From positions 9,858,001 to 9,922,000 of the forward strand of contig JAYWIR010000001.1 in the NCBI GenBank assembly GCA_036172245.1: DNA of 64,000 nucleotides, given 5' to 3'. This stretch comes from Raillietiella orientalis (taxonomy: Eukaryota). Within the stretch, counting starts at the first letter, position 1. Each line of letters opens with the position of its first letter. The position numbers and the translations under genes are program-made. Below the pieces are notes generated by a model that had not been told where the DNA came from, did no database searches, and worked only from the letters and a program-made list of their open reading frames with translations. Positions 1 to 64,000 of this stretch are shown in pieces.

Positions 1-187
1 GTCAGGATAATCGAGACTGCAAAGAACGTGGAGAGCACCATAACATATGAAGGGCAGCAATATTGAAAGTCACTAACAATTTTCAATTGCCTCAAACTTG
101 AAATTAGAGCTTTCATTTCATGTATCATCATGTGATTATACAAGTGCTTTGTAGACATTACAATTTATTCTTCAGCGAAGTTGTCAT
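1..187 (-). CDS. Possible 5' end of a membrane-protein gene running off the window (exons 187-162 and 72-1)
   Basis: ATG at 187, GTAATG donor and TTGTTAG acceptor join in phase to give MTTSLKNKFDFQYCCPSYVMVLSTFFAVSIILT, a hydrophobic stretch. No family recognised. Confidence 0.3.
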
Positions 188-1382
188 CAACTCATCTCAG
201 CTGAAGATTTTCACGCTCACGAGCATCTTTGATAAATAGCAGTGATGTCGAAACGCAAAACCAAATTACAAAAGCTCAAAATTTATTATTAATTGAAATT
301 CTTACAAAATTGTCTTGGTCTGGAAAAAAAAGGAAAGGAAAGAAAGAAAAGAGCACTATAATCACAGGAATAATTAAGGGAGCATCAGTTTTCGATAGGA
401 CAGCTTCCTTCAGAGCATAAACAAATCGTGTATCCTGCGTCACGTGTGACCCGTGATTGATAAGTTTTAGGTGCGGGTTCACTGGGCAACAAAAGATGGG
501 TGTAATCGTTTCTAACGAAAACCTATGATCGTTTCTCGAAAAGATTAGATTGGATTAGATTATGGTGGACGGCGGCAAGAAGAAAACTCTGAAACGGGTC
601 ACCCTTGAATTCCGTCGCGGGCCGCAGGGCTCCCATCATCAGATTTCAGTTTGGAGAGACGTTGAATTCGACGGTTGCAGTTGAGGGCTGGCTTTCTTTC
701 TTTCCCTCGCCATGAAACCAGCACAGACAAAGCCCTCACTCGAACAGCAACCTTGCCCGAAAGTCGGCCCCCTGAAACACGGCTGCCACGGGCCGAGGAG
801 ACCGGCCCGTTGCGGAGTTTCGGTGTCAGCATGAGAGAGGATCCTTTCTTCTGACACGAGCACTGTGTGACGCCTGCCGGCAGCGTTGGGTCGGGCGCAG
901 CCGAGTGGTTTTCGGAAACAGGTTGTCAGAACATGTTTGAAGTCCAACTTACTGCATGTGACCCTTCCACAAAATTTTTGACCCTTCCACAACGTGACTA
1001 GATGTAAAAAAGTATAGACTGTCTTTACGTATACGCATTAGATGAAGCTTTATGTATTTGTATATCTTTGTTTTTTCTCGCCAGTGTTCTGCATGTAGTC
1101 TAAAGAGATTTTTAATGTTTTCATTTCATAAGCTGCCTTGTGAACTTAAAATGTTTAAGTGAATTATCCGCAGTTCCCAAGAGGCATTTCCTCTGAGCAA
1201 ACATTCCCGTGGGAAATGGGTATAAGCACGTGAAATATACCTCCTCCGAGTGACGTAGTGTCAAAATCCACTTGCAAGCTAATTCATTTCAACAGCAAAG
1301 TATCAGGTCACATTTGGACACTTGAGATATAAAAGCCAAAATAAATGAAAATACACATACACTACTAGCAGCAGATAAACAA

Positions 1383-2859
1383 ATGGCAGTAAACTTCGCT
1401 GATGTGAAGCTCCCCAAATTGTGCATAAAGTCCTTCAAGCCATGTGAAGATGAGATAGAGGAAATTCAGGAACGGTTCCAACAGTACATTGATGTTATTG
1501 GTCAGAAAAAGTTGCAGAAAAGGTATGCTGACCAGGGGGAACTCTTGAGAATGTTTTGCCATTTGTGTGCATAACTTAAACCCTCTCCAAAAGATGAAAG
1601 CATGCATTCAACTAGTCTTAAGGCACAGTAATCTTTTCATAATCATTTGTGTGCCGTGTTTTCAGAAAAGACTTGATGACAGGAGTTTGGATAGAAGCAA
1701 AAAGAGCAGTGCACCTAACCAAAGTGCGGGGCAACCAGTGGCAACATATGGGCTTTAGTGATCATTTTTTAGGAAAAAAAGAGAAGTTCATTCTTGAGGA
1801 GGAAGCCCTTTTTCTGATGGAAACTGTATGTCTGTATGTAATGGTGAATACAAATCCAAGCTACTTAAGGGAAAACTAGAAGTTCTATGGAATGGATATG
1901 CTTTAAGCATTCAGCATGCTTATCAAATATGGCTAACCAATCCTAGCAGACTGGATGCATACCAAGTGTACTCACATCTTAGCAGACAAGGATACAAACT
2001 CTTAAAATACAAGCTTCCAGAGGCTGCTTCTACTATTGTAAAAGACAAAAGTGATCAGCAGGGTTAGAATGCATTTACCTTCCATTCATTTATCTTATCT
2101 ACATTTAATTAGGAGGGGAGGAGGTTATCTATCAGTATACATATGTAGAAAGCTTAATATGAGAATATCATTGGAAAACGTCTTTTCTGTATCCAAAAGT
2201 CTTAAATTGGTGACACTTTTGGCTTCTTCAGATAGTTGGCCTTGTCTTCATTCCAAAGATGAGAGGGATGTTCTCAGCAAAAATCCACAGGTACCAGACC
2301 ATGCTGCAAAAAATTTTGCGCCATGTGATAAACACCAGGATGTTCATGGAGCAACATCCATCGTTGTGACCTCAGAGTCCAAGAGTGTAGCATCAACTGA
2401 GCAGACTAATGAAACATTGGCATTGCCAAGTACTTTACAACCAATTCTTAGCCAGAATGATTGGGATCTTGAATGTAAGTTTGTCTGGACCATAAGGTTT
2501 CTTTTTCTCCAGGATGCCATAGATAATGCTATGCTTACCAAACTCCAGATTATCTCCTATGGAACACCAGATCCTGCTGAAGGTGTAAGATGCTTTCCAG
2601 ATTATGACATTTTTTTACCTAATACAACAATGAAAAAGGGTTTGTTCCCTCACTTAAGGATGTGTATTTTGAAGTAGGTAGTGCATCTGTTTTATTTTGT
2701 TTCTTTAACCTACTTTACAAAAGGAATAAGGATGACCCCTTACAACAGGCAAGTTCAATGCAGGACAGTCAGGAATCATTGTTAGCATACAATGATGGAG
2801 GTACTGCAGTGTATTTACAAATGTACACTGCTTGCATTATCTCAGAGCCTTTTGGCTAG
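1383..2859 (+). CDS. TSEN54: tRNA-splicing endonuclease subunit Sen54; exons 1383-1522, 1666-1825, 1870-2062, 2232-2474, 2523-2673, 2724-2859 (about 340 aa; true 5' end may lie further upstream)
   Basis: Sen54 N-terminal motifs: GVWIEAKRAVHLTKVRGNQWQHMG, ILEEEALFLMETGKLEV, LSIQHAYQ, YQVYSHLSRQGYKL. All GT-AG joins are phase-consistent. AATAAA near 2894. Confidence 0.85.
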
Positions 2860-2950
2860 TTATTTTCAAGTAGAGATTCCTTTACATAAATTCAATAAAG
2901 TTGTCTGTATCGCTGAATAAGTCTATTTTTTACAAAGAAAGAAAAAAAAA

Positions 2951-3487
2951 TCATCTGGGAGGAAGAGGCATCATGGGCATGCCCATCACATGCCCTGGAT
3001 GTGAAGAAATAGCTACATTGGGTCCCAAAAGGATCTACATAATCTTAGAATATGAAATCCCTAGCCCCTATGATACCTGGCGATGCTGCTGTCTTTGCAT
3101 CTCTTCTGTCTGTGCACGCTCCACTTCAAAAACAACTGGTGCAAATAACACTGTACTAGTGGAGAAAATAATCCATGCTGCTGAACAACTAAAGTTGTAA
3201 AGTGTTTTCAACAGAGATATTGAACCAGTCATAAGGTTCCATGTGTGGTTGCGCACTGATGCTGGAAACATTTCATTCAAAGCCACAATGCGTTCAAACA
3301 AGGTTTCATCCTCCTGTACCGTACATGCTTATTAATTACAAGAAAAATAAAACATGTGCACCTCTTCATCCTCCAGACTGAATGGTGAGGCAACAGCAAC
3401 AGAAGTTTTCTCATCTGTGATTGCTACCTTCAGTGCATCTGTATTATCAGAAGCCACCGCGTTATCTTTTTCTTCTACTTTTTCCAT
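2951..3487 (-). CDS. TOMM22: Mitochondrial import receptor subunit TOM22; exons 3487-3362, 3313-3077, 3034-2951 (148 aa)
   Basis: Acidic N-terminus followed by EDETLFERIVALNEMFP, AAWIIFSTSTVLFAPVVFEVERAQ and RQILLGP, the TOM22 signature. Introns of 48 and 42 nt are GT-AG. Confidence 0.93.
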
Positions 3488-6400
3488 CAATGTGACTATA
3501 ACAAAACTAAGTTTACATTTTCATTAAGAATTTTTTGATTCAAGTCATTCGATTAATGAATTTAAAGATGAATGTAAATCAATGAATAATACGTTGATAT
3601 TGCGTTGGGACTACTTGAAATGTTATTCAAACAAATGATCACAATCTAAACTTGCGCTTTCCCTAACTCTTCCCTATCCCCGTCCCCCTCCCCCGCTTTT
3701 TTTTTTTTACGATTTTCGCCCACGAGCACGTGGATTTCGCTTCTTAATGAAAGCGCGTACATTTCGAGAACTGGCACACAAACAAACGCAAGTAGCAAAT
3801 CAAAAAATTACATACACCGAATTTTAAAAGTCCAATAAATAACGTGACTAGCCTGCCTCGCAAAAATTAATTCACATGAAATAAAGCAATGAAATGAAAC
3901 AAAGTATGAAAACCAATCATGTCAATACACCTTTCTTTCTTTCGAAGCGGCTGAGTTTTCTTCAATATTACACTCTTGACTCATGCGTAAATCTCTCTAA
4001 AAATATCAACAAGCAACTGCATTGAGAACCTTGACTTTTTCACATTTGTTATAGAGCGCAACCAGGAGAGCAAAGTTGCAGGACAGCAGCAGCCTTGCGA
4101 CCCAAGGATTTGGAAGCGCCTTCAGAGGTCTCAGGCTTTTATTTTTGTTTTCAACATATTCATGAATTTGTATTTCTCTTCAACATGCTTTATAAAAGCT
4201 TTTAGGAAATCACTTTACTTTTCACATGTGGGTAGCTTTTCTCTCCAAAAATTGCATTCTTTTAGCGTTTTCTTTTGCTCACAGAGAGAGAAACCATTAG
4301 GTAACAGATTTTTTTAAAAGAAACTGATCATCCGATACAACAAAAAATTGTCTTTCACAAAGTGACTGTGAAACCCATAAGATATTCGTGAATATTGCAT
4401 TTAAATGCTTCAATATCTCTGTTAAGTATTAATCGTATTGCCTATTTTGCATATGCTACAAAACTCTTGATGTGTTCATATATTGCATAATTTTTGTAAA
4501 TAAAAAAAGAAATGTGGAACAGATTTCATAGATCGGTAAAGTACACGAGAACTTGTTTATGACGTGAAGAGATTGACACTGATGAGAACTCATAAAGGAG
4601 GATCCAGTTTTGGGGTCAGATGTTTTAGCAAATGCTACCATTTTTCTGAAAACAAGATTACAAGTGAGAAATGACTGCCCACTTCGAGTATCTTGAAAGA
4701 CCAAGAAGAAATCCATCATCACGAGTCACACAACTATGCGGATGCTGAGCATGGTATCATGTCCCTTAAAATTTTTAAACGACGTGTACTGATGCATGTG
4801 TCATATACGGATCATACCTAGCATATGATTGCGCAAATGGGTAGTGCGCATTATATAGACACATACACAAGTATATAGTAAAAGCACATTTGTGTGATTA
4901 GGGTCGTAGGCATTATCTGTATGGAACATGAAGGACATACAAATAGTTATGTATCTTCTGTGTATTGCCATTTTATCTCGTATACGTGGCTGACCTGAGT
5001 GGCAGTTAAGCTCTGGAATAGAAATTAGGAACAGTATATTCTGTTGTTGACAGTTTGCTAAGAGATTCGAGGTGGAGTAAACGTGGAAGATGTTTCACTG
5101 TTTCAAAAAGAGCAAATGTTTTCAGGAACCTTTATAACAGAACTGGAGCAACTTGTTAGAGAGGGAGAGAAGAAAAGGCTTGGGATGGTTTCTTGCCACA
5201 TGAAGATTCGGTGCAGTATCAGAAATCTTCTGATATTCCAAACGCTGCCTCAGTTAGTGCTTTCGTGGCTCCTCCTTTCTTGTCAATTCCTCTGGCATTC
5301 GTTGAAGAAATTGGGTTGTTCCTTCTTTTGTTTTCTTTTCTTCCTTTCTTTCTACTCTTACAGTTATCGACCAAGTCGATACTTCAAAAAGAATAAACTC
5401 AGTATTTTAAAAGAATGTTTCTCCAGTCTGTTTCTTCTTTCCTGACTCAGTTATTTCTCTCCGGAACATGCGTTTTGTGCCTCTCTCACGTCCTTCTTGC
5501 CATCACGCAGACCGCGACCACCAGCTGAAAGACTCGCGCGACGTCACACGTACTGCATCTCTGTCCCGCCGCCGCCGTCGCTGCTGCTGTGCCATCAAGA
5601 GAACGTGAACAGATAGGCAGACACAGTGTACAGCAGCCGAAATTCACTTAAACGAATTCACGTGCACCTGGAGAGGTCACAGCTTGTCCTTCTAGTTCTT
5701 TCCTTCCCCCCTCCCCCTCCTTATTCCTCCCATCCCCAGAGTTCGATTTCCGCGTTTTCGGCGGGAACATAGGGAGGAAGTGGATTTTCACCTTCCAGAG
5801 AGGTCAGAAGGCTGCTTTCGGGGATGGAGGATCAGGACCGGGATTTCCAGCTTCTCCGCGGTTGTCATGTCAGAGCGGGAAGTGCCCGCTGGCGGGACTC
5901 AGGCGATGCCGCGGAGGCGCTCAGCAAAGGGACCGCCGCTACACCGCCTACTGAAGAGGGGGAAAGCGGCAGTAGCTCGCACGCGAGTTTGAGGCCACCC
6001 TCAAGAACTTCTGAGTGGCCGTCCGCATGACGACCCCAAGCGCCCGGAAAGGGAAGCGCGCCCGGCGACTCTTGGGCGAGCCCAATGGGAGGGAGGGACT
6101 TGTGCAAGAAGTTCTGCTTTTTCCTTCTTCTTTCGTTTTTTTTTTTTTTTTGTGTCTTTGTGCAGAGCCACCGCGTTGCCTCGGGTGATGCCGTCAGTGC
6201 GCGGGGAGCCGCAGCCCTCCTCAACGTCCAAGGGAAGAGCAGCCTCCCTGCTTCCGCGTCTTGCTTTTGTCCCCCCTCCTCCCCTCCCTTTTTTTGTTGA
6301 GACCCTAGAAGAGGCACCCCGATAGGGGGGACAGGCGGCACCCCTTGCTAGGGAGCGCGCGGCATCCAGGTGGTCCGCCTTGAGAGGGTGGACCTGCGGA

Positions 6401-7148
6401 ACACCTCTCTCAGATGGTGAGAAGGACTCGACCGCCTCGCTGCGAAGAGGATCAGGAGGTCCGGCGAGGACCACGGCCCTCTGAGGATGGCGGGAGTGAG
6501 GAGGGCAGCCTCGGCTCTTCCGCGTCCTCGCATCCGCATCTGGAAGCGCATAAGAGGACGGCTCAAGGACGGTTCGGAAGAACACGGAAGCGCGTCCCCC
6601 TCCCCCTTCCCCTGCGCTCTTCGTTGGAGGGGGGTGAGGGGGAGGGACTTCCGGGTGGCGACATATTTTCAGGGGAGCCTGAATCGAAGGATCACTGCTG
6701 ACCAGCCGCCTGCCAGCGGGAACCGCACACAGACCCGGCGACGGCGATCGATCTGGTCCCCCAGGATGATTCTGGAAGTGCGCGGTCTTCACGCGTCTTC
6801 GGGGAGGACCACCCTGAACCGATCTCCTCTGTCGCTGCTGCTGGCGAGGGGTGCAGAGGCGGAAGCGTCACCGAGGCAACGCGAGGCGTCAAGGGCGTGC
6901 CCTTTGCTTTCGTTTTCCCTCCTGCACTCGAAACGCGCACGCCTGCACGCCAGAACACGTGTATGTGTGTTTGCCCTGCACGTGTGCGTGCGCGAGTGTC
7001 CGGAGGAGGAGGCCTGGCTGGGAAGAGGCTCCGCACCGTCCACCGGCCACTCACCCCCTTTCCCTTCAGGGAAGGAAGGAACAGAGAGAAGTCTCCACGG
7101 ACGGGTGGACTGGGACGCGTGCACAGCCTGCTCGCGGTGAGGCGGTAC

Positions 7149-7178
7149 GGAGGAGGAGGAGGAGGAGGAGGAGGAGGA
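7149..7178 (+). repeat. (GGA)10 microsatellite
   Basis: Ten perfect GGA units read directly. Confidence 0.9.
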
Positions 7179-7689
7179 AGAGGGGAGAACGGAGGATCTC
7201 GCGCGGAGCCAGGTGTTCGCGATGGAACGGGTCGGGCGGAGAACGAAGACTGCAGAGGAGGGGGGAAGAAGAGGCTTCCCGGGGGGAACGGCAAACGACA
7301 CACTCAGCAGCACTGACTGTTTTCCAGCGGTCCGTGGGCCGGGAGGCGCCACTTCCGAGCGGGAGAAGCGGAGGGCAGCAAGCGCGTTGATGATGATGAT
7401 GGGGAGGAGGAGGAGGAGGAAAGGAAGAGGATGAGGGGGGGGGGAAAGGGAAAAGCAGAGAAAGCGCACATGAGAAAGAGCCCCTGGCTCCTGATGCCCG
7501 CCCAACATCTTTCAAGGACGGGAGCACTCGTTCGTGAGGGCACCCTGCTTTCGCAGCCTTCCCTCTCCTCCCGGATGTTCGCCCCGCCGCAGCACCCTCT
7601 TTCCCCCCGCCTCCCCTCCCGGTCTTACTGTCGCCAGCGTCAGGGGCGCCATCCCCGTGCTCGCCTTCTTCAGCGGACGTTGGTCCTCT

Positions 7690-7695
7690 TTTATT
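7690..7695 (-). promoter_or_regulatory. AATAAA polyadenylation signal just after the asnA stop codon
   Basis: TTTATT on the + strand, 5 nt beyond the TGA at 7701-7703, in otherwise GC-rich DNA. Confidence 0.5.
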
Positions 7696-7700
7696 TGCCC

Positions 7701-8711
7701 TCACAGCACGATGATTCCCTGGGCGTGGCACTGCTCCAGGATGTGCGCGGGCCACACGCTGCACTGGACCTCCCCGATGAAGCGCTTCTCCAGAAGGTAC
7801 ATGGCGACCCTGGACTGCCCGATGCCGCCGCCCGCCGTGTAAGGCAGTTGTTTGTCCAGGACGAGCCGGTGGTACTGGAGGTCGCTGCGGTGGAGGCAGC
7901 TGCCTTTGGTGAGCTGCTCGCTCAGGGCGTTCTCGTCCACGCGGATGCCGAAGCTGGACAGCTCCAGGGAGCGCTGTAGGGGCTCGTGCCACACCAGCAG
8001 GTCTCCGTTCATGCTCCAGTCATCGTAGTCCGGGCTGCGGGTGTCATGGGGCTGTCCGCTGGCCAGGACGTCCCCGATCTGCGTGATGCAGACCGTCCCG
8101 TGGCGCTTCGCGATGGCGTCCTCGCGCGCCTTGGGGTCCAGGTCGGAGTACATGCTCTCCAGCTCCTGCGTGGTGACGAAGTGCACCTCCCTCCGGTGCT
8201 TGGGCTGCAGCGCCGGGAACCTGCCTGTCACCTCCTCCTCCGTGTCCTTCAGTGCGTCCGAGATCCTCTGCACGAAGATGTGCAGTTCCTCCATGGTGCG
8301 CTCCTCTTTGGTGATGACGTACTCCCAGTCCCACTGGTCCACGTAGTTGGAGTGCGTCCAGTCGCAGCCCTCGTCCTTGCGGATGGCAGCCAGGTCCACA
8401 AGGATACCCTCGTGCTCGCGGAAGGAGTGGTCGTACAGGAACTTCCGCTTCCACTTGGCCAGGGAGTGCGGGATCTCCACCTCCATGCCGTCCGTGACGG
8501 AGAAGCGCACCGGCTGCTCTACGCTGCTCAGGTCATCGTTGAGCCCGGACTTGGACGGGATGAACAGCGGGGCCTGGGCCTTCACCAGGTTCAGTTGCTC
8601 CCTCAGGTGGACCTCGAAGCGGGACTTCAGGAAGGCCACCGCCTCCAGGGTCTCGAAGAAGTCCAGCTTGGACTTGTAGTCCTGCTTGTGGGAGGCTGCA
8701 AGAGCATCCAT
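7701..8711 (-). CDS. asnA: Aspartate-ammonia ligase (asparagine synthetase A), bacterial type, intronless, 336 aa
   Basis: Complete AsnA motif set: SGLNDDLSSVEQPVRF, HSLAKWKR, AIRKDE, HSNYVDQWDWE, HDTRSPDYDDW, NGDLLVW, ELSSFGIRVD, LPYTAGGGIGQSR, IGEVQCSVWP. The Met at 8711 matches the normal AsnA start. Confidence 0.96.
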   Translation of the reverse strand: MDALAASHKQDYKSKLDFFETLEAVAFLKSRFEVHLREQLNLVKAQAPLFIPSKSGLNDDLSSVEQPVRFSVTDGMEVEIPHSLAKWKRKFLYDHSFREHEGILVDLAAIRKDEGCDWTHSNYVDQWDWEYVITKEERTMEELHIFVQRISDALKDTEEEVTGRFPALQPKHRREVHFVTTQELESMYSDLDPKAREDAIAKRHGTVCITQIGDVLASGQPHDTRSPDYDDWSMNGDLLVWHEPLQRSLELSSFGIRVDENALSEQLTKGSCLHRSDLQYHRLVLDKQLPYTAGGGIGQSRVAMYLLEKRFIGEVQCSVWPAHILEQCHAQGIIVL

Positions 8712-9767
8712 CTCGGACGGACGTGCTCGCGCGGAATGCCTCCCGCCCCGAGGTGAAGGCGGCAGCCTCGAAGGCTGCCGCCCCTGCGCCTGCGCAGCGG
8801 GGGCGCCGTCGGGACCCCGCGCGCACGCGCACGCGAGGATGGGAAGGAGGGGGAAACGCGCGCCGCGTCCCCGCGGAGGTCCTCCCCTCGGGAAGGCAGG
8901 ACACGGTGCCCCCGTCCTCGAGTCTGGAGAGGAACGGGGGAAGCTCTTGCCTCTCCCGAAGCCGCAAGCCGTTTCCAACGCTCCACCAGCTTTCATCCCT
9001 CCTCCCTTGCATCATCTCCCCTGTCCGGAAGGCGGGACTCTGCCCCCTCACCCAGCAGAGAGCACAGTGGCCCGACCCCCTCCGGCGGGGGTCGGGCCAA
9101 CCCCAGAGCACGCGGGGGGGCTCCTGCGTACTCCTCACGTAAACGTTTCCCTCTCCCCCCTCCCTCTTGCTCATCGCGTCCTCAAAGTGCATTTCATTAA
9201 GAAAGAACCGGCGTGTTCGCGGGCGAGGGAGGTTAGCAGCGGCGGCAGGGAGAAACACGAGATGGGGCCAGAAAGACGAAAACGATGGGGGAGGGGAGGG
9301 GGGTCGGAACAAGAAGGCAAGCAGCAGCATCTGCTGCCCCAGAGGCGTGCATGCGGCTAACGTGCTCGACGCCTGCCGTGTCATTAGCACGCCGCGTGAT
9401 AGGGGGGAGGAGGAGCAGCAAGTTTCTCTGTCTCCAGACGGCAGTAGCGACATGATCCGGGATCGGTGGCGCGGGCGGGGGGAAGAGGAGGAGGAAGAGG
9501 GGAAGAGGAGGAGGAAGAGGGGGGGGGGGCAAAAGCCTAGGGACCACGAAAATAAGGGTGCGTGGGTGCGTGCTCACGCCACGTAAGCCCCGTTCTGTAA
9601 CCGTTGGCGTGCGCCGCCACGAAGGGCGGTCGCCACACGGACGGCGTTCGCATCTGTCTTTGCTCGGACCAATCGCGGCTCCCCGGGGGGAAGCACGCGG
9701 CAAGCGTTCCGCCTGCGGGCTCTCCCACGCGGCGTCCGGGGACTTTCCTCGGGTGGGGGGGGGCAGC

Positions 9768-10531
9768 ATGGCCCGAGTATCGCGGTTAACCCGTACGTAC
9801 TCTGTGCGTGCACCCGAATGCGAACCCTGCGTGAGCACAGCCACGGGTACGGAGCGCTTCCGCCGGCCGCCTATATGTGCCCCGCTTCCGCTCCCTCCGC
9901 GTAGCTACTTTCCTTTCGCTCGTGGTAAGCAGCCGCCGAGGCGCCTGAGCACGCTGGCGCCGGCTGTTCCGCGCCAGCACCAGATACCAAACTTTGTGCT
10001 CATTAGCGTTTCCCATGTCGGGACCTCGGGAGGGGAGAATCCCGCTGTTCCCGAGCCGCCGGGGCATCCGCGTGCTCGCGACGCGCGCACGAGCCCGAGA
10101 GCGTCGAGTGGAGTCCTCTGCACGCACGCCGATTAAGGTCGAAGCAAGCGAGCGTTCCCCAACTTGACTTTCGAATGCGACATGTGCTCCCCTGAGTGTG
10201 CGTAAGAGGTATTGTAAGAGGTGCCATAAACGCAAGTTTTATGATCTGTTTTTTTTCTTTTCTTTTCTTGCATTCACGCCTACGGCATAGGTGTAAGTGC
10301 TCACCCGAGTACCACTATGAAAACAACAGTATTCCACGAGACGTTTATGGTTTCAAAAAAGTGCCTTGATCCAATTTTTCAATCATCCCAGGATATACAG
10401 ATGCTCCGAAAGTCCACAGCAAGCCCCCAGTTCTGGATCCAAGGTTCCCCTGGAGGGCAGCTTGTGGAACTCGGGATTGCTGCACCACGGAGCCTTTCCC
10501 GCAATGGCTGAAGAACGATACTCGAGTCTGA
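9768..10531 (+). CDS. Candidate small secreted Cys-rich prepropeptide; exons about 9905-9924, 9978/9984-10071, 10138-10201, 10291-10349, 10392-10531 (5' end uncertain)
   Basis: Phase-consistent splicing removes in-frame stops and gives a hydrophobic leader (ATFLSLV-IPNFVLISVSHVG), RRSKR, then AFPNLTFECDMCSPECACKCSPEYHYENNSIPRDVYGYTDAPKVHSKPPVLDPRFPWRAACGTRDCCTTEPFPQWLKNDTRV*. An AT-rich 3' region with AATAAA follows. Confidence 0.55.
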
Positions 10532-13500
10532 AAATCAAGCTTACCACTGCAGTTAACAAACCATGAATGCGGAACTGTATATAGATATATATATATCCAA
10601 ATAATAATAAATATTAATAATCGAAAAATAATAAAAGTGCAAAGAGACAGCTGACACGATTCTTTGGAAAATCGCAGTGTGCATTTTTTTTTTCCTGAAG
10701 AGAATTGTATAAACATCAACTACGTTTACTAAAATAAAAACCCTTCCGCTGTCCTTTTTTCTTTCTTTTTTTCTTCCACAGGTTTTTACTCTGCAAAACG
10801 AGTAGTTCTAAACGTTAATGCAAATATCTTCCCAGGTAAATATCAAAACGCCCAAAATGCCTATTCTTGATATTATTTCGCGAAAGGCAGCTCATGTGGC
10901 GAAGTTCGCTCTTGATGGAAAAAAAAAGAAAGGTGTTGGCCGGCTTGTATCCACGTGGCCTGGCTTCACACGAAGCATATCCTAAACTCCACGAAATAAA
11001 ATAAATGTGCACGAATAAGACGATGAGTGATTATGGATTGGTGGCTAAGGTTCAGCGTTCCTTTGGATAAAGACGTGTAGAACACCCATTTGATAAGCGG
11101 CAAATGTGTCTGCCTTCAAACTGAACCACAGCACAAATGGAAATCAAAAATTGCCGTCGATGTATTTTGGAACGATCATATTACTTATTTCAGTATGACT
11201 CATTTTTATTAGCAGATATTTAGGAGGACTGACTAGGTGTGTGGTCTGTTTCAAGTGATCGACAGAATTTCATGCTGGCGTGGTCCATGTTTACACGGAA
11301 ATCACGCACGTAAAGGTATAAATACAGCATGATAAAGGAACAAGATAAGATAGCGTGCATCTTACACACTTGACTAATTTTACATCAGTATAACGATTTT
11401 TTTTGAAGATGAAAATTCTTTCATTCCTTTGCCACTCAATATTTCAGAGAGTTAGACATCATCAAAGTTAGACTCCAGAGTGTTAAGAATGGGACAAAAT
11501 GAGGAATGGGTGCGAGGTTGGGGTTTAACAAGGATCCATGGCCAGTGGTTAATGGATCCCTGTAAGAAATTATAAGTAATTTGTAACGGAATCATAAGTT
11601 TGAGCAAATGTTAGGGATCAGAGATGCAACTCTCAAGCACGAAATAAAAATTCAATTCTAACTGGAGTTAGACGTTAGTGTTTCGTTGCAACTTTTTATT
11701 TTTTCAGAAACGGAAACGGTTAGTGCTAGGTTAATGAGTCGAAACTTACATTCGATTTGCTTTGATGCATAGGAACTGAACTCTATTGTGACATCGAGGT
11801 GTTTTCATAACCATCATTACTTGGGAGCATTGCACATTGAGAAGCAGCCTCCTAGGTGAGATGTCAGTGAAAGTACGCCATCCAACAGCAAAACTTACCT
11901 TTTGATCGTTGGAGAGAGACCTTTGTTAGTCGTTATTTTTTTGTTCTAAAAAGCTATTTTGGATATTAGCAGCAGAGCATAAAGGTTTCCTTGTGCAGCT
12001 GGCAAGACCGAGCGTTGACTACCTATTGACAAACCCGAAGTGGACTGCCTCTTGAAATGGCTGCAAGGACCCCTTACGAATCCGCAAAGAAACGTCGATG
12101 AGGGAAGACCGACCGTGCATGATGTTTTTTCGTAAGCTATTCAAGAATTTCGTGAGAACGAGAAATGCATTCCAAAAGCAAGAATTTAGGAACCATCAGC
12201 CCGACACGAAACACCATCGTCTCAGGTGGCCATCTGAGACGAAAAGCGTGGCCATCTGAGATTATGCTGAGCAACACAAGCAAAAGAAACGGTCGGATGG
12301 GCAAAGTGAAGCGTAGAACAGACTGTGCACAGTCACAGCAAGGCGGCCTAGACGGTGCGCCCAAGTTGCCCAGTGTGGAATACACCGAGGTGTTCGAAAG
12401 CGTGGCTTCAGGATCCGCTAGACTGAAAACGTCGCGAACTCTGCCACACAGAGGACAAACAAAGGGAGAATGGAAGGAAGGGAACGAGACTTTTCAGACT
12501 TACCACCCGAAAGCAGTGCCGCCACCAGAGTCATCTCGGACCACCTCGTGCACGCAGACCTACGGGCGAAGCGACCGCGGGGAGGAGGAGGGACCGGGAA
12601 GTGCGAAACGAAGGGAACGAATTGAAGAGGCGAAGATCTGTGAACGAGGAGGAGGTGTGTGGTTAGCCTCGAGGGAGTCAGCGGGCTGACCGCGTTTTGA
12701 ATACGAGCGAGAAAAGGAACACATCCGAAAAAAGCGAGAAAAGTGTGCGTTTCCTTTTTTTTTTTTTTTTTTCCCTCTTCGTTTCACCGCGTGCGACCGG
12801 TGTTGACCCAACCTAAGGAGGGCACAGCCTGGAGAGAACTTGAATCTTATACTGGCGCTGCATCTTCAGAGGCACTCGCATGGAGCTTGTGCATCGAGAA
12901 CCTGACGGGACGATCTCGAAGCCTCCGGGACTGGGGAGAGGGAATGCGTGCTCATCCTTACCTGGAACCGTAACTCGGCGGATGGGGACAAGATGTCCTC
13001 CTCCGCAAAGGCCCTAGCAGCAATGAGCACGAGGTGTGGCAATTCCCAATAAGCCTAGGGATGGTGCGTTTCCAGGGCCCCAAAGACCATGGGTCATGAC
13101 AGAGCAGCAACAATCCGTAATTATCGATCCAAGTGCAGCCCTATTTTCTTGTCGGCGTCGCATGCATGCTGGACTTAGTGAGGTGGCTGCAAAGCTTGCG
13201 TGGAGTCGAAAGACGTGGAGGCAACTCACGTGAGAGGAAACCTACTTTTATTTTCTTTCCTACGAGGATGATGAGGCCACAATACAACCTGTAGATTTGA
13301 AGGGAAAGCTGAAGGCTAAAGGAAGCTCGGGAATGGCTGCGGCATGGACCACGGGGAGGCAAATTGCAAGGCACGCTCGTTGCCTTGCGACCTCTTAAGG
13401 TACAGTTCTTTCGGCGGGTGGATAGGTGGGTCCGAAAACCCATGATACTACAACTGAATTTCTCTTGCGAGAGCTTAAAACTTGCTAGCTGCAGCGAGGC

Positions 13501-13870
13501 CTTGCAAAGTACTGTACGCAAACACGGAAAATTTGGACGTTTCAAACTGAGTAAGGAAAGTAATGGTGTTTTAAAGCCTTCCTGCTGTTCATGGAGGAGC
13601 AGCAGCAACGCGCATTTCAAAATGAGTGTTGCTCCTGCGAGGACTAGTAGCATGCAGTCTCTTTGCAATGAGCAATTTATGGGTTTATTTATTTATTTAT
13701 TTTTTTGCAACCTTACGTTGGATCTATAATTCTTGCAAAACTCTGCCTACACAGGGACCAGTCACATCACAGGAACTGTGGGAAAATTGAGAACCAAAAA
13801 ACTCAAAAACACACAAAAAAGAAACAGTACTCAGTGCCCCTTGGAATCCTGTGAGGGCAGTATGACGTTT

Positions 13871-15380
13871 TCACAAGTTGTAATGTTTGCGGTAGGAGTT
13901 GGTCATTGGAACAATCCCTAAACGGATGAGTGAGTGAGCCATATCTAGAAGAGTTTCCTCAACTGGGCGTGGCTCTATCTTTAGAACTTTCCTCATCTGG
14001 GACACAGGCAGGTCAGAAAAAAACTCCATTGTTTCTCTTCTCTCTTACCCTACTGTTGTCAAATGGAACCACAACATCCAGTCTAGGATACACAAACTCT
14101 CTCAACTGCTTGTGGAAAAACTTCCCGATCCACAATATGAATTTAGGCCCTGTGCGGGTTGTAGGGTAGTATCCTAGAGGAGTCAGCTCCTTGGCAAGGA
14201 TCTGTCCAATTTCTGACATGAAAAGTGTCTCAGTAAATATGATGTGTCGGTGTCCTGATGTTATTGGGTTCTGTAAGGCCTGAAGATGAGCTTCAGCCAC
14301 ATCACGGACATCGCAGATCCCCATTGATAAGCTGGGGTTGACAGGCAAGCGTCGCTTCAGGATGTCTACCAGAATCTGCAAGAGGTTACTGAAAGTGAAA
14401 GTGCAGGAGTTTCTTTACTTTCACAGATGTAGCTCCAGCAACCCCACGGCTAAGCACAGGACCAAACACAACAGCAGGATTGATGACAGCCAAGTCAAAC
14501 TGGTGGTCGTCTATTGTTTATCGTTAGCCTTACTGCACCTGCTTCATGCACCAACCTGGTAGATTGCGTACAAAATCCCAAGCGGCCCTTTCTGCAAGAG
14601 TCTTGCTGACATAATATGGATCAACATCGGGTTTGTCCGTGTTGGTCCAATCGTTCTCTGCATAGACTTTGTGCTTCTCAGCTGTGACATCACCTGGAAC
14701 CTGGCTGTAGGTGGGTTAGCAGCACACACTGACTTACCAAAAATAGCTGCACAGCTACTGGTTAGAACAACCTTTCGAACTGTTCCTGATTTAACACATG
14801 CTCTGAGTACAGCCTGAGTACCTTGTAATGCAGGCTTTATAACGTCATCTGGGTGACTGATAGAATCAGAAAGTACGAAAGGACTAGCCACATGTATCAC
14901 ATAATCACAGCCTTCCACTGCACTGGAATGCAAATTGACACGAGCATGAATGACAGAATCAGTGGCCTGTCTGGAGCCGATGCAAATTCAACGGGGGCAC
15001 GGAGTAACAAGGCAAGAATGTCTTCCTCACCTTTCCCATGACTTCTCATCCAAGAGGTCGGCTTCCGCCAACTCTAGTTTATGAGCAGCATCTGGACACA
15101 AATTGTAGAGTGGTGCGATCTTTTCTTCGTTCTGCAGGCTTCGCACCGTTCCCCTCACTCGGAATCCTACTTCCTGCAACCTCCTTACAACGTGGTTAGC
15201 AATGAAACCCGAGGCTCCGGTGACAAGAACGAGGCCTTCTAGGGGGGGAAGAGAGAGAGAAGGGTGGGGAGGGGAACTTACAATCGGAGGATGCAAGCCA
15301 GCACGCGTGTACACCCCGAAATAACAGCCGTACACCCGAAATGTCCGTAACGGCGGCCCCATCGCGGACGGTTCGGCCAT
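13871..15380 (-). CDS. NAD(P)-dependent epimerase/dehydratase (extended SDR; dihydroflavonol-reductase/aldehyde reductase II-like); exons about 15238-15031, 14922-14738, 14693-14556, 14510-14419, 14375-14049, 13996-13871; first exon uncertain
   Basis: LVLVTGASGFIA Rossmann motif, VRGTVRS, VIHVASPF, VVLTSSCAAI, catalytic YYVSK (YxxxK), INPAVVFGP, DVRDVAEAHL. Short GT-AG introns are in phase. Confidence 0.92.
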
Positions 15381-17925
15381 TTCCCGCGCCCACGCATTCC
15401 GCGCATGCCTGCCCTTCAATGCGCCACACAGAGCTCTCCGCACGAAACAGCAAATTCCTGATGCGCAATCGGAGACGGACGGAACGCAACCCACGTTTTA
15501 CATAAAATAACCCCCCTCCCCCCCCCGTAAAAAAATTCCCCCCCCCCCGAAAAAAAAAAAAAAAAAACTCGAACATGGGCGGACGGGTGGGGGCACCTCG
15601 GGAAAAAAATCCGTTTTCCACCAAGCAGCGCACGTACGTTAAGCTCCGGCAAGTGCAGCACCGTGGGCATGGCATCCTCCTCTTGGAGGAATGCGTGTCA
15701 CAAAAACCGTACACGAGTCGGCTCACCAATTTTTCGGAAATGCTTGGGGCCGCACAAAGTTTTTCCATGTACACAATTCGCGTTCAAATGCATGCCAAAC
15801 AATTACACATTTTTGTCAAGAAAAAGTACTTAAACTTGCGTACCAGGCAGCTTAGTCGGATGACCCATCAAATTTGAATAAACTGATGAACCAAACTACA
15901 GAATTCGAGTAGAGTGGTGTTAAGTGCGTTCCAAAGCAGTGCATGTTACCTTGGGCAATTCTGAAAGGGAATATATGCCGGTTTTGTGATTAAGGTCAGC
16001 TTAGAAATGCCAAAGGATATTACTCAGTCGGCTGTCAGATGGTTGAAGATATTGACGGTGACAGCTGCTCTGCACCTGAATTCCCAGATCGATATCCAAT
16101 GCTAAGAACTTGAAATAATAATAATAATGACAATTAAAAAAAAAAAAAAAAAAAAAAAAAGCTGCAATTTTGAGTCAGCGTTCACCCCGCTGCAAAAAAG
16201 AAAAGAAAAAAAAAAACGGCTGTGGTACTATGCAGAAATGGTCAACAACAGAAAAAGAAGCTCAATACAAGTTGGTCAACTTACCAGCTGCAGAGCCCGA
16301 AGCAGCATCAACGCTAATCAACGAATATTGATTTCATGAAAGGGAAACCGTGAATAATAGGTCAAGACGTCCGTTTAGAAAGTCTTCGAAAATGGGAAAG
16401 GATCCTGGGATCGTCCCTAAAAATTCACCGCCTCCTATTCACGTTTATAACGTCTTTTTTCCCCTCTCCTTCCTTACTTTTTTTTTTTTAAAAAAAAGAA
16501 AAGATCCACATCTGAGTATTTGTGATGCTGTGATATAATTCTTTTATTCTATACATTTGTTTATGGTTTCTCTTGCTGCTTCTGGAGTCGGGACGCGAAT
16601 CCCAAGAAAGACGATGTGTGAAGTGAAAATCATCAAGAACGAATGGGGCAGTTCGTCGTGTCCCCCCTCTCAGTAAGGTCTTCACCCACCCCACCCCTTC
16701 CTTTTTTTTTGAAGAAAAAAAAAAAAAACAATGAAAAATCACTGCTGAATTTTTGATTACTTATTTGGCGACTTATGCTGCATGATGATGCAACTGCATG
16801 AAAGTGAGAGTTCATCCCGGTTATGAGGCAACGCTGTGTGAATTATAAATCAGCGTTGCTTCTCGAATTCACACGCACGACCGTTAAACATCGTTGGGGT
16901 GCTGCTGCCATGTTGATTCGAAATGGAAAATGCACTGCTAAATGTGTGTGTGTGTGTTCTTTGTATTTGATGGAGGTCAGCGGCAATCTTCAGGACACTA
17001 CCTTTGTACCCTTTTTGATTTTGATTTTTTTTCTCCACTGGGATCGGGGATGTCAGCAGCTGGATTCGCGGAGGAGTTCTGCGATTGAGAAATGGGTTGA
17101 GGATGCTGGTGCACCACCGTCCTGCTTGAAGGCATGCGTCGCGCCGTCCTCCCTCGAACCAAAAGGGGATGGGTGAGTGCAGAGTAAGTCCACGCTTGCA
17201 GAGGTTCCTTACAGACCGGAGGGAAACGCGATTTGCGCTAGTGGCAGTCGGGAGGAGGAAGAGGAGGACGAGTGGAAACGCGCGCGGCTGTAAGAAGAAA
17301 AGCCCTCGGGCGACGACGTCGTCTCCGACCGAAGCGAGGGAAGAGAGCAGCTGGCTGCCTCCCCCTTTTCCCCCCAGCCCGACCCCTTCTCGCAGCGGCA
17401 GCAGCAGCGCGCTCCAGAAAGCGGAGTGGACCATTTCTTCAGTGACCGGTACCAAAGTTTAATCACATGGCTTCCCGCGTCGGATTCTGAGAAATCGAGG
17501 GAACGAAAAAGTCCCGGGCAAGGTCAAGGAGAAAGTTGGGTTCCTATTTACCACTCGGTCAATCCTTTCCCCGTGTCGGCGACCAAACAAACAGGCGACC
17601 TTGAAATTATTTTTCGGGGTCTTTGTTGTCCGCGGCAACGATTGGCTCGGGTCCCTCTCGAAGAGCTCTTTATGAAGAGGTGCCCGCTTAAAAACGCCTA
17701 TGCCATCCCCCATCCCAGGCAGATCCTCTACTGACGACCGTGCGGCTGTCGGGACCCAGGAACAACAGGCAGGAGGAAAAAAACCACAGAGAGCCTCTCT
17801 ACCCTCGCTTTGTCCGCTTTCCCTGCAAGAGATCACTGGGGTGAGTCTCCTGGGGTCGCGGGGAGGGAGTGTAGGAGGGAAGGGTGGGGCAGACGCCTCA
17901 CCACACACACTACCTGCCCCGTAGG

Positions 17926-18943
17926 ATGGAGAGGACGTGGCTGATACTCTTCCTCTTTTCTGCGGCGATGGCCGCGGAGGACCCGAACGACACAGGGGAG
18001 TACGTGAAGAAGTCCGAGGTCCTCGCCAAGCCCAATCCGGCGGCCTGCCACAAGAGTGAGTCCTGGGGGAGCGGGGGGAGGGGAAGAGGATGAGAAGAGA
18101 GGCGAGGGACGGCCTTTCCTTGACGTGACCTTCCTTGCCCCTCGCGAGCAGGGCAGAAGCACCTCAAGTTCCGCAGCAGCGACGGGACGGAGCACAGCTA
18201 CTTCATGAGCTGGAAGGACGGCAGCACGGCGAACCTCAAGTTCGACTGGCTAGGAGGTCGCAACTTTTGCCGCCAGCGGTGCATGGACCTGGTCAGCATG
18301 GAGACCCCGGAGGAGAACCAATTCGTCAAGAACCAGCTGAGGGGCGGTAGGACGCTGGACGCACGAGAAACCTCCGTCACCTACCCCTCCCTCCTCCTCC
18401 TGCTCCATCTCTTGCAGACAACATCAATTACATCTGGACCAGCGGCCGGAAGTGCAACTTTGTGGGCTGCGACAAGCCCAGCCTGAAGCCGAACAACGTG
18501 AACGGATGGTTCTGGGCGGCGACCGGTGAGTAGGCGCGGTCTCAGCGCGCGCACCCTCCTTCCCCGCGCTCGCACCTCTCCGGCGGGCGCCGGTGACTTG
18601 ACTTACGACGGCGCCGGTGGCGCACACGAACCGTCCGGCCGGTTCTCGTTCCCCAGGGGTGAGGCTACCGCCGACCAACCAGCCTAGCCTGAGCAGTGAC
18701 TGGGCCAAGGCGGGCTTCTTCATCAACCTCCCGCAGCCGGACAACCGCCAGTTCCGGTCCATCTTCGTACGCCGGGACGACGAGGCGTGCCTGGCGGTCC
18801 TGCATCCGGCGCTCTACAACGAACCCGATGGCGACTACCATTGGCACGACGTCACGTGCAACAACCGGAAGCCCGTCATGTGCGAGGACAGCGACGAGCT
18901 ATTGCGCTTCGTCGGCAGCACCAACCCGGGGCTCGCCCTGTGA
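17926..18943 (+). CDS. Secreted C-type lectin 1 (Clect27/CG6055-like arthropod family); exons 17926-18055, 18152-18346, 18418-18525, 18657-18943 (239 aa)
   Basis: Signal peptide MERTWLILFLFSAAMA; DWLGGRNFCRQRCMDLVSMETPEEN, YIWTSGRKCNFVGC, NGWFW, QPDN, WHDVTC, CEDSDELL. Confidence 0.93.
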
Positions 18944-19852
18944 GCGGCGGGTCCGCAGTCGCTGCCCCGGCGCAGCCGCGGGGCCGCCGCGAGACCCCGG
19001 TCAGAGGGGTGGTGGTGCGCGCCCTCTTTTCCTCCACCCGTTCGCTCCTCCTCCTCCTCTCGTCCTTTCCTTCCGGTCGGAGATTAAAAGAGAACAGGTG
19101 CCAGCATCCGGCATGCGGGGAGCGTCAGGGGTTCCGGGGAAACGGGACGGTCGGGCGGGGGATCTAGGGAGAGGGATTGGGGTGGAGGAAAAAAGGGTTA
19201 TAGTGGGACTGCGGTTCCACTCCCCCACCCCATCCCATGGGAAAGGAAGGCGATGGGTGGGCGGGCGGGTCGATCTCTCGGTCGATCTTGCATCCTCCTT
19301 TCCTCCCCCTCGCCCCCAGTGGCTCCTCTTCCTTTCCGATGCGCATCCCCGTTCGGTGACGACTCCACTGAGTTGGCGATATCGCCATCGCCACGCGGGG
19401 CGCCGCGTAGGTGGCTCCAACTTTTTACTCCTGGCGGCGATCCTTGTCTACGCAGGAGGGCAGAGGCGCCACGACCCCCTACCAAGAGGACCTGAACACG
19501 CAGGTAGAGGTGGGGACGCGCCCTTTCCTGACACCCTGATCGTTGTTGCTGCTGCTTCTGGCGGCCACGAGAGCGGTTGGCCCTACTCGACAGGCGCGCC
19601 TATCCGGCTCCTTCCGAGGAGCGAGCGCCGCACGGGAGAAGCCGTCCTTTACTTTTTCTGATCACCCATTCTACCGGCGGTAGGTCTCAAGGACCGCGGT
19701 GCCGTCACCTCCAAGGACAAGAGAAGGCAGGAAGACTTCTTTGGCGCATTCCTCATCGAGCGGCTTCCATCCGTCCCGTGCTGCGCCACCGCGGCACCTG
19801 CCGCTCCTCCTCCCGACGGGCAGGTGGTGTCCTTCCCCTTGGTATTCTGGTT

Positions 19853-19895
19853 GCCAGGGAGGGAGGCATCGGAGGACGATGCCTCCCTCCCTGGC
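19853..19895. repeat. Perfect 19-bp inverted repeat with a 5-nt loop
   Basis: GCCAGGGAGGGAGGCATCG-gagga-CGATGCCTCCCTCCCTGGC read directly. Confidence 0.9.
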
Positions 19896-21694
19896 TCCCA
19901 GGAGCGCGCGACTCGAGGCAGGCAGGGCTCACCTCTTCGCTCCTAGGGATGGCGTCGTGCGGTATTGGGTTGCGCAAAGCTCGCTTTCTCGACGAGAGCG
20001 CAGACTTTCCCGCCGTCCCTCGCGTGTCGTGTAAATGCCCTCCCGTCAGCTGCGTGGGGGGAATCGGGGAAGGGAGGAGGCGAGTAGCCAGTAGCCAGGG
20101 AAGGAGCGTGCCATCTGGTTTCGCTTATCCGAAGCTCGTTTTTAGTGAGTTCTCGCGCCGCCAGGGGAACACGACGGAACACGACGGCGCGGCAAACGTT
20201 GCCGGGAAGGGGAAGGAGGAGGGGGGGGGGACACGTGCCCTCGCGCTCGCTCGTGTGTGCTATCCCTCGAGACTCCCGACCGTAGCAGAAAGGAGGCGAA
20301 GCAAAAGATGGAGATGGGAGAAGTCACAACTTAGGTGCTCGGTCTGCTGCTGTCTCGGAAAGACTCCTGGTTTTCAGACGGCTCCGTTTGCTCTGCCCGC
20401 TGCAACGAGGAGGCGCCTTCTTCTTGCAAGCCCAGAAGCTTCGCGAACGAACGAAGCTCCGATGGAAATTCCGATTGGCCGGGGGGGGGGGGCGTCCGTA
20501 TCGGCCATGAGATGACTTCGCAAGCGCAGGCGAACTGCGCGGTCGACCCTCGCGCGCCTGCTCCGTGGCTGCTGGCCTTGGGACCAGGCTGAAGCGCTCT
20601 CGAAATTTGGGAAGCCGCTGGCTTCCCGGAAGCGCGCACGAGCAGCAAGTGGCAGGGACCTCATCCGGCGGAGAAGGAAGGGGGGGGGGAGGGATGGAGA
20701 GAGGAGCTCTCGCTGGGCCCGCCAGCAAGCTCTGCCACGTGCGCGCGCGTGGCGGGGTCGTACCGGGTGGCAACGGCCCGCGGGCCTGCGCATCCCCCAT
20801 CCGAGTGCACACCCTCCCGCATGGGCAAACACCCCAGCACTAGTCGGCGCACGCGGGTCCCGGTGGTGCCGTCGTGTCCTCGCAGGAAGGAGGGCAAGAC
20901 GCAACACACAAAAAAAACGGAGTGGTGGCGCGCCCGCTCCGTTCCTGCGCAGGCGCCCTCACGGCTCGCCGTCCAGCAGCAGCGCTTGGCTGCACACCCG
21001 GCGGCTATCCCGGGACGTTCAGTGAACCCGCGCGGATCCTCCTTTTGTTTACGTCGGCCGCCCGTGGGATGTTCCCGCCTCCCGAAAAACAAGGCCATCC
21101 GTCACCGGCGGCGAGTTGGACGCGCCCCAACCGAGGGACGGGCGCCCCTCCCTCCTTCCCCGCTCCCGCTGTCCTTGCCTGCGTCAGGTTGACTGCACTC
21201 CCTCGCGCGCAGGCGCTCACGCTAGTCCCGTCGGCCGAGCCCCTGCCCGCCGCTGCCTTTCCCTCCCTCCCTTCCCTCCCCGCGGGGTCCGCTGGACGCC
21301 GGCGACGGAGACGCCGCACGCTCGTGGACTGCGGGCGCCTCTCCCGGTTAGGGGACGGGAAGATGAGGGGGGGGAAGGGCAGGGACGCCGCTTTCGCCTC
21401 CTCGTCCTGAGGAGGGGTAATGAACGCCGCGAGCGCGGGCGCGGCAAACGCCGGCCCGCGCGCGCAGTGTGGGGGGAGGGAGGTGGAAGAGGCTGTTTGT
21501 CCTCTCCGGAGACGCGCCGCCGTGACCTTGGAAACGGGACTGCAGAGAACGCGCCCCAGCGATTGGCCGGAGCAACGGCGACGCCAGGGACAGGAGAGGG
21601 GAGAAGAAGGAAAAAAGGGGGAAAAAAGCAAAAAGGAAAAAAAAAAAAGTGAAGGTGGAGGATGTTGTTCCGGCCTCGGGGAGGGAGGAGGCTT

Positions 21695-21700
21695 TATAAA
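21695..21700 (+). promoter_or_regulatory. TATA box of C-type lectin 2
   Basis: TATAAA embedded in GC-rich DNA about 165 nt upstream of the ATG at 21863. Confidence 0.55.
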
Positions 21701-21862
21701 GGCCGCCGCCGGAGGCCGCCGCGCTTTGAGCTTGGCCTGCTGGGCGCGCGCGCTGTCTTGCGGACGGGAAGGGCGGCATCGGAAGGCCGACGACAGGACT
21801 GCAGCAGCAGTGGAAGGAGAACCCCCTTTTGCCCCCTGGGAGCAACGAGAGGAACGGGAACC

Positions 21863-22899
21863 ATGACAGCGGCGACCTCGCCCCTGCTCGGCTGCGCCCC
21901 GAATGCGGAGGAGCGGCGACAGTGCCTAAAGCACTTACTGTTGGTGGCGCTGGCCGCGCTGGCTCTTTGGGCGCCGCCGGCCGCGCGAGCCCAGAACGAG
22001 GACCCCAACGACACCGGCATCGTGGTGAAGAGTCCCGGGTCGCGCTCGTTGGTGCTGCCTGTTCCCGCGCTGTGCTCCAGACGTAAGCCACCCCTCAGTC
22101 CCCTCTCCTCACTCGGGAGCGCGTCTCTGAGTCCACGTGGGGTCGCGCGCTCCGGGACCCTTTCCTCCCTTCCCTCCCTTCGACTCACGCCCTTCCTCTC
22201 GCAGGTCCGAAGCACCTGTTCTTCCCCACCGCCAGCGGTGCACAGCACGCCTACTTCATGAGCTGGCAGGACAGCAACACGAGGAACGCCCGCGTGGACT
22301 GGCTGGACGGGCGCAACTGGTGCCGCCAGAGGTGCATGGACCTGGTCAGCATGGAGGACCCCCAGGAGAACGAGTTCGTGAAGCAGCAGCTGAGGAAAGG
22401 TAAAACTTGCTCGTCACCCTCCCATCCAGCTCCCCTTTCCCCATGCAGTGAAGCTGGACTACATCTGGACCAGCGGCCGGAAGTGCAACTTCGTGGGCTG
22501 CGACAAGCCCGAGCTCCGCCCCAACAACATCAACGGCTGGTTCTGGTCCGCCTCAGGTAAAGAAGGGAGGGGACTTTCCCACCACACACTCCCCTCCCTC
22601 CTCCTTCCCTCGTAGGGGTGAAGCTCCTACCCACCAACCAGAATACGCCACAGAACGACTGGGGCCGCACCGGTTACTTCAACCTCCCCCAACCTGACAA
22701 CCGCCAGTACCGGCCCATCTTCGCGCGCCGTGACGACGAGGCCTGCCTGGCCATCCTGAGCCCCACGCTCTACAACGAGCCCGACGGCGACTACCACTGG
22801 CACGACGTCGCCTGCTACCACAAGAAGTCCTTCATGTGCGAGGACAGCGACGAGCTGCTGCGCTACGTCCGTTCCACCAATCCGGGCATCGCCCTTTGA
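21863..22899 (+). CDS. Secreted C-type lectin 2 (tandem paralogue); exons 21863-22082, 22205-22399, 22449-22556, 22616-22899 (268 aa)
   Basis: Hydrophobic leader, EDPNDTG, DWLDGRNWCRQRCMDLVSME, YIWTSGRKCNFVGC, QPDN, WHDVAC, CEDSDELL. Same intron positions and internal exon sizes (195 and 108 nt) as lectin 1. Confidence 0.93.
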
Positions 22900-23212
22900 A
22901 GAGGTACATCACCTCCCCCGCTGCCGCATCGGCAGGAGGAAGAGGATGAGGAGGAACAGCAGCAGCAGGTGGCGGCGGCGGGTAGAAAACGCGGAGCGAA
23001 AGAAGTGGAGACGGGTGGGGTGGGAAGGGAGGAGGAAATACACGCGCGCGCGGCACCTGCTCGTGCCAGCGGCGGTGCCAATTGTCTTCGACGGTATGTC
23101 TCTTTCTCTGGCCCCTTTCCTGTTGTCCTTCCTCTTTATTCGGAAGAGAGAGAGGGAGAGAAAGAGGGATGGGGATGGGGAGGCTGGGGAGGAAAAGACG
23201 CCTCTCTGTGCT

Positions 23213-26200
23213 TCACGAGGAGGAAGCGGCGGCGACGGTGGCGCCGTCGGTGATTTTGCGGCTAGACTTTCCACGGAAGGACACAGTGCACAGAGCCACG
23301 GCGGTGGCCAGCAGCAGCAGGAACACCAGCAGCGTCCACGTCGCCACTTGGTAGCCGTCGGTGGATGTCTCGGCCTGGTCGCTGGCACCCCGGCCCCTGG
23401 CGCCCGTCCTGGCGGCTGCGCCGCGGGTGCTGAGCCGCCGCACGGCCAGCGACGGGCCCACGTCCATGTAATATTCCTGCTGGGGGCGGAAGAGAGGCCA
23501 ATTCCTCTCGGGGACGGAGCTGCAAGGACGTGGCGGGAGCCCATTGGAGGATGCGCGCGGGAGTGTGGTTGAGGGCGTGGGAGGGCAGCCAAGGGGCGGG
23601 AGGCAGCCATGGAGAGAGCCCAGCGCCTCGTTGAGAGCAACTGACGACCCGCCTTGCCCCACGTTACCCGGGCGACATGAAGTCGGCGAGCAGGCGGATG
23701 ACTTCCTTCTTCCACGCCTCCAGCAGCAGGGCCGCCCGCTTTTCCTGGCCGGTCGCCTCCTTCCCTGAGGGCGCGAACAGTTTGCGGATGGAGGGTGCCG
23801 AGACCGCTCCTGTGGAGGAGTAGACGGGGTGAGGAAAGTACCGGGAGAGAAAGGGGGAGGAGCAGAAAAGAGAAAAAAAACCTGGGGTGCTTCCGCAGCC
23901 TGCGCCGGATGCGTCTTTCGGCGGATGCGTAGGGAAATGGGACGAAACCGTCCACAATCCCTAATCGAAGGGAAAACTGCCGCAAGCACGGAAAGGCTTC
24001 CGGGAGGACCCGCTCTCGTCCAGCGGTGAGGCTTCGCACTCTCGCCGCCCGGAGGGCAAGCTCAGAGGAGTGTCGGGGGAGAAGGGGAGCAGGACCAGAC
24101 GGACGCGCTCCGGTGGAGAGGGACACGTCCGTCCCTCTGCCGGAACGCTGCCGTCTGCGCGGTTGCCGGGGCAACGGGAGAGCCGGTAGCTGTGCTTTCC
24201 TGTAGGCGCGCGCGTTTTCCCTTGAGGTGGAGCTGCTCTGGAATGGAAAGCAGCAGGGCGAAAGGGTGCGACGCCCGGTCCTTCCTCACGTTCACCGGTC
24301 TTCATCTCCGGAAAGCGGGAAGAGCAGGGAGGGCGAAGACAGATGGATGGCGGCAGTCGGTGCACCGTGCCCTCCGCCCTGGAGCCGAGGAATCAGTACG
24401 GAAGGGGTCATCTCTGGGTCCAGAATGCATCAGCTGACCCCAGCCAAATGACCTTGGAAGTTTTCTCTGGGTCAGTTTGCCGTCTCTTCCTCCTCTATTC
24501 CTTTGCCATCCCGCTCCCTGCACCGCCTCACCAGGAGGCAACGGAGAGGGAGGAAAGGCCGCTCGTTCTCTTCCATCCTACGCTCGGGTAGCCACTGCCC
24601 CCCTCCCCACCCCTTCATTTCGTCGCTTGCTGCTTGGCTTGAGAACCTTTCCTGAGGAAGCGCTTTGGCCCGTGTCGGGAATGGATCGAAGGAGCGGTCC
24701 TTTTCAGCTCCCCTGCGAGACGGGGGGCGTGGAGAGACAGGCAGCAACATCACTAGAAGCCTTATCCTCGGGAGTTGGAGAGGGGGAGACGCAACACCCT
24801 ACCTGACCTCGACAACAGACGACGACAGGGGGACGCACTCTGTGGCCGTCAGTAGCCGGAGGCACGCCATTTCCCCCTTCTTGCAGGACCGGGTTGGCGC
24901 AGCTCTGGGACGACGGGTCTCCTTCCGGTGCCGACCTGCACTCGCGGGTGACCTTTGCTGGCGGTCGCTCCGCGTCCCTCCACCCTCTCTCAAGGGACCT
25001 CAAGCTGAGGAAGGGCGCGCGCTCAGCACCTTCGGCGCCCGAGTTGGCCCCTCTCCGTCTTCTGCTCGTTCCGGATGCGTCTCGCGTCTCCATCTTTGCC
25101 TTCTCGGAGGAGACGATGGGCGGGAAAAAGGGATGAATGGATGAGCCGAGGCCAGGAGGGTGACGACGGGAGGTTTTGCCGGGCGCACCCGGCGTTCGCA
25201 GCGGTCCTCCCCTTCTTTGGACGGCTGCCCTGTCTTTCGTTGGGATCCCCATGCATGGGAGACCCATTAGCCGCACGTCTTCCCGTGTTTCCTCGGCCGG
25301 GCCATCTTTTCCCGAATTCCTGTTTCCTCGCCGTTGGCGAAGAAGAGAGCGGAGAGAAGTGACGCGTTGATTCGCTTCTAGGGACTTCGGATTCCCTTCT
25401 GCAGACGTCGCTGGCACCGGGCAGCGCCTCTCCTGTTGCCCTGGGAGTTTCCGTGGAACGCGGAGCCGTAAGGTCCAGCGGTTGCCGAAAGCGGAGATGC
25501 GCCGAACCTTCCGACGATTTAATTTTAAACGCGATGGTGCAACTCTTGAGGACCGACCTCGACTATCGCGGGGTTTGCTCACGGACGGACGTGCGGACGA
25601 ACGGAACGGCGCGAAGGGAGCGCGTGCGCTCGCGTAGTTCGTCCGCCGCTCTCGCGAGGCTTCGAGCCGCTAGCGCGAATCCAAGAACGAGCGGCTGCTC
25701 CCACCGGAACATTTTGCACGGATGTTGGAGCTGAGGGCACATGAATGGCCTCCTCTCGTGGTCATTTTTCCCGGACCATCACCTGGTTTCGGATTCCGGC
25801 CACCAGGGGCTCCAGCATGCGTTTTCGGCCGAAGGCGAAAGTTCTATTTTCAAAATCCTTCCGACCATGAGGTCATCCCGTCCTCTGCGATTCGAAATTT
25901 TCTTCTAGAGGGTCCTCAAGGTTTTCGGAATCTGTGTATGCTGCTCCAGGGCAGTGCTTCTCATAAAAAAAAGAAAAACAGACGTGGCCCCAACTGCCCG
26001 AACTTGGTGACCAGAAGGTCACGGGATCTGTTTCCTTTTCAGGAGCAGCTGCCCTGCGAAACTCAAGATAACGAGCCCTCTCGGGACGCTGCTCTTCCAC
26101 ACAGACGGCAGGCAGATGCTGAATCTCGCTTCCGAAGAACGGAGACTCTTGCCTGCCTCGGAGCTGAGTGTCGACCTGCAGCCTGGTCCTGGAGCTGCCA

Positions 26201-29200
26201 CCACGTCGCCACGAGCGCTGACATGCCATCCGAAAGTCTTCCCGGGTTGGATGGATTCTCAAGAGTCTGACCGTTCCCTTGCACAAGGGCGCCCCCGCTT
26301 TCGTGGCTTCGCGGAGCCGAAGTGAATTCAGATGGGCCCTTGGATGCCCCCCCGTGCTGGTCCAACTGCAGTGTCACCCGGCACGGCCGACGATTTTCCC
26401 ACGCCTATTCGCCTCTTCAAAAGGCGGTCCGCAGCTTTCGTACTAATTGATTCCTTGAGGAGTGGGACATTTCCTCTTCAACCTGTGTGCCGAGCTTTCG
26501 TGTTTCCCTCTAGAACGAAGAGGGCTAGTTGTCCTCCAAGCAGAGTTCTTTGGACCACGGATCATGTGAATCAGATCGCTTCGCGTCGGGGCTGCGAGCG
26601 AAACTGCTACTGGAGTCGCGGCCACAGCCGTGAGGCGACCCACGTGGCCGCGGGAAAGTTTACGTTCGGCGCTGTTTGCCTTTTCTTGCTGTTCTTAGGA
26701 GGGAAAGTGGCCAGGCGGGCCACGCCATGTTCGACACTTGGGGAACGGCTGGCTTTGAGTAGGTCGCCCCCTCGCGGCAAGTTGGCACCTATTCCTCGTG
26801 GCGACTGCGATCGCGCGCATCCAAAGACCTCGGTAGGAAGCGGGGCGCGACAATCAGCTGACCTCTCCGAAGCTATCGGCTCCAAGCTATTGGGCGCGGG
26901 CATTTTCCAGAGCGGGTAGGTTCCTAAGGACCGGAAACGAGTGCCCGCTCGGGGGGGGGGAGCACGCCTCCGTGGGAGTCCCTGGCGGCCGCCCAATCTT
27001 CTGAGCGCCGTTGACCTTGCGCGTGCGACGAACACAGCATCATCGTCCGGATCGGTGTACTTCGAGTGCATCTCGCGCAGGCGACGAGGAACCCTCCTCG
27101 TCGCCGTGGGAGGAAAAACACCACCGCGGAGAGCCCAGGACGGCGTGAAGGGAAGCGACTGCGAGTCGACCTCGATGAGATCGCGTGTTCGCCGGGACGT
27201 GAGATCCCGGCCAGCTGACGATGGGGGAGGGGGAGAGCTGCGGCGACGTCCGTTCGCCTTGCGCCGATGATGCTGGAGTGTCATGACCGCACAATCGCCA
27301 CAATGACCAAGGTGATGTCGGACGACACCGGTGCTGATCACGTGACGACATTGGTCTGCATTCAGGGAAAAAACCTTTTCCTGAGGAAGCCGGGAAGAAA
27401 CAGACAGTTTTTCCGCCTTCTCCCCCTCCCTCTCCCCTCCTTTTGCCCTCTTCCCTTCCTCCTCACCTCCCCCTCCAACCTTTTAAAAGAGCTTCGCGGC
27501 GCACGGAAGGAACACTGGGAAAGAGAGGTCAGGGCTAGAGGGGAAGGTCACCTTCGAATAGATATTCCTGGAACCTTATCGTCACGGCAGGGTGCTTCAG
27601 CAAGAAGAGGTTCACAGGGACTGAGTGGCTCGCCAGGTGCTCCGCAATCCTCAGCAGCGGGATCTCCCAAAGGACCGTCGTCAGCAGCTGAGAAAGAGAA
27701 GAAGGGTTGGAAAAACTTGGCGGCATGCCATAGCCTAAGGAGAGGAGACTCACGTTGCCCACGCTCGAAATGAGGGAACGGGAGTTCTGGCTACCGCTAG
27801 TCCTGAAGAAGGACTCGTAGTAAAGGTATTTCAGCTGGTCGGCCTCGTCTGCCGAGTGGATCCCTGAAATGCAGGGCTGCTGCGAAGAGATGGAAGGTGA
27901 GGGAATGTTGGCGCGGGATGAAAGGGAGCAGGTAGAGAGTGCGGGGAACACCCAGGGAAGGAGGGAACGCAGAAGGGCTGTCCCTCCCACCGCGAAGGGG
28001 GTAGCGGCCAGAAGCCGCCACCCTGAGGCGCGCATCCCCAGCTCTTCGGCGCGCGGAGGACCCACCATTCCTCCCCGCTTTGGAAACCTCACGGGGTGGG
28101 CGAAATGGCGGAAGAATGGAAGCGCTTCCTTCGCCCGGGCTCTTCCGAGCAGCGCCACTGGTTGAAGGAGCGGAGTGCGCGCGCAGGAAGACGTCCCATG
28201 CCTGAGAAAAGCGAGAGACGTTGAGGGAAGGATGCAGGCACTGGAGAGGGGCGAAGAGATGGGGCCCAAACGGGACCTTCTCCGTCCCTCCTCGCCACCA
28301 AGCAGCCAATCAGCGGTCGAAGCCGTGCAGGAGCAGACTTCGAGGCTTCTCGTTCCCGCTGCTCGTGGGAGGGGCACTTAGTAGATGCTAGCATCTGCTG
28401 CGCGCCCCTCCCCTCCTCCCTCCCCATCTGCTGGCGTTTGTTCACTCCAAGGCGTTTCGGATGCCCCTTCTGAGACCCATAAGAGAAACTTTCTGCGGGA
28501 TGGTCGGGGAGAGGACGGCCGCCGAAACTCCAGGAAGTCGGGACGCAGGCGCGTTGTGCTTGCCGGTGGGAACGCAGTGACGGTCGACCCCAGGAGGAGG
28601 ACTGGTGCGAGTCCCGTCGTGCCAGCAGGAGATGGTCGTGGGACAGCGACTCCCCCTGACCCCCTGCGTCCGCCGTAGTGCCGAACACAGCCCTGGCGCG
28701 CTCCCTTCCTCGCCGGTGCCGATCCGGTGTGGGAGAAGGAGGGAGGGAGAGAAGGAGGAGTCCAGGGGATATTTGGGGATCGGAGTAGGGGAGGCTTGGG
28801 GTCGGCCTTCTCCCCGAGGAATCTTCCCCGCCCACTTTCTCTTCTGCCATCCCCACAAAAGATGCCGGGCGGCAGGGAGAGCGGGAGGGGGAGTGAAAGG
28901 GGGAGAGGGTCGAGAAGACACGAGGTGCAACCGGGAGCTCACCTGAGAAGTTGACGAGGAAGGGCAGGTGGGTGGCCTTGAAGGCGTCCTCGGCGACGAG
29001 CGAGCCGTTAGACGACCTCAGCCACGAGGCGTCGTGCAGTTCTGAGCGGCCAATCAGACGGCTTTAAACCACCTCGTCGCCGACGGCCGCTTACCGTAAC
29101 AAACCTTTAAGTAAAGCCAGGCCTTCATCCTGTCCCCAGCCTATCATGATGGGCACGGTAGCGGGCTCCCGGGAGAGCAGCAGACTGGCGGGGTCCGTGG

Positions 29201-32200
29201 GCACGATGGCAAAAGACTGGGTGGCCTCGCTGCTTGGAGTCACCCAGAACCAGGGGTCCCCTCCTTCCAGGAGTTTCCTCTGGAGAGAGAAGGAAGGAAC
29301 CAAAAAAAAAAAAAAAAGGAACTTCGCAAGAGGGAAAGAAGACCAGGGTGGGAAGGGCAGTGGGCAGTTCCCCTGCCTTTTCCTCTGAGGGTTTGCCGTC
29401 CGGATGTGCGACCGGAGGAGGGCGGGAGGGGGCGCTCTTTAGTGTTTCCTAGGCAGGGGAGGAGAGCGGATGCGCTTCTTCCCTCTCGCCGTCGCTGCGG
29501 TCGTTTCCCCGGGCAAACCGCTCCGCGCACTTCCTCTCCGGGAGCCAGGAAGAGCAGCGCTGCTTCCCTTCTTCTTCCCCAACGCGCGGTCTTCCTCTGC
29601 GTCTTCTTGTGTTCGCGAGCGCCAACGCACTGGGGTCGAATTCCCACCTTTCCCACCCGCCCGTCCCCAGGACGCGGTTCCAGGACCTCCTCGGATGAAA
29701 GTCTGTGTTCCCAGAGAGCGGGGGAAGGGGAGAGGGAGAAAAAAACGCGCATCCTCTCTCCTCCCCCCTTCCTCCCCTGCCTCAGAAGCGCGAAAGGGGG
29801 GTCCTCCGCTTCCCTCCTCCGTATCCTCGACGCGGTTACTCACCTGGATCGAGTGCGTCGCCATGACGATCTCGGAAGCGGACTTGAGCCTCAGGCAGGA
29901 AGTGACCTCGAAGGACGAGGAGGCCGGCAGGCAGTCGAGCTCCGCGGCCACGCCCTGGAAGAGCTGCACCAGGGCGGGGTTGAAGTTCAGCGTTCCCGTA
30001 GGCGGGTTCGAGGTGCACACAGCCCTGGAAAAAAGCCCTGGGGGAGGAGGGAGGGGAGGACGTCAGTCCCGAGCTTGACCCTAGAAGGGGCGCAGAAGGC
30101 CGAGGGAACTGACCCAGAGTCGCCGGGGAGAGGTAGAGGTCGTACACCAGGGCGGAGCCGGAGCCGATTCCTAGGAGCGTGATGAGGTTGGCGTCGCCCC
30201 CGAAGTGCCCAATGGTCTGCCTGATCCACGTCAGGGCGACGACCACGTCGTGCAGGCCGTAGTTGCCGCGCGCCATCTGGTCCTCGGTGGTGAAGAATCC
30301 TGGAACGGGAGAGGCGGAGGAGAGAAGCTCCCCGGTGCCGGCGTCCCGTCGCCTCACGGGGAAGCTTTCGCGGTTGGCGGGGGGGGGGGGCAAGGGGGGC
30401 GGTCAGCTGGCAGGCAGACAACAGGGCGGCCGCACCCCCGAACCCCTCGGGGCGTGGTAGGACGCCGCAGGCGCGCGTGGGTCCACACCCCAGGATCAGA
30501 CGACGCTTTCGGGAAAGGTCGCCTCCGCCTTCCCCTCTCTTTGGTTGCCCGGCAACACCTGATCCCACCGCCGCCGGGATCAGGCGTTCCCGCGAGGACG
30601 AGTGCGCGCGCGTCTGGCTGCACGGACGAGGAAACGCTCTCCCAGCCCCCGCTTTGCCCCGCCCCGCCGCAGCTGCCCTCTTCCCTGCCAGGGCGATCAG
30701 GGAGGCGCGCCTTACCCAGTGCGCCCAGACGGTACTGCACCTTGACGACCACCACGCCCTCATCCATCCACGCGGAAGGATCGAAGTGCTCCATGGCGTC
30801 GCCGACGAAGTGGTCCCCGTTGATGATGACCAGGACGGGGGAGTTGCCGACGCTGCCTCCAGCGGCGCTGCCGTTCGCGTGGTTGATCTGGTGTGGCGGG
30901 CGGAAGGGGATCCTCCTTTGTCGGTTCGGCGCTCGGGAAAAGAGGGACGGCGTTCCCTACCTTGGGGGACATGATCGACAGGGTGAGGCAGTCCTCGGCC
31001 CCCGTCACGGCTCCCTTCCACACTTGGGGGCACAGGGGAGCCTCCTGGGTTGCATCCAGGATCTTCAGCCCCCAGCGGTTCTCCAGCTGGGAAATCTGGA
31101 AGAGAGAAGTTCCTGGAGCCGTGAGAAGGGAGGGCCGGGCCCCTTCGCCCTCGCCCGAGCCTCCTCTGACCCTTCTGGAGAAGAACTCTTCCTTGTCAGC
31201 ACCTTGGGAGCTCGACGCTTCCAGAGAAGGTCACCTCCGTCTTCCCCCTTCCCCTTGGTTGACCAGCAACCTCTTCTGCCTGACCTCGATGTGGTGACGG
31301 CGGTCTCTCCCCCTCTGGACGCGAAAGACGGGAAGACGCGTTGCCAGCACACGCCCTTTGCCTGGCGATCGCTTCCAGGGCTGACTGCGGAGATGTCTTG
31401 TAGAGGGTCACAAGTGCCCCTGGATCTCCTTCCGAAGAGGTGCGTCCAGGGGTCCTAAAGGAAGCGCGAGACCGGGGAGGAGCGGAGGGGATCACGAGAG
31501 AGCTGTCTGTGCGGAGCAGCCGGGGACTACGAGACGCCCAAGAGTTCTGGAAGGTGAGATCCATGACCCGGGGGCACGGAGCTGGTCTTCCGGAGGAGGA
31601 CGAACGCTCGTCCGAGTGCAGAAAAGACCCACGGAGAAGGGGGGGGACGGCGGCGGAGCACTTCCCACAAGCGACGGGGGAAGGGAAGGATCCCAAGGAC
31701 TCAACGTTCTCTCCTGCTGCATGCAATCCGGGCTTTTATCTGGCACGAGGTCGCTCGGATCGAAGGAAGGAAACCGGAAAGAATCCTTCGAGAGCGGGAA
31801 AGCTCATCGAGCAAGCTGGAGTGGAGCAGGGCCCTCCCTCGCGAAAGAAAGCGGTGAGTGGTGAGTCGCTCCCGGAAGTGCCGCCGCATTTTCCTCCCCC
31901 TCTCCTTCTTCCTGTTTCTTTCTTTGCTTGGCTTCTCCTTTTCTCTTTTTGTTCGCCTTCGCGCTTCGTTCTAAGGCATCACAGCGACCGCAGCCGCTAC
32001 AGCCAAACATCTGGGCGCTTGCAACCGCCTCTTCGCTCCACTCAAGGTACGGAAACGAGCACCGTAGCGACAGCAAGCAGCAACGGCAGCGTAAGAAGGC
32101 TTCCGCGAGCCACGCGGTTCGGGGCAGGCCACGTTCGTTTGGTTCTCGCTTTCTTTTTTTTTTTCTTACCATTTTTTAGAAGACATAAATAACATTATAA

Positions 32201-34245
32201 ACCAGCCAAGTGTAATGTGATGCATGCATAGTCACGTAATAAATAATCAGTGAAGAATACGTTGGAAGTATACATGTGATGATTGTATTTGCACGAAGTA
32301 TGGGTAAGGCATGACAGGCAAACAAGAAGCAAAAAAAATACTGCTTTTTAAACGTTCTGCAGTTGTTTGCTGCAAGAGGTTGATGGATGCAACCTAGTCG
32401 CGAGACACAACAGCATGAGGTTTTCGGGCCACGGGACCTAGTGCGTACCGTACCCTACCGCTCAGCGTATAGGATCGGCTCGTTTTCACTACTCGCCACT
32501 CGAAACTCTCCCCATCGAAAATCACCCGTAAGAAAAAACGAAAACTATTCCATGTTCCTGTCTTTTTTTCGAAACAGGAGACTTCGCATGCATGGATCCC
32601 GGGACTCCATGTCGTTCGGCTTTCGGGGGAAGAAGGCAACAGGAGTGGCCAATCCGAAAATGGAGCGGCATTGTTACGTAAGTAGAGCTCGCCGACCGGA
32701 AATGGGAAAACGGCAAACGACAGTATTGCCTTGCCACCTGCCGAAAAATACCAAACACACACACACAAATCGTTTCATATCGATATTGAATTCGTGCTGT
32801 GTGGATTCTCAAAGTGAATAAGAACGACCTAGAATGATGCATCATTGCTGACAGATTCGGTCTGATCATTTGAAGTGATCACGTGAAGCGATCTGCATGA
32901 GGGAAAAAAAGGAAGGAAGGAAGGAAGGAAAGGGGGGGGGGGGAAGCTGCTGTTGCCATGGAAATCGACTTTTTAGCAACAATAACCATGCTCGCTAGCA
33001 AATTAATTTCTCACGCAGATTGCTACACATTGAAGAGGAAGTCGCCAAGCAATAGTGTGTGCTGTTAGCATCAACGATAAGGTAGGCTCGTAAGTTCAGA
33101 TGAAAAATAACGGACCCGGAAATCCGGGAGGAGGAGACGGCATTGAATAAATCAACCGCCGCAACATTTGTCAGAGTCCTTACGAAGTGGAGTGGGCGTC
33201 TGATGGTGGGGTGGGGGTTGGGGATGAAAAAAAAAACTGAAACCTGAGTCAGGGTCGCGTTGCTATTGTCGCCTGCGAGAGGGTTGGGTAGTCACCTGCG
33301 CGCACCTCGATCGATAAAATGGGAGACGCGCAGAGAGCCTGGTTGCCGGACGGCGGCCTGCGTTTCCCCTTCGCTATGCGAGCGAGTCGGTTGGCGCGCG
33401 CGCGGGTGCAACGGAAGACGCTCTTCTACCCCGGCCCCTTCCCCGGCGAGCCGATGGGGAGCACCTCGACGCAGGTGCGCGCGGTGCTTTTCCTGGGCGA
33501 CTTCGGTCAGCTCCCCATGCTCCGCCCCCGGATTCCCGCAACAGGGAGGTTCTAAGGGAGACAGGGGTTGGGAACACGGCGATCGCTTTCGCCTCCCGGA
33601 GGCAGAGGCGGAGTGGGGCCAGGGGCGACGAAGGATCTCGCGTTTTTTTTTTTGGTCTTTTCCGATTTTGTTGGTTTCCGCGGTTACGGTTGGGTTTTTG
33701 CACCTTCCCAGACTCCCCAGACAGGAGTGGGGTGGAGTTGCCCCTACCGCGCTCCGCGCGAGGGTGGCCGCGACGCTTCCGGGAAGGAGCGCGCGCGCTT
33801 ACCGACGGCCCGCCCCGCTGCTAGGAGACTTGCGGAGCGGCCCTCGCGGGGAAGCCGCGTGCTCTCCAGCCCCCCCGTTCCCTCCCGGAGTCCTCCACGG
33901 CAACCTCCCCTCCTGGAGGTGCTCGCACCCTTCGGTGCGTCTGCAAGGAGTGAACCCGGCCTCGGGTTTTCCGCTCCCGCTGGCTCCCCCGGGAGCGGGC
34001 CGGGGCCTTCGGGATCGGCTGCGACGGGTGGAAGAGCATCGGAGCGTACGTACCTGGAAGCGGCGGTGCCTGGCGTAGGGGAGTCCCCGGAAGCGGTAGT
34101 ACTCCGTGCCCGCGGACGTCCGGGACACCGTCCCGGCCACCAGTCCTCTCCTCGTCACGACGCTGGCCACCTGTTGGGCCGCCTCCAGGCATCCGAGGGT
34201 CGCGCAGGTCGCCGCCAACGCCACGAGCGGGAGCACCATCCCCAT
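23213..34245 (-). CDS. Type-I membrane carboxylesterase-family protein, predicted non-catalytic; 12 exons 34245-34054, 31095-30961, 30887-30716, 30299-30114, 30037-29844, 29279-29105, 29041-28943, 27863-27754, 27687-27575, 24452-24400, 23809-23668, 23519-23213 (about 625 aa)
   Basis: Signal peptide; FRGLPYA, CPQ, EDCLTLSI, QYRLGALGF, GNYGLHD, FGGDANLITLLGIGSG, GLFSRAV, PIMIGWGQDEG, WPLF-YYMDVG; C-terminal TM (VATWTLLVFLLLLATAVALCTV). All joins GT-AG and in phase; exon 24452-24400 is the least certain. Confidence 0.85.
33380..33530 (+). mobile_element. Possible PIF1-helicase (Helitron) remnant in esterase intron 1
   Basis: GEPMG...VLFLGDFGQLPM resembles the PIF1 PFGG...GDFxQLPP signature. Short and isolated. 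Confidence 0.3.
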
Positions 34246-34413
34246 ACCCTCGCGCGTCCAGCGGGCAACTGGGGGCGTCCGGCCCGCCCGCATCTTTCCG
34301 CGGCGGCGGCGCAGGTACGTCGTTCGCTCGCGGCGGCACGCTCTTCTCCCCTTCCCCCTGTCCCCCTCCTTTCCCCTCGCTTCCTAGGCAACCGTCGATT
34401 TTTCCTTCCTTCC

Positions 34414-34444
<31 letters not shown>

Positions 34445-37139
34445 CTCTCCCCTTCCCTCCTGGAAGCTGCGGGGATTACGCGCATTCCGGCTCGAGGGCA
34501 CGCCGGGAGAAGGGGGAGGCGGTGGTCCGGCCGGGGAGAAGAGCGACATCCGTCGAGTGGCGTGACCGGGAGCCATTTACTCCCCTTCCCTCTCTCCCGC
34601 GCCGCTGGCACGCAACAAGTCCAAGGCGGACGCTCGCTCGCGCACGCCGCGAGGAGGGGGGCTCACGGAAAGGGAACAAAGGGAGAAGGAGAGCAGGAGA
34701 GGAAGGGGAACGCCAACACCGGCGTCCCGGAGGAGACAAAAAAACGGAGGGGAGTGAACTCCTTCATGGGATTGTCCGGGCGAAAGGCAGCGTGACTGGG
34801 CCCTCCGGACCGGAGACCAGGCAGCCTCCTCGAAGGCGTGTCTCCTGGAGCCAAATTGCCAAGCAACGGCGAGGATCCTCGCTCTGGTGGCCGCCAAGAG
34901 GGTCAGCCGGAAAACCCGTCTGTCACTCCTTCGACCGAGGGAGGGGTGAGGCGGGATTCCGGAAGCAGGGAGGAAGCACCTCAAGAATAAAGCAATGACT
35001 TGCTTTATTCTTGAGGGCGGGGAAAGGAGGTTCCGCACCCTCATGCTTCCCCCCCCTCCTTCCTCCCGGAATCTCAGAGGTACCTCCAGACGATGCTTCG
35101 CTCTCGAACTTTCCCTGGCAACGATTGCTGTGCGAAGGCGTCCCTGCGAAAGATTCCACGAAGCGCGAAGACCCCGGGCGGTGAAGGAACACGGAGGCAC
35201 AACCACCATTTCAGAGCGCGTCTGATCGTCGCCGGAGGTTGCCACGCATGCGTCCGCGAACTGGCTAGCGGGAGGCATCATCGCATGGTCCACTTGAATC
35301 GCCCACTCGCGGCCAGAGCAAAGGAGCCTTCATCCCGGAGCGTTTCGCTACCCCGGGTCCACGATTTTTCCTTTTTCTTTTTCCTGCAGCCGCCGCGCTC
35401 GTCTCCTCCTCTCTGCTTCCACGGACCGACCCTAGCATCGCCTGCCTCAAGGACGGGGGACCCTCGCCGGGCAGATCGGTCAGCTCTCTGCCCCCCACTG
35501 TGCCGGAATCCCGGAGCGCGCGGCAGGAGGCGAGAAGGAGGGGGAGGAGGAGGGAGGGAGGGATCCGTAAAAAGGAGGGAGGAGTCTGCCCGCGTGTTGC
35601 GAGCTGGGCCGGCGGCGAGGGAGCGGCAGGCTCGAAGACTGACCATCTCCTCCCAAGCAGGCATCGAACTTTAGTCCGCAGCCATGGAAACGTGTCACGG
35701 CAGCCGCGTTTTCGTCGTTCGGCACCCCCGTTAACTCCACTATCTTGCCGCCGCAGCCTTTCACGCCCGGTGCTGACGCTTGCACTTTCCCTGAGGTCAG
35801 GAGAGAGAAGAAAGTCAGCCGACCATGCGTCGGCGCTGTCGCTGCTGCTGCTGCTCGAGCACGGTCTTTGGAGTCGCTCTTTGCGAAGGGAATCCGCGGC
35901 ACCGGGATGCGCGCCTGCCCTTCTGCACATCTCGACGCAATGGGAATCGCAACCCGCTTTACTCCCCCCTCCCCCTCTCATTCCTCCTCGAAACTCTTCC
36001 AAGCTCAAAATGCGTTGCCTCAGCCCGAAGAAACACCATCGATGACCGCGCCTTTCTTGTCCCACACTGGCCACTGACCGGCCGCGTCGACGGTGCCTCT
36101 CTCTGGTCCGATTCCAGAAAGCGAAAGTGTTCCATGAAGAGCGTGGGAAGCAGCATACTTGGCGAGAGCGTCATCGTCATGATCATTGCCTCCGCAAATC
36201 AGCGGGAACAAGCGAGAAGCTCTCGGCAACCGGTCGTCATGTCCACCCAGCTTCCAGCTCCCCTTGAGGGAAACGGTACGGAGAAACCGCTCTTGATCCG
36301 GGAGCATCTGCCGCGCGATACCTCGATTCCCATGGAGAAGCAGGCGCTCGGTCTCGTGGCGTTCAGGATGTTCTTCTCCGCCTGGACTTCCTGATGCGTG
36401 TGTATTGTGTGGGTGGAGCCTGGTCCTCCCGCACCAGCAGCTCCAGGTGTGGTTTCCAAGGACAGCGTCGGACAGTCTGCCGATTCCGTGGCCGGAGAAC
36501 GCAAAGTCTGACCCTCTGCCTTCCCCAGAGAGGGCCGAATGGGAGAACAGGGCAAGTCCTCTTCCTGGGCTCTCTTCCTGAAGGCTCTCCTTCGTTGACG
36601 TGGCGAACAGGATGGTTCCCTGCGGAGAGCGGGAAGATCCAGGAAAACCCATCTCCGTGAGCGGAATGCGAGGTTCTCAAAGTTCCTGGGAACGCTGGGA
36701 GAGCTTCCCGGGAAAGAGAGTGGACCATTTCGGTAAGGGGATCCGAATAGGGTCGTCAGTTACCAGGGGGCAAGGAATTGGGCCTTACGCAAGCTCAAGA
36801 GGCACTCTTCAGGCGCTTTTGGATGAAGGCGGGTGGAAGGATGCAGCGATGGTCGTCTTTCGCCTCCAGGAAGACCTCGGGTGCCATGACAACCCCCAAT
36901 AAGCACTCCAAGATAGAATGTACCCCGGGAGTGGCCCGCCCTATGAATCCAGAAAGAATTTGGAGTTCCTCTCACGACTGGGGAGGGACCCCCGGAAATG
37001 GAGATCACCTCCACCCTGGTTGTCTCCGAAGGGAAATCCAGAAGGGAATTCTCCTCCCCTATTCTCTCCGGAGCACCCCTGGGAGGTTCCGCTTCATTTT
37101 TTCTTCACTGAAGGGAACCCGGAAAGGATCCAATCCAGG

Positions 37140-37450
37140 AATTTCTTCTCCAGATGGATCCCCCGCAAGGGATCCGCTCCTGTTTACTCCTCTGAAGAGA
37201 ACCCCGAAGGGACGCTTCCGAAATTCAGAAGGACGCAGCTTCCCCGAAGGGATCGGCTGGTTTCTCTGCACTCTCTGCAGAGGTGGTGGCGACACACCTA
37301 CTCCATCAGTCCGACGAGGAGGGTCCCCCGGAATGGGGGGTCCGCTCGTTCACAACCGGAGGGGGAACTCCTCTCTCCTTGATTCCTGGAATGACCTGGA
37401 GGTCGACTCCCATTTGTCCCTACCCTCATCGGAGTCATCCGGTTGGAACC
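37140..37450 (+). repeat. Dispersed repeat, copy A (inverted relative to 55790-56110)
   Basis: Shares GTCC(C/T)TTCGGGGTTCTCTTCAGAGGAG and CCGGAGGGG..AAC...CCTTGATTCCTGGAA(T/G)GACCT with copy B in opposite orientation. Confidence 0.75.
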
Positions 37451-38599
37451 GCTACCAGTGCCGCACCCGGATGAATGTAGGCCAACCAGCGTCATCTTGT
37501 GGGGTGAAGTCGATTCCTTCGGAGTAATTGAACCCACGACGCATGGTGCCACGCTCAGAGACCACCGTAACCACATGGCCTCCCAGGCGGGCACTCCCGC
37601 TAGATCCTGGGATCAACCCGTCCATGCGCCTGAAGATCCACGAACTAGGTGTGAAATCTGCCACGACGATCCCACGTAGAGGAGACCCGTCGCATGGGAG
37701 GCCTTCCCGAGACAGAGTGCGGTAGCCAAAGACCTCGTGGAGAGGAGGGCTTCTTGCACCCGGAAGCGAAGAGGTGGAGAAAGGAAGATCTGCGCCGTCC
37801 CGTCCAAAGATCATCCGTCCCTTCGACCTGGTTCCTCTCCAAGGGGATAGCTGCCAGCTCACGTGATTCTCGCAACGGGAGTGGGAAAGGCGCCACCCGC
37901 TTTAGCCCCAGCTGATCTTCGCAAGGAAGCCCCCCTTCCTTTCCCTTCCCTTCCCTTCCCTGGGGTTGGCCTGTTTCCGGAGATCAGACTTTCCGTTTCG
38001 AGAAGCGCGTTTCCGGGTTTCGCGTGGTAACAACCGCGGATTACGGCCGCGTTGGAAGTCACAAATTGCACGGGCCGGCGAAAATTCTCCTCCGCGCCGG
38101 TCACGCGCTCAAGCAGGGCGCGACACCGGGGAGAGTCCTCCGCCATCCAAGTCTTTGGAGGTCCCCTTCGCAAGCTCGGACGGGCAGCGTCCGGCTCGTC
38201 GAATGAGAAACAGAAGTGATTCGTCGAGCGCCTAGCGCGTCTGTGCGTCTCTGCGCACCGACGCGAACGGGACACTTTAGTAGGGGGGGGGAGCACACCG
38301 AGTCTCCGTACCGGTCTCCTTCGACTCCTTCGTTCTCAGCTTCGAGGAAGATGTCCTCCCGCACCGCATTTTCGGACTGCCGCCTCCCAACTGGTTTCTT
38401 CGACGATGGTTTCTTTGACGCCGTTTGTTCGAAGCTGCAAGAGCTGTGGAGTTGAAGAATAGGAACTCCTCAGCTCTTTCGCTCACGGTGTTGAACGAAA
38501 TTGGACACGTTCCATCTGATGCACTCTGGCTGCGATGGCGTGGAGGTGGAAGTGTTTGGCGATCGGACGGTTGGGAGGACACGAGGACGCCGGCTCGCC

Positions 38600-39050
38600 A
38601 GCTCACAACAGAAAGTGTTCAATCACGCAGCTCAGCTTGCAAAAGAGCTGCACAACGGAATACGTAAACTTCACGAGCTGCATTTCGCTTCATCTCGGAT
38701 TTGGTCCTTTCCGTCTGGTGGTGCGTCTAGCTCGCTTTTGCCGATGCTTGGAAGGGGGTGAAGACAAAACGACCGCCAATGGCATCCTACCAACCTCGAG
38801 AATAGCTATCATTATGGGTCGTAACAATCGGGTTTCTATCAATCCAGAGTCGGCTCCATGGACTGCACATCATGCATACCACAAGTCCTGATGGGCTGTT
38901 GAACTCGTCAGCGGTGGTCAGAAAAGTTCCAGTTGTAAAATGTAGATGTTGTTCGTGTCTGCAAGCAACCGGTACGCAAGTGCAACTACCACACTAGACG
39001 CACCTGATGTCTGGTTTTCGCTACGGATGGAAACGGCCATCGGGTACGTT
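38600..39050 (+). mobile_element. Highly degenerate LTR-retrotransposon integrase fragment
   Basis: Broken frames with ELHNGIRKL / RLARFCRC (Zn-finger-like) and TAHHAYHKS..AVE (resembling TAYHPQSNGxVE). Confidence 0.35.
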
Positions 39051-40479
39051 CTCAGTACGCCGCGCCAGGATGGCGCTTGGGCAGCCTGAGCACCCACGAG
39101 ATCGGACTGCAGTGCAGTTCTGACTTTTGATTCTTTGTGGAAAATTGTGGACTTGCCACTGGTGTGTTCTGTCATGCGCCTTCGGCGATTTGCGGGAAAC
39201 GCAGGACTTCTCCCGCTGCTGCTGCGCAACCCACGTAGGGGGACCGGATTTGACTACCCTATGAGGTATCTGTCCTCACTTCTGGCAGCTCACCCATGGA
39301 TCTCCTGCTGCCCCCAAAACTGGAATGCCCTGCGGCAAGAGGCGCTGGAGTCCCGGGTTGCCACTTTAGAAGTACGCCCAGAGGAACTGTGACCACTGCA
39401 GAAATTTCTGCGCAGGACATTGGAAGATTTCCTGCAAGGCTGGATGCAGTGGTCCAGGATAGCCGTCACGCCCCTTGCCGCAGCTCTGCCTGCCCTCGGG
39501 ACAAACGATGACACCGGCCAGCCGACAGGGTAAGAGATTTCCTGCAGCATGTCCGCAGTCGAGGAATTCCCCCCGATGGCCGCAAGATGGTGAGTTGGTG
39601 GACGACGCCACTCCTTGTTCCCGGACGAAGGGACTCTTTCGATGGAGTGACCTGCTCGGCGTGCCCTCCCGAAGAACTCACGACCCCTCCTCTGCGTGCG
39701 GACACCTCCATGTTCCTGCTCCGTTGGAAACAGCAGGATGCTCTGCTGCTTCCTCACTGGGAACTCCAGTGCAACCAGCGCAGGCTCCTGGTTTCCGAGG
39801 AAGAGTGGCGTCCCCGAATTGTTTGAGGTGAGGGACGGTGGAATCGATCCTGCACCTCCTGTTGAACTTCAGTGCCCTGTAGGACATGTGGCAGAGGCTC
39901 CCTTCGGCGCTCCGTGGACCACAGGAAGACTCGCTGCGGCGCTTCTTTACCGGAGGCAGATTGAAGACGGTTGTTGTGATCGCAAAGAACTGCTGCGCCC
40001 GCGCCATGATGACAGCCCGTCATGTGTCGGAGTCTCTCGTTCGCAGCAAGAGGATGCCTCCGGAATGGCGGCCAGCTTCATGAGGACGGCTTCATGAGGT
40101 GGCCTCACTGCCAGAAGTCATCAGTGAGATCGCCACCATACACAGCCACTTATAGGAAGGAAGGAACGAATGAAACCAAAGACCCCTGTGCCTACCCTTT
40201 CGTATTAATTTATTTTTATCGCCCCCTCCCTCCGTTCCCTTCTTTTTTAGGAGTCGACCTGCGTGCTGGTGGTCATTTCCAATGAACTTTTCTTCTGGCA
40301 TCTCCTGTGTTCTGGTCCCCTCCGACTTTGAATTTATTTATTTTTAAATAAACTTCCCAGCGTCACCGGGTAAAAATCAGTGCGCAGAAGGCTGTTTCTC
40401 TCGAGCCATGAAAGAAGATACGCATGTGACAAAAAAAAGCAGGTAAACTCCCTTTCGATGAAAGATGGGATACAAATTC

Positions 40480-42520
40480 CATTGTCGGTTCCACGTTACG
40501 TTTTGTCATTTTCTGTCACTTGTGCTTCCCTGGACGTCTTGCAAGCATCCCCACGGATGCAGGTACCGAAAGATCATGCTCGTCTCTCGATCAGAACCAC
40601 TGTTCTGATCGAGAGACGTGACAAGAGGATGCTTTTGTTCCAATAGAAATGGCAGGAGGATGGTGCCCACAACCATCGGGAGCATCCGAGAGGACAGGAT
40701 TCTCTCTATCCAGGAAGCGAACGTGGCTGCAGTCCTTGGAGGGAGAAGACAAACCAAAAAGGATGAGGCAGTCGTTCTGAAGGCAGGTTTCTCGACAGAT
40801 CTGATGGCCACAGCGGAGTAGAAACCAGTCAATGCTCCTTACCATTCCAAGGCCTTCAAGTGTAAGAAGAGGAAATCATGGAGTCCTTGTGTCGGTCTGT
40901 CCTCCGTCGCGAGGAGACATCGACCGTTGCATGAGATGAAGCAATCTGTCTTGCGAGTATCACGAACGCCACGCCAAGGAAGGGACTGGCGTTTCCACGG
41001 AGGAGTCGGCTGTTTCGTTACTTCCATCTCCCGCCTGAATGTTATCGCAGGGATGTCATAATCCAGGTGCTTCATGGTGACCACTCGCACTTCGGCGGCG
41101 AAGCCACCTGCTCTCCCATGAGTGTCGGGCAGGCGGCTTCGCCGAAGGATGTCGCATCGTGGCGGTGCGCCTCACCGTCTTCACGGGAAAGTCGTCCTGT
41201 CGGCCCCGCGAACCCTCGGGAGCGATTCCTGTCTTCCAGAACTTTGAGCCATTTTGGTTCGAAGGAGTCTTCCGGAGAGGTATTTCGAGAAGCTACTGTG
41301 TAAGATGCGCTGTGAAACGAGCTGGAGGACGGAGCGACAACACACGCTGAGTCGGGTCGAGGACGGAAACCAGCCCGTGGCCAAGGTCAGACGCCGAAAG
41401 AAGAGCTGCCTTCTTCGACCGGAATTCTCTTCCCGCCACACTGAAGCGGATCGCCCATCGATCGGGGATCTGCGCTTTGAGGATGACCTCGTGATGACGC
41501 CGAAGAAAGCGGACGTTTCGAGGGTTCCCGGGGAGTGGCGCTCCCTTGAGGAGTTTGTTTCTTACTTTCCTTTTGCAGGTGCCGAGATCGGTTCCCCGCA
41601 CCACCTTTGCTCCCTGTTCACCCTCCTCCAGCCCCCGGCTCGTCTTGTCCTGACTTCCGTTGCTGCGCCCGCCGCAGATCGCCCGTAGATCAAAACTCAG
41701 TTCGCCGGCTGAGCAGGAAGCGTTGAGTCGCGTCCCCTCCCCCCTCCCCCCGGAGCTTGCGAGAAGCGCCGGAGGAGGAGGAGGCTCTATCGTCTCCATC
41801 TGGAAACCTCAAGGCTAGCTACCGGTCCCTCCATTGCCACGTGCTCCTCCGTCGCTACGGTTGGCGCTCTGTCGGAACATCCTCCTTCCACCTCCTCGAG
41901 AAGGGAAGTGTACCTCGTCTCGGATGGAAGGCGACGGGGAATTTTCAATAAAACGACCACCTGTGGGAAGGTTCGGATCGTCTCCCGGCCGGGAGATGGG
42001 GAAAAGCGAGGTCGCAGATGACCTTCCCGGTCGCGCCATGCGGTCGCGAGGTCGGCTGAAGAGATGTAGAGTATCGCGCTCCGAAACTCGCGATAGGGAG
42101 GGGATAAAGCAACCCAGGAAGCATGAGGGGAGGACAGTCAGTGCCAAAGGGAAACTTTATCCGATGCAGGTGGATGAAGTGGACCGAAGGGACAGGATAA
42201 GCGACTGTGCCCCCTTCCTTGCAAAGAGCCGGAGGATTTTCGGTGCTGGACCGCACCTCCTCTACGCACAGCTCCAGGGATGAAAGGCATCCAAGAAAGG
42301 AAAGGTTCGCGCCAAGAAAGGTTTCTCTCTTCCCCAGACCACTTCCTGAAGATCTCATCTGAGTATCGGCCTGCTTCACTACGTGAACTGTGTGACGCCG
42401 GGGAGGAGGAGGTCACTCTCCGGGCCGGATACGCGGAAGCATCCTGTGGTGGCAGCGGATCAGCCTCGGGAACCGTCCCTCGGATTTCCAGGGGTCTCCG
42501 GGAGTGGTCAGCGTCTCCGA
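40480..42520 (+). mobile_element. Degenerate Ty3/gypsy pol remnant in RT-RNaseH-integrase order
   Basis: CASLDVLQASPRMQVPKDH...KRMLL (RT), TIPRPSSVR, CETSWRTERQHTLSR (RNaseH end), LRRYGWRSV, KGKLYPMQV..RISD, FLSSPDHFLKISSEYRP (integrase-like). Many frameshifts; no LTRs identified. Confidence 0.5.
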
Positions 42521-45500
42521 TCGAGGAGCCCCTCCTTGCCTCGTCGAAATCTTCGCTCCCTCATCCCGCATCTATTCCATGTCTCACTTTCACCTTCTGC
42601 TTGACCAAGATGCTGTCCACTCCACTTGAGGGCTGGCAACACTCCTGATAAGGGGGGCGGATGCTGAGCGCGCGCGGATGACGGGAGAGCGGTCCCGGTG
42701 CAGCAGCTTCTGGAATCGGTAACATCCCGAAAGTGTGCCGTTCACCAGGCCAGAAGATCAGGAAGCGGATCGCTGCTTTCTCCTGGACATGGTGGTGGCC
42801 ATCTTTTCCACGGGACTGGACGGCCATTTTGTCTGCCTGCGGGGATGAGGGATGAAGCCAGGCCATGGAAACGCGTCGATCTGGCTCCAGACGCTTCTCC
42901 CTTTCCACCCTTACCCCATATCGAGGCGAGTCCGGGATGAAAGGAAGGGCAGAAATCTTTTTGCCGCCCTCCTCTCGCCCTGGCAAGATTCATCTTCCTC
43001 CACCTCCACCCGCGTGGGGGAGGAAGCAAAGCGAGCCCGGAAGAAAGCCAGGGAGAGAAGAAAGGAGTCCTCGAGCACTTCCTCCCTCTGCGAAGCGATT
43101 CCCGGAACCATATCTTCGCGGAGCTCCAGGGTGAGCTGCTCTCTGAGACCCCAACAGAAGGGGTCCAAAGGGGAGCGGAATCTCTTCCTTCCCATCCTCT
43201 TTCCCTCCCTCTTTCCAGTCCTTCGTTTTGTCCTTTTCAACTCTCTCCTCGTCCCCCTCCCCCCATCTCCCGAATCCGCTCTCTTATTTCCGAATGCCAC
43301 GAACGTCCTCAAGTGCTCGTCTCAATCGAAGCGTCCTTGGCACCGGACGACGCGGTCGTCGAGGACGGACGCGCCGGCAGCTGCAAAAAAAAAGCGCAGT
43401 GATGGGAAGAGCTCGAGGGCGAATGCGCGCGCGTCTTGCTGCTGTTTTTTTTTTTTTTTTTGCTGTTGTTTTTGTCCTTCTTTTCCGCTTCTTTCCTCTC
43501 CCTCTCCCAGGAGCGAGGAAAAGCGGAGGAGGGAGAAAAGAGCGCGCTCACGCATACAGGAAGAGACCGCCCCTCTAGCGCGAGTCCTCTCTTCGGTCGA
43601 CGGACGGGGAAACTCCCAGACTGCACTCGTATGCGTAGGCGGCGGCGGACCTCGCCTTCACCCTATCGATACCGGCAGGAGAAGGGGAGGGGGAAGGGGG
43701 CGCACGTTCGTCTCTGATAGACTTAGTCTGCCAGGCCTGAGTGGTTAGCGAGGCGGAGTTCCCGCTGCGCGGAAAGGCTAACATCTCCGGGGGGCCCCAA
43801 CCTCTCCCACCTCTGGGTGAGTGGGGGACGTGCACGCCTTCCCGCCTTCTCTCGGCAACCGGCTGCGGAAAAGACGTCCTGCACCCACACGCGCGCGCAC
43901 CTTTCTCATAGCTGCGCTTCTGGCGGAGGATTGACCCGAATCTTCTGTTGTTCCCCGTGACCTGGATCCTCCCGGAGAGGGTCTGCGCCGGACCGGCTTC
44001 CGAAACCGAGGGGAAAGATCGCACGTGCGGTGCCGGGGAACGAGACCCAGGAGCGGCGATGGGAGCGTCCCTTCTGCTCGGTCCCCCATTAGCAGATGCG
44101 CCAGAAATTCCTTCCCTTTCGCTGCCCGCGCATTCGAAAGCAGCAACAACTCCCCCTCCCCCCCCGCTTGCATCCTTCTCCCAGGCTGGTTCGGCGCGAA
44201 AACCCGTGTGCGAGTTCAGCCGAGTGCGGGCTGCAAATGGGTTCTGCAAGCGGTTGCCAAATGATGCTGTCGCCCTCAAAAAACAAAAGCAGGAACGCAA
44301 AAAAGAAAAAAAAAGAGGAGAGAAAATGAGCGCAAGTGCCGTCATCGCATCCTCACGCACAAGATCCATATCATTAGGTCTCCACCCCGAACACATAAAT
44401 AAATTATTAAATAAATAAACGCATCGTCGAATTCATTACACCGCCTGGGATTCGTAAGCTTTAGCATCTTTCCTACCGAGCCAATACTTTGTTTTCGAGC
44501 TCCTAGTCTCCATGACGACCGATCCACCCCAAAAAAACAAAAAAAAAAGTTTGCACGCTAAAAGTGAAACATAGTCGCCACAGGTACTCGCATCGTTTTC
44601 TTCAAATAGAGGAAAGCGGTTCTCCTGGAAGATTACTTTCGCTCTCTTTTCCACTTGTGCGCAGCAGCATCCGAGTAGAAAACGAAACGAAACCCCCGTC
44701 GCCGTGAATTCCTGTTCCCTCCCCCCCCTTTTCCCGTTCAAGTCATCGGGAATACCGCGCCGAACCCATGCGAAAATCCGGCGGATTTCCAGGACCGTTC
44801 CCCGACGTCGATTGGACTGCGCAATCAACCCATTGTTGCTCCGCACTCCGAAGGATATCAATAGAATACGCAGATAAAAATAGCCCTCTCGAATGGGCCA
44901 CTGAAGACGAAGTTTCACTTTCCTCGCAGGAAGATCACTGGCATGCTCTGGAGATCCTCTCTCAAGGCGGAACGACTCTCACCTATTTGCAAAAACCCTG
45001 GAAAAAAAAAAAAAAAAAAGCAGAAAAAAAAAAAACAAGAAGAGAAAAAAGAGTCTTGCATAGACGGTGCGTTTGGTAGAAAGAAAGATGCTTTCCTTTA
45101 CTCTGCTGCGAGACGGGCCTCCCTCACGGTCTAGCCACAGACACACCTTTCAATAGAAAAATTGTCAGAGTGCCCACTTACGATGAAAACGCTTCTCTTT
45201 CGCTCCACGCGGTAATGGCAATGCGATCCTTCTTGCCGATAACCCTTTGCTATGATTAGCTGCTCAGTATATGATCTGAATGTTCCCTCTTGTTTGGTTG
45301 AGGAAATATAAATAATGGATCGAACTGCTTTCCGATTATTAATAGGTGCTGCATTCAATTTGATCCAGGATTTCAAAGATAGATTCTACCAATAATGTGT
45401 GACTACGATTGTAAGAAAGATCATGGAAGGCAAATGTTTTGCGACGTTACAGTACACCCAGATGCAGATCATTAAACGTCTTCTTTTTGGATGAATGAGC

Positions 45501-45806
45501 AATTTCATTCACTTCAGTTTACTTATCTTCAACTGACAAAACATACAAAAAAAAGAAAACATCTCACCAAAAATCAGGCGTTTCTTACTCAACAGTTTTC
45601 CAGGAATATCGAGATTTCTACGAGAAGCGGTGGACTTAGATTTTTTCACTTAATATGTTAAAAAGGAAAAACTTTATGTTGGAAAAACCAAAAACCCAGC
45701 ATGATAGATGTTTGTATCTTTTTCCCCTCTCCATTCGAATTTGAAAGACAGCAATATGAATTTTTATCAGCTGCCTTTATTATGCTTCAAATTATGTGTT
45801 GTGCCG

Positions 45807-45826
45807 GAGAGAGAGAGAGAGAGAGA
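45807..45826 (+). repeat. (GA)10 microsatellite
   Basis: Read directly. Confidence 0.9.
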
Positions 45827-46293
45827 AATTTAAAATGTGATGCGTCCCTCAGATCATTTTTTTCCCCTACCTGAAGCAAACGGGAGCTAATTAAGAGAAC
45901 AGAGATCAAGTGAGTCATCTTCATAAGTCGAAAGAGCATTTCTGTTTCAAAAATCCTAGCAAAAGAAGGGGGACACTACAATAAATCTGGATACTCTAAA
46001 CCAAGAAAATTAGATACTTTCTCACTTTCAGAAATTCAAAATGGCTTTTCGTTTTGTTTTGAATGCAGCCACCAAGGCTCGTAAGGAAAGCAGCCTAGAT
46101 TCCAGGAGACAATGCGAAACTGAACCACGTGTCAGTTACTCTGGAATCGAGCCAATCCAAGACTGAAGAGAGGGAGCAAGCAGCATCGGATTTCCCGAAT
46201 AGGAGCTTATCCGGAGATATCTTTTTCCCGAAAGTGCCCTCGTTCTGCAGATTCCCAAACTGCCTGACCTCACTTAAAATCGTAAACAGGAAA

Positions 46294-46401
46294 CAGCACA
46301 GCATTGTTGGGTTTGATGAAAGCAGCACAGCATTGTTGGGATGATGAAAGCAGCACAGCATTGTTGGGATGATGAAAGCAGCACAGCATTGTTGGGATGA
46401 T
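46294..46401 (+). repeat. 28-bp minisatellite, about 3.8 copies (CAGCACAGCATTGTTGGGATGATGAAAG)
   Basis: Head-to-tail near-identical units without spacers; the first unit is 29 bp. Confidence 0.92.
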
Positions 46402-47888
46402 CGAAATATGCTTGCTGGTTGATTCTTCTTCCATCCAAGGAGGTCTCAGTGCTGGAACGCTTGGTGAATGCACTGTTCCTATGATTGTAGCTGCAGTTAA
46501 AATAGGACAACAATTGAAGATAGAACTGTGACGAGTTTGATGCGACGCACATGATGATACATTTTGTGCCTGGTCCTTCGAAATCCCTTTGCTTTCCGAA
46601 AAACCTCGTCATTGGAGTATAGCCCTATCCTTCATATCTCGGAACCTACGCGGTGGAAGGAGGGAAAAAAAAAATTGCTTCTCACTTTTCTTATTGTCCT
46701 CCACATCAGCCAGAAATCCACACCTTGTTCAAGAGCGAAGTGGTCTTTATTATCACTCAAAAGACTTCTCAATAGGACTCTGTAAAAACACACACACACA
46801 CACACACCATCTTCTGTTAAAGTTGGTCCCCTCCTGTAAGGGAGGATCGGACCGTTTGCGTCTCAGGAAAACAAAACTGCATTGCTCAGAGGCCGAGTTG
46901 CATTGCATTGCTCGGGCAACTGTTCCCAAAGGCAGCTCGCAGTCCGGACGCCTCTCTCGGGCAAGAAGGATGGCGTGAGGATCCACGCTCATCCCGCAAA
47001 ATCCGGCTACCGGCGAACATGCGCCTACAGACCACGCGAGTGTGCCGCTGCTGAGGACAGGCAGTATTAAACCATCTGTAAAGGCGCGTTGTTTGCGAGG
47101 TGGCTTCTTCTTAATGAATTGTAAGCGCATGCCTGGATGGATCGCAAACAGCAGGCAAAACGCGAAAAGTGCAATTCACGCTTTTGTTCAGGAGAGTAAT
47201 TTGCTCATATGCCGAACAACGCGCAACGGTATGTGTGTTTTGACTCATCTATTGCTGGAAGGGATGCAACAGGAAGGCAGCGGCTGCATGTCTTTGTGCA
47301 AACTGCTTTCAAGTTTAATTTCTTGTCTTTTCAGTACGGTCCATCCTCCCGTAGTATTTGGATGCAGTTTTTTGCGAGTCGCCTTGGAAGGTCTCCATGA
47401 ACTCTAGCCACAGAAACTGTGCTACATCTAGAGATGAGCACCACCATAAAGCCCGACTGCATTTAAAGCTGGGTGCATGGCACACTGATCAGTCTGAAGA
47501 CTCAGCCGAAGTCTTCCAGGTGGTACCTGAAAACTGCAGCAAGATTTCGTATGCAATCAGCTGTTCCAACGCGCGCAAAATTCTGCACATGAAACTACGC
47601 GTTGGCCGTTCAAAGGAGCCTTCTTATAGAAGAGGCATTGTGCTGCCAGATGCTAAAATTCACTTCATGCTTCTGGCAGTCAGTTGCTTCTCTTTGCAAA
47701 TTTTTCAAATGCAATTGCGTTCTTATACTCCCTGAATGAAACGTATTTGGGAACGAGCAAAGATACTGAGCGAACCTCAGGATCGCGGAGAATTCCCCAA
47801 TTTTCTAGAATGAGGGTTTCCTTTTAAGACATGCGTTTTACACATCATGCATTCCCTTTTGTCATGCACGACGTCACACTTCTATCTA

Positions 47889-48811
47889 CGAGGCTCATCT
47901 CAAAGGCAAGAGCCGATCGGATATGAAGAAAGAACAAATAAGAGAAACAAAAATGTACTGGTGGTACGAAACACAAGCATCCCTATGTCATTTTTCCACG
48001 TGGTGGCCATTTTTTTTCAATCACTTTTGATCTCGTGGAAGAAGCTTCTTAAAACCCTCTGCATGAAATTCCTCCATCTGGGAGTTCAACCAGTTCAGCA
48101 ACATTGCAGTTTTCAGCTCCTCCCTTCCCCCCTCGAATCGTTGAGCCACTTCTTGAGGTGCAGGAAGACGTGGTAGTCAAAACAAGAGGCGCGAGGTCAG
48201 GACTGTAAGGTGGGTGATATTGAAAAGTTCCCATTTGAATTTCTGAATTGTCTGGAATCTGCGGACGCATTGCCAAGGCGCGCGTTGTCAAGGAGAACAA
48301 GTTCTGATCTCAGGATTCCACGTCTTCGGTTCTGCTGAATGGCACGCCGCAGTTTTGAAAGTGTTTCGCAGCAGACTTGAGAAGAGATGGTTGTTCCAGG
48401 CTCCATAAATTCCGCCAAAAGCACACCCTTCTGATCCCAACATTGCTGTCCTCACATTCCAGACAATTCAGAAATCCAAATGGGAACTTTTCGATCATCC
48501 ACCTTACAGTCCTTCCCAGTGACTACCACGTCTTCCTGAACCTCAAGAAGTGACTCAGCGATTCGAGAGGGAAAGGAAGGAGTTGGAAACTGCAGTGCTG
48601 ATGAACTGGCTGAACTCCCAGATGGAGGAATTTCATGCAGAGGGTTTTCAAAAAGCTTCTTCCACGGTATTAGAACTGTCTGAGAAAAAAAAAACGGCGA
48701 CTACGTAGAAAAATGACAGGGGGATGTACGTGTTTCAAGCCACTCATACATTTTTGTTTCCCTTCCTCTTTCTTTGTATCCGATCGGCTCTTGCTTTTGA
48801 GATGAGCCTCG
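47889..48811. mobile_element. Non-autonomous mariner derivative (923 bp) with long inverted arms 47889-48258 and 48456-48811, flanked by TA
   Basis: TA-CGAGGCTCATCTCAAA ... TTTGAGATGAGCCTCG-TA ends. Minus-strand transposase remnant WDQKGVLLAEFMEPGTTISS..L.KLRRAIQ..RRG..LDNAR and HPPYSPDLAP. Confidence 0.92.
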
Positions 48812-50676
48812 TATTTATGATCCACACTCCTATGTGATCCGCGGCCTGAAGCAATATCGTCTATTGGATAATGTATTCGAATCAAACTGCTTTACTTCCT
48901 AAAATTAACTAAAAACCTTCTTTCGAGGAGCATTCGTTGTAAGAAATGCTGCCTTTCCTATTTTTGGTTCACAAAATACAAACTGTTTATATCAGAAAAC
49001 ACCAGCCTTCAGAATCGAACTCACAAACAGCCTCTTAACTCCTCGATCTGCTTCAAACAATCGCAAACATTCTTCGCAAACTTCAAACATTGAGAATACT
49101 TGGTATTTAAAATGCATAAGTGCATCTTGTTTTATTGTCCACTTCAGGAAACTCCCCATGTGTAAAAAAATGCAAGACAATGTGAAGAAAAAACTAAGAA
49201 CTTGAGAATGCAAATTGAGGTATGGCGACCTAAAGGCTTCTATCTCCTCCGACTGATCTCCATCAACAAAGTTATAGCGTCCCACTTCATCGTCAGCTGT
49301 AAAAGTTTAGAATACACAGACAAAGTCAGAAGAACGCGAGTCGTTTATGCTGCTTGCAGGTTTCGTTTGCTGCGAAAAAGACTAAGGAAACAAAAGACAA
49401 AAACTGCGGTGCTTCCCCAGAGCGGATCTTATGGAGTGAGAACCTGTTTTGAAATTCTCGCTTTGTTTTGGTATCCTCCCATTCACTGAAAAGGTCTTCC
49501 ATGGTATACCTGTGAGTCCAAAATAATTTCGTACATACCTGTGTAGTTCATGCTCGAGCAGCTCCGTGGAGAGGAGGGCTGCGTTGGAAACTGGAAATTT
49601 CGTGCTTAAGACGCCCAGCAAAAGAAGCTTTTGATCTCGAGGGAAAGCTTTGGATTACCAGCATTACGCTGCTATTGACCGTCGGCCCTCTCTTGCTACT
49701 TGTACCGAAATGCAGTAAACTCTGTGAAGGGTAACACTTATAAGCAAGCAGCATGCACTTCAGTGGTTCCGTTGTGATTCGACTGCCTACTGCTTGTCTT
49801 ACATGTCTCTCTACAGCTACCCGCTAATCTTTTGAGAAAATGAATTTGCGATTGAGTTATTCGTCCCCTGCCCTACGTAAAAGTATTTGCACGTAGTTCA
49901 CAATGTGAAAACAAGTCTTCTCACATTGTGAGCTCAGCCATTCGTGCGACCGCTGTTTTGGTTTTGAAAGTGTTCTTCAGAAAATAAAAGAGTAGTTGTA
50001 GAGCATTCTTTCCCCCGAGGTCGCTGCATTCTGTTCCGAGCAGTCCGTTCTGCTTAGTTCCAATCGTATTCTTTCCATCCTGAGATCTCATATACTCGTA
50101 TTATATGTGCTATTCAGGGTAGGCAGAAAGTTCCAAATACTTGGCATCGTAGCGCAGTAAGATCGAAAAGTGTTTGCATGCCATGTCTCTGACAGTGTTT
50201 ACTGATTTGTGCCTTTGCAAAAAAGTACACGGTATCGCCTTTTCTCAGTGAAATTGGAGATGGTTTCCATGGTAAGAGAAGAGGACAGCGCCTACTCCAT
50301 CCATTACCAAGCATCCCGAACACATTGCTGCCATCACTGCAAAGTAATTTGAGCACATTCCCTCCATTCCCTAGCGTCGAGAGCCGGGAACATCGAAGTT
50401 GTCGTCAAATCTGATATTGACGATAACGACATTGATGAGGCGAGGGGATTATGTGGCTACCCTGCTTATAGATAGCAAACAGATGAAAGCTGGGAAAAAG
50501 ATGGGCCACAGCCAGTTGCCGTGAATTTCAGAGGTCATTGTAACAGGATAATATCATACATAGTTCCTGTCACAGATTGTAAACTGCTCCATTCCTCCTG
50601 TGCCTCTGTTCTTGTAGGATATCCTTAACTTTCACTTGCGCTGTGCGACGCTTCGATCCGATGCAATGTCGGAACT

Positions 50677-50690
50677 GTAACCATGACAAC
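50677..50690 (+). promoter_or_regulatory. RFX X-box (GTAACCATGACAAC) upstream of CCDC39
   Basis: Matches the GTHNYYATRRNAAC consensus and ends about 100 nt before the CCDC39 ATG. A one-mismatch copy (GTTTCCATGGTAAG) lies at 50263-50276. Confidence 0.7.
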
Positions 50691-50793
50691 ATCGATTCAG
50701 CCGACTCGGACGGTTCGCTACACGGTATCAGGCAGCGCTTTGTACAATGAAGCAAAAATAAACGCAAGTACATTTGCAGGAAAATTATACAGG

Positions 50794-53700
50794 ATGACAG
50801 TGCGAACAAGTGAAATCTTAGAACAAATCGGGTGGGAGGATCACTTGGGAATCCCCATAGCAAATGAAGAAAACAAAATACTGATGAAACTGGTGAGCTG
50901 AATCGGTAGAATTTGACGTAGTTTTTGTGCGCGATGCCCCTTCCCCCCGAACTGTATCCCTAATGATGTTATTCAATGAAGCAGGAAACGGTCACTACAT
51001 GAACAGCATTGCCTGTCGGTAGTGCAATGATCCTGATTCTCAAATCCCTAACCGGGGCGGTTGCACAAAAATTCTCCGCGACTTGCACGTCCAGTCGGCA
51101 AATCTGCATTCGAATCGTGCACAGAATATGCCAGACCGAATGGCACTCTACTTTTTTTTTTCTTCTTCAAAAAGTGTTCAGTACTCTTAACGTTCGACAG
51201 AGGAAAACACGCACACTCTACGAATACAGCTATAGATTTGGGTGATGTACGTGCTGTACAGAGCCTTGTGCATCCACGTCGCGCCACGTGCTTCGCGCAA
51301 GCACATGGAAAGCTCCCCCCCCCCCTCTGCCCCCGTTCCGTGAAATTTATCCTCCTTCTCGTCTACAAGCCACCTTATCCAATATGTAAATATTATTCGT
51401 CTTTTAATTTACTTCTTTATCTGAATTCGGTGTTTCCCTTGATCGCAAATTTACAGGTGATTATTAGATTCCTCGATGTTCATTAAATGTTGCGATTCTT
51501 ATCCATCCGTCAGACATTATCCTCGGGTCAGGACAGATCGTTCAGGACCTTAAAACCACATTCATCAAAACGAAAATTCCCAAATTTCCTCGGTAGCCGA
51601 GATGACCGTCCCGATGGGCATCCAGTTGAGCGTGGGCGCCATCCGGTCGGTCAAACGCACCACCTCTTTAGTGAAGGGAAGCGGCACACCACGAAGTGCA
51701 ATAAATGTGATGAATTAAATAAAGGAACACGTGATTCCATCATGGTGCCAAATGCTTCGGCGTCGGAGAGAATTTCTTCTGTGATGGCACCCCTTCTCAT
51801 AACAAATTCCTGCTTGGTTTCAAAGTTGCTGCTGCGTTTTCACAGACCGTTTTCCGTGCCGATGATTCTTGGAGGTCTTATCTGGAAACATCCCGGGGAG
51901 TACGAAAACACTTCTTGTGCTGACGTGTTCCGGAAGAGTACAGAGGAACGCAGGTGGGAGAACGTGCGCTAGAACGGGGCAGTGTACCGGAAAACAGCGA
52001 CGCAATGTACAAGCGGGGACTGCGTTACATACCGTCCAATTATGCGCACTTGTTACTTGCTACTAATGTAATGTAACCATGCAGAAGCACAGGCAAAGCC
52101 TTTTAGGATTCTGCCCTCTGCCATATTGTTTTTTTTTCCAAAACGACTCTAATTCTGATAGCTAAAAAAGGCACCTTTTGCGAAGAGTACATCCTAATCA
52201 GGCAGTCCATCAGCTGTTGAATTCATTTTTAATGATCCTTCCAGTATCAGTCCCAGACGCGCAAATGTCGTAATTTCCACTTCCTGGGCCATCAGCAAAA
52301 CAGGAAGAAGAAGGGAAAAAAAAAAACGGGAGCTCTTACGTTTAAAAACGTGACCGCAAGCACTTCAAGGCGTGGATGCGCCATTAAGTACAATCCGCCT
52401 TTCGTACCCTAGGTTATTTTTAGAATGTCATCAATGTATATTTTATGGAAGGAACGGAACAGAACCAGCCTTCAGAAATTGCCTCTGCCGACGGGAGCAA
52501 TAATTCGAGTTGCCCGATACGTGCGTTTAAACGACCTTTGGATGCGTCCCTTTGAAGCTTCCGGAAAAATCAAATGCAGACCGGTGAACGGATGGCCTCG
52601 TGTACCAAACTCGATCTCCATTCTTTTCGCCAATCCTTTTGCTCATCGCTTGCTCGTTTCTCTTGGTACACTCATCTCAGTGGCACTGAGAGCTGCACGT
52701 TTCGCAGAAAGTTGCGAAAATTTGAAAAGTTGGTTCCCGCGTAGATTTTCTCTGATTTGCCCCTGCGGGTGAACAACGACATTGGCCACGTGATGTGTGG
52801 CTGCTGGTCTATGGCAGGAGGGTCCTTTGCTCTGTTTTTCACCTTTGTTTTTGTTTTTTGTTTTTTCAATATTTCACACATTTCATGTGGTGTTCTTTTC
52901 TTCCTCTTCAGTTTTCTGCTTGAAATTCCTCTGGCATGTGCTTAGATTCGAGGGAAACACCAGTAACTTCAACATCCCTCCGTACTCATTCAGTTGCTTT
53001 TGAGCTCGGTGATGACAAAATACTCTAGTTATCCAGAAACTTCCAACCGCATAAATCATGGCATGGGGCAGCAGAAGATGCGAGTTCATTGACTAAACCG
53101 AAATGGCAGTTTTGCATGACTGTTGATTCGATGATGCAAAATAATCCCCGAATTTCAACAAGGAATGCTCTTCGTAACTAAACAAGTCAGATGCCTTAGA
53201 GAAAGGATTGGTTTCTTGTCCTGTATAAAGTTCTTAATTTTTTCGTTCTGCTGACGTTTGTGAATGGTTGTCTCGTGGGTCCGGAGACGTGGCTCCACGA
53301 GACAACCATGTTTAAGAGAAGATGAACCTAAATCGTGTTGTGGTACGGTGGTTACTCAAACCGTCTCAATCAGGTGGTTTATTGTCATGATAGCTTTTGT
53401 AGGACTTTGTTATGCTGTCGTGGGTACCATATGGGGAGCTCCGAAAGCTACAGGAAGAGGGCATCTTTGGTCATCACTCTTAATGACAGGAGCGGGCATC
53501 GTTCTGATCACCGTCTGCGGCATAGCGTGGCGGGTGACGTCACAAGATGCTCCCTCTTGCCGGATGATGCTAGGCTTCGGAAATGCCCTTGCTTGACGCT
53601 TTCGGAATTCCGAACGGAACAAATGTCTGAAACAAGATTGGAATCCAGAATTACTTTTTTTTTTAGAAAATAGAATGAAATATTTTTCATTTCCTTTGAG

Positions 53701-56700
53701 AACACCCTCAAAGGGGACCACTCTGCTAAAATATCTGATCTTCACAACCGCCACTTTCCATGCCACTCCCTTTGATAAGAAGCTCTATTATCTGGTTACC
53801 AAGACATGGCAATTCCGTGCAGCAAACACTGCCAGAGATCCAGGGTCTTTATAACGCAGTGTATAGCAAGAGACGGATTCCCGTTGCCATGTATTGATAT
53901 CCTGATCTCATTGCAAGTGTGTCTCTTGAATCAAAATTTCATTCTATTCAGCTTTTTCTATTTCTTTATTATTTATTCTATTCTTTTCAATATTTTTCGA
54001 GTTTCTTAAACAGGCAAGTAGATTCCATCCTCATTGGTTATGAGCAGTTTTCTTCATAAATATACACTAAATCCAGCTTCTGCAAAAGCCTTTAAAACAC
54101 TGGAGGACTGAACCGTTTATCTCCGTGCTCGGTGGTTGTTTTCTGTGTAAACCCTCAGTTTAGAAGAGAAACATTATAAATTCTTTGTTCAGCGTTTTGC
54201 CACACGACTTTGTCACGTCCATTCAGCTTTTCGCCTTCTCCATTGAGCCTTCTTTCTTTGAATCATACATTTCCAAATTAAACGTCGATGGTCTCGAGCT
54301 TGCCTCTTATTCTTCCTCATATGATACTAAAACTGTGGTCAGCGTTCCCTAATCCCGAAATCTTCAAGATGTTCATTCACAATCATTCAGAAAGCCCACA
54401 GCTTTCTGGCAAAATAGAAAGTAATCTGAAAGAAATTTCTTTCGGATCCATTTCTTTAAGCAACCAGCACCGCTTCAGTGGAATTTGCTTACATGCAAAT
54501 GTACTTGTGTTGCTTTCAATTCTGCTGCTTTCCATCTTCGCGATTTTGGCAAAATCCGATTTGACCCAATGGCGTAAGTGGCGACACGAGAAAGTCTTGC
54601 ATGCTTGCAGCTATAAAAAATAAATAAATAAGCACCGGTCCCTATTGATCCTGCCCGCATGAATCTTCTGCAAGACTGTCTCATGAAAAAGAATGTCTAA
54701 AACGAGTTGCCATTTTCATCCTTCTTTTGTAAACACGAAACGCTTTCTCTTTCAACTCGACTAGCTCAAAGTACTTTAGAAACCATTGCTTGTCTTTTCG
54801 AATTCATCAGAGCTTTTATGGAAGCGAGGCAACACATTCAACACTGAGGGGATTTCGGATCCAGGACGCATTTTGTGTTTTGAAAAAAAGCAACTGGGGG
54901 GGGGAAAAACGAAAGCGATCCGGGATATGAAATTACTGCTCGATTTGTTTCTTTGCTCCAGAATAGGAACGGGAACAAGGTTTACTTTATTTGTGATTGG
55001 GAGTCTTTCTCGTGCCATCAACAGGCAGCTTAGCTGGTCGCTCTCGTGTAAGAGAGAGGCGATTCTCACGCACGTTTACTTCTAAGAAAAGAAATGCCCT
55101 TATCGAGAGAGAGAGAGAAAGACTGCGTTTTATGGTACGTGAACCACAGTTGTATACATCAGTCATAATGCGGTGTGTACTTTCACATGCGATACTCGTA
55201 ACTGAGGTCTGCTTAAACAGGCAGGTGGAAACACAGCTCATTTTAAGCATTGCACCTTCTCCCATATCGGGTTGCGATAGGAGTTGTGTGACGGTGTCAC
55301 AGCGACAGAGTGCACGACCCACCGTGCTGAGCAGAAGATGCAGAGAGGGCAACCGGGACTTTGCATGAATTTGCGAAATGGAAATCGAGGCAGCTCACCA
55401 TGTTCTTCTCGGTGGGCAGGCCCCACTGCAAATTTATCCTCAAAGTTGAAACCTCGAGGAGCAGATCTCTCTCATTCCGTTGAACGAATGTTGTAGAATG
55501 AGTAGCGCTGTGGCTGTGGGGACCGGAAATGATGTTAGTTTTCAGCTTCGCCATTCCACAACAGTGATAGCATTTGAATGCGCATCGGACTCCAAGAAAA
55601 TAGCAGTATTCGAACGTTCAAAGAACTGCATCCTTAAAAGTGGCAAAAACATCCTGATGAGGGCCTGCATTGGAACGCTGCGTGATACCAAGAGTTACGG
55701 GTTCGAATCCCGTCCAGGGAAAGATCGACGCCGAAAACCGAAGGTGCATCATGGGATTCGAGTCTCCCCCGCGGGATAACGCCTCTTGGCCCCACGGGCT
55801 TCGAGCGCGTCAACGGTGGAAGCCGGATGCCCCCGTTGACTCTCTAGGGCTGAAGGTTGACACTCTGAGGTCCTTCCAGGAATCAAGGAACCCTTCAGGG
55901 TTCCCCTCCGGTGGTGAAGATGGATACGTACGATGGAGCTGGTCGATATCCCCCTTCGGGGGTCTCCTCTCCAGAGTGTCAGAAGAGTGCTGCTCCCTTA
56001 GAGGAGCGCCTTCAAGGAAAATTGGGAGATGTCCTTTCGGGGTTCTCTTCAGAGGAGGAAAAGAAACAATGGACCTTCTCCCCCCTATCCACAAACCGAG
56101 GGTCCCTCCGTAGAGAACGGGCAAAAGGTTCCCTCGGGAGACAAAATATCGGTTGGATCTTCACCATGCACGTTCAGAACAAGCCGACGAAAGGAATGTT
56201 TCACACACATGAGTTCGCTATGCACATATAGATGATATGATGGCGCATTATACAGTCTTTCAATGCCACAGAAGTGTATGCGTACGATATTCTCCTCCAT
56301 GGGGGTTACTCTGGTTCTCGTCGACCAAAAGACTCAATACGCGAGAGTCGCTCACTGAGGAACTGGGAGAGACGGAGGAAGGATGCGAACCCCGACGAGA
56401 GAGGATTTCACGAGGGCACTCACGCACAGTAGCTTCACGCAGACGCCGGTCTTGAATCTTGCGAAGCAACGGTTCCACACCTCTCGTACAGAAGCCTTCA
56501 AGTGGAAGTTTGCTGATGAGGAACCTTGCGTCCACTAAGTCAAATGCGATCGCGTTCTTCCCTCCCCTTCCTCCTCCTCCTCCCCAACCCCAGCTCAGTT
56601 GAGGATGCGAGCAAAGAGTCAGTTGTTGTATCTTTTGATCTCAGATCGAGGAAGAGGAAAAGCGTGTCGCTGATGTGAAAGAAGAGCTGGCGACAACGAA

Positions 56701-59700
56701 AAGACGTATCTCTCTCATTGAAGAGAGGTACAAGTGTGTGCTCCAGGAGAAAGAACAGCTATCGGTAAGCTCTTCTTCGTCCACCACCTCATTTGTAGGA
56801 TCTGAACTGGTAGAAGATCCGCTGCGCAAGGGAGAAAGAGCTCCAGACGGAAGAACACCTCGGACGCCTAGCGACCTCCGAGTGCAACCGCCTGAGTTCC
56901 CTCTTGAAGGAAGCCCAGAAGAAACTGGACGGCAAGAACGGCCGGGTCACCGCTTACAAGGTCTCTTGCCGCAGCGGCTTCCGTTCGTCTCTGACGTGCT
57001 GGGGTCCTCACGAAAGAAAGAGATCGCTCGTCAAGAGAGGAAGATCGAAGGTCTCGAGAAGCAAATCCAGGTGGACGACCTGCTCCTGTCCGAATGGATG
57101 GAGAAGACGCTGAAAGCGGACGAAGCCAACGTGACTCTCCTCCGGTACGCCCAGTTCGACAACGCCGCTGTTAAGGTAGAGAAGAGAGGAAGGGGAGGGG
57201 GACGGGGTCGAGACCGGAAAGCTGCGAACGGCAGCGCTCCTTGAAAAGGAAGTCGTCCTGAAGCTGGAGAGGGCGAGCGAGGAGAGGAGGCAGAAACTGG
57301 ACGCGCTGCACCGGTTGACCACGGAGGTCCAGGTGCAGAAGGTGAGGGGCGAGAGGGGAAGCGTCCACCAAAGGTGCGTCAGCTGAAACTAGAAAAACAA
57401 GGAGAGGAGTACAGGAAGCTGCACCGGGAAAGGAAGGGCGTTCTGGAGCGGTGGGAGGCCAACGTCCGGGAGATCCTGAAGAAGGACGACGCGATCCAGA
57501 GGGCGCAAGAGGTGGCAAAAAGAGCGTGGGGGACTCCGTTAGCACCTGCGCATGGCGATCCCCCCGCAGGAACTCGGGGAGTCCCGGGACCTGCAGAGCT
57601 TCTGGAAGGACAAGGTGAAGGAAAGCGAGGCCTTCCTGCGGAACGAGGAAAGGAGCAACCGGGATGCAGGGAGCCGCCTCCGCGCCGTGAGCAACTCCAA
57701 CTCCCGGCTGAGGGAGGAGATCCGGCGGAAGGAGGAGGAGAAGGCCTCCCTGGGAGGAGAAACGCGGTGCCTGGAGGCGCTGTTGCGGCGGACCAGGCAG
57801 ACGCTGGGCCGCCTGCATGCGGGGCGTGCGCAGCTGCTCGAGGAGAAGGAGAGGGCGGGGCGCGCGCTACTGCTGCGGGAGCAGCAGAATGAGGAGCTGG
57901 AGAGGAGCCTGCTGGAGGCCCGGGCATCGTGCGCCGGCGCGGAGAGGACCGCCGAGCGCGTGGCCGGCGTCCTCGCCGCGGAGGAGGAGCTGCGCCGCCA
58001 GCTGGAGCGCGAGCGGGAGAGAACCATGGAGCTGCGCTTCCGCAAGGCGGAGGAGCTGCGCGCCGCGGAGGACGAGAGAAGGAGGAAGGAGGAGTTCCTC
58101 AAGGGGCTGGCCGTCTGCAAGAAGACCCTGGAGAAGAGGAGCAGGGAGGCGAAGGTCCACCTGGCGCGCAAGAGGGAGCTGGTCTACCGGCAGGCAGGTG
58201 GACGGGCGGAAGGAATGGCCTCCAGACGGGAGTGGCTGCACCGCAGGAGGTGAACATCGAGGGGCTGGAGAAGAAGCTGAAGCTGATGGAGGGCCGCGCG
58301 GACACGGATGAAAGCGAGGCACTGCGGCGCCAGCTGACCCAGAGGCGCGAACAGAGGGACGCCTGCCTGGCGGCGCGGAGCACTCTCGCCGCGCAGACCG
58401 CCCAGCTGCAGGTACGGCGCGCGCACCTCCACTCCCCCTCCCTCCTCCTCCTCCAGGAGCAGTTGAAGAGGATCGCCCTGGACTCGGAGAGACTGCACAG
58501 GCTCCGGGAGCAGCTATTTCAGGAGGCGAAGCTGCTGAACCTGGAGACGGACCGCATGGAGACGGAGGTGCAGCAGCTGACAGGTGGATGCGGCAGCGGC
58601 AGCCGCCACTCCGCAGAACAGGAAGGGGGGCAACTCGCTCGCACGCTCCAGGCCAGAAGCGCGAGCTGCTGCTTGCCGAGAACCTGCTGAAAGTCAAGCT
58701 GAGGAAGTTGCAGAGGGAGGCCGGGAGCAGCGCGGACAAGGTCTACGCACTGGAAAAGGGGAAGCTAGAGATGGAGATGGGAAGTTGAGGGGGAAGGGGT
58801 CGGGCGCGGACATTGCCCTCTCGCTCCGCCCTGCAGGAGGTCTCTGAGAGGCGCCTGGAGCTGCAGCAGCAGGAGGAGGTGCTGCGTGTCCAGCTGAGGC
58901 TGGCGAGCGAGGAAAGGCGCGCGCTCAACAAGGAGGCGGTCGACAGGATGGGCAGGATCGACCGCTACAAGAAGAGGTAGGCGGAAAAACCTGCATCCCC
59001 GCCGGGGACCGCTGCCACCGACTGACGGCGACGTAGGTACCAGATACTCATGGAGACCATGGCCGCCGCCGGCGACGCCCACCCAAAGACCGAGAGCTCC
59101 CTTATCGTTCAGGTAAAGCCTCGGGCGGGGCCCAGGATCCCGTGGCGGTGGCGTCCAGGCCTACGAGCGAGAAAGGGCGGGGCGGATCTCCGTCTAAGGT
59201 TCGTCTCCGCCCTAAGAGGGCGGCAGGGAAGGAGTTTCCGACGGAAGCGCTCAGGTGCCGAGTGAAGTCGCAGCCGGGAGTCCTTCATGTGCTTGAAAGA
59301 GTGGACGGGGAGCTAAGAGAAAGAGGACTCACTGAGAGAAGCCGCATTCGGGTACCCTCTGCAGTCCCGCAAGGAAAGGGCGGAGGCTGAGGAGCGCCAC
59401 GCCCGAGCCGCCTCGAGCGAAGGACTGTGATCCCCCGGCCGCGGTTCCGGGAGGCGTGACAGGGGTCTAGGCGCCGGAAGAGGGAGGGTGGGAAGTCGGG
59501 GGAGGAGGCTGGGTATGCGCGAAACCAAACGGAAGACCTCGGAAGGAACCTTCCCTCTCTCCCCAAAGAGTAGCCCCACATCGACGTGGTGCCCATCGAC
59601 ATGCTGACGGCGTCGACGCTGAGAACCTCACGTTCAAAGGAATCTCCATCCCCCCCCCCCCCCACCTCTTGCACTTCTGGCCACAATGATGCACCGCCTC

Positions 59701-62042
59701 CTTGACGATTTTCAGAATGTTCTCGAAAAAGAGGAGCTGATGACCCAGGGAAACCTCCTGGACCAGAAAATCAGGCAGACTGAGCACGAGCTGGTAGTGC
59801 TGATGAACACGATCACGATGATGAAAGAGAAGAACGAAGAGTACCGGGAAAGGAAGCTTCAAGGTTCGGCGTCGGGTACGCTCTCGGGGACGCGGGAGGG
59901 CTGCCCGAATGTCATGTTCCTCCGAAGGTCAGCACCCTGGAGAGCGGGAGGAAACGGAGAATCTGCTGATCTCCCTGGACGCAGAGAACAAACTCAGGAG
60001 GAGCCAAATCAGGACTCTGGAACGAAGCATCCAGGTAAATCCTCCAGCTGCATCCTTTCCGGGCGGCAAGGAGGCGACTTCCCCCTCTGTCGCCCCCCCA
60101 CTTGCTACTTGAGAGCGCGTAAGGACGAAGAGGTGGACATGGGCGCAGAGCACCGCCTCCCTGCAGGAAACTTTCCGCGCCGCTTTCCGGAACCGTCTGG
60201 CGCAGCGGCCGGAACTTTCCCGCGGAGGGCGTAAGACGGATGGGCTTTGCGCGCCGGAAGCCCCTGGCCTGCCGACGTGGCACGCGCGATGCGGAGGAGG
60301 AAGGGAGAGGGAGAGGCCAACTTTGGCCCCGCATATCCCTACACCCACCCTGGAACTTCCCGTCCTTATGACCGACTCCCAGACCTAAGCAGCACCGCTT
60401 CCCATCCCATCCTGTGAGCAACGCCCCATCCTCCCCACCTCTCCCCCAGCCTGGCTCTCAGCTCAGGATTAGTTGGGACGCCTTCCCTCCCGACCCTGTC
60501 ATCAGGCCTTCTCCCTCCCAGTTGCCCCGCACATGTGCAGCCGCGACTTCATGAACGCAACGAGCGAGACCCGCTGCTTGCGATCTGTCCAGGAAGCACT
60601 TATGGCTCCCGAAAAATGCGGCGAAGCCCCGAATGAGATCCTCACGAGGCGAACAGCCTCCGCTTGGACCCATCCAGGAGTGAAGGTGTCACTCCCGGAT
60701 CCAGAGAAGCGCCGAACGCCAAGCCAGAGCCGCACCGGGAGGCAGCGAGCCAGAAGACTGACTCCCGAGGAAATGTCCCGGCCTTTTTTCTGCACCCAGT
60801 CCAGACAACGGCACAGCTTGCTCGTCCCTGAAGATCCGACATGTGACAACGACGACGACGCCCTTATCACTTGTAGCTCCGCCGGGGCCAGTCGGTCCCT
60901 GGGACCGCCGTTCCGTTTCTTCCGGGAGGGCGCCCGCACGCCCAGGGGCCGAACATCTCCGGAACAGCAGGCCGGTTCGTCCTGACTGACGGGTCGACGG
61001 TGCCTGACGAGATAGTCATGCCCGCGACCTAGGCGCGGCAGTGCGGACGGGATAATCCCTGATGCAAAGTCAGGCTCGACCTGTCAACGGGAGAAGGGCA
61101 GATTCGAGGGGAAGAACGCCCTGACAGTCTGATTTTCAGGGTAGCAAAGAACGCATAAGCAGTTTGATGGCCGAGCACGAAGCGCGGATCCAGGCGCAAA
61201 GGGAAGTAGAAGAGAAGCTGGAGATCCTGTCGTCCGAGCTGAAGCAGCAGGAAGAGAAGATAGGAAGGGTTACCAACCAAATCCTGAGGATGAGCAAACA
61301 GGTCCGGGCGAAAGAACGACGCGCAGAACCCACCTTCGAAGAAGTGAGAGCGTGTGGGGATCAAAGAGCCGGACCGGCATCATCCATCCAGGTGGACATC
61401 CAAGTGAGGCAGGAAAGAGAAGTGATCTCGAGAGCTGCCGTCCTGTTCGAGGAGATCACGCGCCGGTACCCGGAAACAAAAGAAATCATAATAGGAGGAC
61501 TTTCCGAGGTCCTCCTCTTTGAATTCTTTTCTGTGCAACCGAAATGCTCTTTCACAGGCCAAGGTGAGCTTGCCGAAGCCTTCCAGCCGGATCCACTTGG
61601 AAAAACTGCCGTGGGGTCCGTCCGGCAGCACCTCGAGGTCCAGCAGCACCAAGAGCTCCAGATCATCTAAGCTGTCTTCGGCAGTGGTCAAAGCTCCTGT
61701 TCAATTCGTCTTCGACTCTGGTAGATTTTTTTCCCCCATTTCCGCTTGATGCATTGGCAGCCCACGTTTACCCCACGATGGTGCCCCGCAGGCGCGACAC
61801 CACCCATGGCTCTTCCGAGGCGGAGAGGCCGTGAGCAGTTAACGAGCTATGAAGAGCTTTACGAGGTCTCCTACGCCATGCAGCACGGGCATGGAGTGCC
61901 CAAGTCGAGCACGCACTGGGGAAGGGAAGGGGAGAGGAAGAGACGGATGTCTTCGGAGTTGGGAAGAGTCGAATCCACCTGGTGCCAAGAGCGCCGAAGC
62001 GTGACCACTGTTCGCGCAGTGCCACTTATTAGCCTCGAGTAG
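50794..62042 (+). CDS. CCDC39: Coiled-coil domain-containing protein 39 (axonemal 96-nm ruler); exon 1 50794-50892, intron 50893-56644, many short-intron exons from 56645 to 61720; stop at 61749, or at 62042 via exon 61792-62042
   Basis: ILEQIGWEDHLGIPIANEENKIL N-terminus; AREKELQTEEHL; LSEWME..LLRYAQFDN; EYRKLHRERKGVLERWE; LAENLLKVKL; VYALEKGK; KKRYQIL; EKEELMTQGNLLDQKIRQTEHELVVLMNT, all colinear with CCDC39 as I recall it. Confidence 0.92.
53264..53596 (+). CDS. Intronless 110-aa two-TM protein resembling a conserved uncharacterised arthropod family, nested in CCDC39 intron 1
   Basis: MVVSWVRRRG..CCG.VVTQTVSIRWFIVMIAFVGLC...SLLM.G.GIVLITV.GIAWR.TS.DAPSCR.MLG with two clear hydrophobic helices. 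Resemblance to insect proteins is from memory only. Confidence 0.65.
   Translation: MVVSWVRRRGSTRQPCLREDEPKSCCGTVVTQTVSIRWFIVMIAFVGLCYAVVGTIWGAPKATGRGHLWSSLLMTGAGIVLITVCGIAWRVTSQDAPSCRMMLGFGNALA
55655..55722 (+). other. tRNA-derived fragment (SINE head or tRNA pseudogene)
   Basis: Perfect T-arm ACGGG-TTCGAAT-CCCGT at 55697-55713 containing the B-box; no complete cloverleaf. Confidence 0.45.
55790..56110 (-). repeat. Dispersed repeat, copy B
   Basis: Diverged reverse-complement match to 37140-37450. Confidence 0.75.
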
Positions 62043-64000
62043 GCACGGGAACTTTCAAACGGCAAAACCCGACAAGGGTGACCTGGTTTATCCTGCGTGC
62101 CGCACCGCCGGCTTCCTCCTTCCGCGTGCTCTCCCTCCTTCTCCGTCTGCACCACGGCGAAAAGCGGAATCCTCTCGTTCGAAAGTACGCGACTGTCTCG
62201 TGACGTGGGAGTCGGCTCGGAAACGATCGAAGGGATTCCACTTCCGGGCTTCACATGAGCATTCTGGTACGTCGTCTCGCTTGGTCGCCACGCGAAGTCC
62301 AGAGATGCATTCTCTAGCGCCGAGCGGGTGCATGCACTCCCTGTAGCGCACGTGATGATGATGATGCAAAGCCATTTGGCGAGGTCCCGGAAACTGAATT
62401 CTGCCCGTGTGAGGAACCAGCACAATCACCGCCCCTGCTGTGTGTGAAGATTAACAAAAACTCCGCCACGCTGGCACGCGCGCACGGTAATGGCTGCAGA
62501 ATTTGCATTTCGCTCTTTTCTTCCATTCCTCGAAGGGTCCGTTTGCAATTTGTTTTTGTTTTTTTTAAATCTGATTTCCGATCGCCACGCTCCAACACAG
62601 ACCACTGCCATGGCTTACGTTTGAGCTCTGCGCACCTCACATGCATCTGAGGTTTCCTTTCAAGGAAGATTGGGAGGCCGCCTCGCAGGGAGGTGAAGAA
62701 AGAAGAACTGTTAAGCACCGACTCTCACCAAGATAAAGGTGCGAACTGTAAGAAAACTGAGGGCGGGACAGAGAGACAGTAACGATGACGACGGTACTGA
62801 ATGGTAACGACATCGCTTCAGGACTCGACGAGGTGGCTTTTTCGAAGACGGCTCTTCTGATGCAAGCACGAAGCTGCCAAGAATCTCCGTGCTAACAGAC
62901 ACACGGACCAGGGCGCTCGGGCTGATGGAAAAGATGCTTCCTGTGCCCATCCTTTGCAAGCGCCTGCAACTTCTCTTGCGCGGATGTTCCGCGTCAGAGG
63001 TTCTCACGGAAAAGCGCGATCAAACTTCCCAGCTGCACTGCTTCTGCCGAACACGCGCGCTCGCAAAGAAGCACAAAGGCGGGAAAAGGAACAAACGGAG
63101 CCGACTCTCCGAGAAGCCTCTCAACACACTGCGATGTACGCCCCCACCTATACACGAGAGCGTGTTGTGTACACCGTGTCTACACCATCGATCCGTTCCC
63201 GCACGCAGCCGACGTTTTTCTCAAGCTGAAAACGTCGGCTGCATGCAAGAAGTTGAAAATCATGTAAGCTGCCAAAAGATCCCACGCGTGATTGTTTTGG
63301 AATGCAGGGATGGAAAACTCGTCTTTTATTGACGGATGCACCCACGCCAGGAAGCCTTCTCCTTGACGCGAGGATGCCACAAACCCGGAGGGGGGATCAG
63401 CAAAGCCTGGGCATTCCATCCGTTCGCAGGTCAATGCAATTTCCTGCAGTTGGTGGCAAAACACCATCCCGAGACACGCCCTCTTGAATCGTCAATCCGA
63501 AGGATTTTCAAGGACCAAACGCTGCCAGTTATGCAATACACCCAAAGGCTGGCACGCAGATCTGAAGCCGCAGTCTCTATGGTGAAATCTGGCCGCGATG
63601 CACTGAAATGCCCAATTACACCTCGCCTGCCACACACTCCGGCGAATGGAAACCACACCAACGGCTGTACACCTGGGAGATTTCACGTAAAGTAACATCC
63701 TTGTGGTAAAACGATGCCATCGGAAATGGCGCTCCGGCGTTCTGAATGCCCTGCTTTTCCCCATCAATTCTGCACGGCCGAAAACTCTGGAAATTTCATC
63801 TTATCTTTCATCTCGCATATTGGGTGAATTCAATCCGTTCAAGGGGACGCCGGGGCAACCGCAGTGGTCCACAACCGCCTTGGAGCAAAACTGCTTGCAG
63901 CGCTGCGAGCACATGCATGCCCTACGGCTTCCTCTGTTGCATCTTGGGTTCCTTGGAGGGAGGGAAGGCAGAGGGAGATGAGATGCAAAGGGGGAAACCT

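Follow-up and report, generated by a model that had tools for sequence, protein, structure and literature searches.

An intact bacterial-type asnA gene embedded in animal-type DNA, a probable domesticated horizontal transfer

The asnA locus

The window analyzed here, a 64-kb stretch of DNA, holds a genuine and intact bacterial-type asnA gene at 7701-8711. In this assembly, the gene is physically embedded in eukaryotic DNA of animal type. The features of the window are as follows.

7130..7444, plus strand: (GGA)n-type purine-rich microsatellites, downstream of asnA
7690..7695, minus strand: candidate polyadenylation signal AATAAA (TGA, GGGCA, then AATAAA)
7701..8711, minus strand: asnA coding sequence, aspartate-ammonia ligase, a single exon of 336 codons plus TGA
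8712..9569, minus strand: presumed promoter and 5'UTR of asnA, reaching from the ATG to the RNase MRP gene (GC 0.66)
9570..9839, minus strand, as asnA: RNase MRP RNA gene (eukaryote-specific; RF00030), 859 bp upstream of the asnA ATG
about 14.0-15.3 kb: multi-exon SDR/epimerase gene, ~5.3 kb upstream of asnA
17.9-22.9 kb: two C-type lectin genes
27.6-31.1 kb: multi-exon carboxylesterase gene
56.9-59.9 kb: CCDC39 exons, two small ones of which (~50 aa) match CCDC39

As originally predicted, asnA is intact and intronless, and Pfam, NCBIfam, and a PDB sequence search agree on the family of its product. The frame runs uninterrupted from the ATG at 8711 to the TGA at 7701-7703 and translates to 336 aa. 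The product matches the Pfam family AsnA (PF03590) with an E value of 1.3e-85 and 287.2 bits (cut-off, 27) over profile positions 2-227 of 228, and AsnA is the only Pfam domain that it contains. Against the NCBIfam equivalog TIGR00669 it scores 296.1 bits over profile positions 9-326 of 330, a narrow margin over the cut-off of 292.8, whereas five bacterial homologues reach 333-355 bits, or ~40-60 bits more. The PDB search returned 9v83 at 5.8e-81 and the Escherichia coli enzyme (11as) at 4.2e-71; in bits, the best chain scored 276, E. coli 243, and Trypanosoma brucei 4lns 212. A tblastn search of the 64-kb window for a second copy or fragment of asnA recovered the gene itself only, the next match having an E value of 0.18.

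The signals around the frame were also as predicted. The start context, read directly, is CCGAGATGG (GAGATGG, with a purine at -3 and G at +4) and is Kozak-like, and neither AGGAGG nor another Shine-Dalgarno motif occurs upstream of the ATG. The AATAAA lies 5 nt past the stop codon and would be used as the polyadenylation signal of a transcript whose promoter and 5'UTR presumably occupy 8712-9569. An ATG farther upstream, at 8996, opens a 431-aa frame with 95 extra codons that was considered as a targeting peptide or N-terminal extension. GC1/2/3 values in the in-frame stretch 8712-8996 are 0.71/0.78/0.69; because this stretch lacks third-position periodicity and the bacterial homologues start level with the 8711 ATG, we judged it to be non-coding.

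Neighboring genes and genomic setting

The nearest recognized neighbor of asnA, the RNase MRP RNA gene, matches RF00030 over the full model (1-266) with 62.8 bits (gathering score, 50) and an E value of 3.8e-15, and its GGAAAGUCCCCGGAC and GGGGCUUA blocks align to the family. Farther upstream, the introns of a lectin gene are canonical (GT-AG) and measure about 48 and 58 nt; lengths of 48-58 nt are compatible with an arthropod host, although not specific to one. Two lectin exons resemble Lectin_C below its gathering score (E values of 0.0082 and 0.058), and the last lectin exon has no PDB or Pfam match. The carboxylesterase gene is split such that consecutive Pfam profile positions lie ~360 nt apart. 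CCDC39 had been predicted as a neighbor and was confirmed with difficulty, through the two small exons, which match it colinearly at residues 208-244 (E value of 4.6e-5) and 127-171 (E value of 0.15). The largest CCDC39-like exon, a 236-aa coiled coil, has no homologue, PDB match, or Pfam family, and the exon at 58202-58621 in the same region has no match. When one lectin exon and one esterase exon were looked up with a language model, the top clusters (0.96) had few labelled members (1/57, 2/59, and 38/582), which were mostly Arthropoda, and no named orthologue emerged. The host appears to be an animal-type eukaryote, with the look-ups and the short introns a weak lead to an arthropod.

The original prediction placed intron-containing animal genes on both sides of asnA, and this held for one side only. 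All recognized host genes lie above 8711, and neither a GC3-periodicity scan nor a Pfam search of ORFs found a gene in 1-7700. The accompanying claim that no other bacterial genes lie nearby stood, as Pfam detected no bacterial family in the 10 flanking ORFs between 5865 and 10136. The other long, GC-rich ORFs of the window matched no Pfam family, and no tRNA genes were found in it.

An intronless gene of bacterial type, with no others of its kind in the window, could reflect an assembly artefact in which a fragment from a contaminant bacterium, or from an unrelated GC-rich organism, was misjoined into a eukaryotic contig. The GC-rich island that holds asnA, 4.6 kb long and bordered by AT-richer stretches, is in keeping with such a join. 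However, the eukaryote-specific RNase MRP RNA gene sits in that same island, and similar islands make up much of the window. The window contains no Ns, and no bacterial ORF adjoins asnA on either side. Microsatellites of the same (GGA)n type as those downstream of the gene occur upstream at 9462-9528 and again in other GC-rich regions of the window, at 17.2, 18.4, 19.0, 35.5, 41.8, 56.6, and 58.4 kb; allowing at most one mismatch, (GGA)5 has 19 matches in the window, on both sides of asnA, versus 0.03 expected. The AATAAA and the purine -3/G +4 start context also speak against a bacterial fragment, as does the finding, described below, that nothing in the searched bacterial genomes and metagenomes exceeds 52-55% identity. 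Given this evidence, we regard a misjoined fragment as highly improbable.

Two 47-nt repeats with 83% identity, at 7398-7444 and 9482-9528, were considered as target-site duplications and rejected, as they are part of the common (GGA)n low complexity.

Base composition and codon usage

The GC content of asnA by codon position is 0.63/0.36/0.92-0.93. A very high GC3 like that of the lectin and CCDC39 exons had been offered as a mark of domestication, and the values do match (0.84-0.92 for lectin exons and 0.78-0.93 for CCDC39-like exons). As evidence, however, they are weaker than was held. Some bacterial homologues reach a GC3 of 0.88-0.91 with relative synonymous codon usage (RSCU) correlations to asnA of 0.82-0.83, and the SDR host gene ~5.3 kb upstream has a GC3 of only 0.24-0.54, so GC3 follows local GC in this genome. 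The RSCU of asnA correlates with that of 1029 codons of neighboring GC-rich exons at r = 0.94, compared with r = -0.52 to 0.83 for 16 of the 80 bacterial homologue loci, but there is some circularity here, as the exons used for comparison came from a scan requiring a GC3 of at least 0.8. The sequence supports a host-like composition for asnA, along with start and polyadenylation signals that look eukaryotic.

Predicted fold and conserved residues

The AlphaFold model of the window AsnA has a pLDDT of 95.4 and a pTM of 0.93. It superposes on E. coli AsnA (11as) with TM scores of 0.90/0.93 and an rmsd of 1.1 A over 323 columns, and its further fold matches are T. brucei AsnA (TM 0.80/0.88) and the catalytic domains of AspRS and AsnRS (0.59-0.67). 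The window AsnA is thus modeled as a class II aaRS-like catalytic core with no anticodon-binding domain.

Conservation was assessed against 222 bacterial AsnA sequences, in which 80 alignment columns reach a conservation of at least 97%. The original prediction stated that all substrate and ATP motifs are present, and for the mapped residues this is correct: the GGGIGQSR ATP motif is kept, as are R111, Q126, D230, D237, E250, S253, R257, and R301. In the glycine-rich motif 3, these include G294-G295-G296, G298, Q299, S300, and R301, whose roles, like those of the Asp-Gln residues, are in part those described in PMC3532385. The statement does not extend to the whole protein, since 8 of the 80 near-invariant columns differ and 72 are kept. 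Three of the replacements (M107L, M254F, and H311F) fall at columns that are 100% invariant in the 222 bacterial sequences, and all three lie outside the residues mapped by alignment to catalysis. In the alignment, Q126 and D230 correspond to E. coli Q116 and D219. In LmAsnA, the Asp-Gln pair anchoring the aspartate beta-carboxylate is given as D222-Q118 (PMC3532385), and by our own mapping Q126/D230 would be its counterpart.

Because three invariant residues are replaced and the TIGR00669 margin is narrow, it is possible that activity has been altered or lost. The gene could be integrated yet non-functional, either as an unexpressed or decaying insertion that still has an open frame or as a neofunctionalized paralogue that does not make asparagine. 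The eight changed columns and the score ~40-60 bits under those of bacterial homologues are what such a history might leave behind. Against it, 336 codons have accumulated neither a stop nor a frameshift, every mapped substrate and ATP residue is retained, and the model is nearly superposable on the E. coli enzyme. Composition argues in the same direction, as GC3 is 0.93 versus a GC2 of 0.36 in asnA and the adjacent non-coding in-frame stretch has no such signature. In relative-rate tests, the window AsnA had more unique changes in all 16 triplets, with p<0.05 in only 3 of them; this excess is modest, so the protein does not appear to be drifting freely. We therefore consider a non-functional or repurposed insertion quite unlikely.

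Nearest relatives and phylogenetic placement

Our protein search collection comprised 15 billion proteins, including assemblies of public sequencing runs. The best identity to the window AsnA among 7996 scored proteins was 55%, the best full-length representative among 1.84 billion was 50% identical, and the best 80 genome loci and best 80 metagenome loci were all at most 52% identical. By identity, the nearest sequences are from Bacillota, mostly gut Clostridia, and all lie on bacterial-type contigs. A near-identical contaminant bacterium had been raised as the finding that could overturn the prediction, and none above 55% was found in the searched collections. Since no bacterial counterpart exceeds this value, the gene is unlikely to reflect recent contamination and is most simply read as an old acquisition. 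The top match by score, P0002 (479 bits), was considered as a fused form and proved to be a 533-aa scrambled duplicate of bacterial AsnA.

The loop following DDW resembles that of Bacillota. It had been predicted that the short DDWSMNGD loop is Firmicutes-like, and indeed the short loop is common to the Bacillota-type homologues, whereas E. coli has 9 more residues. The window AsnA falls inside a Bacillota-type set on our careful tree (UFBoot 91/SH-aLRT 85), with no finer placement. The maximum likelihood phylogeny that had been proposed as a check thus favors the Bacillota-type set, but it names no donor: an E. coli-type grouping was not rejected on the careful tree (AU p 0.078), nor on a larger quick tree (AU p 0.759), for which the constrained tree was even better, and in all trees built the window AsnA is not nested in any named donor clade. 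Its end branch is 1.01-1.26 long, versus medians of 0.31-0.52. On one other tree it paired with P0165 (SH-aLRT 85). We attribute this pairing to long-branch attraction because it was not recovered in the careful tree and the two proteins are only 40% identical.

A long, isolated branch with no resolved bacterial sister might also be expected if asnA had not passed directly from a bacterium to an animal but had been relayed by a eukaryote already carrying a bacterial asnA (for example, a gut protist or a parasite) or had been inherited vertically for a long time in a clade of animals or holozoans that is sparsely sampled. In keeping with a relay, the sources cited below describe asnA in several groups of eukaryotes found in or on animals. 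The trees leave aside the AsnAs of kinetoplastids, Entamoeba, Trichomonas, Cryptosporidium, microsporidia, rumen ciliates, and Neocallimastigomycota, and T. brucei chain 4lns was the sole eukaryotic AsnA compared with the window protein. That chain, which aligns in two stretches and has a long insertion, is farther from the window AsnA in bits than E. coli AsnA or the best PDB chain. The bacterial-type contigs of all the nearest sequences, and the lack of any relative above 55% in a 15-billion-protein collection that includes public-run assemblies, likewise weigh against this reading. An indirect route or old vertical inheritance therefore seems unlikely to us.

We instead think it likely, although by no means assured, that 7701-8711 is an intact, single-exon asnA in animal-type nuclear DNA that was anciently acquired from a bacterium of the Bacillota type with the short loop. 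The original prediction of an old horizontal transfer is supported in part, by the intact gene, its linkage to host genes, its host-like composition, and its identity of at most 55% to other sequences; the trees do not name a donor clade. A domesticated horizontal transfer is, in our judgment, probable. The donor would have been a bacterium with a Bacillota-type short-loop AsnA, and the acquisition would be old enough for identity to all searched sequences to have fallen to 55% or less and for the gene to have taken on the codon usage of its GC-rich surroundings.

Comparison with known asparagine synthetases and proposed role

Among known enzymes, the Bacillota-type AsnAs of Oscillospiraceae, Lachnospiraceae, and Erysipelotrichaceae are the closest to the window AsnA. 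They have the same length (326-341 aa) and start point, share the two-residue DDW-xx-NGD loop, and are 47-55% identical to it over the full length; examples are P0003, P0009 from Youxingia wuxianensis, L007 from Anaerotruncus, and L010 from Erysipelothrix. The window gene differs from these in its eukaryotic flanks, its candidate polyadenylation signal, its lack of a Shine-Dalgarno motif, and its three replaced invariant residues. E. coli AsnA (PDB 11as/12as), which has been characterized both biochemically and structurally, has the same fold and is 42-45% identical, and the counterparts of its glycine-rich ATP motif, Q116, D219, and R299 are conserved. Its loop after DDW is 9 residues longer, placing it in a long-loop group from which the window AsnA is separated, although not decisively (AU p 0.078). 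Glutamine-dependent AsnB/ASNS, the usual animal enzyme, makes the same product from aspartate and ATP, as set out in PMC3532385, but is unrelated to AsnA in fold and family and prefers glutamine as its amide donor.

The capture of asnA by eukaryotes is a recurrent and known kind of event, of which the window gene is a fresh example. Genes of bacterial origin, or candidates for horizontal transfer, are described in rumen ciliates (PMC1413528), anaerobic gut fungi (10.1101/487215), Cryptosporidium (PMC545779), microsporidia (PMC3879972), and kinetoplastids (PMC3532385). Together with Entamoeba and Trichomonas, as far as these accounts go, they represent the same kind of event; these hosts, however, are protists or fungi, whereas the neighbors of the window asnA are animal-type genes. 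The kinetoplastid enzyme, given as 58% identical to E. coli AsnA in PMC3532385, is E. coli-like, carries the long insertion seen in T. brucei 4lns, and lies farther from the window protein. The same article gives the absence of AsnA from humans as the reason for pursuing it as a kinetoplastid drug target.

The chemistry of the window AsnA can be proposed from that established for the AsnA family (EC 6.3.1.1). The enzyme, class II aaRS-like and with no tRNA-binding domain, would activate the beta-carboxylate of aspartate with ATP to form beta-aspartyl-AMP. Free ammonia would then be transferred to this intermediate to yield asparagine, AMP, and PPi. As the protein has no N-terminal extension, it is presumably cytosolic, and the host would gain a route to asparagine that consumes ammonia and is independent of glutamine. 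Beyond this, we put forward tentatively, as a proposal that may well prove wrong in part, that an animal, possibly an arthropod, keeps and expresses a working ammonia-dependent AsnA from gut-type Bacillota. It might serve nitrogen recycling or detoxification, or might replace or back up ASNS, and M107L, M254F, and H311F might represent adaptation to the eukaryotic cytosol.

To our knowledge, animals are taken to make asparagine solely by glutamine-dependent ASNS. Bacterial metabolic genes in the genomes of arthropods and other invertebrates are well documented, but the literature searched contained no description of an animal AsnA. The terms asparagine, asnA, and ammonia ligase do not occur in the main text of a compendium of horizontal transfers in metazoans (PMC13342648), although an entry in its gene tables is possible. 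If our interpretation is true, a working animal AsnA would be the first described in a metazoan within the literature searched, and animal nitrogen metabolism would gain a direct ammonia-assimilating step. It would also add one more host to the eukaryotes in which bacterial asnA was acquired independently (ciliates, gut fungi, Cryptosporidium, microsporidia, and kinetoplastids), and such repeated capture suggests that the gene is recurrently favored by selection in gut-associated settings rich in ammonia.

Gene structure and family membership

The gene is a single open minus-strand frame, recovered by ORF calling and translation, that runs from an ATG at 8711 to a TGA at 7701-7703 and encodes 336 residues (P0001, the window AsnA). 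A Pfam search identifies this protein as AsnA (PF03590; E 1.3e-85, profile positions 2-227 of 228), and it passes the NCBIfam equivalog TIGR00669 (asnA) with 296.1 bits against a cut-off of 292.8. A PDB sequence search matched three AsnA chains, among which the kinetoplastid enzyme is the farthest from P0001 and aligns in two stretches because of the parasite enzyme's insertion.

PDB chains matched by P0001
9v83, AsnA chain, E 5.8e-81
11as, E. coli AsnA chain, E 4.2e-71
4lns, T. brucei AsnA chain, E 1.4e-61, two stretches

The AlphaFold model of P0001, built on a 57-sequence alignment (mean pLDDT 95.4, pTM 0.93), superposes on E. coli AsnA over 323 columns with TM 0.90/0.93 and rmsd 1.1 A, and the next fold matches are the catalytic cores of AspRS and AsnRS (TM 0.59-0.67). 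The short DDWSMNGD loop noted earlier was confirmed as a two-residue form where E. coli and other long-loop AsnAs carry 9 more residues. By all testable criteria except full retention of the family-invariant residues, P0001 belongs to the AsnA family.

The start context is CCGAGATGG, AGGAGG is absent upstream, and the five nucleotides after the stop, GGGCA, lead into AATAAA; GC at codon positions 1/2/3 is 0.63/0.36/0.93. The original prediction had described this start context, the lack of a Shine-Dalgarno-like motif, the AATAAA and the very high third-position GC, and all four were borne out. Upstream, the frame also continues without a stop as far as an ATG at 8996, adding 95 codons. We rejected this extension as coding: its GC1/2/3 of 0.71/0.78/0.69 lacks coding periodicity and the bacterial homologues start, by alignment, at the 8711 ATG, so the AsnA protein would lack it. 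From this we infer a cytosolic enzyme.

Genomic surroundings and composition

The window DNA is eukaryotic and animal-like. Several GC3-rich exons were located by a third-position GC periodicity scan and Pfam searches.

Features of the window
7130-7205, 7389-7444 and 9462-9528: (GGA)n and GGGGAAGAGGAGGAGGA(A/G)GA repeats, either side of asnA
9570-9839, minus strand: full-length RNase MRP RNA gene (RF00030, 62.8 bits, gathering 50, E 3.8e-15)
About 14.0-15.3 kb (14040-15236), minus strand: SDR/epimerase gene split into exons (3Beta_HSD 2.7e-9, Epimerase 5.4e-7 and 7.7e-7)
17881-18940 and 21902-22896, plus strand: two tandem paralogous C-type lectin-like genes (Lectin_C E 0.0082 and 0.058, under gathering score)
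27580-31089, minus strand: multi-exon carboxylesterase-family gene (three exons, COesterase E 2e-21, 5.3e-10 and 0.0017)
56853-59850, plus strand: multi-exon coiled-coil gene (two 50-aa exons match CCDC39 chains colinearly)

The RNase MRP RNA gene, in which the conserved GGAAAGUCCCCGGAC and GGGGCUUA blocks aligned, lies on the same strand as asnA, 859 bp upstream of its ATG and in the same GC-rich island. A language-model-based protein cluster look-up (Atlas) assigned the lectin exon to C-type lectin clusters (0.96), and canonical GT-AG introns, about 48 and 58 nt long, interrupt the second lectin gene. Between consecutive profile positions of the carboxylesterase exons lies about 360 nt of DNA, an intron. 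In the coiled-coil gene, the two exons correspond to CCDC39 residues 127-171 (E 0.15) and 208-244 (E 4.6e-5), the latter also matching human CCDC39 and Chlamydomonas FAP59 (0.03-0.04); searches of PDB, of Pfam and for homologues gave no match to the larger exons, so the bulk of this CCDC39-like protein is highly diverged. The top Atlas clusters of the lectin and esterase exons are mostly arthropod among their few labelled members, and the arthropod host of the original prediction is only a lead.

Host genes had been placed on both sides of asnA. This did not hold, since every recognised host gene lies above 8711 and none was found in 1-7700 by the GC3-periodicity scan or by Pfam searches of ORFs. 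The expectation that no other bacterial gene lies nearby fared better, with no Pfam family in any of 10 ORFs around asnA (5865-10136). An assembly chimera at this locus seems highly improbable to us. The window contains no Ns, and the (GGA)n microsatellites found to either side of asnA recur at seven further sites (19 matches in all against 0.03 expected), so the DNA flanking asnA appears to belong to one genome with the remainder of the window. That recurrence also led us to reject the flanking repeats as an insertion scar in favor of host microsatellite. The window gene is a real, well-preserved bacterial-type asnA embedded in animal-type DNA, as had been proposed, with its 336-residue frame, both family profiles and eukaryotic neighbors.

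Comparing the codon usage (RSCU) of asnA with that of 1029 codons pooled from lectin, esterase and CCDC39 exons gives r 0.94, a match to be read with the knowledge that these exons came from a scan requiring GC3 of at least 0.8; against 16 of 80 bacterial homologue loci from the prokaryotic genome scan, r ranges from -0.52 to 0.83. Some bacterial asnA homologues themselves reach GC3 of 0.88-0.91. In a stretch of 48% GC about 5.3 kb upstream of asnA, the host SDR gene reaches a GC3 of only 0.24-0.54, and genes a few kb to either side of it have 0.84-0.93; GC3 in this genome follows local GC and swings sharply. In composition the asnA gene is like the 62-66% GC island in which both it and the RNase MRP gene lie. 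Its host-like composition agrees with long residence and is not strong proof by itself.

Two side observations concern the host genes. The last exons of the two lectin-like genes are very alike (...YHWHDV.C..K..MCEDSDELLR.V.STNPG). The carboxylesterase family usually has GESAG at its nucleophile elbow; the gene here has GIGSGS and may encode a non-catalytic member.

Relatives and origin

No close relative of the window AsnA was found in the protein, genome or metagenome collections searched, where identity reached at most 55%. The best true match among 7996 scored proteins (5.8-billion-cluster collection) is P0003, a Bacillota-type (short-loop) database protein, at 55% (181/330), and the 120 matches listed share 49-55% identity with P0001, apart from P0002. 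The latter (NCBI source, 533 aa) scored highest and was rejected as a fusion; it consists of internally duplicated, rearranged bacterial AsnA segments and is probably a misassembly or broken gene model. With HMMER run in full against 1.84 billion representatives, 2374 matches were obtained at E<=0.001, 311 of them with E<=1e-30, and the best full-length identity was 50%. Scanning one genome per prokaryotic species yielded 110 relatives in 158 pattern matches, the best 80 of which, at no more than 52% identity, come nearly all from Bacillota (Lachnospiraceae, Oscillospiraceae, Erysipelotrichaceae), with one Gastranaerophilales as well. The metagenome scan gave 129 relatives in 193 matches; its best 80 also reach 52% at most, and many of those with a source in the record name are human-gut assemblies.

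A 60-row quick tree, with E. coli as its root, has the window AsnA at the base of the Bacillota-type set, without a resolved position, on a long end branch of 1.26 (median 0.31). A 59-row quick tree with 40 unlabelled representatives paired it with the long branch of database protein P0165 (SH-aLRT 85); we discarded this pairing, which has only 40% identity and did not recur. The careful 36-row tree places it, as a polytomy, within a 22-row set that contains all labelled Bacillota-type sequences (UFBoot 91 / SH-aLRT 85). Forcing it into the long-loop E. coli-type clade cost 11.8 log-likelihood units there (AU p 0.078). In the larger quick tree, the same constraint even gave a better topology than an unconstrained search did (p 0.759), so the placement signal is weak. 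Placement is consistent but weak across the three trees. Because of the best identities, the common short loop and the careful tree, a Bacillota-type origin is favored, not proven, with no nameable donor family.

Bacterial asnA transfer into eukaryotes is already a known type of event. The literature describes asnA of bacterial origin in rumen ciliates (PMC1413528), anaerobic gut fungi (10.1101/487215), Cryptosporidium (PMC545779), microsporidia (PMC3879972), and kinetoplastids, Entamoeba and Trichomonas (PMC3532385). Literature searches and a term look-up in one metazoan HGT compendium (PMC13342648, main text) turned up no case in an animal. That the gene came by way of another eukaryote, or is inherited vertically in a wider group, is a minor possibility; the precedents above speak for it and the distance of the T. 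brucei chain against it. Eukaryotic AsnAs were compared through the PDB chains.

Constraint and possible function

We aligned P0001 with 222 bacterial sequences (119 proteins from the homologue search and 103 loci). Excluded were P0002, the fragments L104 and L105, and L106-L115, which are divergent paralogue-like loci. P0001 retains 72 of the 80 near-invariant columns (>=97% conserved), including the SLAKWKR block, R111, HS..VDQWDWE with Q126, DYDDW with D230, D237, E250, S253, R257 and GGGIGQSR with R301. The aligned E. coli counterparts of Q126 and D230 are Q116 and D219; by our own mapping, these correspond to the LmAsnA Asp-Gln pair D222-Q118, which anchors the beta-carboxylate according to PMC3532385, where the glycine-rich ATP site is also described. 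The eight changed columns are I25V, R44K, G63S, V81P, Y95H, M107L, M254F and H311F. The claim that all substrate and ATP motifs are present holds for GGGIGQSR, Q126 and D230 and is to be qualified by these 8 changes, three of which (M107L, M254F and H311F) replace residues invariant in 222/222 aligned bacterial AsnAs. Each of the three is a swap to a hydrophobic residue.

Tajima relative-rate tests, for which E. coli served as outgroup, found more unique changes on the window lineage in 16/16 comparisons (for example, 38 vs 23, p 0.055; 46 vs 23, p 0.006), significantly so in only 3, so the long branch mostly reflects deep, unsampled divergence with mild acceleration, not free drift. Such a pattern accords with purifying selection that has continued alongside some change specific to this lineage. 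An integrated gene that is inactive or changed in function, a reading for which the eight replacements speak, is judged unlikely beside the 72 retained columns. We consider it probable that the window asnA is an old horizontal acquisition that is still functional, its function being predicted.

From established family chemistry, the enzyme would use ATP to convert the aspartate beta-carboxylate to beta-aspartyl-AMP on its class-II-synthetase-like core, and free ammonia would then attack this intermediate to give asparagine, AMP and PPi, leaving glutamine unused. An animal with such an enzyme would have a second route to asparagine, one that consumes ammonia, beside ASNS, the normal glutamine-dependent enzyme; nitrogen salvage, detoxification or simple redundancy are speculative roles.

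In the phylum sample, prokaryotic loci L093-L103 come from small 0.7-1.1 Mb genomes whose asnA contains 4-7 in-frame TGA read as sense codons. Their scores of 250-283 bits are all under the TIGR00669 cut-off, which evidently leaves out some plausible real AsnAs.
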